This document shows, one piece after another, positions 1 through 24,000 of a DNA stretch of 24,000 nucleotides. This DNA is from an archaeon (GTDB lineage: Archaea; Asgardarchaeota; Heimdallarchaeia; Heimdallarchaeales; Kariarchaeaceae). How positions within the stretch are numbered: position 1 is the first letter of the stretch; every line of letters starts with the position of its first letter. The notes beneath the pieces are model-generated. The model had not been told where the DNA came from, ran no database searches, and saw only the letters and a program-made list of their open reading frames with translations. A program made the translations under genes and the position numbers. The stretch covers positions 3,868 to 27,867 of the forward strand of contig JAJRQD010000018.1 of the NCBI GenBank assembly GCA_024280435.1, in the 5' to 3' direction.

Positions 1-1
1 T

Positions 2-622
2 GATTTGGTTGGTTTTGGTAACTTTATAAAATTAGCAAAGAGCAATGATGTTTTAATTATCAGGTATAATGAGGAAAAAGAAGAACTAGAGTTAATTCTA
101 GAATCATCCAATATGAAAAGAAGCGCTTCTCTCAGATTACTTGAGAACAAAGGTGATCAAGAATCAAATTACAGGTTTATGAATATATTAGGAAGAGAGT
201 TTCATTCTAATTCTAAGTTTGATGCATCCTATCTTATTGAGGCGATTAAAGTTGCCACTTTTGGTGAAGGTGGAGTAGAGATAACACATGATAAAACAGG
301 TATCAGAATTGTTGTGAGTGCAGAGTTCAGTAGTACAACTGCGGAGGCAAAAATAATTTATGATGAGGAGAATTTCAAGGATATCAATATTCACACCGGT
401 ATTGCAAAGGTCAATAATGCGATGATAGAGCTACCTGAAAAGCATATTGCTAATTTTGATCTTGAGGTTCTGAAAAGTATCCCTAAAACAATAAAAGCAG
501 GTGAAAATATCACTTTCAGTATGATGAATGAAGGTCCTTTGAGAATTGTATCAACACTCGAGGAAGGACAGGGTAGAATTGCAATAGCCTTGAGTCCAAT
601 AGTCAAAAGAGAAATGCAATGA
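2..622 (+). CDS. pcn: DNA polymerase sliding clamp PCNA, 5' end cut off by window edge
   Basis: The frame is open from base 2 with no upstream stop in the window, so about 40 N-terminal residues lie off-window. 207 aa of a roughly 245 aa clamp are visible. The C-terminal 'GPLRIVSTLEEGQGRIAIALSPIV' resembles the PCNA C-terminal strands ('..yLAPri'). A GINS gene follows directly. Confidence 0.7.
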   Translation, partial: DLVGFGNFIKLAKSNDVLIIRYNEEKEELELILESSNMKRSASLRLLENKGDQESNYRFMNILGREFHSNSKFDASYLIEAIKVATFGEGGVEITHDKTGIRIVVSAEFSSTTAEAKIIYDEENFKDINIHTGIAKVNNAMIELPEKHIANFDLEVLKSIPKTIKAGENITFSMMNEGPLRIVSTLEEGQGRIAIALSPIVKREMQ

Positions 623-630
623 ATTAGAAT

Positions 631-1191
631 TTGGGTGAGATTTTGAATATATTTGAATTAATTTATGTAGCTTGGAAAAGAGAGAGGCAGAGTCATAAAT
701 TAGAATCATTAGAAATTGATTTTTTTAGTAAAATTAGACCATATGTTACACATTTAGAATCACAATATAAAAATGAGAAAGATAATTTGGTTGCTAAATT
801 ATTCAAAAGAAGATGGGAAAGAGTTAATTATTTATTAAATGATCTGATAACAATTAGAATGAATAAGCATTTTAAAGAAAGTATCAATGATTTTGATATA
901 CCTGAGGAATTACCTGAGGAAGAGATTGCATTTAGAAAAAAACTAGATAGTATACAAAGATCATTCAGAGATGAGGTGTTGAATATCAATGATGTGAGCA
1001 TAGAATTAGTGGATGATGATGGAAATGATTATGAATTTATCATCTTCAATACTAATGAGGATACAATTGCAATTGGAACTGATTTTTGTGAGTATGGGCC
1101 TTTTAGAAAGAATGATATTGTATTGATGCCAAGAGATAATTTAAGAAATTACGTGATTAAATCAAAAGGAAATGAAATTTCAATTAATTAA
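631..1191 (+). CDS. gins51: GINS complex subunit Gins51 (Sld5/Psf1-type replication factor)
   Basis: TTG start 8 nt after the PCNA stop. The helical A-domain ('LESLEIDFFSKIRPYV', 'LLNDLITIRMNKH', 'LPEEEIAFRKKL') and the small B-domain ('IGTDFCEYGPFRKNDIVLMPRDNLRNYVIKSKGNEI') fit the archaeal Gins51 pattern as I know it. Confidence 0.65.
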   Translation: MGEILNIFELIYVAWKRERQSHKLESLEIDFFSKIRPYVTHLESQYKNEKDNLVAKLFKRRWERVNYLLNDLITIRMNKHFKESINDFDIPEELPEEEIAFRKKLDSIQRSFRDEVLNINDVSIELVDDDGNDYEFIIFNTNEDTIAIGTDFCEYGPFRKNDIVLMPRDNLRNYVIKSKGNEISIN

Positions 1192-1385
1192 AAATTATCT
1201 ACTTTTTCAATAAACTCAGCATGTAAAATACCTTTTCCACCCTGGGGTTCAATGATCAGTGCATCACATGATTCATTTTTACAATTGACTTTGATTTTAG
1301 CATGATCGAAGATAATCATTTCATGTTCACATTCGTTACATTTAACTTTGATAAAACTTGATTTTGGTTTTTGTAAATAACTCAT
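1188..1385 (-). CDS. rps27e: 30S ribosomal protein S27e (eS27)
   Basis: 65 aa with a C4 zinc ribbon, 'VKCNECEHEMIIFDHAKIKVNCKNESCDALIIEPQGGKG', typical of eS27. Its stop overlaps the GINS stop on the opposite strand (TTAA at 1188-1191). Confidence 0.85.
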   Translation of the reverse strand: MSYLQKPKSSFIKVKCNECEHEMIIFDHAKIKVNCKNESCDALIIEPQGGKGILHAEFIEKVDNF

Positions 1386-1577
1386 GAATGTTTTTAAAAC
1401 AAATTAGCAATTAAATATATTTATTGATAACAAATCTAGTGGTAGATTCAAATTATGGATCAATTAGTTCGTTCTTTCATTCAATTCACAATACTTGAGT
1501 ATAAATAAAAAAATAAGTAGTTTTCATATATACGTTAACAAATAATTTTATGATATAAATTGAAATAAGCATATATA

Positions 1578-3062
1578 ATGTCAACACCTGAAACATCACC
1601 GATCAGATTAATTATGTTCACATCAAAAGATTGCGTGTATTGTCCACCAGTTGAATCTATTGTACGAGAGGTAATTGGCAGTGGAATGCAGGAAATTGTT
1701 CATGTATCCACTATTGATATCGATGTTGATAAAGAGTCTGCATCTCAATATCATATCAATGCATTGCCAACACTTGTGATCAATGATGAAATAGTACTAG
1801 AAGGTGGTATGGAGGATGAAGCTGTTAGAGACCTCCTATGGTCAACATTGCTCAATTATGCATTCACATCAGGTGAAACAGAGGAATTAATGAAATCGGC
1901 ACTTTTAACTATTACTATGAATTCTATTGATTCTTTGAATAATACATCGATATTACGTCCATCAGTTGGGGATTATGCACATATTAGCACATATCAGTTG
2001 AATTTACTAAGTCTATACAGTCTTGATCCATTGATACCTCATTTTCTTTATCGTGCAGGTTACAAATTAGGAATGTATGGTATAATGCACCACATCTTAT
2101 TAACATTGAATCCAAGCCTTGGTAGAACACCTAAAAGAAAGATGAGATTTTCCAAACTTGGTAAAGCACTTGAATTATACTTCTCTAATAGAGAGATTTA
2201 TTCCACCAAGATTGCACATGGGGCACATGTGGTAGAGCAAACTGAGAATACAATTCATCTGAAAGTATCTGAACTGGCTTCATCATCAATTGGGATAGAT
2301 GTTGGTGAACCAATGTGTGGATTCACAGCAGGACAGTTAGCAGGTGTGACAGTAGCAGTTATGGGTACTGACGCTAGTTGTGAGGAACAGATTTGTCTGG
2401 CCAATGGAGGCGATTTTTGTTTATTCAAAATATCAATTGATCAAGCTTTTAAGAAACCAACATTACCACCCCTTGAAGACAAAGATGAGAGAACTATAAG
2501 AAAGCAAAATTTCTATGAAGTAATTCATGAAACTACTAAAATTATTGAAGATAGTTTGTTGATGCGTAAAGCTCAAAGACATAATGCAGGTGATTTTATT
2601 CATATATCTGTAATACAGCCGATAATTATTACACTCAAACTATTAGATAGATTATCAGGAGTTTTATTGTATTCCGGCGGTAGAGAATTAGGTATTTTTG
2701 GTTCAGGTAAGAATTTACTTTACAGATTAGTTGAAGAAAAAGGAAGTAATGGTATTGTATCACTTGAAGAAGGGATTAGTCTGTTATATGATTATCTAAC
2801 TCATCCTACCAGTCATTTAAGTCGAGATTATGGTAGAGTAAGATCAATAAAAATCGATGAGAAAACATATCATATTGAAATTGAGGAGAACCTCTATGTA
2901 TCGGGTATGAATGTAACAAATTTAGATAAAACATTCTGTGATTTTCAAGCTGGATTTTTTGCAGGTAGATTACAAATTTTGATAGGAACTGAGCCACAGG
3001 TAAAAGAGATCAAATGTCAGGGAAATGGAAACGATATCTGTATATTTGAAGTAAAAATCTGA
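1578..3062 (+). CDS. Thioredoxin/glutaredoxin-fold domain fused to two V4R (4-vinyl reductase-like) domains
   Basis: The N-terminus has CxxC ('DCVYCPP') plus 'ALPTLVINDE', a Trx-fold signature. Each of two halves ends in a V4R Cys pattern: 'CGFTAGQLAGV...EEQICLANGGDFCLFKI' and 'CDFQAGFFAGR...EIKCQGNGNDICIFEV'. Confidence 0.7.
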   Translation: MSTPETSPIRLIMFTSKDCVYCPPVESIVREVIGSGMQEIVHVSTIDIDVDKESASQYHINALPTLVINDEIVLEGGMEDEAVRDLLWSTLLNYAFTSGETEELMKSALLTITMNSIDSLNNTSILRPSVGDYAHISTYQLNLLSLYSLDPLIPHFLYRAGYKLGMYGIMHHILLTLNPSLGRTPKRKMRFSKLGKALELYFSNREIYSTKIAHGAHVVEQTENTIHLKVSELASSSIGIDVGEPMCGFTAGQLAGVTVAVMGTDASCEEQICLANGGDFCLFKISIDQAFKKPTLPPLEDKDERTIRKQNFYEVIHETTKIIEDSLLMRKAQRHNAGDFIHISVIQPIIITLKLLDRLSGVLLYSGGRELGIFGSGKNLLYRLVEEKGSNGIVSLEEGISLLYDYLTHPTSHLSRDYGRVRSIKIDEKTYHIEIEENLYVSGMNVTNLDKTFCDFQAGFFAGRLQILIGTEPQVKEIKCQGNGNDICIFEVKI

Positions 3063-3639
3063 ATAAATAATCATTGCCAAGCTAAAATTTTACATTCAAA
3101 TTGATTTTAGATACCGATAAGTTACTTACTAATATATATAAGTATTTAGCGCCAAATAATCAAGGCCACCATAATTTATGTTTACAGACAGATATGCAAC
3201 TATATAGAGATTAAACTGGTTTAAACTATAAAAAAATATTTTAAATAAATTTTTTAATTCTATATTTTATATAATACAAAAAAATACAATGATAATTGCT
3301 AACTAACGAAAATAGTATCTGAACCAATAATTCATCAAATTACACAAATAATACTATTCTAAGCCAATAAACAACTAATCTGGTACATAATAATACACAA
3401 ATTTATGATTTGATAACTTGTATTACAATATAATAACATTAAATTATTTGAGTACCTATCAAATTCAAGAGGAAAATGTAAATTATGGATATAAGTGGTA
3501 TCAAATCAAATATCACAATTTTTCAATATAGTATACAATTTCGTTTCTATTTCAATAAACTATTCTCGCGATTAAACCTTAATACGACATATTCTTTTTA
3601 ATACTTAGTGAGAATAAGTACAATATAGTCGAAATTTTC

Positions 3640-4215
3640 TTGGAGGAAAAATGTATTACAAGCGAAAGACGTAAAATATTCAAAATTGTGCTCTTAGGCG
3701 ATGGTGCCGTTGGAAAGACTGCACTGCGACACAGATATCTGGGGGACGGCTTCCAGCAATCATATTCAATGACCATAGGGGCTGATTTCGCTGTGAAGAG
3801 GGTCAATCTTGATGGTGAAGAGGTAGTTGCTCAGATCTGGGATCTTGCGGGTCAGATTAGATTTCAATCTGTGCGTGAGGTATATTATCAGGGGGCCACA
3901 GGAGCGTTACTAGTATTTGATATAACAAGATCACCAACTTTTGAAAATATACCCAATTGGATAACAGAGCTTTTAGATAATAATAAAAATAAGATTGTGC
4001 CAATGGTGCTTATAGGAAATAAAAGTGACCTAAGAAATACAGCAGATGGTGCGATTACATATGATGCAGGATTAGAGTATGCACAGAATTTATCTGCATG
4101 GAGCCACTTTGAGATACCTTATATTGAGACTTCAGCACTATCTGGAGATAATGTGGAATCTGGATTTGCGGTTTTACTTAGAAATATAGAAAATTTTCTA
4201 GATTCTTCAGGATAA
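3640..4215 (+). CDS. Rab-like small GTPase (Ras superfamily)
   Basis: G1 'GDGAVGKT', switch I 'TIGADF' (RabF1-like), G3 'WDLAGQ', 'YYQGATGALLVFDIT' (RabF4/5-like), G4 'GNKSDL', G5 'ETSAL'. TTG start; there is no in-frame ATG before G1. No C-terminal Cys. Confidence 0.85.
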   Translation: MEEKCITSERRKIFKIVLLGDGAVGKTALRHRYLGDGFQQSYSMTIGADFAVKRVNLDGEEVVAQIWDLAGQIRFQSVREVYYQGATGALLVFDITRSPTFENIPNWITELLDNNKNKIVPMVLIGNKSDLRNTADGAITYDAGLEYAQNLSAWSHFEIPYIETSALSGDNVESGFAVLLRNIENFLDSSG

Positions 4216-4295
4216 ACTATTTTATAATAAATTATTAACCCTACATCATTTATCGATCGATTATTATTTATAGAAAAATATGTTATTAAAGATAT

Positions 4296-4661
4296 ATGTC
4301 TAGAAGACGCCATAGATCAGTAAATGATATGGATGCATTACTACCAGATGAATTGATTGAAACATCAAGCGGATCTACTGTGAATGAATTGAAAGTAATT
4401 GTGGATCAATTAGAAGAAGAACTCAAAGATGTTATTGGGAAATATGAAGAAAAAATTGCAGATCTAACAGAAAGATTAGAATCTATTGAATCAGATTTCA
4501 AGCAAGTGATTGAAGGTTTAAAAAATGCGCAAGGCGGTGTTGCATCTACACCATCACCCGCTAGCCCAGCAACAGCAGGACCACCATCAACAGGGCCTGT
4601 AAGCCCAGCAGGACCTTCAGGACCCGTAACAGGTGGTCCAAAACCACCAAAACTAGGCTAA
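4296..4661 (+). CDS. Hypothetical coiled-coil protein with a proline-rich C-terminal tail
   Basis: 121 aa with an ATG start. Heptad-like acidic/Leu-Ile segment 'VNELKVIVDQLEEELKDVIGKYEEKIADLTERLESIESDFKQVIEGL', followed by 'STPSPASPATAGPPSTGPVSPAGPSGPVTGGPKPPKLG'. The local GC spike (about 4530-4660) is explained by Pro/Ala/Gly codons. Confidence 0.6.
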   Translation: MSRRRHRSVNDMDALLPDELIETSSGSTVNELKVIVDQLEEELKDVIGKYEEKIADLTERLESIESDFKQVIEGLKNAQGGVASTPSPASPATAGPPSTGPVSPAGPSGPVTGGPKPPKLG

Positions 4662-4799
4662 ACACTATTAAAGTAAATGCAATATTATTCAAAATGATAT
4701 TAAATATATCCCAAAGGTTAAAGATAACGAAAACATATTCTATATTAGAGAAGAATGTCTGAACAATCTTTCTCTAACCACATTTATAGGCAGGTATAA

Positions 4800-5324
4800 A
4801 TGAGTATTATAACTGATGAGCAGAGACAAACGCTTCTGAGTATGGTCGAAGACGTAGCTGGACCGGAAGTGCGAGAAGTCACCATAATTTTATTGACACA
4901 CAAGGGTGAGCTGACAGATGAGATCATTGCAGAGGAGCTAGATATAAAGTTGAATCAAGTTAGGAAGGCTCTGTATAAGTTGCATGATTTGGAGCTTGCA
5001 ACATTTAGGAGAATTAGGGATAAGACAACTGGATGGTTTATTTTTTACTGGAAATTGCATCCTGAGAAGATTACATCCTTGGTTAAGAAGAAACAGTTGA
5101 ATGTGTTGGATAAGATTCAGGCAAGATTGGAGTATGAGGAGGGAAATATGTTTTTTTCATGTTTGGAGGAAGGTTGTGAGAGGGTAACATTTCAAACTGC
5201 AATGGAGCAGGATTTTATTTGTCAGGCATGTGAGAAAAGGTTAGATTCTTTCGATAATACACAGATAGTGAGTGTACTTCAAAGAAAGGTGGAGCAGTTG
5301 AAAAAAATACTTAATATTGTTTAA
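4800..5324 (+). CDS. tfe: Transcription factor E (TFE, TFIIE-alpha homolog)
   Basis: Winged helix ('LTDEIIAEELDIKLNQVRKALYKLHDLELATFRRIRDKTTGWFIFYWKL') followed by a zinc-ribbon-like 'FFSCLEEGCERVTF...FICQACEKRL'. Confidence 0.85.
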   Translation: MSIITDEQRQTLLSMVEDVAGPEVREVTIILLTHKGELTDEIIAEELDIKLNQVRKALYKLHDLELATFRRIRDKTTGWFIFYWKLHPEKITSLVKKKQLNVLDKIQARLEYEEGNMFFSCLEEGCERVTFQTAMEQDFICQACEKRLDSFDNTQIVSVLQRKVEQLKKILNIV

Positions 5325-5404
5325 TATAGATAAAAAAGAACGGGTGATTTGATTAGGTTTATTATATCAATTGTCTATAAATAGATCAAGGATAGGTAAA
5401 TTGC

Positions 5405-6127
5405 ATGATCGATAGTGATATAATAATTGCCGAGGAATACAGGTGGGTTTTTGATAATGAGCCTACTTTTCATTTGAATGGTAATGTTTTGAAGGGTAAG
5501 GTTGGAAGAACACCGGATGGAGATAGTATTGTGATCTCAATTACGGTACCTGAATTTTACCCGATTATTAAACCAGAAATAAAAGTAGTAACAAAGATTT
5601 CACATCCAGATATTGATGAGAATATGAATTTATCATTGCAGATGATGGATGAATGGGAACCTAGTTACAGATTGAGAGATATAATTGCGAATGCACGACG
5701 TCTTTTTATTAAATCAAAAAGATCAATTAGGTCAATTAAACCATCATTACCAAAGAGATCAATACAGGTTGAAGCATCATCTAGACTTGAAGATGAGATA
5801 TTAAGATTACAAAAACAGATTACTGAGTTGAATAAACAGATCACAGATGTGAAAACAGATAAACTTAAACAGGCTGGGATACAGCAATCTGCTGCATTTA
5901 AAGTTTCTGCATTTTCGGATTTAACTGCTCAGTTAAATGCTTTAGAAGATTTAATTGAGTTATTGGAAATTAAATTTGAAGATGCAGATATAGATCAAAC
6001 TGACTTTTTCAGATTATACAGGAAGTATATTAAGGAAAAATATGTTTGCACACAAAAATTATCAAAAATTGAGGTAGATAAAAATGACGTATCAAAGAAG
6101 AACGCAAAAAGACCAATTAGACATTGA
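5405..6127 (+). CDS. vps23: ESCRT-I Vps23/Tsg101-like protein: UBC-fold UEV domain (no catalytic Cys), coiled-coil stalk and steadiness-box-like C-terminus
   Basis: UBC-fold pattern 'PEFYPIIKPEIKVVTKISHPDIDENMNLSLQMMDEWEP' with Ser where E2 enzymes carry the active Cys. Coiled coil 'LEDEILRLQKQITELNKQITDVK'. The C-terminal 'DADIDQTDFFRLYRKYIKEKYVCTQKLSKI' resembles the Tsg101/Vps23 steadiness box. Confidence 0.75.
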   Translation: MIDSDIIIAEEYRWVFDNEPTFHLNGNVLKGKVGRTPDGDSIVISITVPEFYPIIKPEIKVVTKISHPDIDENMNLSLQMMDEWEPSYRLRDIIANARRLFIKSKRSIRSIKPSLPKRSIQVEASSRLEDEILRLQKQITELNKQITDVKTDKLKQAGIQQSAAFKVSAFSDLTAQLNALEDLIELLEIKFEDADIDQTDFFRLYRKYIKEKYVCTQKLSKIEVDKNDVSKKNAKRPIRH

Positions 6128-6698
6128 AGCAGACCTTTTTTCTGCTATTGCTACAATGGACCAGTTATCGAGATATTTCGATAAGGGACTAGTAGAAGGG
6201 ACTTTATACAAGAGACAACTAAAATCATGCATATCAGATGTATTTAAATCTAGAATTCAGCTTGAGAAACTTGGATTCAATATTGGAGAATTTATCAGTA
6301 GAGAAGATCTAGAGACAAAGTATCCTGAAGGATTGAGAAGACTAAATCTTGTAGAGGGAAGTGATGGTGAATCACTTGATTTTGAGCAAATTAAAGATTT
6401 ACCAAGAAAAACAGCTGATTATGTGGCAAATGCAATTGAGTTGATAGATCTATTAAAGTTAAAAACAGTAGCCAGAGTAGAGTATATTGTGCCATTGCTT
6501 GATGAGTTAATTAGTATTACTGGAAACTTCCCTAAACTTGGAAAAGAGCATTGGATCGGTACTGAGATAGAAGGTTGGCGAGATGAGTTGAAAGATGAAA
6601 AACCAAGTATGACACTTGGAGAGGAACGATGTGAAAAACTTGAATTCGATGCAGTCAGATGGCTGAATGAGTTTAGAAGAAATTTAAAGGAGATCTAG
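6084..6698 (+). CDS. vps28: ESCRT-I subunit Vps28
   Basis: The N-terminal helix 'EADLFSAIATMDQLSRYFDKGLVEGTLYKRQLKSCISDVFKS' and the C-terminal domain 'ANAIELIDLLKLKTVARVEYIVPLLDELI...GWRDELKD...LEFDAVRWLNEFRRNL' track eukaryotic Vps28 end to end. ATG 6084 overlaps the upstream gene by 44 nt. An alternative ATG at 6156 would remove conserved residues. Confidence 0.85.
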   Translation: MTYQRRTQKDQLDIEADLFSAIATMDQLSRYFDKGLVEGTLYKRQLKSCISDVFKSRIQLEKLGFNIGEFISREDLETKYPEGLRRLNLVEGSDGESLDFEQIKDLPRKTADYVANAIELIDLLKLKTVARVEYIVPLLDELISITGNFPKLGKEHWIGTEIEGWRDELKDEKPSMTLGEERCEKLEFDAVRWLNEFRRNLKEI

Positions 6699-6702
6699 AA
6701 AA

Positions 6703-7425
6703 ATGGGTCTAAGAGACATCGAAAGAAAAATACGTGCAAATAGTGCATATCAGAGAAAAGAAGCAGAACTGCTTTTAGATGAATTAGATCAGATGATTGA
6801 GAATGTCCAGACCTTAAAAAAACAACTCAAGAAATTTGAGAAGAAACATGGTAAAGAAATTACAGATAACAAGGATTACTACATGAAAATATCTGAATTA
6901 CGGGATAATTTGGGATTACCTGAAGAATTAGGAGTTTATGATTGGAAAGATAGCCCATCTTTCAGTGATAAATTTGGTAAAAGTGATTACTATGATCAAC
7001 TTGCACATGAAATACTTGAACTTGGTAAATTCGTCATTGCAGAGACAGGTGGATTGATATCAGTTGCAGAGATAGTTTTGAAAATAAATAAAAAACGACC
7101 TGGAAAATTAGTACCACCAAGAGATATAATTAAATCGTTAGAAAAATTAATCAAAGATAAATTGATCTCACCTCTACGTAAGCTCAAATCAGGAGTGCTT
7201 ATCGCAGAATTTGTCAATATTGAGATGTCTAAAGATCAAGAGGCGGTATTTAATCTGGCATCAAGACATGGTTTCTTAACCAAAGAATCTTTGATTATTC
7301 AACTCGGTTGGAATTCAGAAAGGGCCTCTAATATACTTGAAGAGTTAGTTACCAATGGCCTTGCATTGAAAGATGAATCATATCATGAGGGTACTAAGTA
7401 TTGGTTCCCAGGTCTTGGACAGTAA
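6703..7425 (+). CDS. vps22: ESCRT-II subunit Vps22/SNF8 (EAP30 domain)
   Basis: N-terminal helix 'LKKQLKKFEKKHGKEI', then 'DYYDQLAHEILELG...ETGGLISVAEI', then a second winged helix 'LGWNSERASNILEELVTNGLALKDES...KYWFPGL'. This is the EAP30/Vps22 pattern. The start is 4 nt after the Vps28 stop. Confidence 0.85.
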   Translation: MGLRDIERKIRANSAYQRKEAELLLDELDQMIENVQTLKKQLKKFEKKHGKEITDNKDYYMKISELRDNLGLPEELGVYDWKDSPSFSDKFGKSDYYDQLAHEILELGKFVIAETGGLISVAEIVLKINKKRPGKLVPPRDIIKSLEKLIKDKLISPLRKLKSGVLIAEFVNIEMSKDQEAVFNLASRHGFLTKESLIIQLGWNSERASNILEELVTNGLALKDESYHEGTKYWFPGLGQ

Positions 7426-7428
7426 AAT

Positions 7429-8097
7429 CTAAATTATTAATTTGAATGAATCTTTGGTGGAACCTACCCATTTTGCCCTACCCTCTTCCACTAATGTATC
7501 AAAAATCTCTACAAATTCAGAAATTGGTAATGTACTCCAATCCTCACCCATATTTTGTAGTTCATAAAAGGTCAACACCTCTGCCGCATATCCTGTATCA
7601 AATAAATATGCAACAATAATTTCTTTCCATTGTTCATTAGTTTTATAATATACCCTTACTATGATATGATGGTCATCAATCCATTTTGCCAATCCATTCT
7701 CAACCATATCATTAACAATAATATCGAGTTGAGGTTTTGTCAGTTGTTTTCTAATTTTATTATTATTAAATGGGAATTGATCTTGTAGTTCAATAATACT
7801 GATAATATGTAATTTGAAATGTGATGAATAATCAATAATTAATGTTTTCCAAGATTCTTTCCATGATTGAAGATGACCTGCATGAGTTGGTTGTATGAAC
7901 ATCCACGGTTTATTAACCCAACCAGGCAAGTTATTTATGAATTCTTCCAATTTATTGACAACTTTTTGTTCTGATACAACCTCTATCTTCTGTTTATTTA
8001 CTTGAATTGGTTCTGAAGGCTTTGTTATTGTATCTTTTTTATCAACAACTTTTGATATATCTTTTTTTTCTTTTCTAGGACGCTCCTTGACAGACAT
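7429..8097 (-). CDS. vps25: ESCRT-II subunit Vps25, with a Lys-rich N-terminal extension
   Basis: 'WMFIQPTHAGHLQSWKESWKTLII', 'FPFNNNKIRKQL', 'AKWIDDHH..VRVYYKTNEQWKEII', 'VLTFYEL' and 'EEGRAKWVG' follow the tandem winged-helix motif order of Vps25. The first ~50 aa are Lys/Glu-rich and look disordered. Confidence 0.85.
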   Translation of the reverse strand: MSVKERPRKEKKDISKVVDKKDTITKPSEPIQVNKQKIEVVSEQKVVNKLEEFINNLPGWVNKPWMFIQPTHAGHLQSWKESWKTLIIDYSSHFKLHIISIIELQDQFPFNNNKIRKQLTKPQLDIIVNDMVENGLAKWIDDHHIIVRVYYKTNEQWKEIIVAYLFDTGYAAEVLTFYELQNMGEDWSTLPISEFVEIFDTLVEEGRAKWVGSTKDSFKLII

Positions 8098-8228
8098 GTA
8101 TAGTTAAATTGTAATTTCCTTGTTTTTATACCATTGTAAAGTATAATGAACAATTTATAAATCTATTAGTAAAAGATTTTGTTGAATTAAAATAAAACAT
8201 AAAGATACTTTCATCCTAAGCAATATAG

Positions 8229-9155
8229 ATGAGTATTCTTCAGATAAAGAGATTACAACAAAAATACCCAATTAATAAATCTTTATTGAAGAATTTCATT
8301 AGATGGTTAGGTATTGACGAAACAGTAAAATTACTGGAAATGAAACCAGATGACATTAAAAAGACTGTTAGGGTAAATTTACTCAAAATAACAATTGATG
8401 ATGTAATATTAAGATTGAAAAAAGAGGGAATAATAGCTAAAAAGATGGATGAAATTTATGAGGGCTTACATATAACTAATAATTGGAATAAAGTAGGAAG
8501 TAGTCAAAGTTATTTAAATGGAGAAATTATGCCTCAGGGATTAGGATCAATGTTAACAGTACATGCATTGGATCCGCAGCCAGGTGAGAAGATACTAGAT
8601 ATGGCTGCAGCACCGGGTGGGAAAACTTGTTTTATTGGTGAGAGAATGAAAAATACAGGAATATTAGTTGCAAATGATAAATCTAAAAGTCGACTGAGTA
8701 GTTTAATAAGTAATTTATCCCGCCATTCAATAGATAATGTTATCATAACAAATAGAGATGCTTCAAATATTAAAGATGGAGATTTCGATAAAATATTATT
8801 AGATGCACCTTGTACTGGTGAGGGATTAATAGTATCACATCCAAATAGGAAAACATCCAAATCAATAGTCAATAATTATGATATGCAAAAAATACAGATT
8901 ATTCTTATTAAAAGAGCGATTTCACTGTTAAAAATTGGAGGAGTATGTGTCTACTCAACATGTTCATTATCACCAATTGAAAATGAAGAGGTAGTACATT
9001 CAGTATTAAACCATGTAAAAATCGAACAAATACATATTGCAGGAGATCCAGGAAAGTCTGAACTTCATCCAGATTTCTACATGAGTAAGAGAATTTTGCC
9101 ATCCAAAATGTATTGTGATGGGTTTTTCATTGTTAGATTGAGGAGAGTGAAGTAA
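8229..9155 (+). CDS. NOL1/NOP2/Sun-family RNA cytosine-C5 methyltransferase
   Basis: SAM motif 'DMAAAPGGKT', motif IV 'LLDAPCTGEG', motif VI 'VYSTCSLSPIENEEVV'. Confidence 0.85.
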   Translation: MSILQIKRLQQKYPINKSLLKNFIRWLGIDETVKLLEMKPDDIKKTVRVNLLKITIDDVILRLKKEGIIAKKMDEIYEGLHITNNWNKVGSSQSYLNGEIMPQGLGSMLTVHALDPQPGEKILDMAAAPGGKTCFIGERMKNTGILVANDKSKSRLSSLISNLSRHSIDNVIITNRDASNIKDGDFDKILLDAPCTGEGLIVSHPNRKTSKSIVNNYDMQKIQIILIKRAISLLKIGGVCVYSTCSLSPIENEEVVHSVLNHVKIEQIHIAGDPGKSELHPDFYMSKRILPSKMYCDGFFIVRLRRVK

Positions 9156-9177
9156 AATAGAGATAATTACCAAAAGT

Positions 9178-9588
9178 ATGGTAGTTGATATTATACAATC
9201 CTATACCGGATATAATATAAATTTAATTGATCAGTATTATTACAAATTTACAATTGATAAAAAAAACTATATCACAACTAGCTCAAGCAATCTAGATACA
9301 CAGAAAATAAAATATGTATATTCCTGTGGGCTGCAAATAATAATGATAGACAATGATATATCATTATTACCAGGCTTGCTTGAAGTAATAATTAATATTG
9401 AACATGTATCAATAACTAAAAAACAATCTGTAAAATTTAGCTATGGGAAAAAGATTGAAATAAAAAATACAGATGGGCTATATATTGTTAGAGATGGATT
9501 TAACAGGAAAATAGGTATGGGAGAATTGAAAAATAATATATTAACTCCATTAATAGATCTTGGGTGGTATTTAAGAGAGGGAAAGTAA
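9178..9588 (+). CDS. nip7: NIP7-like PUA-domain protein (ribosome biogenesis factor homolog)
   Basis: The C-terminal 'LYIVRDGFNRKIGMGELKNNILTPLIDLGWYLREG' resembles the NIP7/UPF0113 PUA C-terminus ('..DiGeYLR.'). It sits directly after a NOP2-family gene. The N-terminal half is not recognisable by eye. Confidence 0.5.
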   Translation: MVVDIIQSYTGYNINLIDQYYYKFTIDKKNYITTSSSNLDTQKIKYVYSCGLQIIMIDNDISLLPGLLEVIINIEHVSITKKQSVKFSYGKKIEIKNTDGLYIVRDGFNRKIGMGELKNNILTPLIDLGWYLREGK

Positions 9589-9590
9589 TA

Positions 9591-10394
9591 ATGATAAGAT
9601 ATGTATTCAAAATTTATTATTTAGGTAACAAATACACTGGATCACAAAGACAAGCTAATGGTCAAGGTGTTTTCAATCATGTGGAAATTGCATTTATCAA
9701 ATCAAATTACATTAATTCATTTAAAGAAAGTAAATTCATTGCAATGAGTAGAACTGATGTAGACGTTAGTGCACTATCAAATGTATTTGTGTTAGAATTA
9801 AAGAATACTCCTCATCTAAACAAAATCAACAAATTTCTACCCAAGGATAATTCTATAATTATTTATGATTACGCAGAGATTGATGCAGATTTTAATCCTA
9901 GACATGTGCATCATAAAGTATACAAATATATGATAGAAAATCCAAATCAAGAAATTATTAATAAATTAAACAGAATTAAACATTTTGAAGGCACTCATAA
10001 TTTCTCAAATCTTATCAAAAAAGATGGTGCAGGCACTAAAAATCCAATAAGTAATATTTATCAAATTGATATACAGAAAATAAATACAAATTTTATAATT
10101 ACATTCAAAGGTGATAAATTTGGAAGAGAGCAAATAAGAAAAATAATTGGATATATAACAGATGAGAAATTTCTTGATATTGAGCCAAATGAGATACTTA
10201 TTCCTTCAGAAATAGAGGTATCTTCTGCAGATCCACAATTTCTAGTTCTATTTGATACAAAATATGATGGTAAAATTGATTGGCACTTCAATCAAAAAAT
10301 ATTACAATTCAGTAATTTAATCAAAAATAATGAATATTCAATAAATATAAAACTGTATCAGACGAGTATGTTAAAATTTTTGTTAAATACATAA
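9591..10394 (+). CDS. truA: tRNA pseudouridine synthase A family (TruA/Pus1-like)
   Basis: 'RYVFKIYYLGNKYTGSQRQ' matches the TruA N-terminus ('..i.YdGt.f.G.Q.Q'). 'SRTDVDVSALSNV' is the catalytic RTD motif, although the usual GVHA is divergent. ATG 9591 lies 2 nt after the upstream stop; I treat the 9564 extension in the ORF track as spurious. Confidence 0.65.
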   Translation: MIRYVFKIYYLGNKYTGSQRQANGQGVFNHVEIAFIKSNYINSFKESKFIAMSRTDVDVSALSNVFVLELKNTPHLNKINKFLPKDNSIIIYDYAEIDADFNPRHVHHKVYKYMIENPNQEIINKLNRIKHFEGTHNFSNLIKKDGAGTKNPISNIYQIDIQKINTNFIITFKGDKFGREQIRKIIGYITDEKFLDIEPNEILIPSEIEVSSADPQFLVLFDTKYDGKIDWHFNQKILQFSNLIKNNEYSINIKLYQTSMLKFLLNT

Positions 10395-10494
10395 GTTGAA
10401 AAAAAAAACATATGAAGTATGTATCAATTACACTTCTCATATTGCATAATTATACTATTTTAATACACTAAAAAGAAAAATCAACTAGGCGACT

Positions 10495-11046
10495 TTACTT
10501 ATGTAGATTGCCATATTTAACAAGAGTTTGTGCTAACTCATGTAATCTATTTTTAATATCAATATCAATACAATTACCTTCAGCATCAAATTTACTAGAT
10601 GCACTTGGTATTGATACATGATGAGGAACTATCCAAGCACGAAGATGACGTGCTACTAATCTCAATCCATTCAAAGAATTGGTTGCACCAATACTACCTC
10701 CTGCAACACCAATCAAACCAATCAATTTATTCTCGATTTCTTTTCTTCCAATCAAGTCAATTGCATTTTTCAATACTCCAGAATATGCACCATGATATTC
10801 AGGAGTTCCCCAGATAAGTACATCTGCATTATCTATTTTTGATTTGAATTTAAAATAATCCTTTGGAAAATCCTTTTCATTTTTAATCTGTTCACAGAAT
10901 GGAAGATTGTATTCACGTAAATCAACACAATCTATTTCAGCACCTAATTTCTGTGCTTCTTTTAAGGTAACACCAATTGCAAAACGTGTATAGCTCACAT
11001 CACGTAAACTTCCTGCGATTGCAACTATTTTTAGTGGTTTATCCAT
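10495..11046 (-). CDS. NAD(P)H-dependent FMN reductase family flavoprotein
   Basis: 'KIVAIAGSLRDVSYTR' and 'ADVLIWGTPEYHGAYSGVLKNAIDLIG' are classic FMN_red motifs. Confidence 0.8.
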   Translation of the reverse strand: MDKPLKIVAIAGSLRDVSYTRFAIGVTLKEAQKLGAEIDCVDLREYNLPFCEQIKNEKDFPKDYFKFKSKIDNADVLIWGTPEYHGAYSGVLKNAIDLIGRKEIENKLIGLIGVAGGSIGATNSLNGLRLVARHLRAWIVPHHVSIPSASSKFDAEGNCIDIDIKNRLHELAQTLVKYGNLHK

Positions 11047-11167
11047 AGTTTATTTCCGTGTTTATAACTTTAAAATATAAGGAAAATATCAATTATCTAT
11101 TACTCATTCCACACAAAAAAATTATTGCAGTAGACAAATATCAATCTAAATTTTGCTTTTGAGAATA

Positions 11168-11176
11168 TTTTAAAAA
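11168..11176 (-). terminator. Oligo-T tract directly after the tRNA-Ile 3' end
   Basis: The minus strand reads TTTTTAAAA immediately after the discriminator base. Archaeal termination commonly uses oligo-T. Confidence 0.4.
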
Positions 11177-11251
11177 TGGGCCACGCCAGATTTGAACTGG
11201 CGACCTCACGGTTATCAGCCGTGCGCTCTAACCAAGCTGAGCTAGTAGCCC
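11177..11251 (-). tRNA. tRNA-Ile (anticodon GAU), no encoded CCA
   Basis: The reverse complement folds as GGGCTAC-TA-GCTC-AGCTTGGTTA-GAGC-G-CACGG-CTGATAA-CCGTG-AGGTC-GCCAG-TTCAAAT-CTGGC-GTGGCCC-A. All four stems pair (one G-U), the anticodon loop is CT-GAT-AA, and a T-run follows directly. Confidence 0.9.
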
Positions 11252-11280
11252 TGTAAGTGTTATCTATTGATTTTATGTTC

Positions 11281-11320
11281 AATAAAAAACAATGAGGTGT
11301 TAACCTCTAATCTTTTTATT
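11281..11320. terminator. Hairpin flanked by an A-run and a T-run (bidirectional terminator-like element)
   Basis: GAGGT-gtta-ACCTC (11294-11307) is preceded by AATAAAAAA and followed by TAATCTTTTTATT. On the minus strand it sits about 80 nt downstream of the last micro-ORF and is followed by TTTTTT. Confidence 0.35.
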
Positions 11321-11397
11321 ACATAATTAGTTTTTTAATTTGTGGTTATTACATTAATTTTTAATCCATTTTCTAGTATTATTAGATTATATTCCAA

Positions 11398-11565
11398 TCA
11401 TAAATGGAACACAATATCTGCTGCTATATGTAATACAATCATTACAATACCAATCCACAATATCACAGATGATAATCGTTGAGTGTTACTGAATGTATTC
11501 ACTTGATTTATTATATCATCATATTCCTCTTTTGTTATCCAAATTCCTTTTTTATCTTCAGTCAT
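11398..11565 (-). CDS. Unannotated 55-aa single-TM protein with H-x7-H motif (4th gene of the micro-ORF operon)
   Basis: Hand translation gives MTEDKKGIWITKEEYDDIINQVNTFSNTQRLSSVILWIGIVMIVLHIAADIVFHL*. The ATG lies 3 nt after the upstream gene's stop. It falls below the ORF-track size cutoff. Confidence 0.5.
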   Translation of the reverse strand: MTEDKKGIWITKEEYDDIINQVNTFSNTQRLSSVILWIGIVMIVLHIAADIVFHL

Positions 11566-11568
11566 GAT

Positions 11569-11859
11569 CTACACCTCAACATATAATACAAAAACTACAA
11601 TTGAATTAAATAAAACTACAATTGTAGATATAAGCACATAACTTTTCAAAGATAGAAAATTATCACCTGATATATACTTACTTAATACTATGTAGAAACC
11701 AAATACACATAGTATGATTGCTATTATTAGAATAATAAAAATACCCAATGGTATCGGTTTACTTCCATCATCCACATCACTATGTGCCATGCTTGTAGTA
11801 ATATATGATAGCAATAAAATTGCAATAATTAAGAAGGAAAATTTGAATGAATATTTCAT
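11569..11859 (-). CDS. Small membrane protein (signal-peptide-like N-terminus plus two TM helices)
   Basis: Starting at ATG 11859 the product begins 'MKYSFKFSFLIIAILLLSYITTSMA' and then has two hydrophobic spans. The ORF-track TTG start at 11904 would overlap the upstream micro-ORF, so I prefer the ATG. Confidence 0.5.
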   Translation of the reverse strand: MKYSFKFSFLIIAILLLSYITTSMAHSDVDDGSKPIPLGIFIILIIAIILCVFGFYIVLSKYISGDNFLSLKSYVLISTIVVLFNSIVVFVLYVEV

Positions 11860-11866
11860 ATGATTT

Positions 11867-12007
11867 CTACTCCGGTAAAAAATGAAGAGCCATAGTGAAT
11901 ACAAGATGGAAAAATAATGTCATAGTTACTGCTAAAAGTGTCATTAAATTCTCTTTACTTGTGAATTTTGCAGCATTAAAATAATCGATTAGGTCTTCAG
12001 TATTCAT
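11867..12007 (-). CDS. Unannotated 46-aa single-TM protein with H-x7-H motif
   Basis: Hand translation gives MNTEDLIDYFNAAKFTSKENLMTLLAVTMTLFFHLVFTMALHFLPE*. Its ATG overlaps the upstream stop (TAATG). Confidence 0.45.
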   Translation of the reverse strand: MNTEDLIDYFNAAKFTSKENLMTLLAVTMTLFFHLVFTMALHFLPE

Positions 12008-12135
12008 TAATTACTACTCCAGTGTAAAATAGGATCCAATAGCATATGAAAACTAGTAAGCAATACAAGCGCAATTGTTCCTTTGACAACTGATTTTTGT
12101 TTTTCATTGATTATTTTCAATTTTTCAATTGCCAT
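12007..12135 (-). CDS. Unannotated 42-aa single-TM protein with H-x7-H motif (first gene of the micro-ORF operon)
   Basis: Hand translation gives MAIEKLKIINEKQKSVVKGTIALVLLTSFHMLLDPILHWSSN*. A TATA-like element lies about 25-35 nt upstream. Confidence 0.45.
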   Translation of the reverse strand: MAIEKLKIINEKQKSVVKGTIALVLLTSFHMLLDPILHWSSN

Positions 12136-12159
12136 GTGCATAGTTTAATTTTATAACTG

Positions 12160-12171
12160 CCTTATATTTAA
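12160..12171 (-). promoter_or_regulatory. TATA-box-like element upstream of the micro-ORF operon
   Basis: The minus strand reads TTAAATATAAGG, ending 24 nt before ATG 12135, which would give a leaderless or very short-leader mRNA. TATA-like strings are common in DNA this AT-rich, so specificity is low. Confidence 0.25.
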
Positions 12172-12253
12172 TTTCTGATAAATGAAAAACTAATGATTCA
12201 CTTCAATATTTTAGATTGATCTTATACTCCGGTAAAATTTGAAATCAAAAAAA

Positions 12254-13318
12254 TTATCCAAAACAATTCATAAATGGACTTTCTGTCATAAGAAAATATG
12301 AAAAGATTAGAACTTCTCTTTCTGATATATTATCTGGTGTCTCATATGGTGACCTTACTTTTTCAGCTTCATTGAGCCATAAATGAGCCATTATATAAAG
12401 GTCCAATGTAATTCCTTTTGGGTACATATCTTTTATTTCCATACTTTGATATTGATTATATGCATTCATATATCCCTGTATAAAATCATTCAATTCTACT
12501 TTTGTATTGATAACATTATTTGTTGATTTGTATTCTTCAAATGCCATATGAGCAAATATACTCGCAATATCAAACATCCTATCTTTCATCAAATTATCAG
12601 AAATTCTTGGTCCAAGATTGACTATAAAGGCAATCCCATTTTTTATATTTAATGTTGTTGTGGCCTCACCTGTCGGTTGGAATGTTATATTTTGTATTGA
12701 TGGATCTACAATAAGATCATATGCACCAAAGCTATCGGATATTTTGTTGAATTGATCTTCGAGTAAATATGAAAAAGCTTCTCTTTCTTCATCTGTAAGA
12801 GGCATATGTACAAGTAAAAATAAAATATATTCTCTGACAACACTCTCATCTGTGGGTATAGTTTTAGCACCATGTACGGCTGAAATTATCCTTCCAAGTA
12901 AATAATTTTTGGCCTCTCCAGATATTGATAGTTGATCAAGAGTGTATCCAGAATGAATTTGGAATACAATATATTTTTTATCATAAGAGCTTTGTATAAT
13001 TGGGTAAGTTCGTATATCATGGTATGATAGGAGGCTCTGTTCTAGATCAGAATATCTCCTCATATCTCTATCATAATTATCTTGAAAGAAATACTGCTTA
13101 ATTATTACATTCTGAACAAATTTTCCCTGATCAGTACCAAAATTGATTGTTACTGAAAATACATTGACATCCCCAACTTTCTCCACGTCATAATTGAAAT
13201 TATCTACATTTATAAATCTTGAGGGTATACCATCTGGACTCAATAATTGTTCTTTATACATAGGAGAGATTAACTCTAATATCTCAGTTATATCTGGCCG
13301 GGAAAATATAGAACTCAT
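12254..13318 (-). CDS. Hypothetical protein, possibly protein-kinase-like (APH/choline-kinase type) fold with a degenerate active site
   Basis: The motif order is suggestive: 'NVIIKQYF' (beta3 Lys), 'LGRIISAVHG', 'LIVDPSIQNITF' (D-x4-N catalytic loop, lacking the usual HG), 'AFIVNLGP' (Asn where the metal-binding Asp of DFG/IDF sits), 'DRMFDIASIF'. This is a by-eye call only. Confidence 0.3.
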   Translation of the reverse strand: MSSIFSRPDITEILELISPMYKEQLLSPDGIPSRFINVDNFNYDVEKVGDVNVFSVTINFGTDQGKFVQNVIIKQYFFQDNYDRDMRRYSDLEQSLLSYHDIRTYPIIQSSYDKKYIVFQIHSGYTLDQLSISGEAKNYLLGRIISAVHGAKTIPTDESVVREYILFLLVHMPLTDEEREAFSYLLEDQFNKISDSFGAYDLIVDPSIQNITFQPTGEATTTLNIKNGIAFIVNLGPRISDNLMKDRMFDIASIFAHMAFEEYKSTNNVINTKVELNDFIQGYMNAYNQYQSMEIKDMYPKGITLDLYIMAHLWLNEAEKVRSPYETPDNISEREVLIFSYFLMTESPFMNCFG

Positions 13319-13532
13319 ATTTTATTTATCAATCCAAAATCATTTAATAATCAATTGCTGAGTGGAATAGTATTTTTTGAAAAATTAGTTTATTTTTTTA
13401 TTTTATTCTCCTAAAAACAAATTAATTTAATAGATATTAAATTCTTTTTTATGTAAAGAATTCAAATTGAGATGTGTAGATCATGCACAATAATCATTTT
13501 TAACAATAAAACTAAAATTAGATTGAAATAGA

Positions 13533-13925
13533 TTGAACAGCTTATTTAATACTCGATACAATAATTTTTTAGTGAATACATTCAATAATTATAATTACTA
13601 TAAATTATTACTGATAATTAGTAGTTTAACACCCTTGAAGACTAAAATACTGCTTATACTGTCACATATATCACCTAAACAATTAACTGCAACTGAATTA
13701 ACTGCCCTGCTTGGTTATTCAAAAAGCTCAAGGATAATCTACAGAGGAGTTCTAGATGAATTGGAGAAAGATCAATTAATAAAATTAGTAAAAATATCAA
13801 AGAAAAAGTATTCAATTCAAATAAACATTAATCATCCAATGATGAATATATTAAATGAGTTAAGCTATGAATTTGGTGAGGACTATTCTCAAAGACTACT
13901 AGATATTTTGGAGGATAGAGAATGA
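13533..13925 (+). CDS. Winged helix-turn-helix transcriptional regulator (ArsR/MarR-like)
   Basis: 'LKTKILLILSHISPKQLTATELTALLGYSKSSRIIYRGVLDELEKDQLIKLVK' has the HTH-plus-wing layout. There is no in-frame ATG before the HTH, so the start is non-ATG and uncertain (TTG 13533 or GTG 13569). Confidence 0.5.
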   Translation: MNSLFNTRYNNFLVNTFNNYNYYKLLLIISSLTPLKTKILLILSHISPKQLTATELTALLGYSKSSRIIYRGVLDELEKDQLIKLVKISKKKYSIQININHPMMNILNELSYEFGEDYSQRLLDILEDRE

Positions 13926-14470
13926 ACAGAATTAATATTAAATTATTAACCATATTTTTTATTATTATAACTATAATCAGCTATAATTTATTGTCATCAT
14001 TGCCAAATAAGGAAATTAATACTGAAGATCAATCTATTAATGAAGTAAGTGAATTGGAAGGTATTGATATTTCACCCACACCAAAGAGATCAATGCATAA
14101 TTTTGTGAGTTCAGTTATAATATCATCAGTTATCATTACATTATTAGCAATCTACTACCAATTTTTTACATTGAACTCTGAGATTAGGAATTACATATTA
14201 TCAGCATTAACACTTGCAGGCTTTAAAAAAACAATGATGAAATTTCCCTCATTGATTGTTAGTGATGAGATACAATTGAAAATAACTGGAATGAAAAAAA
14301 TAAAAATTATTATTACAGGTCCTTTTTATGATAATTATCAAGAATTTGGATTACAAAAAAATATTAACAAAAAACTATCTATTTTATCAAGTAGAATAAT
14401 ATCAGATATAGAATTGTTACCATTAAAATTATTGCTATTCAAAGAGTATATACTTGAAAATAACAAATAA
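13922..14470 (+). CDS. Hypothetical membrane protein (2 predicted TM helices)
   Basis: ATGA start/stop overlap with the wHTH gene. Hydrophobic spans are 'LLTIFFIIITIISYNLL' and 'FVSSVIISSVIITLLAIYY'. I recognise no family motif. Confidence 0.5.
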   Translation: MNRINIKLLTIFFIIITIISYNLLSSLPNKEINTEDQSINEVSELEGIDISPTPKRSMHNFVSSVIISSVIITLLAIYYQFFTLNSEIRNYILSALTLAGFKKTMMKFPSLIVSDEIQLKITGMKKIKIIITGPFYDNYQEFGLQKNINKKLSILSSRIISDIELLPLKLLLFKEYILENNK

Positions 14471-14566
14471 AGAGAAACTAATACCATAATTTAATTGAAA
14501 ATATATAAAAATTCCATAGACAAAATGAAAAGAGCTAAAATAAATAAATAAATCATATTATTTGAA

Positions 14567-15100
14567 GTGAGTTACAAAGCGACATTCAAAATCTTACTTT
14601 TGGGTAACGGGGGCGTAGGTAAGACAGCAGTGGTACAGAGATTTGTTCATGGCAAATTTAAAGAGTCATATCAAATGACAATTGGCATGGAGCCCTATAG
14701 TCGCTATGAAACGATAAATGGAGTGAAAGTTGTATATTCCCTTTGGGATATTGCAGGACAAGAAAAATTCCGTGCAATGCGTCAGATATTTTTCCAGGGT
14801 GCTCGTGGTACGATAATTGTATTTGATCTAACACGAAGAGAATCTTTTGAAAAAATTGAAGAATGGATGGAGGAAAGTAAAGCAGAGGCCAATGATCAAT
14901 TATTTTTATTAATAGGAAATAAGAATGATTTGGAAGATGAAAGAGAGATTTCACTTGCGGAAGCTAATAATTTAGCAAATGAATTAGGTTTTATTGATTA
15001 TATAGAAAGTTCTGCAAAAACAGGAATGAATGTTGAAGCAGCTTTTACATTGCTTGGATCCAAATTACTAGAAAAGTATGCGCCTAAGAACAGAAAATAA
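14567..15100 (+). CDS. Rab-like small GTPase (Ras superfamily), second copy
   Basis: G1 'GNGGVGKT', switch I 'TIGMEP', G3 'WDIAGQEKF', 'FFQGARGTIIVFDLT', G4 'GNKNDL', G5 'SSAKTG'. GTG start. The C-terminus 'EKYAPKNRK' has no Cys. Confidence 0.85.
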   Translation: MSYKATFKILLLGNGGVGKTAVVQRFVHGKFKESYQMTIGMEPYSRYETINGVKVVYSLWDIAGQEKFRAMRQIFFQGARGTIIVFDLTRRESFEKIEEWMEESKAEANDQLFLLIGNKNDLEDEREISLAEANNLANELGFIDYIESSAKTGMNVEAAFTLLGSKLLEKYAPKNRK

Positions 15101-15110
15101 TAACTAGTCT

Positions 15111-15995
15111 TTATTTACTATCATTCTTGATTGATAATACAATTATCATAGAAAGCAACAAAAATAATATCCCAACCCATACTTTAAAATTATATCTTGT
15201 ACCAAGAATAAATTCAATTGTGAAAGGAATTGTCATCTGGAACAAAAGCAGTATAGAAGCAGAATTTGCACTGATTTCTTTTAATGCTTCAAAATACGCA
15301 ATAAATGCAATAATAGTGGAGAAAATAATTAACAATATCAACCACATAAATAATTCATTGTTCATAGGTACAAATAAATGTTCAAAAAATAAACCAAAAC
15401 TAAAGCTGACTATTGAGATAATTAATAGAACAATATAGAACAATGCAAATATATCCAGTTCTTTATTCTCAACAGTACTATATCTTGAAGTTGTAACAAT
15501 ATAGACTGCATAGCTAAAAGCAGATAATAATAGGAAAATAACACCAATAGTTGAAAGATTTTTACCAGAAAAGTTTTGATCAGATGTAATGGCAATTACA
15601 CCAATTATACCAATAATAATGGCGATAAAATGTTTAAGGTGAATAGTTTCTTTGAGAACAATAAATGATAGAAATGGTACAATAATTAGGAAAATTAATG
15701 ATAACAATGATGACAAACCAGGTGGAACTAACTTTTCTTGCCCCATATATTGTAAAGTTAATCCAATTGCTTCTGATACACCAATCATCCATACCCATTT
15801 ATTATTAATCATCTTTATGATTATATCTTTTTTATTTTTCATAAATGGGGTGACTACAATGAATGAAATGAAAAATCTGAGAAATAAGAATGTATATGGT
15901 CCAATAATTCGAAGACCTTGTTCTATAAAAATAGTTGAGAGACCCCATCCAAATATTGCAATTGCAATTGCACCATAACTTCTAACACTTGCCAT
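15111..15995 (-). CDS. EamA/DMT-superfamily transporter (10 TM)
   Basis: Starting from ATG 15995 the product begins 'MASVRSYGAIAIAIFGWGLSTIFIEQGL' and contains two EamA-like halves. The 108-codon upstream extension in the ORF track overlaps the divergent DUF371 gene and looks non-coding. Confidence 0.75.
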   Translation of the reverse strand: MASVRSYGAIAIAIFGWGLSTIFIEQGLRIIGPYTFLFLRFFISFIVVTPFMKNKKDIIIKMINNKWVWMIGVSEAIGLTLQYMGQEKLVPPGLSSLLSLIFLIIVPFLSFIVLKETIHLKHFIAIIIGIIGVIAITSDQNFSGKNLSTIGVIFLLLSAFSYAVYIVTTSRYSTVENKELDIFALFYIVLLIISIVSFSFGLFFEHLFVPMNNELFMWLILLIIFSTIIAFIAYFEALKEISANSASILLLFQMTIPFTIEFILGTRYNFKVWVGILFLLLSMIIVLSIKNDSK

Positions 15996-16083
15996 AGATT
16001 TACTTTTTTTTTGTGGTATTGAAGTTTTTAGTTCTGTCAGATAATTTAATATTATTATAAGTAAAAAATGTAAAAAAATATTG

Positions 16084-16500
16084 ATGAAATTTATTATAGA
16101 AGTAAAAGGACATCCAAATATAATTGGAAGGCATAAAAGTACGTGGCAGATAACAAAGGACCCCCATTTAACGATCAAAGGGGACTGTATAATTGGAGTT
16201 TCAGCATCCAAAGGAGCAATAGATCTACCTTTTGAATTCAAGCAGCATCTAAAAGAGGAGAAATGGTATTTGGTATCAATCGAAATTGATGACAACAGCA
16301 TTATATCTGGAAGATTCAAAGGAAATAATCAAATGAAGTTGTCTAGCATAGATGATATGGTATTTAGAAAAAGTGAATTTGTATGTGATAGAACAATAGG
16401 TATCTCAGGAGAATTTGTAGCGAAAGATATCCCAAGAGATTTTATAAGAAGAATTAAAAATATGGATGTAAATTTCAAAATTTGTATTAGCTTTGATTAA
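16084..16500 (+). CDS. DUF371-family protein
   Basis: 'KGHPNIIGRHKSTWQITKDPHLTIKGDCIIGVSA' and 'MVFRKSEFVCDRTIGI' match the DUF371 pattern as I recall it (GH.NI..H.tT.EiT....Lt..GDCIiGv.A; iRKS.f.cdRT). Confidence 0.6.
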   Translation: MKFIIEVKGHPNIIGRHKSTWQITKDPHLTIKGDCIIGVSASKGAIDLPFEFKQHLKEEKWYLVSIEIDDNSIISGRFKGNNQMKLSSIDDMVFRKSEFVCDRTIGISGEFVAKDIPRDFIRRIKNMDVNFKICISFD

Positions 16501-16559
16501 TATATTACAAAGCTCAATAATATTTTAATATCACAATCAAATAACCTTATTTGAAAAAA

Positions 16560-17312
16560 ATGATTTATCTTGGGATATCTGGAATTGAATTTCCTCATTT
16601 AGATAAATACTTTCATAATATTGAAAATAAAATATTTGAATATAGTTTAAAATATAAGGTAATTGAATTGTATTCCTCACTTTATAGCACACCCACGGAT
16701 GATAGAATAATATATTTAGATAATACTGATGATAATTTCACTATTGTTGGAAGGATGTTGAAGGATATAACCTATCAAGAGGGAATTATTCAAGATGATA
16801 TTATTAATAATCATTTATGGGCAATTAAAAAACTAAAACAAAAATTTTCTTTATTGTTAATACATTTCAATCATAATTTTTCAAGATCAAACAAGCATAT
16901 AGATTATATTGAAGATTTGTTAAATAGTATAGAAAAATATTTTGATGGCCATATATTACTTGATTTTGCAAACAAAACTTGGTTTAGTTTTGACGAAAAT
17001 TTGAAGAATTTGATAAACAGATATTCAAGTAGTATTGTGAATTCAGATAAATATTTAACTCCTCATAATATGAGAAATCCAGATATTTTCTATTTGAGAT
17101 TGATGGGTGACAAATCATTGGTTCCAACAAATAGTTTTGGTATAAAAAAAATAAATAAAAATAGAGATTTAAATTACTGGTCAAATTATATAAATTCCCT
17201 TAGTAAGCGTCATAAACTAATTTATGTCATTATTGGGAATCACTTTTCTGGAGATGCCTATCAAGATTTAATTTATCTTAATAATCAATTAAAGAAATTT
17301 AACATAAAATAA
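16560..17312 (+). CDS. DUF72 (UPF0759)-like protein
   Basis: 'MIYLGISG', 'FEYSLKYKVIELYSSLYSTP' and 'NFTIVGRMLKDITYQ' parallel the DUF72 motifs 'iyiGtsGW', 'yYa..F..vEiNstFY..P' and 'F.F..K....iTH'. The sequence is divergent. Confidence 0.45.
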   Translation: MIYLGISGIEFPHLDKYFHNIENKIFEYSLKYKVIELYSSLYSTPTDDRIIYLDNTDDNFTIVGRMLKDITYQEGIIQDDIINNHLWAIKKLKQKFSLLLIHFNHNFSRSNKHIDYIEDLLNSIEKYFDGHILLDFANKTWFSFDENLKNLINRYSSSIVNSDKYLTPHNMRNPDIFYLRLMGDKSLVPTNSFGIKKINKNRDLNYWSNYINSLSKRHKLIYVIIGNHFSGDAYQDLIYLNNQLKKFNIK

Positions 17313-17319
17313 TGATGTA

Positions 17320-19086
17320 CTATTCAAAAATGATATTCACAATATCAATTATATCTTTATAAATTAATTTTGGACGAACTAGTTTTTTATGCAGCAATTC
17401 CCATAGCTTACTATGAGCTTTTATCTCTTTCAAAAAATTATCCAATCTCTGAACTGCCATATGAAACGGTCCAATAAATGCATAACAACTGGTTAAATCA
17501 TCAATATTCTGAAAAATTAGATTATATTTTCCATATTTTATAGATTCAATTGATCCATTCTTACCTTTGATAGCATTTGAAATTCCGAGATCAGAGGCCA
17601 TTAAAAAGCCACCAATTAAATTTTTATTGATCACTTCATTGTTATTGAAACTTTTTGTAAACAAAGAAACACCTGTATTGTTTAATAATAAAATAAAAAC
17701 AGGTTCATCAAACTTATTTAATTTTACATTAATATTCTTTTTCTTTAATAATAAATTAAGAGTTTCATGAAGATTTTCTTCCTCAATTTTCTCTAAAACT
17801 GAATTATTGCTATCAATCAATAAATTATATCTCCGCATTTTATTTGTGAATGTTATTCGCTCTTCAGTTATAAATTCAAGCAGCTTCTCTAGATTTTGTG
17901 TTTCAGCAGTTTCATAAGCTTTCATAAGCATTAATTGTGCTTGCTTTAGATCTAGTTTTATCAGATTCAACCTATAAAGTAGTAAATAAGTTTTTGATAA
18001 TAAAGAATATGATTTTTGTTGGTTTGCAATTTCAATGAGAGTTTGGGTAATTACACCTAATTCATGTAAAATAATTTCATTTTTTATCATTTTATATTCA
18101 TATAACAATAGATCACAAAGGTTTAGCAAAACAAAAACATTAAGTTCATGATCAATTATATCATCAAATGCAATTTCTTTGAATATTTGAAGTGCATCTG
18201 ACCGTGAAATAATTCTATCTGATGATTTGATAATTGAAGCATTACAAATGTTATATCTGAGAGTAATTATTTTGGATGCACTTTCATCATTCAACTCAGA
18301 TAATTTATTAAAGTAAAGTTTTGCTTTTCCCAAATCATTAATTTCTAATGATAAATGAACTAATTCATACAATGTTTCTGCAAGAGACTCTTTGTTGTCT
18401 AATTTCATCCTTGAATTTAATGCTTTAAGGAAAAAGTTCAAAGATATTGATAAATCTCCCTTCATTCTATAGGACAGACCTATATCATGAAGACAATATG
18501 CTATGAGAATTTCATTATTCATCTGCATAAAAATTTGCATCGCTTCAAGGTTGTGCTCTAAGGCTAGATCTATTTCTCCTTTAATCTGATAAATGGTAGA
18601 AATATTAGCTAAACTGACGGCGATTCCTTGGGTATCATTAATATTTCGCCGAATTTTTAAACTTTGAAGATAATATTCTAATGCAGCATTCACATCACCC
18701 ATATATCTTGCATACAAACCCCTAATATTGTACAAGCTAGCTTCATATTTATAAAAATCATTATTTTTTGCAATTTCATCTATCTGTTCAATAAATAGTA
18801 TAGCCTCATTTATTGTGAATGCAGCATTATCATAATCAAATAACCTAATGTATGAAATTGATTTATTTAATATTCCACCTAAAACCTCAACTACAATATT
18901 ATCCTTACTAGCATTTCTTATGATTTCAAAAGATAAATTCAAGCATTCATTAAACTCACCTATTTTTTCGTATTTTTCAGCTATTTTATTTAGAATACTG
19001 TACTTATCATTACCAGATAAAACCATAGATAGCTGTTTTGCAGTCTCTAATTGCCCATTATTGATATATTCCAAAATCTGATTCAA
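17320..19086 (-). CDS. TPR-repeat protein with a C-terminal alpha/beta domain (longin/roadblock-like by pattern)
   Basis: Multiple TPR units, e.g. 'ASLYNIRGLYARYMGDVNAALEYYLQSLKI' and 'AVSLANISTIYQIKGEIDLALEHNLEAMQIF'. The last 130 aa (17323-17712) alternate strand and helix: 'PVFILLLNNTGVSLFTKSF...LIGGFLMASDLG...IESIKYGKYNLIFQNIDDLTSCYAFIG...'. TTG start; the true start is uncertain. Confidence 0.6.
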   Translation of the reverse strand: MNQILEYINNGQLETAKQLSMVLSGNDKYSILNKIAEKYEKIGEFNECLNLSFEIIRNASKDNIVVEVLGGILNKSISYIRLFDYDNAAFTINEAILFIEQIDEIAKNNDFYKYEASLYNIRGLYARYMGDVNAALEYYLQSLKIRRNINDTQGIAVSLANISTIYQIKGEIDLALEHNLEAMQIFMQMNNEILIAYCLHDIGLSYRMKGDLSISLNFFLKALNSRMKLDNKESLAETLYELVHLSLEINDLGKAKLYFNKLSELNDESASKIITLRYNICNASIIKSSDRIISRSDALQIFKEIAFDDIIDHELNVFVLLNLCDLLLYEYKMIKNEIILHELGVITQTLIEIANQQKSYSLLSKTYLLLYRLNLIKLDLKQAQLMLMKAYETAETQNLEKLLEFITEERITFTNKMRRYNLLIDSNNSVLEKIEEENLHETLNLLLKKKNINVKLNKFDEPVFILLLNNTGVSLFTKSFNNNEVINKNLIGGFLMASDLGISNAIKGKNGSIESIKYGKYNLIFQNIDDLTSCYAFIGPFHMAVQRLDNFLKEIKAHSKLWELLHKKLVRPKLIYKDIIDIVNIIFE

Positions 19087-19268
19087 TCTAATAAATGCTC
19101 ACCAAAGAGTTATTTTTTCTCTTAATAAATTATTAAAAGAAGATATAAAAGAATAATTAAATTTGTTTAAATTATCTAGCATCATTGTATTAAATATAAT
19201 ATCTAAAATTAAACAAATTTTTATTATTGTATCTCTTAGTTAAAAAAAAAATTACTAAATCAGGGTGT

Positions 19269-20207
19269 ATGATCTTAGATGAAACAAAACAGATAGAATT
19301 AGCTCTTATAACACCAGTAGGTACAACAGACACTTTAGAACAATTAAATATCAGAGATCAGATTGTGGATCAAAAAAAACAATTAGATAAAATTCATAAA
19401 ATGGAATATGGAAAATTAAATCTACTTACAAAGGAAATTTTAGATAAAGAAATAAAAGAAGTGTTTGATAAATATAATATTACAAGATATGGTTTATCAC
19501 CAATATTACCTGAGTTTTTGTATGTAAATGCAACCATTCACAATAATGAAAAATTAGCAATTGTATTCAATTATCCCATGAGATATAAAGAAATGCAAGA
19601 TGCACCTTCAATTGGCTCAGCTACTGAAATATTGAGAGCTTATAAAGTGGTTGGAGAAGTAGTTGTTGAAATAACAAAATCACTAAGATCTATTGGAATC
19701 TTTGCACGTGGTCATCATCCACTTGGAGATAGTCAAGATTATCATCATCTGTTAATGCCACCAATGGCTTATCATGCAGGTTTAGGGGAGAAAGGAAGAA
19801 CTGGTTTGTTGATAGATCATGTTCTAGGACCAATGGTTAGAATTGGCGTTATTACAGTTAATTCTGAATTAAAAAGCTCAGGTCCAGTAATAAAAGGAAT
19901 AGAAGAATTTTGTAAAAGGTGTTTATATTGTGTCCCTCATTGTCCAACAAAAGCATTGTCTAGTACTAGTTTTCAAGAGTATCTAAAAAAAGGAGCTAAA
20001 TTCAAATTCAAAATTAATGCTGATAGATGTATAAAGTATTTTGAAACGCATAATGCATGTGGTAGGTGTGTAGTACATTGTGTATTGGACAAAGAAAATA
20101 AACATGAAATAGGAAAACGAATGGATAGAATAGAAAAATGGTATGACAAGTGGATTAAATCAGGGGAGATGAAAAAATTGAATGCAGAATATTTAAATAA
20201 AGTTTAG
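19269..20207 (+). CDS. QueG/reductive-dehalogenase-like iron-sulfur protein (two 4Fe-4S motifs)
   Basis: 'AYHAGLGEKGRTGLLIDHVLGPMVRIGVITVNSEL' resembles the QueG core ('aGLGwiGKn.lLi.p..Gs...lgeilt'). It also has 'CKRCLYCVPHCPTKAL' and 'CIKYFETHNACGRCVVHC'. I prefer ATG 19269 (GGTG just upstream) to TTG 19227. Confidence 0.55.
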   Translation: MILDETKQIELALITPVGTTDTLEQLNIRDQIVDQKKQLDKIHKMEYGKLNLLTKEILDKEIKEVFDKYNITRYGLSPILPEFLYVNATIHNNEKLAIVFNYPMRYKEMQDAPSIGSATEILRAYKVVGEVVVEITKSLRSIGIFARGHHPLGDSQDYHHLLMPPMAYHAGLGEKGRTGLLIDHVLGPMVRIGVITVNSELKSSGPVIKGIEEFCKRCLYCVPHCPTKALSSTSFQEYLKKGAKFKFKINADRCIKYFETHNACGRCVVHCVLDKENKHEIGKRMDRIEKWYDKWIKSGEMKKLNAEYLNKV

Positions 20208-20213
20208 AAAAAA

Positions 20214-20600
20214 TTACATTTTTTTTGTAATAGAAACAATCAAAACCCGATTTTTAACTGTTAAATCATATTCTTTTTCTATTTCATGGTTAAAACTGAT
20301 AGTTTCTACATATTTGGGATCACCTTCAACAATAATTTGCATGCTTTTATCCAGTATTGTGATATTTACTTGATCTTTATATTTAATTCCAGGTATTTCA
20401 AAAATTAATTCATAATGATCTCTATATTCGATTGAATCAAAATATGGTTTCACTATTTTTGGATTCATGGTGTTAAAGCTGAAAGAAAAGCTAAAATTAT
20501 TTAATTTATCACTATTATTTAGGAAAGTTTTTGAGAACATATCAGTAATTTGATTGATTATATCTTTGAATTCATTTGGTAATATTTCATCATCTTCCAT
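20214..20600 (-). CDS. hsp20: Small heat-shock protein (Hsp20/alpha-crystallin domain)
   Basis: 'FDSIEYRDHYELIFEIPGIKYKDQVNITILDKSMQIIVEG' and 'VKNRVLIVSITKK' fit the alpha-crystallin pattern (D..E.dd.y.l..dlPG..k.di.i.v.....l.I.g / nGvL.i.l.K). I prefer ATG 20600 to the AT-rich 20651 extension. Confidence 0.65.
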   Translation of the reverse strand: MEDDEILPNEFKDIINQITDMFSKTFLNNSDKLNNFSFSFSFNTMNPKIVKPYFDSIEYRDHYELIFEIPGIKYKDQVNITILDKSMQIIVEGDPKYVETISFNHEIEKEYDLTVKNRVLIVSITKKM

Positions 20601-20835
20601 TGAATCACTTCCTAAAAATAGGATGTATTTTTTAATATTTAAATATACCATTCAGGTACTGTACTCATAGTATAATTCTAAAATGATTATTTTGCTGAAA
20701 AACCACTTAAAAAAAATAAAAAATTTAATAATTAATTATAGAGATAACAACGTAAATATAAATGGAAATTTATGTATTATTATAGTGCTCATTTCAGTAA
20801 GGAACTTTAATATTTTAATATTTAAATTGAAAAAA

Positions 20836-21180
20836 ATGCTGAATAGTAATGAGAATATAGTTTTAGAACCAAAGAAAAAAATTGAAATAAAACTAAATAA
20901 AATTGAAAAACTATTTTTATCAAAAGTAAATACTTTGGAAAAATTATTAGAAAAAAATATATTATCTGATATTAATCAAAAAATAGGTAATGAACTACTA
21001 CAAAATGCCAACCATTTTCTAAATTCAGATTTTATTGGTAATAGTAAGATTAGATTAAAAAACGGAAGTATTAATTTATTAAAAGAAGATGATTTTTCAA
21101 TTTGGGTAAACAATGAATTGGCCTACTTAAATGAGGAAATTTCAGTTTTTATCAATGTTATTGAAAGGATGAACAAATAA
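20836..21180 (+). CDS. Hypothetical 114-aa helical protein, translationally coupled to the downstream giant ORF
   Basis: Its stop TAA (21178-21180) is followed by one base and then ATG 21182. I prefer ATG 20836 because the upstream 51 codons read like translated promoter DNA. I recognise no family motif. Confidence 0.4.
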   Translation: MLNSNENIVLEPKKKIEIKLNKIEKLFLSKVNTLEKLLEKNILSDINQKIGNELLQNANHFLNSDFIGNSKIRLKNGSINLLKEDDFSIWVNNELAYLNEEISVFINVIERMNK

Positions 21181-21181
21181 A

Positions 21182-24000
21182 ATGTATTCAAAATCAATTA
21201 TTACTGAAAATTATGATCCAAACATAAACTATCAATTTAGCTTTATATGGGAAAATTATCATCCAGGTGAAACATTAATCAGCTTCATCTCTGAATATTT
21301 AATGCCAAAGGTGGAAAAAAAAGTATTGGAAATTTTAACCTATGAAAAATATTTGATTCTTTTACATTGGGATAATAAAATACAATTAGGATATATCGTG
21401 ATAATTTCTTTTGAAGTTGAAAAGTATCTTGATGATTGTATTAATTTTGCAAAATCCTTGTGGGATTTAATTTTAACCCCAATAGAATCATATAAAAAAA
21501 ATGAAAATAAAGAATATGATTATTCTAATTCCAGTATGAACTATATTTTTGAAATAGATTGGATAAAAAGATCTTTAATGGGAGGTAAAATAGAATTTAC
21601 CATCGAGAAAAATCGTGAAAAATTTGTATCTCAATTTTCTAATTTCTTATATGTATTTAGATGGTCAGTGTATTCATTAGACTATGCTAATTTTGAACAA
21701 AACAGAGTAATTTTCCATTTTCATAATCAATTGATTGATCAAAAATATTTCACATTTGAAGAATATTTTTTGAAGATAACTGATTTTTCTGATAAACAAT
21801 TTCAATCTTTGATTGATAAAATAATTATATTATCATTTCAATTCGAAACAAAGAAAAGAATGGAAACATTTCTAAATAATTTCCATGTCATAAACAAATT
21901 AGTAGATACAGAAATCACAAAGATTGATAGAATTAGAATAATTAAAAGTAATATAGAAATGATGATAGCTATTGATAAAAAATATATAGTTAATAATCTA
22001 ACCAATATAGTTTTAAGTTTGCCAGATCAGCAAAATAATGAGATATTTATTGATGAATTGTTAGCTATTTCAGATATTTTAGAAAAAATTGGAATTCAAG
22101 AAAATGAAGACATAATAAAATTAATTGATGGTACAATTCTTGACATAGTTATTAATAGCAATAACATTGATAAAAATGAATATATAATGAAATTGACACA
22201 CAAGTCTTTAAACTGGGGTTTAGATCATTTTATAGGTTATTTAAATTTAATAATTAATATTTTCAGCAAAGATAATATAAAGCTATTATTACAAATAGCA
22301 GGTGAATTTGAGAAAGAGCTTATAATTACAAATAAAGGTATTTCATGCCTAGTTCATATAAATGAAAATTGTGGTGAATTTTCAAAAGCAATTGAATTAA
22401 GATTATTAGCCATTAACCTCAATAAAGATGAAACATCAAAATTTTATGATACAATTAATAGTTTAATTGAAATAGCAAGCTACAAAGAAATTAGTTTGCA
22501 AATTTTTGAAAGTGAAATAATCAAATATTTTGGATATATTTTAACAAATTTTCCAGATAAAGAGATATTAGAAATATATTTTAATGAGTTGATCACTAAA
22601 TTTTTAGATAATAATCATACTGAAATTGTAATATCATTTATAAGATGGATACAAAATAATATTGAGAATATTGAAAATAACGAAAGGTTAAATTTATTTA
22701 AAATACTCAATTCAACAATACTAAAATATCCTGAACTCAATAAAATTCAATTAAAATTTCAATTATTATACTTCAATCAATATTTAGATCAGTATTCAAA
22801 AAGTGATGATCAGAATTTATTAGAAAGTGCAGATAGATTATTAAAAAATATATTTAACCAAGCCGATCCTTTAGACAGTAAATACAAAGAAACCCTAACT
22901 ATAATAACACAATCACTTGTGCTATCTGCTTCTAAATATCAAGAATGGGAATTAATTCAAGAAGCCATTCATCGTTTTAGTTTATTAATGAATGATAAAA
23001 AATACTTTCAAAAAGCAATTACTAAAATTTATATCAATGCTGGGAAGTCTAGAAATCAAATCAAAATAATAGACAAAGATAAAAAAGATATTGGATTAAA
23101 AATATTTGATGAAACTATCAGATTGATTTCTAACAATCCAAATCAAATTAATTTAGCATTTTCTTTTCTTCCTGTTGCAAAAGAATTAGCGTTAAAATCA
23201 AATGATTTCAATAGATTCATGATTTATTCAACATTAGAAATGAATTTAAATAAAATTAATGGAAAACAATGGATAGACAGTTTAATTGAAGCCATATTAA
23301 ACCTGATAAATAAAAATTCAATAGATTATGCTCGACAACTATTTGAAGCAGGATTAAAAATTGATATGAATGAAAAGGAAGAATATGAATTACTGAGTAG
23401 ACAACTAGAATTAGCTGAATTAGAATTAGATATCGTTAATGTAGAAGAGATATCAATAAAAAGAAAAAGATTAATTGAATTAGCCGTAAACAATGAAGGA
23501 ATTGCAACTGAAGATGAAATAATAAACTCATTCCGAAATGGAATATCTGAGATAATGTCAAAGGGTAATACTCATTACTTACACTCCTTTTTACTAAAAG
23601 CAATCAAATTTGGAGTTGATAATAAAATAAATGATCTTACAGATTTTTATAATGCCCTTAAAGATAGTTTTAATGCAGTAATGAGTGATTATAAGGACAA
23701 TCATGATGAAAGTTCCTATTCAGAAATAATATTTATTTTGAGGGAATTATATAATATTTATCAACATAATGATAAAAATATTATATTCGAATATGCAACT
23801 ATTGTACTCAAAACAAATAATTTATTGTATAATAAAGATATGAATTTATCTAATTTAATAAAAAATTTATTTATTATAAAAGAGTTTACCAATTATTTTA
23901 GCACTCCAGACAGTATAGTTGAAGATGTTAAATTGGAAGAGTACATAAATACTGTCAAAGATATGTTTAATTTAGTTTCCAAAGAAAAAAATGTCTCAAC
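21182..24000 (+). CDS. Large (more than 939 aa) alpha-helical repeat protein with an N-terminal alpha/beta domain; 3' end beyond the window; absent from the supplied ORF track
   Basis: I read the frame codon by codon from ATG 21182 to base 24000 and found no stop in 939 codons, in DNA where stops should occur every 10-20 codons by chance. The protein begins MYSKSIITENYDPNINYQFSFIWENYHPGETLISFISEYL... and is Asn/Lys/Ile/Leu/Glu-rich. After about residue 110 it is a long run of amphipathic helices. I recognise no P-loop, metal or catalytic motif. Confidence 0.8.
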   Translation, partial: MYSKSIITENYDPNINYQFSFIWENYHPGETLISFISEYLMPKVEKKVLEILTYEKYLILLHWDNKIQLGYIVIISFEVEKYLDDCINFAKSLWDLILTPIESYKKNENKEYDYSNSSMNYIFEIDWIKRSLMGGKIEFTIEKNREKFVSQFSNFLYVFRWSVYSLDYANFEQNRVIFHFHNQLIDQKYFTFEEYFLKITDFSDKQFQSLIDKIIILSFQFETKKRMETFLNNFHVINKLVDTEITKIDRIRIIKSNIEMMIAIDKKYIVNNLTNIVLSLPDQQNNEIFIDELLAISDILEKIGIQENEDIIKLIDGTILDIVINSNNIDKNEYIMKLTHKSLNWGLDHFIGYLNLIINIFSKDNIKLLLQIAGEFEKELIITNKGISCLVHINENCGEFSKAIELRLLAINLNKDETSKFYDTINSLIEIASYKEISLQIFESEIIKYFGYILTNFPDKEILEIYFNELITKFLDNNHTEIVISFIRWIQNNIENIENNERLNLFKILNSTILKYPELNKIQLKFQLLYFNQYLDQYSKSDDQNLLESADRLLKNIFNQADPLDSKYKETLTIITQSLVLSASKYQEWELIQEAIHRFSLLMNDKKYFQKAITKIYINAGKSRNQIKIIDKDKKDIGLKIFDETIRLISNNPNQINLAFSFLPVAKELALKSNDFNRFMIYSTLEMNLNKINGKQWIDSLIEAILNLINKNSIDYARQLFEAGLKIDMNEKEEYELLSRQLELAELELDIVNVEEISIKRKRLIELAVNNEGIATEDEIINSFRNGISEIMSKGNTHYLHSFLLKAIKFGVDNKINDLTDFYNALKDSFNAVMSDYKDNHDESSYSEIIFILRELYNIYQHNDKNIIFEYATIVLKTNNLLYNKDMNLSNLIKNLFIIKEFTNYFSTPDSIVEDVKLEEYINTVKDMFNLVSKEKNVS

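Follow-up and report, generated by a model that had tools for sequence, protein, structure and literature searches.

MsvR, the methanogen-specific V4R regulator, is a described V4R protein that is known to interact with a thioredoxin. In Methanosarcina acetivorans it has an N-terminal HTH and a single V4R domain, whose conserved cysteines C206, C232 and C240 govern redox-dependent DNA binding (PMC3729527). These cysteines change conformation with the redox state, and thioredoxin, acting in trans, re-reduces them (PMC3729527; PMC7278568); the work cited for this in PMC7278568 (Sheehan 2015) used NADPH, thioredoxin reductase and thioredoxin. The bacterial phenol sensors PoxR, MopR and DmpR are homodimers with AAA+ and DNA-binding domains and no thioredoxin, which dimerise via intertwined N-terminal segments (residues 18-45 in DmpR; PMC7264223). 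The zinc of DmpR is coordinated by Cys151, Glu172, Cys177 and Cys185, and the zinc site of these sensors is described in PMC7264223 solely as a coordination site beside the phenol pocket, with no redox role reported there.

On the trafficking side, Thor-TRAPPC3 (7YH2/7YH3) is a zinc-binding homodimer resembling TRAPPC3/C6, and PoxR likewise binds zinc, while in mouse TRAPPC3 the zinc site is replaced by a hydrogen bond (PMC10933270). V4R and TRAPPC3 domains dimerise via N-terminal helices, and their known ligands are phenols in PoxR, MopR and DmpR and palmitate in TRAPPC3 (PMC10933270). The TRAPP subunits that touch the Rab are the longins Bet5 and Trs23, a pair flanked by Bet3-type subunits, and ligand binding is what Tran et al. 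consider most likely for the TRAPP/V4R proteins of Asgard archaea (PMC10933270).

The window analysed here, a whole stretch of 24,000 nucleotides, contains a gene that joins a thioredoxin to two such domains and is followed by a GTPase gene. The features are as follows:

1578..3062, + strand, complete gene of the Trx-V4R-V4R protein, 494 aa (ORF list)
1599..1835, + strand, thioredoxin-fold domain, about residues 8-86 (Pfam Thioredoxin_3, PDB 1fo5)
1869..2438, + strand, first predicted V4R/Bet3-fold half, about residues 98-287 (AF2 model, Foldseek, profile)
2490..3059, + strand, second predicted V4R/Bet3-fold half, about residues 305-494 (AF2 model, Foldseek, hhalign, profile)
3063..3639, no strand, AT-rich spacer (22% GC) of 577 bp from the V4R gene to the GTPase gene
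3640..4215, + strand, Rab-like small GTPase, 191 aa from the called TTG start (Pfam Ras, PDB matches)
4296..4661, + strand, coiled-coil protein, 121 aa, third gene of the conserved block (alignments)

The ORF list gives an ATG start codon at 1578 and a stop codon that ends at 3062. The initial annotation had parsed this single product as a CxxC thioredoxin-like domain plus two V4R halves, each with a Cys-rich motif, and had named a Rab-like GTPase as the next gene on the same strand; all of these points were borne out by the Pfam searches, models, alignments and PDB matches described below.

For the N-terminal domain, Pfam Thioredoxin_3 matched residues 16-84 with 28.1 bits (cut-off 24.8). Among solved structures the M. 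jannaschii thioredoxin MJ0307 (1fo5) comes closest, found with an E-value of 4e-8 by the single sequence and 7e-13 by the family profile, and thioredoxins of this archaeal type (1FO5, 1NHO) are the best match for residues 7-85. The active site C19-V-Y-C22 lies at nt 1632-1643 and the cis-proline P64 at nt 1767-1769. Across 31 aligned homologues C22 and P64 are invariant, and C19 is absent solely from one N-terminally truncated entry. With its thioredoxin fold, CxxC motif and cis-proline, the domain is predicted to be one of the redox-active members of the thioredoxin superfamily. It shares these two motifs and the compact fold of about 80 residues with the MJ0307-type thioredoxins, which are stand-alone proteins of 85 aa with a CPHC site, whereas the domain in the window is fused and carries CVYC-PP. 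The NCBIfam equivalog of the MJ0307 family (TIGR00411) was matched with 50.3 bits, below its cut-off of 92.75, so the domain is a relative of that family and not an equivalog.

The remainder of the protein matched Pfam V4R (PF02830) in two stretches with 68.4 bits (gathering cut-off 31 bits), and the same family was present in all 34 full-length homologues. The two halves share 27% identity (BLASTP E 1e-16) and align over 188 columns in a profile-profile comparison (hhalign probability 99.9%, E 4e-33), and by these measures the two stretches of about 190 aa are homologous far beyond chance. AF2 models of the separate halves were of moderate confidence (pLDDT 75.6 and pTM 0.73 for half 1, pLDDT 75.5 and pTM 0.72 for half 2), and in both models helices are followed by an E-E-H-E-E order of secondary structure. 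Whether each half would model as a V4R/Bet3-like fold had been set as a check, and it turned out that Foldseek matched both models with probability 1.0 to V4R and TRAPPC3 structures (MopR, DmpR, PoxR, MJ1460, Thor-TRAPPC3 and eukaryotic TRAPPC3/Bet3), with TM of 0.5-0.7 over 160-190 columns. For half 1 the best matches are MopR 5kbg (E 8e-7), DmpR and N. fowleri TRAPPC3 6aq3 (E 3e-6), with PoxR, Bet3, MJ1460 and Thor-TRAPPC3 further among the top; the sensor domains of PoxR, MopR and DmpR rank as its best structural matches, with E-values of 8e-7 to 1e-5 and TM of about 0.55. For half 2 they are TRAPPC3 6aq3 (E 3e-5), MJ1460 2oso, Thor-TRAPPC3 7yh3 and PoxR. Both halves are therefore modelled with the two-layer V4R/Bet3 fold of four helices and a four-stranded sheet, the same as in Thor-TRAPPC3 and eukaryotic TRAPPC3/Bet3, and in the models they lie as far from the bacterial phenol sensors as from TRAPPC3.

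In sequence, the halves showed no special affinity to Bet3. Half 1 matched MJ1460 (E 2e-6) and, at the Cys motif, PoxR/MopR, and half 2 matched MJ1460 (E 2e-4) and PoxR; these are prokaryotic V4R proteins only. No match to Pfam TRAPP (PF04051) was found for the whole protein at E<=0.1, and the profile searches of PDB sequences with both halves returned no Bet3, TRAPPC or Thor-TRAPPC3 chain at E<=10. Membership in the Bet3 family was dropped for want of this signal in either search, and we file the halves as V4R domains that are Bet3-like in fold alone. MJ1460 (2OSO/2OSD), a stand-alone archaeal V4R protein, is the best profile match of both halves and also a structural match; it differs in having a single domain and no thioredoxin, and the first Cys of its site is not conserved in the alignment. 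The covalent tandem with an N-terminal thioredoxin also sets the window protein apart from Thor-TRAPPC3/Bet3, which are single-domain subunits assembling with longins, and from the homodimeric phenol sensors, to which its identity is 12-19%.

Each half contains the motif Cys-x22-Glu-x2-Cys-x7-Cys (C247, E270, C273 and C281 at nt 2316-2420; C454, E477, C480 and C488 at nt 2937-3041), which is invariant in both halves across 31 sequences. Profile alignments place it residue for residue on the motif of PoxR and MJ1460, and the Cys-Glu-Cys-Cys zinc site of PoxR, MopR and DmpR (PMC7264223) aligns with the halves, whereas the site of Thor-TRAPPC3 consists of four Cys and eukaryotic TRAPPC3 lacks a zinc site. 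The metal site of the V4R family, as in PoxR, MopR, DmpR and MsvR, is thus predicted to be kept in both halves. The three cysteines of each half also have spacings of 26 and 8, identical to those of C206/C232/C240 in MsvR of M. acetivorans. Going by the MsvR work as it is cited in PMC7278568, the Trx-V4R fusion joins in one chain two proteins known to interact. The analogy may not transfer, because no redox role is reported for the zinc site of the phenol sensors. Unlike MsvR, the window protein has no DNA-binding domain, carries two V4R domains and has its thioredoxin in cis. NCBIfam MsvR (NF053755) was its second-best match, covering the V4R part alone (profile positions 177-236) with 50.3 bits, far below the cut-off of 220 bits for the MsvR transcription factor, and searches of Pfam and NCBIfam gave no HTH family match.

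Conservation is not confined to the zinc site. R127, G131, D132, H135, Q140 and H409-P410 are strongly conserved, and in the N-terminal part of each half conservation peaks in the motif R-x3-G-D-x2-H-x4-Q. This motif is also the sole low-confidence part of the single-half models, which fits an interface between the halves. The conserved residues would suit a binder or carrier of hydrophobic small molecules, or a thioredoxin-dependent reductase, in which a lipid, quinone, tetrapyrrole or aromatic compound occupies the V4R cavities, the thioredoxin reduces or protects this ligand and the gene neighbours are irrelevant. This reading draws further on the ligands known for the V4R fold and supposed for its Asgard members, on the ligand-bound sensor domains at the top of the Foldseek matches, and on a gene context that differs between clades. 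It offers no reason for the strict conservation of the CxxC thioredoxin, it leaves the conserved gene triad of one subclade (see below) unexplained, and the phenol contacts His100 and Trp128 of DmpR gave no mapping onto the window protein. To our knowledge, catalysis is not established for any V4R domain, which also counts against it. On balance we regard it as unlikely.

The family comprises about 40 clusters at 50% identity (E<=1e-30), and its 34 full-length homologues are 35-83% identical to the window protein. A database survey of the Trx+V4R+V4R architecture, as the initial annotation had proposed, found every named member in Asgard archaea and none in methanogens. The annotation had also failed to recognise the fusion as a described architecture, and we found no published description either in the literature located on V4R/thioredoxin, V4R/Asgard/TRAPP and MsvR/thioredoxin, most subscription journals lying outside this coverage. 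The fusion is kept in every family member, across clades with differing gene neighbourhoods, which suggests that the core function lies in the fusion itself.

The gene downstream of the fusion encodes a protein matched by Pfam Ras (E 2e-48), with the motifs GDGAVGKT, WDLAGQ and GNKSD. Its best solved relatives are the Thorarchaeota Rab 7ezb (E 3e-42), Rab11, Ypt7 and Rab1, with Sec4 also among the top. Having the G motifs of the Ras superfamily and Rabs as its closest relatives, it is assigned by sequence to the Rab family. A C-terminal Cys for prenylation is absent from it (the protein ends in NIENFLDSSG) and from its orthologues. The third gene follows tightly behind, and in its product a basic N-terminus leads into a coiled coil of about 60 aa, after which comes a Pro-rich tail that ends in PPKL(G). 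Among 5.8 billion proteins just 21 homologues of this protein turned up, its Pfam matches were no more than sub-threshold coiled-coil noise, and its tail shows no P(S/T)AP late-domain motif.

In 10 of 13 loci of one Heimdallarchaeial subclade, the Trx-V4R-V4R gene is directly followed by the GTPase (whose orthologues are 66-91% identical) and then by a coiled-coil protein of about 110 aa. The same order was found in all three loci anchored on the coiled-coil protein, and searching with this protein added two loci beyond the 13 (L055, L056). In the remaining loci of the 13, the GTPase has been lost from the block (L007) or the whole block has been lost (L001 and L018). The linkage is limited to the clade at least 47% identical to the window protein. 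A family-wide linkage was rejected after a survey of 43 genome loci and 10 further contigs: the GTPase is not linked in about 35 loci, those of Heimdallarchaeum-type, Hod-, Jord- and Wukongarchaeal members. Thus the GTPase linkage stands for the subclade and falls for the family. No alternative partner common to the whole family was found in the surveyed loci. In the Heimdallarchaeum-type clade, a 160-aa protein with 4-5 TM segments lies downstream in 27 of 31 loci, which may be plain synteny because these genomes are closely related, and the Jord, Hod and Wukong loci again have different neighbours. A weak Robl_LC7 gene was seen 3-4 kb upstream in L007 and L008.

Even within the subclade, an operon is not evident. 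The 577-bp spacer contains no ORF of at least 40 aa and no Rfam family, so that a hidden gene or RNA was rejected, and with such a gap the two genes are better described as neighbours. At 3580-3606 the spacer carries a promoter-like motif, TAATACGACATATTCTTTTTAATACTT; the motif TACGA.A.TCTTTTTAA recurs 5' of the orthologous GTPase in L008, L011 and L013, and another conserved TATA-like motif stands there in L005, L016 and L017. We infer that the conserved motif is a promoter. Across loci the spacers between the V4R gene and the GTPase measure 130-700 bp, and given these lengths and the promoter-like motifs of the GTPase, an operon is unlikely.

These observations could mean that the adjacency is inherited synteny with no functional meaning and that the protein serves redox housekeeping in general. 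The long spacer with its separate promoter-like motif, the loss of the GTPase or of the whole block in three loci and the confinement to one subclade all agree with this. What speaks against it is that, in the subclade, no other neighbours come close to the conservation of the GTPase and the coiled-coil protein, which stay while all else is reshuffled; the next best neighbour is kept in 5 of 13 loci, and the outer flanks change. When neighbours are retained amid reshuffling, functional coupling is the usual interpretation, and we consider bare synteny improbable.

The conserved block is also what a TRAPP-like role would build on, in which the V4R-V4R tandem acts as a Bet3-type dimer and as a GEF or other direct regulator or effector of the neighbouring GTPase, made redox-gated by the thioredoxin. 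Both halves have the predicted TRAPPC3/Bet3 fold, and Bet3 chains of the complexes TRAPPIII-Ypt1 and TRAPPII-Ypt32 are among their Foldseek matches. The neighbouring GTPase is Rab-like and, among eukaryotic proteins, matches Rab11, Rab1 and Ypt7 best. Although divergence reaches 47-75% and the flanks change, the block order persists, also in L055 and L056, and in three loci an ESCRT-I/II cluster directly adjoins the block. Yet the loci with the fusion and no adjoining GTPase include two complete Heimdallarchaeum genomes, the halves are prokaryotic V4R by sequence, and the GTPase appears to have its own promoter. Tandem V4R proteins without the thioredoxin also occur in non-Asgard archaea, such as Altiarchaeales. 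Moreover, TRAPP contacts its Rab through longins, and none of the genes in the block or of the scanned window neighbours encodes a longin domain. While possible, a TRAPP-like GEF role is unsupported, and we hold a TRAPP-like role in general to be quite unlikely.

The reading we favour, tentatively and at slightly less than an even chance, is a soluble Asgard-specific sensor of the thiol/zinc type, for redox state or a ligand, that carries its own thioredoxin and in the subclade possibly feeds the GTPase module. A redox or small-molecule sensor had been the fallback of the initial annotation, and it fits the evidence better than the trafficking reading. By analogy with the V4R/TRAPPC3 homodimer, the halves would pack together as its single-chain version. 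Oxidants would attack the zinc thiolates, or a hydrophobic ligand would fill the V4R cavities, and either event may change the conformation. The tethered thioredoxin would then re-reduce the V4R cysteines and reset the switch, as a free thioredoxin system does for MsvR. Since the protein lacks an output domain for DNA binding or enzymatic activity, its output would have to be a protein-protein contact, and the likeliest partners in the subclade of the window would be the Rab-like GTPase and its coiled-coil companion. The GTPase module would thereby be placed under redox or ligand control.

In conclusion, the Trx-V4R-V4R protein is a conserved, lineage-specific marker of Heimdallarchaeia and related Asgard classes. 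The eukaryote-like proteins of Asgard archaea include both V4R/TRAPPC3-fold proteins and Rab-like GTPases, and no Asgard GTPase has yet been matched to a regulator. Such matching is hard because the GTPase genes, as Tran et al. 2024 found in MK-D1, generally lie outside operons with roadblock, longin or TRAPPC3 genes (PMC10933270). The window locus offers a concrete, conserved neighbourhood of three genes, for the Trx-V4R-V4R protein, the Rab-like GTPase and the coiled-coil protein, and the small size and solubility of these proteins make a direct test of the GTPase link feasible. A link between the V4R/Bet3 fold and GTPase signalling before eukaryotes is testable and unproven. It is quite unlikely that a single-chain, redox-gated Bet3-like pseudo-dimer binds the GTPase and regulates it, whether as a GEF, a GDI-like holder or an effector, with the coiled-coil/Pro-rich protein taking part and beside ESCRT-I/II. 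If true, a TRAPP-fold protein and a Rab-like GTPase would for the first time be functionally paired in a prokaryote, and their pairing could be an evolutionary precursor of TRAPP-Rab signalling. The GTPase aside, the Trx-V4R fusion gives genomic support for the V4R Cys/zinc site as a redox switch addressed by thioredoxin, as proposed for MsvR.

The Asgard window has a low GC content of 22-36%, and its features run as follows.

5' part: PCNA fragment, Gins51, S27e (- strand)
1578-3062, + strand: Trx-V4R-V4R gene (ORF, 494 aa), followed by a 577-bp AT-rich spacer
3640-4215, + strand: Ras-family (Rab-like) GTPase
4296-4661, + strand: small coiled-coil/Pro-rich protein (121 aa), followed by TFIIE-alpha
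5405-8097: ESCRT-I/II cluster of UEV/Vps23-like, Vps28, EAP30 (Vps22/36-like) and Vps25 genes
11177-11251, - strand: tRNA-Ile (GAT), the sole Rfam or ARAGORN match in the window
14567-15100, + strand: second Ras/Rab-like GTPase (177 aa; Pfam Ras, E 5e-50)
21182-24000, + strand: AT-rich ORF of more than 939 codons (about 23% GC), running past the window end

The 494-aa protein matches Pfam Thioredoxin_3 at residues 16-84 (score over the cut-off) and V4R in two stretches (68 bits; cut-off 31 bits), and membership tests place it in the V4R family and the thioredoxin superfamily, outside MsvR and the MJ0307 equivalog. Its N-terminal ~85 residues most resemble MJ0307 (PDB 1fo5), a thioredoxin that M. 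jannaschii has as a separate protein; E is 4e-8 for the single sequence and 7e-13 when the family profile is used. Residues ~98-287 and ~305-494 are an internal duplication with 27% identity (BLASTP E 1e-16), and a profile-profile comparison of the two halves spans 188 columns (hhalign probability 99.9%, E 4e-33), so that the duplicated unit is a full module of ~190 residues extending beyond the 60-residue Pfam V4R core. Among 31 full-length homologues (34-83% identity), the intact thioredoxin active site (CxxC, C19/C22, and the cis-Pro, P64) is invariant or nearly so, as are a canonical V4R Cys/Glu site in each half (C247, E270, C273 and C281; C454, E477, C480 and C488) and an N-terminal motif in each half, R-x3-G-D-x2-H-x4-Q. 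The three domains and the conserved Cys motif described in the initial annotation are therefore borne out.

AlphaFold2 models were built from one sub-alignment per half (25 sequences each), with moderate confidence for half 1 (pLDDT 75.6, pTM 0.73) and half 2 (pLDDT 75.5, pTM 0.72). In both models a beta-beta-alpha-beta-beta unit comes after several helices, and their top Foldseek matches in the PDB all belong to the V4R/Bet3 superfamily, with TM scores of 0.5-0.7 across 160-190 columns. Half 1 matches MopR (5kbg, E 8e-7), Naegleria TRAPPC3 (6aq3, E 3e-6), DmpR (6iy8), PoxR, MJ1460, Thor-TRAPPC3 (7yh3) and yeast Bet3 within TRAPPIII-Ypt1 (7kmt_F), while half 2 matches 6aq3 (E 3e-5), MJ1460 (2oso), Thor-TRAPPC3, PoxR, and Drosophila and yeast Bet3. 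The proposed V4R/Bet3-like fold thus holds in the predicted models, but a special affinity to Bet3 does not, since bacterial sensors match as well. The sequence profile of each half matches only MJ1460, PoxR, MopR and DmpR, with exact alignment at the Cys...Glu-x2-Cys-x7-Cys motif; with the threshold relaxed to E<=10, chains of Bet3 and Thor-TRAPPC3 were still absent from the matches of both profiles, and the protein has no Pfam TRAPP match. Judged by sequence, both halves are therefore classed as prokaryotic-type V4R domains, and membership of the Bet3/TRAPP family was rejected.

The conserved cysteines have counterparts in studied relatives. The matching DmpR residues (Cys151, Glu172, Cys177 and Cys185) coordinate zinc beside the ligand pocket (PMC7264223); zinc is also bound by Thor-TRAPPC3 and PoxR, and mouse TRAPPC3 has a hydrogen bond in place of the zinc site (PMC10933270). 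In the methanogen regulator MsvR, the V4R cysteines C206, C232 and C240 control redox-dependent DNA binding (PMC3729527), and their spacing (26 and 8) is that of both halves here. According to a summary of Sheehan et al. 2015 in PMC7278568, NADPH, thioredoxin reductase and a thioredoxin restore oxidised MsvR to activity. Judging from the domain fusion, a thioredoxin joined to two V4R domains is the arrangement to be expected if thioredoxin acts on V4R thiols. By mode of working, the nearest known system is MsvR with thioredoxin; by structure, it is the PoxR/MopR/DmpR sensor domains, MJ1460 and Thor-TRAPPC3.

The reading we tentatively favour, at somewhat less than an even chance, is a soluble redox or ligand sensor that is reset by thioredoxin and, in the subclade, read out through its neighbours. 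The halves would pair as an intramolecular pseudo-dimer: V4R and TRAPPC3 domains dimerise via N-terminal helices (PMC10933270; PMC7264223) and the conserved N-terminal motif is the sole low-confidence region when each half is modelled alone. Each half would bind zinc, thiolate oxidation or a ligand entering the cavities would flip the conformation, and the tethered thioredoxin would reset the switch. The protein has no DNA-binding or catalytic output domain. That it acts instead as a ligand carrier or a thioredoxin-dependent reductase appears unlikely.

A word-indexed search yielded 34 homologues of full length, each Trx+V4R, and when 1.84 billion representatives were searched exhaustively by profile, 40 clusters passed E<=1e-30; all of these are full-length members or their fragments, among them a 530-580 aa variant whose Trx-V4R linker is longer. 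Every named member is Asgard, under MAG labels as deposited: Heimdallarchaeota, Kariarchaeaceae/Kariarchaeota, Hodarchaeales/Hodarchaeota, Jordarchaeales, Wukongarchaeum, 'Promethearchaeota', 'Asgard group' and one Thorarchaeota-labelled MAG. Both complete Heimdallarchaeum genomes carry the gene. Among the remoter matches (E about 1e-21) are tandem V4R proteins that lack thioredoxin, for instance a zinc-ribbon+V4R+V4R protein of Altiarchaeales, so the tandem itself is no Asgard or trafficking-linked invention; on these sequence searches, the Asgard-specific feature is the thioredoxin fusion. Database names are generic ('V4R domain-containing protein', 'predicted hydrocarbon binding protein/glutaredoxin'), and a literature search covering few subscription journals found no published description of the architecture. 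As far as searched, and as initially suspected for the fusion, neither the architecture nor the conserved triad it forms with a Rab-like GTPase has been described.

The next same-strand gene does encode a Rab-like GTPase, whose top matches among solved structures are Thorarchaeota Rab 7ezb (E 3e-42), Rab11, Ypt7, Sec4 and Rab1; its sequence has no C-terminal Cys. With the called TTG start at 3640, its N-terminus (MEEKCITSERRK...) is 6-7 residues longer than in four aligned orthologues (M-SxRRKIFK), and translation may in fact begin further downstream or at a non-canonical codon. The second GTPase (14567-15100) is 40% identical to it and lies beside two unannotated ORFs without Pfam match (13533-13925, 13922-14470).

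We compared the gene contexts of ten homologues and 43 loci from species-representative genomes, locating the window neighbours by tblastn and clustering all flanking ORFs; the genome scan used two peptide patterns, which missed divergent members such as Jordarchaeales. In 10 of 13 distinct loci whose Trx-V4R-V4R protein shares 47% identity or more with that of the window, an orthologous GTPase (66-91% identical, better conserved than the Trx-V4R-V4R protein) lies directly downstream. Of the remaining three, L007 has lost the GTPase and kept the small coiled-coil protein, and L001 and L018 have neither. The next best-kept neighbours are PCNA/Gins (5/13) and ESCRT (3/13). Anchored on the small coiled-coil protein, the triad order recurs in 3/3 loci, two of them new.

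The linkage thus holds in this subclade but not for the whole family: the ~38%-identity clade (Heimdallarchaeum, AB_125, relatives) contributes about 31 loci, and in none of them is the GTPase beside the gene, nor is it in the Jord-, Hod- and Wukongarchaeal loci examined. In 27 of the 31 loci of the ~38% clade, the next gene instead encodes a 160-aa protein for which 4-5 TM segments are predicted, on the same strand after a 50-80 bp gap (L003:9707-10186, L043:7613-8095, L036:7635-8120 and 24 further loci); in this clade a thermosome gene lies upstream and glycine-cleavage genes downstream.

The spacer between V4R gene and GTPase is long (130-700 bp). The motif TACGA.A.TCTTTTTAA precedes the GTPase start by 35-110 bp in the window (3580-3606) and in loci L008, L011 and L013, and the other sub-branch (L005, L016, L017) has a different conserved TATA-like motif (TTGAGTAAcATATAAGAAC); both are probably promoter elements. 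We therefore read the GTPase/coiled-coil pair as a putative separate transcription unit kept beside the V4R gene, which suggests functional coupling in the subclade, where readout would run via the GTPase and the coiled-coil protein. The linkage is no evidence of GTPase action by the family as a whole, and that the synteny is functionally meaningless, which overlaps the sensor reading minus its output step, we regard as improbable. A TRAPP-like GEF or regulator, suggested by the tandem's likeness to a Bet3 dimer, seems quite improbable: TRAPP engages the Rab through a longin pair (PMC10933270) and the longin partner is absent here, the V4R domains are prokaryotic in character, and most of the family lacks the GTPase linkage.

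The small coiled-coil protein (100-127 aa) follows the GTPase by 7-80 bp wherever the GTPase is present and the contig continues, and it may be the true GTPase partner, as effector or adaptor. It is also encoded at L002:10638-11021, L005:8735-9067, L006:8540-8866, L007:7402-7770 and L008:5565-5870. Its N-terminus is basic (MSRRRxK), its Pro-rich tail ends in GGPKPPKL(G), and it also carries a conserved DLLPEE motif and about 60 aa of coiled coil; no Pfam family matches it, and its own family has only 21 members among 5.8 billion proteins.

Elsewhere, Vps4 and two Snf7/ESCRT-III genes flank Vps25 in L007 and L008 and are absent at that position in the window, where an RsmB-type methyltransferase directly follows Vps25; this layout points to rearrangement. 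Small GTPases are known to partner with Roadblock proteins, and a 127-aa protein with a weak Roadblock/LC7 match (L007:1478-1861 and L008:61-444, both -) is encoded in these two closest loci 3-4 kb upstream of the Trx-V4R-V4R gene, past TFIIS, PCNA and Gins; the equivalent position lies beyond the window start. The ORF at 21182-24000 has no Pfam match and may encode a giant lineage-specific protein.

For Asgard cell biology, the subclade offers a rare conserved neighbourhood tying a TRAPPC3-fold protein to a Rab-like GTPase, a kind of gene link whose lack was remarked by Tran et al. (PMC10933270); a trafficking interpretation is speculative. Besides, the fusion is genomic support for thioredoxin-controlled V4R switches.

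What the first reader, a model, noticed from the sequence alone, without database searches (positions are those of the whole stretch)
3640..4215. Rab-family-like small GTPase with a DLAGQ switch II and no prenylation signal
Beyond the generic G1-G5 motifs, this protein carries Rab-family signatures: 'TIGADF', 'IWDLAGQIRFQSV', 'YYQGATGALLVFDIT'. The G3 Thr is replaced by Leu (DLAGQ versus eukaryotic DTAGQ). The catalytic Gln is retained, and the residue after Gln is Ile rather than Glu. There is no C-terminal Cys motif, so if the protein is membrane-associated it needs a different mechanism. It starts at TTG after a 577-bp non-coding region and is followed by the coiled-coil/Pro-rich ORF.
Basis: partly seen in the sequence, partly recalled or inferred. 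Interest (0 to 1): 0.6.

Follow-up and report, generated by a model that had tools for sequence, protein, structure and literature searches.

The report
Ordinary Asgard Rab-like small GTPase
The gene encodes an intact Rab-like small GTPase of a Heimdall-group (Kariarchaeaceae) Asgard archaeon. The features flagged as unusual (DLAGQ, no C-terminal cysteine) are the published norm for this class of archaeal GTPases, so it is a new member of a known kind.

Summary
ORF 3640-4215 (+, 191 aa) is an intact Ras-superfamily GTPase (Pfam Ras 2.3e-48) with all G1-G5 motifs, Rab-type motifs, DLAGQ and no C-terminal Cys.

None of this is special to this gene:
- WDLAGQ occurs in 117 of 121 sequences aligned (the query plus 120 hits), in most of the genome's roughly 30 strong Rab-like paralogs, and in the solved 'Thorarchaeota Rab' (7EZB), which is the best PDB match.
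- No paralog or ortholog carries a C-terminal Cys.
- The genome has 49 Ras-family matches.

By sequence and predicted structure the protein is nearest to Rabs, then Rho and Ras, and well away from MglA, Arf and Rag. The genome's own true MglA is a different, very distant gene.

Published work already describes this class, including the missing prenylation site (PMC4915359, PMC10933270). A large published phylogeny places such Asgard 'RasL' proteins with Rab/Ras/Rho/Ran, but not as specific sisters of Rabs.

The gene belongs to a slowly evolving orthogroup: 63-70% identity across its order. In part of the Kariarchaeaceae it sits between a thioredoxin-V4R-V4R gene and a small coiled-coil/Pro-rich gene. 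That linkage is broken in at least two relatives, and no binding was shown.

The scan has noted the same gene trio in another genome. Interest is low.

The parts
3640..4215 (+). Rab-like (Asgard RasL-type) small GTPase gene, 191 aa including the TTG start; the stop codon is included in the coordinates
   Evidence: ORF list. Pfam Ras 2.3e-48. PDB best hit 7EZB Thorarchaeota Rab 3.1e-42. AF2 model pLDDT 89.6 with a standard G-domain fold.
3697..3720 (+). G1 / P-loop GDGAVGKT (residues 20-27)
   Evidence: Read from the sequence. G20, G22, V24, G25, K26 and T27 are invariant in 76 aligned orthologs.
3763..3789 (+). Switch I / RabF1-like YSMTIGADF (residues 42-50). Thr45 is the G2 threonine. Met44 sits where Thor-Rab has Arg37 and MglA has its intrinsic Arg finger.
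   Evidence: Alignment to 7EZB. Arg37/Arg53 are described in PMC10933270. Y42, G47, D49 and F50 are invariant.
3838..3855 (+). G3 / switch II start WDLAGQ (residues 67-72) with catalytic Gln72
   Evidence: Sequence. W67, D68, A70, G71 and Q72 are invariant and L69 is conserved in at least 90%. WDLAGQ occurs in 117 of 121 sequences aligned, the query plus 120 hits.
3883..3927 (+). RabF4/RabF5-like YYQGATGALLVFDIT (residues 82-96)
   Evidence: Sequence. Aligned to the YYRGAVGALLVYDI segment of Rab11A.
4018..4029 (+). G4 NKSD (residues 127-130)
   Evidence: Sequence. N127, K128 and D130 are invariant.
4090..4122 (+). Orthogroup-specific segment LSAWSHFEIPY (residues 151-161). It carries a 6-residue insertion relative to Thor-Rab and Rab11A, and its Trp is nearly invariant.
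   Evidence: Gaps in the HMMER alignments to 7EZB and Rab11A. L151 is invariant; W154, P160 and Y161 are conserved in at least 90%.
4129..4137 (+). G5 TSA (residues 164-166)
   Evidence: Sequence. E163 and A166 are invariant; T164 and S165 are conserved in at least 90%.
3063..3639 (.). AT-rich 577-bp intergenic spacer that presumably holds the gene's own promoter. Neither its length nor its sequence is conserved.
   Evidence: No ORF longer than 38 aa inside it. No Rfam family or tRNA. The same gap is about 130 bp in the 91%-identical relative and 180-195 bp in L006 and L008. There is no meaningful blastn match to the 570-bp gap of G148.
4296..4661 (+). Co-directional small coiled-coil/Pro-rich protein (121 aa) whose relatives mostly end in PKL or PKLG. 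It is the conserved downstream neighbour in part of the Kariarchaeaceae.
   Evidence: Twelve-member alignment A3. Adjacent to the GTPase ortholog in L005, L006, L008, L013, L014 and G163. No Pfam family above cut-off.
1578..3062 (+). Thioredoxin-V4R-V4R protein (494 aa), the conserved upstream neighbour in the same subclade
   Evidence: Pfam V4R 5.8e-19 and Thioredoxin_3. Adjacent in L005, L006, L008, L013, L014 and G148. One of only two V4R proteins in the genome.

Best explanation
This is a functional, soluble Ras-superfamily molecular switch of the Asgard 'RasL / Rab-like' class. It is one of about 49 Ras-family genes in a Kariarchaeaceae (Heimdallarchaeales) genome and belongs to a slowly evolving orthogroup found across that order.

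Shown:
- The gene is intact.
- All nucleotide-binding and catalytic motifs are present (P-loop K26/T27, switch I T45, D68/G71, Q72, NKSD, TSA).
- The predicted fold is a Rab-type G domain.
- The Rab-type hydrophobic triad is conserved (F50 and W67 invariant, Y82/Y83 nearly so).
- There is no lipidation site and no hypervariable tail.

Inferred:
- It cycles between GDP and GTP states, with slow intrinsic hydrolysis as measured for Thor-Rab.
- It has Met, not Arg, at the MglA-type finger position, so it needs a GAP acting in trans.
- In the GTP state it binds effectors through the switch/interswitch surface.
- Any membrane or complex recruitment is through protein partners rather than a lipid anchor.

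The partners are not identified. The neighbouring Trx-V4R-V4R and coiled-coil/Pro-rich genes are candidates only.
For: Family and fold:
- Pfam Ras 2.3e-48; Arf only 4.8e-16.
- Top 60 PDB sequence hits are Thor-Rab followed by eukaryotic Rabs.
- AF2 model pLDDT 89.6.
- VIA-align: Rab3C Z 25.6, Rab9A 25.0, Rab27a 24.2, RhoA 23.7, Sec4 23.1, NRas 22.7, MglA 19.2, Ran 19.1, Arf6 18.0, LokiRagO 16.5, HodArfR1 16.4.
- The Foldseek top hits are Rab8, Rab1, Rab11, Rab4 and Sec4.

Class-wide features:
- WDLAGQ occurs in 117 of 121 sequences aligned (query plus 120 hits) and in most paralogs; no sequence has a C-terminal Cys.
- The genome has 49 Ras-family matches.

Orthogroup:
- Best-hit identity is 79-84% within the family, 63-70% within the order and 53-57% within the class; the nearest in-genome paralog is 58%.
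- In an ML tree the query groups with 14 sequences from other Heimdall-group genomes (support 94/87), to the exclusion of every in-genome paralog included. Branches are short, 0.03-0.3 in all but one member, against a tree-wide median of 0.79.

Internal control:
- The genome's own MglA (C144:4334-4912, best PDB hit T. thermophilus MglA at 7.7e-31, G3 reads TVAGQ) is a separate gene on a very long branch.

Literature:
- Archaeal Rab-like proteins carry RabF motifs and lack the C-terminal Cys (PMC4915359).
- Thor-Rab was solved and has Rab11-like intrinsic GTPase activity. GFP fusions of the Asgard proteins tested in that study were diffuse in HeLa cells, with no membrane targeting (PMC10933270).
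Against: - No biochemical data exist for this protein.
- Partners, localisation and cellular role are unknown.
- The deep position within the Rab/Ras/Rho/Ran + RasL clade was not tested here with eukaryotic reference sequences.
- The N-terminus is uncertain by about 5 residues.
Confidence: 0.88

Rival explanations
1. The GTPase is the core of a dedicated three-gene module. The upstream thioredoxin-V4R-V4R protein (Bet3/TRAPPC3-type fold) would act as a redox- or ligand-gated regulator, possibly GEF-like. The downstream coiled-coil/Pro-rich protein would be its effector, possibly coupling to the adjacent ESCRT-I UEV protein.
For: - The order TrxV4R-GTPase-CC is kept in the window, L008, L006, L005/L015, L013, L014 and the 91%-identical relative. 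G148 and G163 show parts of it at contig ends.
- In L005 the trio survives without TFE or ESCRT beside it, and the CC gene starts 6 nt after the GTPase stop.
- Only two V4R proteins exist in the genome against 49 GTPase genes.
- V4R shares its fold with TRAPPC3 (PMC10933270).
Against: - In G178 the block PCNA-GINS-S27e-TrxV4R-CC-TFE is intact but the GTPase is absent from it. Its 83%-identical ortholog lies on another contig beside a 981-aa ORF, in a layout like that of LC_2, where the neighbour is a P-type cation ATPase.
- LC_2 shows the GTPase in that same other context, with no TrxV4R or CC nearby.
- Outside this family the GTPase orthologs have unrelated neighbours.
- With this query the CC protein was found convincingly only in this family, whereas the GTPase orthogroup is order-wide.
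- All genomes that keep the trio are close kin, so they are not independent observations.
- Tran et al. interpret Asgard TRAPPC3/V4R proteins as ligand binders, not GEFs.
Confidence: 0.1
2. It is a true Rab, that is, a specific sister or member of the eukaryotic Rab family rather than a general Ras-like Asgard GTPase.
For: - Rabs rank above Ras and Rho by both sequence and structure.
- RabF-like motifs are present.
- PMC4915359 found archaeal Rab-like profiles closest to Rab.
Against: - No prenylatable Cys and no hypervariable tail.
- No GDI/REP or prenyltransferase alpha-subunit Pfam match in the 84%-complete genome.
- The margins over Rho and Ras are small: Z 25.6 against 23.7 and 22.7.
- A 996-sequence published tree found no Asgard sequences specifically sister to Rabs.
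- PMC4915359 itself found the phylogeny inconclusive.
Confidence: 0.07
3. It is an MglA- or Rup-type prokaryotic polarity GTPase that works with a roadblock (MglB-like) partner.
For: - A roadblock-domain gene lies about 5 kb upstream on the same contig.
- Another roadblock gene lies 2.5 kb upstream of the H. aukensis ortholog.
Against: - G3 keeps Asp (DLAGQ), whereas the genome's own MglA has TVAGQ.
- Met, not Arg, sits at the intrinsic finger position.
- MglA matches at only 22% identity and Z 19.2.
- The genome has a separate true MglA flanked by roadblock genes on contig C144.
- The two roadblock proteins near the orthologs are unrelated to each other (E=11), and neither is adjacent to the GTPase.
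Confidence: 0.02

Closest known systems
Thorarchaeota Rab (Thor-Rab, PDB 7EZB/7EZD/7EZE; Tran et al. 2024, PMC10933270)
   Same: - Best PDB sequence hit, at 3.1e-42 and 43-44% identity.
- Same WDLAGQ G3, RabF-like motifs and short C-terminus without Cys.
- Same single-domain architecture.
   Different: - The window protein has Met44 where Thor-Rab has Arg37.
- It carries a 6-residue insertion with a conserved Trp (LSAWSHFEIPY) before beta-6, plus a 2-residue insertion after G4.
- It comes from a different Asgard class.
Archaeal 'Rab-like' GTPases of Surkont & Pereira-Leal 2016 (PMC4915359), equal to the Asgard 'RasL' group of Klinger 2016 and Vargova et al. (bioRxiv 10.1101/2024.02.28.582541)
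   Same: - RabF-type motifs.
- No C-terminal cysteines and a short C-terminus.
- Many paralogs per genome.
- Clusters by similarity with Rab/Ras/Rho/Ran.
   Different: Nothing substantive. This is an orthogroup of Heimdallarchaeales that was not singled out in those papers. I could not retrieve the published subgroup label of its LC_2 ortholog (OLS23071.1), because the stored supplement is truncated.
Eukaryotic Rab GTPases (Rab11A, Ypt7, Sec4, Rab1, Rab8, Rab3C, Rab9A)
   Same: - 33-41% identity across the G domain.
- Same fold at Z 23-26.
- Catalytic Gln and the hydrophobic triad.
- RabF1, RabF4 and RabF5-like segments.
   Different: - No prenylation Cys and no hypervariable tail.
- Leu instead of Thr in DxAGQ.
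- No REP/GDI, RabGGTase alpha-subunit or TBC-GAP match found in the genome.
- The group is not recovered as sister to Rabs in the published phylogeny.
MglA (T. thermophilus 3T12, M. xanthus 5YMX)
   Same: Small prokaryotic Ras-superfamily G domain without a lipid anchor.
   Different: - 22% identity and Z 19.2.
- MglA-type G3 Thr and the intrinsic Arg finger are absent.
- The genome encodes a separate true MglA.

Membership tests
Ras-superfamily small GTPase (Pfam PF00071 Ras; TIGR00231 small_GTP) | Score above the curated family cut-off across the full domain | tested here: met
   PF00071 at 164.2 bits against a 21.6 cut-off, covering profile positions 1-161 of 162. TIGR00231 at 101.6 bits against 42.5.
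Ras-superfamily small GTPase (Pfam PF00071 Ras; TIGR00231 small_GTP) | G1 GxxxxGK[ST], G2 Thr, G3 DxxG, G4 NKxD and G5 SA[KL] motifs all intact | tested here: met
   GDGAVGKT, T45, DLAGQ, NKSD and TSAL were read from the sequence. They are invariant or nearly invariant in 76 orthologs.
Asgard RasL / archaeal Rab-like GTPases | Closest solved or described relatives are Asgard Rab-like proteins; RabF-like motifs; short C-terminus without Cys | tested here: met
   Top PDB hit is Thor-Rab 7EZB. No Cys in the last 6 residues of 121 orthologs or 41 paralogs. The class features are described in PMC4915359.
Asgard RasL / archaeal Rab-like GTPases | Falls in the RasL + Rab/Ras/Rho/Ran clade of a reference phylogeny | not testable with these tools
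   No eukaryotic, Rup or reference sequences were available by reference. Indirect support comes from the structural and sequence ranking. The published tree is described.
Eukaryotic Rab family | RabF1-F5 motifs (IGVDF, KLQIW, RFRSIT, YYRGA, LVYDIT; consensus recalled from Pereira-Leal & Seabra 2000) | tested here: inconclusive
   The query has IGADF, AQIW, RFQSV, YYQGA and LVFDIT. RabF1, F4 and F5 are close; F2 and F3 are partial. The same pattern is reported for archaeal Rab-like proteins in general.
Eukaryotic Rab family | C-terminal prenylatable Cys motif (CC, CXC, CCXX) after a hypervariable tail | tested here: not met
   The protein ends ...NFLDSSG. Helix alpha-5 runs to residue 190 of 191 in the model. 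No ortholog has a C-terminal Cys.
Eukaryotic Rab family | Cognate machinery: REP/GDI, RabGGTase, TBC RabGAPs | tested here: inconclusive
   No match for PF00996 (GDI), PF01239 (PPTA) or PF00566 (TBC) in the own genome. The genome is 84% complete, and the TBC search rang in no control genome.
MglA family | G3 with Thr in place of Asp (TxxGQ), intrinsic Arg finger in switch I, and MglB/roadblock partner gene | tested here: not met
   The query has DLAGQ and Met44. The genome's own MglA has TVAGQ and hits 3T12 at 7.7e-31. No roadblock gene is adjacent.
Arf / ArfR family | Best match to the Arf profile and Arf structures; N-terminal amphipathic helix | tested here: not met
   Pfam Arf 4.8e-16 against Ras 2.3e-48. 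Arf6 Z 18.0 and HodArfR1 Z 16.4 against Rab Z 25. The N-terminus is about 12 residues with no helix in the model.

The most novel reading that the evidence does not exclude
In one Kariarchaeaceae subclade this conserved Rab-like GTPase forms a working module with a redox-sensing thioredoxin-V4R-V4R protein (TRAPPC3/Bet3 fold) as its exchange regulator and the Pro-rich coiled-coil protein as its effector. The module sits beside TFE and ESCRT-I/II. That would be a prokaryotic forerunner of TRAPP-Rab signalling tied to ESCRT membrane remodelling.
Probability: 0.07. Interest if true: 0.65.

Novelty: new member of a known kind. Interest (0 to 1): 0.2.

Why it matters
Asgard Rab-like GTPases bear on how eukaryotic membrane-trafficking switches arose. 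This gene adds no new principle: its flagged features are the published hallmarks of the class.

Its modest value has two parts:
- It belongs to an unusually conserved Heimdallarchaeales orthogroup, which makes it a good candidate for biochemistry.
- In some relatives it is flanked by a TRAPPC3-fold protein and an uncharacterised coiled-coil protein, which are cheap partner candidates to test.

Tried and rejected
1. Complex prediction of the GTPase (alignment A2) with residues 1-82 of the coiled-coil neighbour (alignment A3) gave a score of 0.00 in both runs, with the verdict 'no answer'. This is not evidence either way.

2. Roadblock linkage. Roadblock genes lie 5 kb upstream here and 2.5 kb upstream in H. 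aukensis, but the two proteins are unrelated and neither is adjacent. I treat this as coincidence.

3. ESCRT linkage. The GTPase lies near ESCRT-I/II only in close relatives (the window, L006, L008 and the P0001 contig). It does not in L005, LC_2, G178, the Heimdallarchaeaceae or L007/L009. It is not a conserved association.

4. The 577-bp spacer has no Rfam hit, no tRNA, no ORF above 38 aa and no terminator. The sigma-70-type promoter count equals the shuffle expectation, and that scan is not designed for archaea. Neither the length nor the sequence of the spacer is conserved.

5. Pfam searches of the own genome for TBC, TRAPP/Bet3 (PF04051), Longin, GDI and PPTA found nothing. The genome is 84% complete, and three of these searches rang in no control genome, so absence is not shown.

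6. I looked for the published subgroup label of the LC_2 ortholog OLS23071.1 in the supplement of the Arf/ArfR preprint. The stored table is truncated and the accession was not found. The file did confirm that LC_2 belongs to the Kariarchaeaceae.

7. A reference phylogeny with eukaryotic Rab/Ras/Rho/Ran and Rup sequences was not possible, because no such sequences were available by reference.

8. One search was a mistyped, too-short query and returned an error.

Full report
**Where the window comes from.** The window is positions 3868-27867 of contig C335 in a 4.03-Mb assembly of 342 contigs, 84% complete. GC content is about 30%. The neighbouring genes are GINS, ribosomal protein S27e, TFE, a UEV/Vps23-like protein, Vps28, an EAP30 (Vps22/36) protein and Vps25; the partial first ORF corresponds to a PCNA-annotated gene in relatives. 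The nearest relatives of the GTPase are named Candidatus Kariarchaeaceae or Heimdallarchaeota. LC_2, whose ortholog is 79% identical, is listed as Kariarchaeaceae in a published genome table. The organism is therefore a Heimdall-group Asgard archaeon.

**The observation.** ORF 3640-4215 (+) is real: 191 aa from a TTG start.
- Pfam Ras scores 2.3e-48 across the whole profile.
- Most orthologs start five or six residues further in, at M-[A/S/T]-ERRKIF. The window has no canonical start codon at that position, and one relative (P0005) shares the MEEK extension. TTG 3640 is therefore the best call, with slight uncertainty.
- The 577-bp spacer upstream holds nothing detectable. It is only about 130-195 bp long in close relatives. 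It shows no meaningful similarity to the equally long gap in G148.

**What the protein is.**
- By sequence, the best solved relative is 'Thorarchaeota Rab' 7EZB at 3.1e-42. It is followed only by eukaryotic Rabs: Rab11, Ypt7, Sec4, Rab1 and Rab8.
- An AF2 model built on 76 orthologs is confident (pLDDT 89.6) and shows a standard G domain whose last helix runs to the C-terminus.
- An all-against-representatives structural search ranks Rab3C (Z 25.6), Rab9A (25.0), Rab27a (24.2), RhoA (23.7), Sec4 (23.1) and NRas (22.7). These stand above MglA (19.2, 22% identity), Ran (19.1), Arf6 (18.0), LokiRagO (16.5) and HodArfR1 (16.4). Foldseek agrees.
- As an internal control, the genome has its own true MglA at C144:4334-4912. 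Its best PDB hit is T. thermophilus MglA at 7.7e-31, its G3 reads TVAGQ, and roadblock genes lie on the same contig. In a tree of the paralogs it sits on a very long separate branch. The MglA alternative is rejected.

**Are the flagged features unusual? No.**
- WDLAGQ occurs in 117 of 121 sequences aligned (the query plus 120 hits). A hydrophobic residue at that position is found in most of the roughly 30 strong Rab-like paralogs in this genome, and only two paralogs have DT[AV]GQ. Thor-Rab also has WDLAGQ.
- The residue after Gln is variable in both orthologs and paralogs.
- None of the 41 paralogs or 121 orthologs has Cys in the last six residues.
- The genome carries 49 Ras-family matches.
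- Surkont & Pereira-Leal (PMC4915359) reported in 2016 that archaeal Rab-like proteins keep RabF motifs but lack the C-terminal cysteines and most of the hypervariable region.
- Tran et al. (PMC10933270) solved Thor-Rab and measured an intrinsic GTPase activity similar to that of Rab11B. They found no REP or RabGGTase homologs, and GFP fusions of the Asgard proteins they tested were diffuse in HeLa cells, with no membrane targeting.
- Vargova et al. (bioRxiv 10.1101/2024.02.28.582541) place Asgard 'RasL' proteins in one clade with eukaryotic Rab/Ras/Rho/Ran and with Rup1/Rup2. They explicitly did not recover Asgard sequences as specific sisters of Rabs.

**Orthogroup.**
- In 201 Asgard genomes the best hit is 79-84% identical within the family, 63-70% within the order, 53-57% within the class and 46-53% beyond it. 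The nearest paralog in the same genome is 58% identical.
- In an ML tree of 37 own-genome paralogs plus 15 foreign sequences, the query groups with 14 of the foreign sequences (Kariarchaeaceae, Heimdallarchaeaceae and Gerdarchaeota-labelled) at 94/87 support. This clade excludes every in-genome paralog included. Terminal branches are 0.03-0.3 in all but one member, against a tree-wide median of 0.79. Deep nodes are unresolved, and the bootstrap had not fully converged.
- This is a slowly evolving, order-wide orthogroup. It has a small specific insertion (LSAWSHFEIPY, with a conserved Trp) before beta-6.

**Mechanism.**
- Shown: an intact catalytic and nucleotide-binding apparatus; a conserved Rab-type hydrophobic triad (F50 and W67 invariant, Y82/Y83 at least 90%; the triad concept is from established Rab structural work); no lipid-anchor signal.
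- Inferred: a GDP/GTP switch with slow intrinsic hydrolysis. Met44 occupies the place of the MglA/Thor-Rab arginine, so a GAP acting in trans is expected. Effectors would bind at the switch/interswitch face, and recruitment would depend on protein partners.
- Candidate regulators in the genome are five roadblock-domain proteins and the longin-fold domains that earlier notes predict on neighbouring genes in this window. I did not test the longin-fold predictions. No TBC, Longin-Pfam, TRAPP-Pfam, GDI or PPTA match was found, but these negatives are weak.

**Neighbourhood.**
- In the window, the 91%-identical relative, L008 and L006, the gene order is [PCNA-GINS-S27e]-TrxV4R-GTPase-CC-TFE, with ESCRT genes further downstream.
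- In L005/L015, L013 and L014 the trio TrxV4R-GTPase-CC is kept without ESCRT or TFE beside it, and the CC gene starts a few nucleotides after the GTPase stop.
- In G178 the block PCNA-GINS-S27e-TrxV4R-CC-TFE is intact with no GTPase in it. Its 83%-identical GTPase ortholog lies on another contig beside a 981-aa ORF. That layout resembles LC_2, where the neighbour is a P-type cation ATPase.
- Orthologs in other families have unrelated neighbours.
- With this query the CC protein (12 members; basic-acidic N-terminus, coiled coil, Pro/Gly/Ser tail, most ending PKL or PKLG) was found convincingly only in this family.
- The linkage is therefore real but confined to one lineage and dispensable. It makes the two neighbours reasonable partner candidates and nothing more. 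The single complex-prediction job (GTPase with CC residues 1-82) returned no verdict.

**Verdict.** The gene is an ordinary member of the well-described Asgard Rab-like/RasL class. The scan has already noted the same trio and the same kind of GTPase in other genomes.

Noticed in passing
window 14567-15100 (+): A second Rab-like GTPase lies in the window (177 aa, WDIAGQ, TIGR00231 2.3e-26). It has a close paralog on contig C92. Two overlapping ORFs without any Pfam family (13533-13925 and 13922-14470) precede it on the same strand.
   Followed up: partly
G000 contig C144:1982-7450 (outside the window): The genome's true MglA homolog is at C144:4334-4912. Its best PDB hit is T. thermophilus MglA at 7.7e-31, and its G3 reads TVAGQ. 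Two roadblock/LC7 genes lie on the same contig at 1982-2242 and 7187-7450, which looks like an MglA-MglB-type locus.
   Followed up: partly
L020 (G178:C2:3000-12000), about 2700-4640: In this relative the Trx-V4R-V4R gene is followed directly by the coiled-coil/Pro-rich gene (218-bp gap), with no GTPase between them. The V4R-CC pairing is therefore kept independently of the GTPase.
   Followed up: partly
window 4296-4661 (+) and alignment A3: The small coiled-coil protein family has a strongly conserved N-terminus (MSRRRxR..D[LM]DxLLPxE) and a Pro/Gly/Ser tail, and most members end in PKL or PKLG. It matches no Pfam family above cut-off, and with this query convincing matches came only from Kariarchaeaceae genomes or unnamed metagenome contigs.
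   Followed up: partly
L025 2054-2431 (-) = G000:C335:2054-2431, just upstream of the window: A 125-aa roadblock/LC7 protein (PDB 9JUE at 1.3e-10) lies next to a TFIIS-like zinc-ribbon gene. The position is the same in the 91%-identical relative's contig.
   Followed up: partly
G123:C46:30087-31395 (L016) and G187:C317:2273-3580: In class-level relatives the best matches to this GTPase occur as tandem pairs of two Rab-like genes, 55-57% identical to the query and about 270 bp apart.
   Followed up: no

Follow-up and report, generated by a model that had tools for sequence, protein, structure and literature searches.

Four genes for subunits of ESCRT-I and ESCRT-II lie side by side in the 24-kb window (the whole stretch of DNA that was analysed), encoding a Vps23-like protein, Vps28, Vps22 and Vps25 (Table 1). 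A preliminary description of this DNA had given the same coordinates and identities to these ORFs, and both Pfam and structure profiles support them, mostly over the whole length of the proteins. It was also right about the Asgard archaeal setting of a system known in outline, and about the flanking genes, which include TFE, a PCNA fragment, GINS51, eS27 and tRNA-Ile, the last being the sole Rfam match in the window (Rfam scan). A Rab-like GTPase and a conserved coiled-coil protein are further neighbours, and past vps25 the window continues with rsmB(+), PUA(+) and truA(+).

Table 1. Features of the ESCRT-I/II locus and its surroundings, with positions in the window.
Feature	Position (nt)	Strand	Evidence or remark
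UEV-Vps23-like ESCRT-I subunit, 240 aa	5405..6127	+	UQ_con, Vps23_core, AF2 model
Stalk helix (predicted), aa 121-156	5765-5872	+	AF2
Helical hairpin, steadiness-box/Vps23-core candidate, aa 169-231	5909-6097	+	AF2
Vps28 (ESCRT-I), 204 aa	6084..6698	+	VPS28 Pfam, 2j9w, Foldseek
Vps22/SNF8-like EAP30 protein (ESCRT-II), 240 aa	6703..7425	+	EAP30 Pfam, human SNF8
Vps25 (ESCRT-II), 222 aa	7429..8097	-	PF05871, 9uyv, 7pb9, 3cuq_C; convergent with vps22
vps23-like/vps28 overlap, 44 nt	6084..6127	+	two reading frames
GAGGT, Shine-Dalgarno-like	6071-6075	+	8 nt ahead of vps28 ATG
GGAG	6689-6692	+	10 nt ahead of vps22 ATG
TFE/vps23-like intergenic region	5325..5404	+	holds TATAAATA
vps25/rsmB divergent intergenic region	8098..8228	.	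holds TATAAAAA on minus strand
eS27	1188-1385	-	flanking gene
Rab-like GTPase	3640-4215		neighbour
Coiled-coil/Pro-rich 121-aa protein	4296-4661		neighbour, conserved

The vps23-like, vps28 and vps22 genes are one tightly coupled co-directional unit, while vps25 is a separate convergent unit. The vps23-like and vps28 genes overlap by 44 nt and a 4-nt gap lies between vps28 and vps22; between vps22 and vps25, 3 nt separate convergent stop codons. The four genes are not the single prokaryotic operon that had been proposed without mention of strand, since vps25 lies on the opposite strand and converges on the other three. A candidate promoter for the three-gene unit may be found around TATAAATA (5376-5383), 21 nt before the vps23-like ATG, in DNA that is AT-rich, and TATAAAAA (8130-8123, minus strand), 25 nt before the vps25 ATG, is a candidate promoter for vps25.

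The Vps23-like protein

The E2/UEV fold occupies aa 1-103 (nt 5405-5713) of this protein, with a Pfam UQ_con match at aa 39-103 (3.4e-10), and the E2 fold was also seen by a Foldseek search of the AF2 model. In the alignment, Ser77 (nt 5633-5635) occupies the position of the catalytic Cys, opposite Cys87 of Ubc13; none of 16 family members has Cys there, and in the window protein the HPN motif reads HPD. Profile scores place the N-terminal domain nearer to generic E2s. The Pfam UEV family (PF05743) gave no match to the window protein and matched only 4 of 16 relatives, below threshold. Alignment and model together describe a predicted UEV, that is, an E2-like (UBC) fold without the catalytic cysteine.

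Beyond the UEV fold, the AF2 model (pLDDT 78) has three long helices at aa 121-156, 169-192 and 198-231. The Vps23_core match in this region is sub-threshold (E 0.0036, aa 172-215, 17.7 bits against a cut-off of 26.8), and matches of the same kind occur in 10 of the 16 family members. A profile of the stalk and steadiness box (A6) retrieved 38 proteins among 1.84 billion, three of which (P0235, P0221 and P0208) have Vps23_core matches above the cut-off in the matching region (31.8, 28.6 and 29.1 bits). Against PDB sequences, the profile picked up coiled-coil noise alone, without any Vps23/Tsg101 chain. The tail is probably a steadiness-box homologue, supported transitively through the retrieved proteins. 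The overlap with vps28 is found as well in L003, L005, L007, L008 and L011, and in other lineages vps23 and vps28 are fused, as in P0208 (473 aa), which combines UQ_con, a Vps23-like region and a full VPS28. Both the overlap and the fusions suggest that the Vps23-like protein would assemble with Vps28, and by analogy it would bind ubiquitin.

Vps28, Vps22 and Vps25

Vps28 matches PF03997 over nearly the whole model (1.2e-10, 41.9 bits, cut-off 24.5, model 2-187/188). It has an N-terminal helical hairpin, as in the ESCRT-I headpiece, and a C-terminal four-helix bundle (aa 105-203, nt 6396-6692), both in one protein. As for Vps22 and Vps25, a profile built from orthologues was compared with solved structures, and the C-terminal domain aligned with 2j9w (6.5e-4, aa 105-202). 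In a low-confidence single-sequence model (pLDDT 65), the best four PDB matches by Foldseek are all Vps28 C-terminal domains (TM 0.77-0.83), and the N-terminal part matches ESCRT-I headpiece chains with non-significant E values.

The third protein matches EAP30 (PF04157) along the entire model (3e-28, 99.5 bits, model 2-219/219) and has an N-terminal helix followed by tandem winged helices. It is closer to Vps22 than to Vps36, with alignments to human SNF8 over aa 6-238 (3.7e-24) and to yeast Vps22 (8.6e-12), the Vps36 alignment being partial (1.4e-10, aa 92-211 only). Vps25 matches the ESCRT-II family (PF05871; 2.6e-24, 86.4 bits, model 12-127/138), and both winged-helix domains are covered by each of its structural matches, 9uyv (2.7e-25), Odin 7pb9 (3e-25) and human 3cuq_C (1.7e-18). 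The tandem winged helices follow a Lys/Glu-rich extension (aa 1 to ~57) that is poorly conserved in alignment A5. The motifs FPFNNNKIRKQL and LTFYEL, quoted earlier for Vps25, are both in its ORF. Profile searches had been proposed as the check on these assignments; the Vps23-like protein matched the UBC family (UQ_con) and the other three matched their own families, and the tandem winged helices of Vps22 and Vps25 and the four-helix domain of Vps28 were supported.

Components absent from the window

No ESCRT-III, Vps4, ubiquitin or E1/E2/E3 gene was found in the 24 kb among ORFs of at least 80 aa by Pfam, or by NCBIfam for ORFs that had no Pfam match. A tblastn search of the window with ubiquitin, Vps4, Snf7a, Snf7b and an EF-G-like neighbour returned nothing at E < 0.02, and no Vps4 or Snf7 remnants were found by tblastn in the vps25/rsmB interval. 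Vps37, Mvb12 and Vps36 had no Pfam match in any ORF of the window, which contains only one EAP30 gene. The idea that the coiled-coil protein of 121 aa might resemble Vps37/Mvb12 or be a relative of the Vps23 stalk was rejected: the hhalign probability was 2.8%, and four orthologues do not share its P[ST]xP-like motifs.

These absences had been noted before and were described as unusual, a reading that does not hold. All Asgard archaea are without Vps36, Vps37 and Mvb12, for which Vps22 homodimers and Vps23 dimers substitute (Hatano 2022, PMC9192718), so the window encodes an Asgard-type ESCRT-I/II and not the eukaryotic composition. Likewise, in Kariarchaeia ubiquitin has already been described as lying apart from UEV-Vps23 (Lu 2023 preprint, 10.1101/2023.07.25.550441). 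As for ESCRT-III and Vps4, a Vps4 (P0082) and a Snf7 (P0054), respectively 79% and 84% identical to their L011 orthologues, are recorded on one NCBI contig of 65,344 bp; the parent contig of the window has the same size, and both genes are thus apparently on the window's own contig. The absences are largely explained by published Asgard traits and by genes located elsewhere, and absence from a 24-kb window should not be taken as absence from the genome.

Conservation and rearrangement of the cluster

Homologues of the four proteins carry the labels Heimdallarchaeota or Kariarchaeaceae. Eight independent contigs, taken from Asgard MAGs or public runs (L003-L009 and L011), carry the block, and the proteins are 50-77% identical across relatives, with no decay. 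GCA_024278115.1 also contributes short near-identical fragments. The order of the four genes is kept in L003, L004, L005, L009 and L011; L007 has all four, with vps4 inserted ahead of a co-directed vps25. In the canonical Asgard cluster, vps22 is co-directed with vps23 and vps28, and vps25 with vps4 and ESCRT-III (Hatano 2022, PMC9192718; Makarova 2024). The window has the first half of this layout. The second half is found neither in the window nor in L003, but it is found in L004, L005, L007, L009 and L011, where vps4 is immediately upstream of vps25 and co-directed. In L004, L009 and L011 two snf7 genes accompany the vps25-vps4 pair as well.

Relatives have vps25 as the distal member of a vps4-vps25 unit, and in L004, L005, L009 and L011 vps4 overlaps the vps25 start, where the window has the vps25/rsmB interval. 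Next after vps25 comes rsmB in both the window and L003. The vps25/rsmB junction is probably derived. GCA_026702845.1 has the window's junctions, with the ESCRT-I/II block at 91.7-94.4 kb of a contig and vps4-snf7-snf7 about 77 kb away on that contig, at 171.0-173.6 kb; in L011 the upstream synteny is as in the window and vps25-vps4-snf7-snf7 are contiguous. From the split layout of the window compared with the contiguous L011 and with GCA_026702845.1, we conclude that a local rearrangement split the typical Asgard ESCRT cluster. ESCRT-III and Vps4 would be elsewhere on the same contig as a result of at least two rearrangement events that broke a vps23-vps28-vps22 / vps25-vps4 / snf7-snf7 ancestor. 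In the phylogenies of the window, L003 and L011, the four ESCRT proteins group the window with L011 (189/200), and the flanking genes favour no grouping (139 vs 159 of 300). Judged from these trees, the branching order of the three appears to conflict with the simplest rearrangement history.

Alternative explanations

A first doubt concerns the Vps23-like protein, which could instead belong to the ubiquitin system, as an E2 of the usual kind or a generic Mms2-like UEV, leaving only three ESCRT genes at the locus. Its top Pfam and PDB matches are indeed catalytic E2s such as Ubc13 and its direct Vps23_core match is sub-threshold; however, the loss of the catalytic Cys, the change from HPN to HPD and a 135-aa helical stalk plus hairpin, absent from E2s and Mms2, make this hardly credible. 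The tail is, moreover, homologous to tails with significant Vps23_core, the gene shares an overlap with vps28 here and forms a fusion with it in other lineages, and for Kariarchaeia the family has been reported under the name UEV-Vps23 (Lu 2023, 10.1101/2023.07.25.550441). Nor do the four genes seem to stem from contaminating eukaryotic DNA, from a chimeric assembly or from a eukaryote by recent transfer. These families are otherwise typical of eukaryotes, but the genes have no introns, overlap or are spaced by 3-4 nt, are preceded by SD-like motifs and sit among archaeal TFE, PCNA, GINS51, eS27 and RsmB genes; the recurrence in eight contigs and the low identity to eukaryotic proteins render such an origin practically negligible.

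It could also be that ESCRT-I/II became uncoupled from ESCRT-III/Vps4 in this sublineage and serves another process, e.g. ubiquitin-dependent scaffolding or a link to TFE, the coiled-coil protein and the Rab-like GTPase. The loss of vps25-vps4 co-transcription would fit this, as would the GTPase/coiled-coil/TFE block adjoining the vps23-like gene in the window, L003, L005 and L011. Yet TFE, PCNA and GINS are housekeeping genes, the upstream neighbour in L007 and L008 is a NOG1-type GTPase or other genes, and in L004 TFE is on the ESCRT-III side. We consider the uncoupling very unlikely, given that intact Vps4 and two Snf7 genes are kept in a relative with the same split, apparently on the window contig too, and that all four proteins are conserved.

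Proposed function

The region very probably encodes the ubiquitin-facing, upstream half of an Asgard ESCRT pathway in a member of the Kariarchaeaceae (Heimdall group), in a split-cluster organisation. In the mechanism that we propose, the Cys-less UEV would bind ubiquitin on cargo, while the stalk and hairpin of the Vps23-like protein would self-associate and pack on the hairpin at the Vps28 N terminus to give a 2:1 headpiece that replaces Vps37. The C-terminal four-helix domain of Vps28 would then contact Vps22, whose homodimer, in place of Vps22/Vps36, would carry Vps25. Finally, Vps25 would nucleate Snf7-type ESCRT-III, to be remodelled afterwards by Vps4. The folds and families come from the present analysis, and the interactions are inferred from the literature on orthologues, where UEV-ubiquitin binding, a Vps23 dimer with Vps28, a Vps22 homodimer and Vps25-ESCRT-IIIB interaction are described (PMC9192718; Lu 2023, 10.1101/2023.07.25.550441).

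We regard it as improbable that in this Kariarchaeaceae sublineage ESCRT-I/II became an independent genomic and transcriptional unit functionally tied to its persistent neighbours, the Rab-like GTPase, the 121-aa protein and TFE. Such a tie could mean GTPase-controlled recruitment, for instance, or a role for the 121-aa protein as an ESCRT-I partner or adaptor that has escaped recognition, and it would amount to an archaeal forerunner of Rab/ESCRT coupling. The locus illustrates well a system that has been described before. The genes for ESCRT-I/II in Asgard archaea are central to the evidence for ubiquitin-directed membrane sorting before eukaryotes; the locus leaves the current picture unchanged and is useful for comparative work.

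Comparison with known systems

Vps23, Vps28, Vps22 and Vps25 correspond domain for domain to subunits of eukaryotic ESCRT-I (Vps23/Tsg101-Vps28-Vps37-Mvb12) and ESCRT-II (Vps22-Vps36-2xVps25), and human SNF8 and Vps25 align full-length with the profiles. Unlike the eukaryotic complexes, the window has no Vps37, Mvb12, Vps36 or GLUE/PH domain. The UEV of its Vps23-like protein is nearer to E2s than to the Tsg101-type UEV, no proline-rich linker is present, and Vps25 has its N-terminal tail in addition to the eukaryotic form.

Among archaea, Odinarchaeum yellowstonii LCB_4 also has Vps23 and Vps28 as separate proteins, and its tandem winged-helix Vps25 is the 7PB9 match given above; in contrast to the window, one cluster holds all its Ub and ESCRT genes, and Odin Vps22 is monomeric in vitro. 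The Asgard UEV-Vps23 family asCOG005829/asCOG007313 has UEV, stalk and steadiness box as in the window and is known from Kariarchaeia, with ubiquitin not adjacent (Lu 2023, 10.1101/2023.07.25.550441); the window protein seems to be one more member, with HPD for HPN. In the complete ESCRT cluster of the related population L011 (Logan ERR10503100, a 21,328-bp contig), the synteny from Roadblock/TFIIS/PCNA through TFE is identical to the window, and the four ESCRT-I/II genes show 67-77% identity, Vps25 55%. Past vps25, however, L011 has the overlapping vps4, two snf7, PUA(-), rsmB(-) and EF-G-like(+), where the window has rsmB, PUA and truA.

Heimdallarchaeota AB_125 (HeimAB125_14070 UEV-Vps23-Vps28, HeimAB125_14050 Vps22; PMC9192718), of the same Heimdall supergroup, shares with the window the Cys-less UEV, the stalk, the steadiness box, the Vps28 domains, a single Vps22-type EAP30 protein and Vps25, and is likewise without Vps36 and Vps37. 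Heimdall genomes are described as having the whole Ub-ESCRT set clustered (PMC9192718), unlike the window, with no ubiquitin, ESCRT-III or Vps4 gene within its 24 kb. Here the larger cluster is broken and the ESCRT-I/II block is intact, with vps25 staying with ESCRT-I and Vps22 and not with vps4. In AB_125 UEV-Vps23 and Vps28 are one fused protein, and beside this form the locus adds, in Kariarchaeaceae, clean separate genes for the Vps23-like protein and Vps28.

ESCRT-I and ESCRT-II proteins of the window

The window is densely coding, with a GC content of 22-36%, and Pfam assigns family domains to each of its four ESCRT proteins (see the table). For sequence searches against the PDB, profiles were made from orthologues of related loci. 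The Vps25 profile retrieved 9uyv (2.7e-25), the Odinarchaeal tandem winged-helix Vps25 structure 7pb9 (3e-25) and human Vps25 (1.7e-18), and the Vps22 profile human SNF8 (3.7e-24, spanning aa 6-238), yeast Vps22 (8.6e-12) and, only partially, Vps36 (1.4e-10). The Vps28 profile matched 2j9w, the C-terminal four-helix domain of Vps28, at aa 105-202. In a single-sequence, low-confidence AF2 model of Vps28 (pLDDT 65), the best four Foldseek matches in the PDB were Vps28 C-terminal domains (TM 0.77-0.83), and the N-terminal hairpin resembles ESCRT-I headpiece chains with non-significant E-values. By these Pfam and PDB profile matches, the four proteins named in the preliminary description are real and rightly named; neither a lack of profile matches nor wrong folds for Vps22, Vps25 or Vps28 was found.

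Features of the window, with Pfam matches
Feature	Positions	Strand	Length	Pfam match
Thioredoxin-V4R protein	1578-3062	+	494 aa	
AT-rich gap	3063-3639		578 nt	
Ras/Rab-like GTPase	3640-4215	+		Ras, 2e-48
Coiled-coil protein	4296-4661	+	121 aa	
Vps23-like	5405-6127	+	240 aa	UQ_con, 3.4e-10, aa 39-103; Vps23_core, 0.0036 (below cut-off), aa 172-215
Vps28	6084-6698	+	204 aa	VPS28, 1.2e-10, model 2-187/188
Vps22	6703-7425	+	240 aa	EAP30, 3e-28, model 2-219/219
Vps25	7429-8097	-	222 aa	ESCRT-II/Vps25, 2.6e-24, model 12-127/138
Rearrangement junction	8098-8228			
Rearrangement junction	9585/9564			
ORF	12254-13318	-		
ORF	13533-14470	+		
Ras/Rab-like GTPase	14567-15100	+		Ras, 5e-50
EamA transporter, from first TTG	15111-16319	-		
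DUF371 gene	16081-16500	+		
ORF	20217-20651	-		
ORF, continuing past the window end	21182-24000	+	at least 939 aa	

The N-terminal domain of the Vps23-like protein has an E2 fold. It scores better with profiles of generic E2s than with the UEV model of Pfam, which is of the Tsg101 type, and HPN is changed to HPD. Since Ser77 occupies the position of the Ubc13 catalytic Cys, and none of 16 family members has a Cys there, this domain is by definition a UEV. The AF2 model (pLDDT 78) continues with a 36-residue helix and a helical hairpin (aa 169-231). Sub-threshold Vps23_core matches occur in 10 of the 16 members, and the stalk-plus-hairpin profile retrieved no Vps23/Tsg101 chain in the PDB sequence search. 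From 1.84 billion representative proteins the same profile found only 38, nearly all with the same architecture; among 10 of these that were scanned, P0235, P0221 and P0208 exceed the Pfam cut-off for Vps23_core in the aligned region. The hairpin is a putative steadiness box, a reading that the direct matches support weakly and the indirect link through the profile search supports more strongly.

Gene layout

The vps23-like gene and vps28 share 44 nt, each read in its own frame, and 4 nt separate vps28 from vps22. Shine-Dalgarno-like motifs precede the ATG of vps28 (GAGGT, 8 nt) and of vps22 (GGAG, 10 nt). The preliminary description of a single four-gene operon is wrong, since vps25 lies on the minus strand and converges on vps22, the two stop codons being 3 nt apart. 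TATA-like octamers 21 nt upstream of the vps23-like ATG and 25 nt upstream of the vps25 ATG may be promoters of these genes, a reading limited by the AT-richness of the DNA. In Heimdall AB_125, UEV-Vps23 and Vps28 are fused, whereas the window has two overlapping genes. P0208, of 473 aa, belongs to this described kind of UEV-Vps23-Vps28 fusion, which makes the overlapping pair the unfused form of a known fusion. P0204 (388 aa) is a similar fusion from another lineage.

Location of vps4 and snf7

In five related loci (L004, L005, L007, L009 and L011), a MIT-AAA-Vps4_C ATPase gene lies directly upstream of vps25 in the same direction, with two snf7 genes alongside in L004, L009 and L011. Upstream, L011 (a contig from ERR10503100) has exactly the genes of the window: Roadblock, TFIIS, PCNA, GINS51, eS27, Trx-V4R, GTPase, coiled-coil protein, TFE and the four ESCRT genes. 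Beyond this block, however, L011 continues with vps4(-), snf7(+), snf7(+), PUA(-), rsmB(-) and an EF-G-like gene(+), while the window, like L003 (GCA_026702845.1), continues with rsmB(+), PUA(+) and truA(+). In L003, the EF-G-like gene(-), vps4(-), snf7(+) and snf7(+) are found about 76.6 kb further on the same contig. Protein searches with L003 proteins retrieved the Snf7 protein P0054 and the Vps4 protein P0082 (84% and 79% identical to their L011 orthologues), each recorded on one NCBI contig of 65,344 bp; the NCBI contig on record for the window proteins has the same length. We infer that vps4 and snf7 are on the window's own contig, beyond the window. Named homologues carry the labels Candidatus Heimdallarchaeota or Kariarchaeaceae, and GCA_024278115.1 holds fragments near-identical to the window.

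In our model, the L011 order could become the L003 order by two inversions, of [vps4..rsmB] and then of [snf7b..vps4, EF-G-like ... truA]. Both derived junctions are common to the window and L003, and we treated them as a better marker of kinship than protein trees. Against them, neighbour-joining of the four ESCRT proteins (865 gap-free columns) groups the window with L011 (189/200), and the shared junctions may instead be convergent or the product of a reversal, or the ESCRT block may have a history of its own. Six flanking proteins divide over the branching (139 vs 159 of 300), the window, L003 and L011 being roughly equidistant. The comparison of the junctions drew on L003, L010 and L011. 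Because the blocks [PUA-rsmB-EF-G-like], [ESCRT-I/II], [vps4-snf7-snf7] and [PCNA...TFE] differ in order and orientation among L004, L011 and window/L003, a local rearrangement hot spot is suggested.

Other genes in the window

The 121-aa protein, whose gene adjoins TFE in the window, L003, L004, L005 and L011, is conserved. It starts with a basic RRRxRS, carries the motifs LLPxELIE and GSTVxELK and a coiled coil of ~45 aa, and has a Pro/Ser/Gly-rich tail ending in a conserved PP[KS]LG. It has no family in Pfam or NCBIfam, and kinship with the Vps23 stalk was ruled out (hhalign probability 2.8%). The two GTPases share about 40% identity. The first, encoded two genes ahead of the ESCRT block, is 91-95% identical to its L003 and L011 counterparts, lacks a C-terminal Cys for prenylation and has TTG as sole in-frame start candidate. 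The 494-aa protein joins an N-terminal thioredoxin-like domain to two V4R domains; its gene keeps this place in L011 and L004, and is not there in L003. The gap that follows contains no ORF or Rfam match, and its L011 counterpart has only about 130 nt.

The EamA ORF overlaps the DUF371 gene on the opposite strand by about 240 nt, its true start being probably further downstream. Three ORFs without family have stated lengths of 354, 130 and 182 aa; the 130-aa one looks, by eye, like a winged-helix DNA-binding protein, and that at 20217-20651 has a sub-threshold Hsp20 match. The last ORF lies in the most AT-rich part (GC 22-24%), with no match in Pfam or NCBIfam.

Comparison with known ESCRT systems

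Family scans of ORFs and tblastn found no ESCRT-III/Vps4, ubiquitin system, Vps36 or Vps37/Mvb12 within the 24 kb, as the preliminary description had it; their being unusual did not hold, since most of these absences are expected (Hatano 2022; Lu 2023), the setting of vps25 excepted. Asgard genomes have one Vps22-type gene, without Vps36 or Vps37, and use Vps22 homodimers and a Vps23 dimer with Vps28 as substitutes (Hatano 2022, PMC9192718). In Kari-, Gerd-, Jord- and Heimdallarchaeia, UEV-Vps23 does not form a cluster with ubiquitin (Lu 2023 preprint, 10.1101/2023.07.25.550441), and ubiquitin-system genes were found near the ESCRT cluster in none of six related loci. Normally vps25 is co-directed with vps4 and ESCRT-III (Makarova 2024; Hatano 2022, PMC9192718); the sole departure is that rsmB, not vps4/ESCRT-III, follows vps25 in the window. 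Known Asgard biology together with a local rearrangement accounts for the "missing" parts.

To the folds and families, gene coupling, block conservation and displaced vps4 and snf7 found here, published orthologues would add a mechanism: the UEV of the Vps23-like protein would bind ubiquitin, Vps23 and Vps28 would form a 2:1 headpiece, the Vps28 C-terminal domain would contact Vps22, and a Vps22 homodimer would join Vps25, which may nucleate ESCRT-IIIB for remodelling by Vps4. The subunit composition of eukaryotic ESCRT-I/II is not that of the window locus, which is of the Asgard type and adds one more member to a known system.

Follow-up and report, generated by a model that had tools for sequence, protein, structure and literature searches.

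A giant protein with a predicted longin-like platform and TPR-like solenoid, encoded in a conserved Heimdallarchaeia gene pair

The giant gene and its family

The 24,000-nucleotide stretch of Kariarchaeaceae DNA analyzed here (the window) stops short of the stop codon of a giant gene, of which codons 1-939 of 1078 lie at 21182..24000 on the forward strand. Translation of this frame gives 939 codons with 0 stops, as the initial annotation had read from ATG 21182 to base 24000, and each of the remaining five frames of the interval contains 46-147 stops. From the local base composition (~23% GC) the per-codon stop probability is 0.10, which puts the chance of 939 stop-free codons at ~6e-44, and GC content at codon positions 1/2/3 (0.32/0.20/0.17) follows a coding-like gradient. 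An identical record in a public protein collection (NCBI source, 65,344-bp contig) gives the full-length product as 1078 aa; only the final 139 codons fall outside the window, and the C-terminal 139 residues were taken from the protein record only. The gene had been described as by far the largest in the window, and indeed the runner-up encodes 588 aa. Its absence from the supplied list of open reading frames had been put down to the want of an in-window stop, which is correct, because the program that compiled the list omits frames that run off the source.

An exhaustive HMMER search recovered ~20 colinear relatives of 1030-1100 aa (19-38% identity). This exhaustive search was needed, as word-seeded searches with the protein or with a 17-sequence profile retrieved the query alone, AT-rich low-complexity words having filled the list of 8000 candidates. 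Every named relative comes from a genome of Heimdallarchaeota or Kariarchaeaceae (one of them Heimdall LC_2) and bears the annotation 'hypothetical'. Conservation is distributed along the whole length of the family, and the 17-sequence alignment is too divergent to yield a search pattern; a scan of genome contigs found one locus and a scan of metagenome contigs found none. That ~20 relatives align end to end, unbroken, speaks against an artefact of frameshift or assembly. No point was found in favor of reading the frame as a chance opening or as such an artefact, and four stand against it: the improbability of a frame this long, the identical 1078-aa product on record, the full-length colinear homologues in independent assemblies (Heimdall LC_2 among them), and a confident AF2 model of the protein. 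We therefore regard that reading as refuted, its residual probability being negligible, and the giant ORF as confirmed to be a real gene.

Sequence and profile searches of Pfam, NCBIfam and the PDB returned no match to the giant protein. No enzymatic or other family motif was detected in searches of Pfam and NCBIfam with the protein and its family, in agreement with the earlier reading that none could be recognized. The accompanying remark that the sequence matches nothing nameable holds at the sequence level but not in the sense of an orphan: the protein is a member of a small, conserved, uncharacterized family restricted to Heimdallarchaeia. A PBS-lyase HEAT or S-layer-associated repeat protein is not supported either, as there is no HEAT_PBS or S-layer match in Pfam or NCBIfam (for Pfam, also across 17 family members) and the N-terminus, judged from sequence and the AF2 model, is a beta strand of a folded domain rather than a signal peptide.

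The partner gene and other neighbors

Directly upstream on the same strand lies a small gene encoding a helical protein, probably of 131 aa, at 20785..21180. Its stop codon ends 1 nt ahead of the giant-gene ATG, as first noted (the junction reads ...AAA TAA A ATG...). The candidate starts are GTG 20785 (131 aa), ATG 20836 (114 aa) and ATG 20683, which gives the longest ORF; GTG 20785 is probably the true start, on the basis of the full-length homologue alignment and an A/T-rich, TATA-like element ~28 nt upstream. The 114-aa ORF of the initial annotation is thus a real gene, but its start is better placed at the in-frame GTG. No terminator-like signal and no promoter-like signal above chance was seen at the junction between the two genes, where the consensus motifs used are bacterial and of little value for an archaeon.

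The initial annotation had asked whether this small partner is always adjacent to the giant gene, and it is: a homologous gene for a helical protein of 117-131 aa lies immediately 5' of the giant gene, on the same strand, in 12/12 loci. At most junctions the two genes overlap by up to 4 nt or are separated by up to 38 nt, and nearly all pairwise BLASTP E-values among the partner homologues fall between 1e-4 and 1e-42. A family search gave 19 proteins (90-131 aa); every one is hypothetical and comes from Heimdallarchaeota or Kariarchaeaceae, a taxonomic range as narrow as that of the giant family. The partner has no match in Pfam, NCBIfam or the PDB. It carries the conserved motifs P-[RK]-K-K-[VI] and D-F-S-[ILV]-W and a basic N-terminal tail, with a net charge of +2 to +7 in all ten sequences analyzed; in an amphipathic-helix test of the same N-termini, the hydrophobic moment was more than 1 sd above shuffled sequences in only three of the ten.

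Other genes recur around this pair, hereafter the cassette, with less regularity. A gene for a ~105-aa beta-rich protein, again without a match in Pfam, NCBIfam or the PDB, is found within 3.6 kb downstream of the giant gene in 9/11 loci, in varying orientation; L002 and L006, the loci most closely related to that of the window, are among those that have it. A 588-aa TPR protein (17320..19086, reverse strand), encoded near the cassette in 4/12 loci, has a highly conserved C-terminal alpha/beta domain of ~130 aa. We considered it as a relative of the giant protein and rejected the idea, as hhalign indicates no sequence relation (probability <1%); its C-terminal domain, compared in the same way as a possible paralogue of the giant protein's N-terminal module, gave no sequence signal (probability 0.1%). 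In five loci the downstream neighbors are a DHH/DHHA1-like protein of ~430 aa and a highly conserved protein of ~90 aa, both of which look like housekeeping genes.

A Ras/Rab-family small GTPase is encoded 6 kb upstream of the cassette (14567..15100, forward strand), and its orthologue occurs 2.4-3.3 kb from the cassette in loci L002 and L006 only. Ras-family genes are therefore near the cassette in 3/12 loci; these belong to one clade and amount to about one observation, because the synteny is inherited. A Robl_LC7 gene is near the cassette in one locus, ESCRT-I/II genes lie 4-15 kb away in two, and canonical E2 genes (HPN...C motif) sit immediately upstream in the three most divergent loci. 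Chance retention of gene order could account for the nearness of the ESCRT and E2 genes. Asgard GTPases are generally found outside the operons of their putative regulators (PMC10933270), so gene context here is uninformative either way.

Predicted fold of the giant protein

AF2, run on the family alignment, modeled the giant protein (pLDDT 86) as a domain with the longin order of secondary structure, a second lobe and a helical solenoid, much as the initial annotation had described an N-terminal alpha/beta domain of ~100 aa followed by a continuous array of helices. In the first domain (residues 1-105; 21182..21496, forward strand; block pLDDT 76-96 in the N-terminal model), DSSP assigns the elements E2-10, E18-23, H30-43, E48-54, E57-64, E69-76, H79-98 and H101-105 (pLDDT ~80-96), a beta-beta-alpha-beta-beta-beta-alpha-alpha order. 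A longin is defined as a roadblock core that lacks the N-terminal helix and has an extra C-terminal helix (PMC10933270), and the model has this order, a sheet of five strands and no helix at the N-terminus. Family-conserved residues in this domain are W23, P28 and G29 (after beta2), W63 and G70. The second, smaller alpha/beta lobe (residues 125-200; 21554..21781, forward strand), with a conserved W161, is predicted to have three strands in the order alpha-beta-alpha-alpha-beta-beta-alpha and to pack with the first lobe as one unit. Residues 1-215 modeled alone gave a pLDDT of 88.9 and a pTM of 0.86.

Longin/roadblock chains made up 39 of the best 50 Foldseek matches of this N-terminal module in the PDB, among them Ykt6, VAMP7, Sec22b, sedlin, synbindin, SRX, LAMTORs, DENND1, Fuzzy/Inturned and MON1A/CCZ1. 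These matches are weak (best E 0.011, TM 0.2-0.37, probability up to 0.89). Residues 1-215 have no Pfam match even at E <= 10, including none to longin, sedlin, sybindin or Robl profiles; the longin-type Pfam families are likewise absent from the 17 giant-family members, and there is no PDB profile match. The longin assignment, as modeled, thus holds at the fold level only.

We looked within this fold for the features of a GAP-type longin (FLCN/NPRL2/SMCR8/C9orf72, or the Heimdall 'FLCN/SMCR8-type'), a class defined by a GP motif in the beta1-beta2 loop together with an arginine finger (PMC12290439). No GP is conserved ahead of beta2 among 17 giant-family members; the sole conserved pair is P28-G29, which has the order P-G and, in 15/17 members, follows beta2 where alpha1 begins. 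Within residues 1-215, R or K reaches 60% of members at position 4 only (R in 8/17, R or K in 12/17), at the extreme N-terminus. With neither GP motif nor arginine finger, no catalytic signature is conserved in the module, and this class was rejected.

PAS-GAF phytochrome and LOV chains also appear among the N-terminal matches (E 0.14-0.21), which raises a different idea, that the module is a PAS/GAF/profilin-like sensor of ligands or peptides controlling what the TPR solenoid binds, with the conserved W23, P28, G29, W63, G70 and W161 perhaps lining a pocket. PAS, GAF and LOV chains are, however, only 5 of the best 50 matches, with probabilities of 0.16-0.33 against up to 0.89 for longins; the order of secondary structure fits a longin, and no PAS or GAF match is found in Pfam even at E <= 10. 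We consider a sensor of this kind very unlikely.

The remainder of the protein (residues 205-939 in the window, 21794..24000 on the forward strand, continuing to residue 1078) is predicted to be an alpha-solenoid of ~870 residues, built of ~45 TPR-like helices of 13-32 residues each. G346, A403 and W697 are invariant and L390, L742, R761, G787, E790 and E901 nearly so; conservation is highest at residues 331-390 and 781-810. Pfam TPR models do not match the giant protein, and give single weak matches in 2/17 members (E 6e-4 and 1.5e-3). By structure, TPR scaffolds are the best Foldseek matches (E 6.5e-8 to 1e-4, TM only 0.10-0.20), including Ctr9/Paf1C, Ski3, IFT-A, TTC7/TTC7B, PRPF6, APC/C and OGT TPRs; HEAT karyopherins also match.

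These structural neighbors invite another account, in which the protein is unconnected with GTPases or membranes and is a generic TPR-type chaperone or assembly scaffold, its longin-like domain serving for dimerization or for binding a partner such as the small helical protein, and its solenoid organizing some other cytosolic complex in the manner of Ctr9, Ski3, TTC7 or the APC/C TPR subunits. The best full-length structural matches (Ctr9/Paf1C, Ski3, TTC7B, PRPF6, APC/C and OGT TPRs) are of exactly this type, 9/12 loci have no GTPase gene near the cassette, the N-terminal module has no conserved catalytic residue, and the downstream neighbors in five loci look like housekeeping genes. On the other hand, TM values of only 0.1-0.2 indicate a likeness to a class of repeats rather than to any particular complex, this account would leave unexplained why GTPase-platform folds are so strongly enriched among the N-terminal matches, and the family is confined to a lineage rich in trafficking-like proteins. 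On balance we judge a generic scaffold somewhat unlikely.

The initial annotation had also likened the protein to eukaryotic coat, adaptor, tethering and GEF-complex subunits. The longin order of the N-terminal domain and its weak Foldseek matches (E >= 0.011) bear out part of this likeness; the solenoid does not, as it matches only generic TPR/HEAT proteins. It is the longin fold that carries any GEF/GAP-platform-like reading, because the solenoid resembles generic superhelices at TM 0.1-0.2, and the models lend no specific support to a coat, adaptor or tether. The suggested comparison with adaptin, coatomer and HOPS/CORVET gave no such structure among the best 50 Foldseek matches. A large subunit of one of these assemblies was also rejected by domain content, as no such Pfam domain occurs in 17 members and the model has neither beta-propeller nor appendage.

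In the AP, COPI-F and TSET heterotetramers, a longin subunit (sigma or mu) partners a large solenoid subunit. Given the longin and solenoid that AF2 places within a single chain, the giant protein might be a fused unit mimicking half of such a heterotetramer, with the basic partner mediating membrane contact. The basic tail of the partner (+2 to +7 in 10/10 sequences), the ESCRT genes near two loci and the patchily distributed adaptor-like proteins published for Asgard archaea all fit this idea. Against it, the best 50 structural matches include no chain of adaptin, coatomer or TSET, the repeats are TPR-like rather than adaptin HEAT/ARM, the 17 members have no Adaptin_N or Clat_adaptor_s match in Pfam, the giant protein has no appendage domain, and the hydrophobic moment of the partner N-terminus is not above shuffles in 7/10 sequences. 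A proto-coat or adaptor-like unit is, in our estimate, highly doubtful.

A possible role and its parallels in known systems

The analysis establishes that the gene exists, that both its family and its pairing with the small gene are conserved, and that the architecture is predicted with confidence. As to its role, we tentatively favor a scaffold complex of the cytosol built on a longin platform, with a possible connection to small GTPases or to the ubiquitin/ESCRT system; that the proteins form a complex, that a GTPase binds and that there is any tie to membranes or ESCRT are inferences. The giant protein would be the main subunit of a conserved, Heimdallarchaeia-restricted cytosolic module, in which a longin-type platform and a second small alpha/beta lobe are predicted to precede a TPR-like superhelix of ~870 residues. 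Its gene would be co-transcribed, and probably translationally coupled, with that of the basic helical partner of ~130 aa, which most likely binds it, and a possible third component is the ~105-aa beta-rich protein, whose gene is close by in most genomes. A point against a GTPase role is that SNAREs, AP sigma/mu subunits and SRX put the longin fold to non-GTPase uses. Longin/roadblock dimers have been treated as small-GTPase platforms in published work (PMC10933270, PMC10936438). By analogy with such well-studied platforms, the N-terminal module may dock a small GTPase or another longin/roadblock domain, and the solenoid may present an extended surface to which further proteins are recruited. 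The complex would then be no enzyme; its part in the Asgard GTPase or ubiquitin-ESCRT membrane-remodeling network would be that of a regulator or an effector scaffold.

Asgard archaea, and Heimdallarchaeia above all, have been intensively searched for precursors of the eukaryotic endomembrane system, and eukaryotic GEF, GAP, adaptor and tethering complexes draw again and again on two parts, longin/roadblock platforms and alpha-solenoids. A more specific proposal is that the cassette encodes a Heimdallarchaeia-specific complex of membrane-trafficking type, in which the basic helical subunit joins the longin-solenoid giant, perhaps with the ~105-aa beta protein as well. Such a complex would be either a multisubunit, self-contained regulator acting on an Asgard Ras/Rab/Arf-like GTPase or a fused longin and solenoid unit analogous to half of AP, COPI or TSET or to the large TRAPP subunits, working with ubiquitin-ESCRT. 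We think this distinctly unlikely; if true, it would add a new prokaryotic instance of the plan on which eukaryotic coats, adaptors and GEFs are built, in a lineage among the closest to eukaryotes. If the protein is instead a generic TPR scaffold, it adds one more lineage-specific 'dark' family, and the value lies mainly in annotation. What is newly defined is a conserved family of proteins of ~1050-1100 aa, unannotated until now, whose structure is predicted with confidence and whose genes come with an obligate small partner. The predicted architecture unites a longin-type platform and an alpha-solenoid in one chain, encoded beside ESCRT-I/II, E2 or Ras-family genes in some genomes, and two or three expressible genes would allow a test for GTPase-regulated scaffold complexes in Heimdallarchaeia beyond the known ESPs.

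Several known systems share parts of this plan. The large TPR scaffolds (Ctr9, Ski3/TTC37, TTC7 and the IFT-A TPR arms) are akin to the giant protein in its predicted repeat class and superhelix length, but they match at TM 0.10-0.20 and 9-14% identity, and none has an N-terminal longin module. Multidomain longin and TPR proteins linked to ESCRT have been described in Asgard archaea (Makarova et al. 2024, PMC10936438). They come from the same group of organisms, combine a longin with TPR-like repeats and are encoded near ESCRT-I/II, as is the cassette in two loci; unlike the giant protein, they carry Vps28-C, a steadiness box or an adaptin appendage. An ESCRT-binding module of this kind (Vps28-C or steadiness box) in the giant protein was rejected, hhalign against the Vps28 and Vps23-like proteins of the window giving <1%.

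The closest PDB structural neighbors of the N-terminal module are eukaryotic trafficking longins (Ykt6, VAMP7 and Sec22b; TRAPPC2/sedlin; TRAPPC1/C4; the SRX domain of SRalpha), which share the predicted bbabbbaa order of residues 1-105. The likeness is one of fold (E 0.011-0.2, TM 0.2-0.37, no profile similarity), and these proteins are small or SNARE-linked, none with a solenoid of ~870 residues. The tri-longin RabGEFs (Mon1, Ccz1, Fuzzy, Inturned and HPS1/4) match at E 0.086-0.22; the two-lobe module aligns with Fuzzy, Inturned and MON1A/CCZ1 over ~290-320 columns, at an rmsd of ~17 A and a probability of 0.14-0.21. Membership of this class was rejected, as the giant protein has one longin-like domain and a three-stranded lobe and is all helical thereafter; it also differs from DENN proteins in having no DENN domain. 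In general plan, Mon1-Ccz1, Fuzzy-Inturned/CPLANE, DENN proteins, LAMTORs, FLCN, NPRL2 and SMCR8 have an N-terminal longin-type platform within a larger multidomain protein served by small partner subunits, as is predicted for the cassette, and it is at the fold level only that the modeled architecture of the giant protein resembles these eukaryotic GTPase-regulator scaffolds.

A giant open frame and its family

The frame opened by the ATG at 21182 translates through 24000 (+ strand) as 939 sense codons without a stop, as the initial annotation had read it, and the remaining five frames of this interval contain 46-147 stops each. The G+C content here is about 23%; given a stop probability of 0.10 per codon from local composition, the chance of a 939-codon open frame is about 6e-44. 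GC content drops along codon positions 1 to 3 (0.32/0.20/0.17). The ATG lies one base past the TAA of the upstream ORF, and the gene is missing from the ORF track because the listing omits ORFs that run off the source. The same sequence is on record in a public protein collection (NCBI contig, 65,344 bp) as a full-length product of 1078 aa, so that the window covers residues 1-939 and not the final 139. A frameshift or chimera is ruled out by colinearity across independent assemblies; the giant gene is real and not an artefact.

An exhaustive HMMER search of 1.84 billion cluster representatives identified 20 relatives at E <= 1e-3 (15 at E <= 1e-30), nearly all of them 1030-1100 aa long and matching end to end with 19-38% identity; word-seeded searches with the giant protein and with the family profile returned the query alone. 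Conservation covers the full length and is highest at residues 331-390 and 781-810. In a 17-sequence alignment, G346, A403 and W697 are invariant, and W23, G70, W161, L390, L742, R761, G787, E790 and E901 are nearly so. All annotated members are labeled 'hypothetical protein'. As for distribution across archaeal genomes, the named homologs of both the giant protein and its upstream partner belong to MAGs of Candidatus Heimdallarchaeota and Kariarchaeaceae or to Heimdallarchaeota LC_2; the family is conserved and restricted to the Heimdall group, and the window would accordingly derive from an AT-rich member of that group. The initial annotation could match the sequence to nothing nameable, and indeed credible Pfam domains are absent from all members, and searches of NCBIfam and PDB by sequence, run with both the single sequence and profiles, returned no match. 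The family, the architecture and the partner genes alike lack annotation and, judging from an incomplete coverage of the literature that included a structure-based Asgard survey, are apparently undescribed.

At one relative's locus, L006, the called start shortens the giant protein (P0002/P0021, 1031 aa; region 9881-10001). The homologous N-terminus (IYSRSVITENPNF...NWENNHPG) extends upstream in frame without an ATG, GTG or TTG, and an ATA occupies the position of the window's ATG; either the start codon is non-canonical or the sequence varies here.

The upstream partner and downstream genes

We compared twelve loci (the window, L001, L002, L003, L005, L006, L008, L009, L010, L011, L012 and L013), a set that includes Heimdall LC_2 and covers the divergence range of the giant family. 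Every one of the twelve has a gene of 117-131 aa directly upstream of the giant gene on the same strand (called as 85 aa in L006), answering whether the small ORF is always adjacent: it is the obligate upstream gene. These partners are mutually homologous (nearly all pairwise BLASTP E values from 1e-4 to 1e-42) and have the motifs P-[RK]-K-K-[VI] and D-F-S-[ILV]-W in common. By gene calls, the junction with the giant gene is a 1-4 nt overlap in four loci and a 1-38 nt gap in six, the outliers (+128 nt in L001, -62 nt in L003) being dependent on start calls, a pattern that fits co-transcription and translational coupling. The upstream ORF of the initial annotation is thus a real partner gene, but the 114-aa version with its ATG start is probably too short: by alignment, the window's partner is complete relative to its homologs solely from the in-frame GTG at 20785 (131 aa), which gives back a basic N-terminal tail and has an A/T-rich element about 28 nt upstream.

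A profile search with the partner brought up 19 proteins, each 90-131 aa long and hypothetical, the named ones from the same Heimdall-group lineages, and there was no match in Pfam or PDB. All ten sequences are positively charged in the N-terminus preceding the motifs (net +2 to +7). The hydrophobic moment of this segment is more than one standard deviation above that of shuffled sequences in just three of the ten, leaving a membrane-binding amphipathic helix unsupported.

Downstream of the giant gene, 9 of the 11 loci with downstream sequence encode a beta-rich protein of about 105 aa with an invariant W-P-x-P-x-W and no match in Pfam or PDB searches. It lies 9-225 nt away in seven loci, in variable orientation (L001 11505-11828, L002 13281-13610, L006 13237-13566, L009 7460-7786 and, on the minus strand, L003 13297-13593, L012 3827-4189 and L013 13652-13969); in L008 and L010 the distance is 3.2-3.6 kb. 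The window's own copy probably sits just past the window end. Six of the nine loci then have a conserved protein of about 430 aa with weak DHH/DHHA1 matches, together with one of about 90 aa (57-68% identity); both look like housekeeping genes retained through synteny.

ESCRT, GTPase and E2 neighbors

The small partner is the sole universal neighbor of the giant gene; other associations are partial. The window contains a complete Asgard-type ESCRT-I/II cluster (5405-8097), comprising a UEV/Vps23-like gene with a Vps23-core match (5405-6127), Vps28 (6084-6698), an EAP30 (Vps22/36) gene (6703-7425) and Vps25 (7429-8097, minus strand). The cluster adjoins TFIIE-alpha (4800-5324), which the window encodes along with a GINS subunit. 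ESCRT-I/II genes occur in one other locus, L008, where this block recurs 4-5.5 kb from the cassette of partner and giant gene. Two Ras/Rab-family small GTPases are encoded on the plus strand at 3640-4215 (Pfam Ras, E 2e-48) and 14567-15100 (E 5e-50); a Ras-family gene is near the cassette in three loci of a single clade, the ortholog of 14567-15100 being 2.4-3.3 kb away in L002 and L006. In those two loci the GTPase gene also keeps beside it an uncharacterized plus-strand pair, 13533-13925 (130 aa, 64% identical to its L002 ortholog) and 13922-14470 (182 aa, with a hydrophobic N-terminus). The three family members that diverge most each have a canonical E2 ubiquitin-conjugating enzyme gene, with HPN...C intact, directly upstream of the cassette, at L005 8838-9308 and L010 6463-7449 (both minus strand, divergent from the cassette) and at L011 2-112.

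A 588-aa TPR protein (17320-19086, minus strand) lies 0.4-6.6 kb from the cassette in four loci (window, L002, L006 and L008). Its C-terminal domain of about 130 aa is highly conserved (45-66% identity), with many invariant residues (for example, LIGGFLMAS and SIESIKYGKY), and judged from sequence it looks longin/roadblock-like (beta-beta-alpha-beta-beta-beta-alpha); searches of Pfam and PDB gave no match for it. L008 alone has a Robl_LC7 gene; there the region 1016-3176, upstream on the cassette strand, encodes this roadblock protein (170 aa), a KaiC-like ATPase (263 aa) and a coiled-coil plus wHTH protein (253 aa).

Elsewhere in the window, a 494-aa protein (1578-3062, plus strand) joins an N-terminal thioredoxin domain to two V4R domains, a superfamily related to TRAPPC3/Bet3 in published work. 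The 402-aa TTG-started ORF at 15111-16319 (minus strand) is probably over-extended, as its Pfam match begins at residue 117 and its EamA transporter orthologs in L002 and L006 have 283-295 aa. The one RNA gene by Rfam and ARAGORN is a tRNA-Ile (GAT) at 11177-11251 (minus strand).

Predicted architecture and possible role

AlphaFold2 with the family alignment modeled the full-length protein with a mean pLDDT of 86 (1010 of 1078 residues >= 70), bearing out the alpha/beta domain of about 100 aa and helical solenoid of the initial annotation. In the model, residues 1-105 form a first lobe (beta-beta-alpha-beta-beta-beta-alpha-alpha), 106-124 a low-confidence linker, 125-200 a second lobe (alpha-beta-alpha-alpha-beta-beta-alpha) and 205-1078 an unbroken solenoid of about 45 helices. 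Residues 1-215 modeled separately reach pLDDT 88.9 and pTM 0.86, the two lobes making a single compact unit. The longin fold is the roadblock core minus its N-terminal helix, plus an added C-terminal helix (PMC10933270), and the first lobe has the element order of a longin domain. Foldseek against PDB with this N-terminal module gave nothing at E <= 0.001 (best E 0.011), and 39 of the best 50 matches, classed from entry descriptions and chain lengths, are longin/roadblock chains: Ykt6, VAMP7, Sec22b, sedlin, synbindin, other small TRAPP subunits, the SRX domain, LAMTOR subunits, DENND1A/B, Fuzzy/Inturned and MON1A/CCZ1, among others. Topology and enrichment, with no significant score, thus support calling the first lobe longin-like. 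The rest of the 50 are mostly PAS/GAF chains, and a PAS/GAF-like sensor-scaffold appears improbable beside the 39 longin/roadblock matches. Overall, a longin-like lobe, an alpha/beta lobe and a TPR-like solenoid make up a confident predicted architecture.

We tentatively propose that the giant protein and its partner, perhaps joined by the ~105-aa protein, assemble in the cytosol as a complex belonging to the Asgard GTPase / ubiquitin-ESCRT network. In such a complex the longin-like module would serve as the platform on which either a small GTPase or a further longin/roadblock domain docks, and the solenoid would bring in additional proteins. The main alternative, only somewhat less likely in our judgment, is a generic TPR assembly scaffold whose longin-like domain is merely a binding module. 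The full-length model resembles generic superhelical scaffolds alone (Ctr9, Ski3, IFT-A TPR arms, TTC7B, PRPF6, OGT, APC/C and karyopherins), with E values down to 6.5e-8 and TM-scores of just 0.10-0.20. Regarding the likeness to coat, adaptor, tethering and GEF subunits that had been suggested, the longin-like lobe speaks for the GEF side of it, but adaptin, coatomer, HOPS/CORVET and TRAPP large subunits are absent from the best 50 full-length matches, and we give an adaptor- or coat-like unit little chance. The family offers eukaryogenesis specialists a well-defined, testable candidate whose likeness to eukaryotic proteins is one of fold.

Among known longin proteins, the GAP type (FLCN, NPRL2, SMCR8, C9orf72 and a Heimdall longin class) is defined by a GP motif, placed within the beta1-beta2 loop or at its end, beside an arginine finger (PMC12290439). 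In contrast, the conserved dipeptide of the giant family is P28-G29, after beta2, and residues 1-215 contain no conserved arginine except a basic residue at position 4, so the GAP signature is lacking. Nor is this a tri-longin architecture, given one longin-like and one three-stranded lobe. Profile comparison by hhalign of the family with the window's Vps28, Vps23-like and TPR proteins gave probabilities < 1%, and the C-terminal alpha/beta domain of the 588-aa TPR protein has no profile similarity to the giant N-terminal module. Asgard longin/TPR proteins with Vps28-C or steadiness-box modules have been described by Makarova et al. (PMC10936438); the component folds, and Asgard multidomain longin proteins as a class, are already known.
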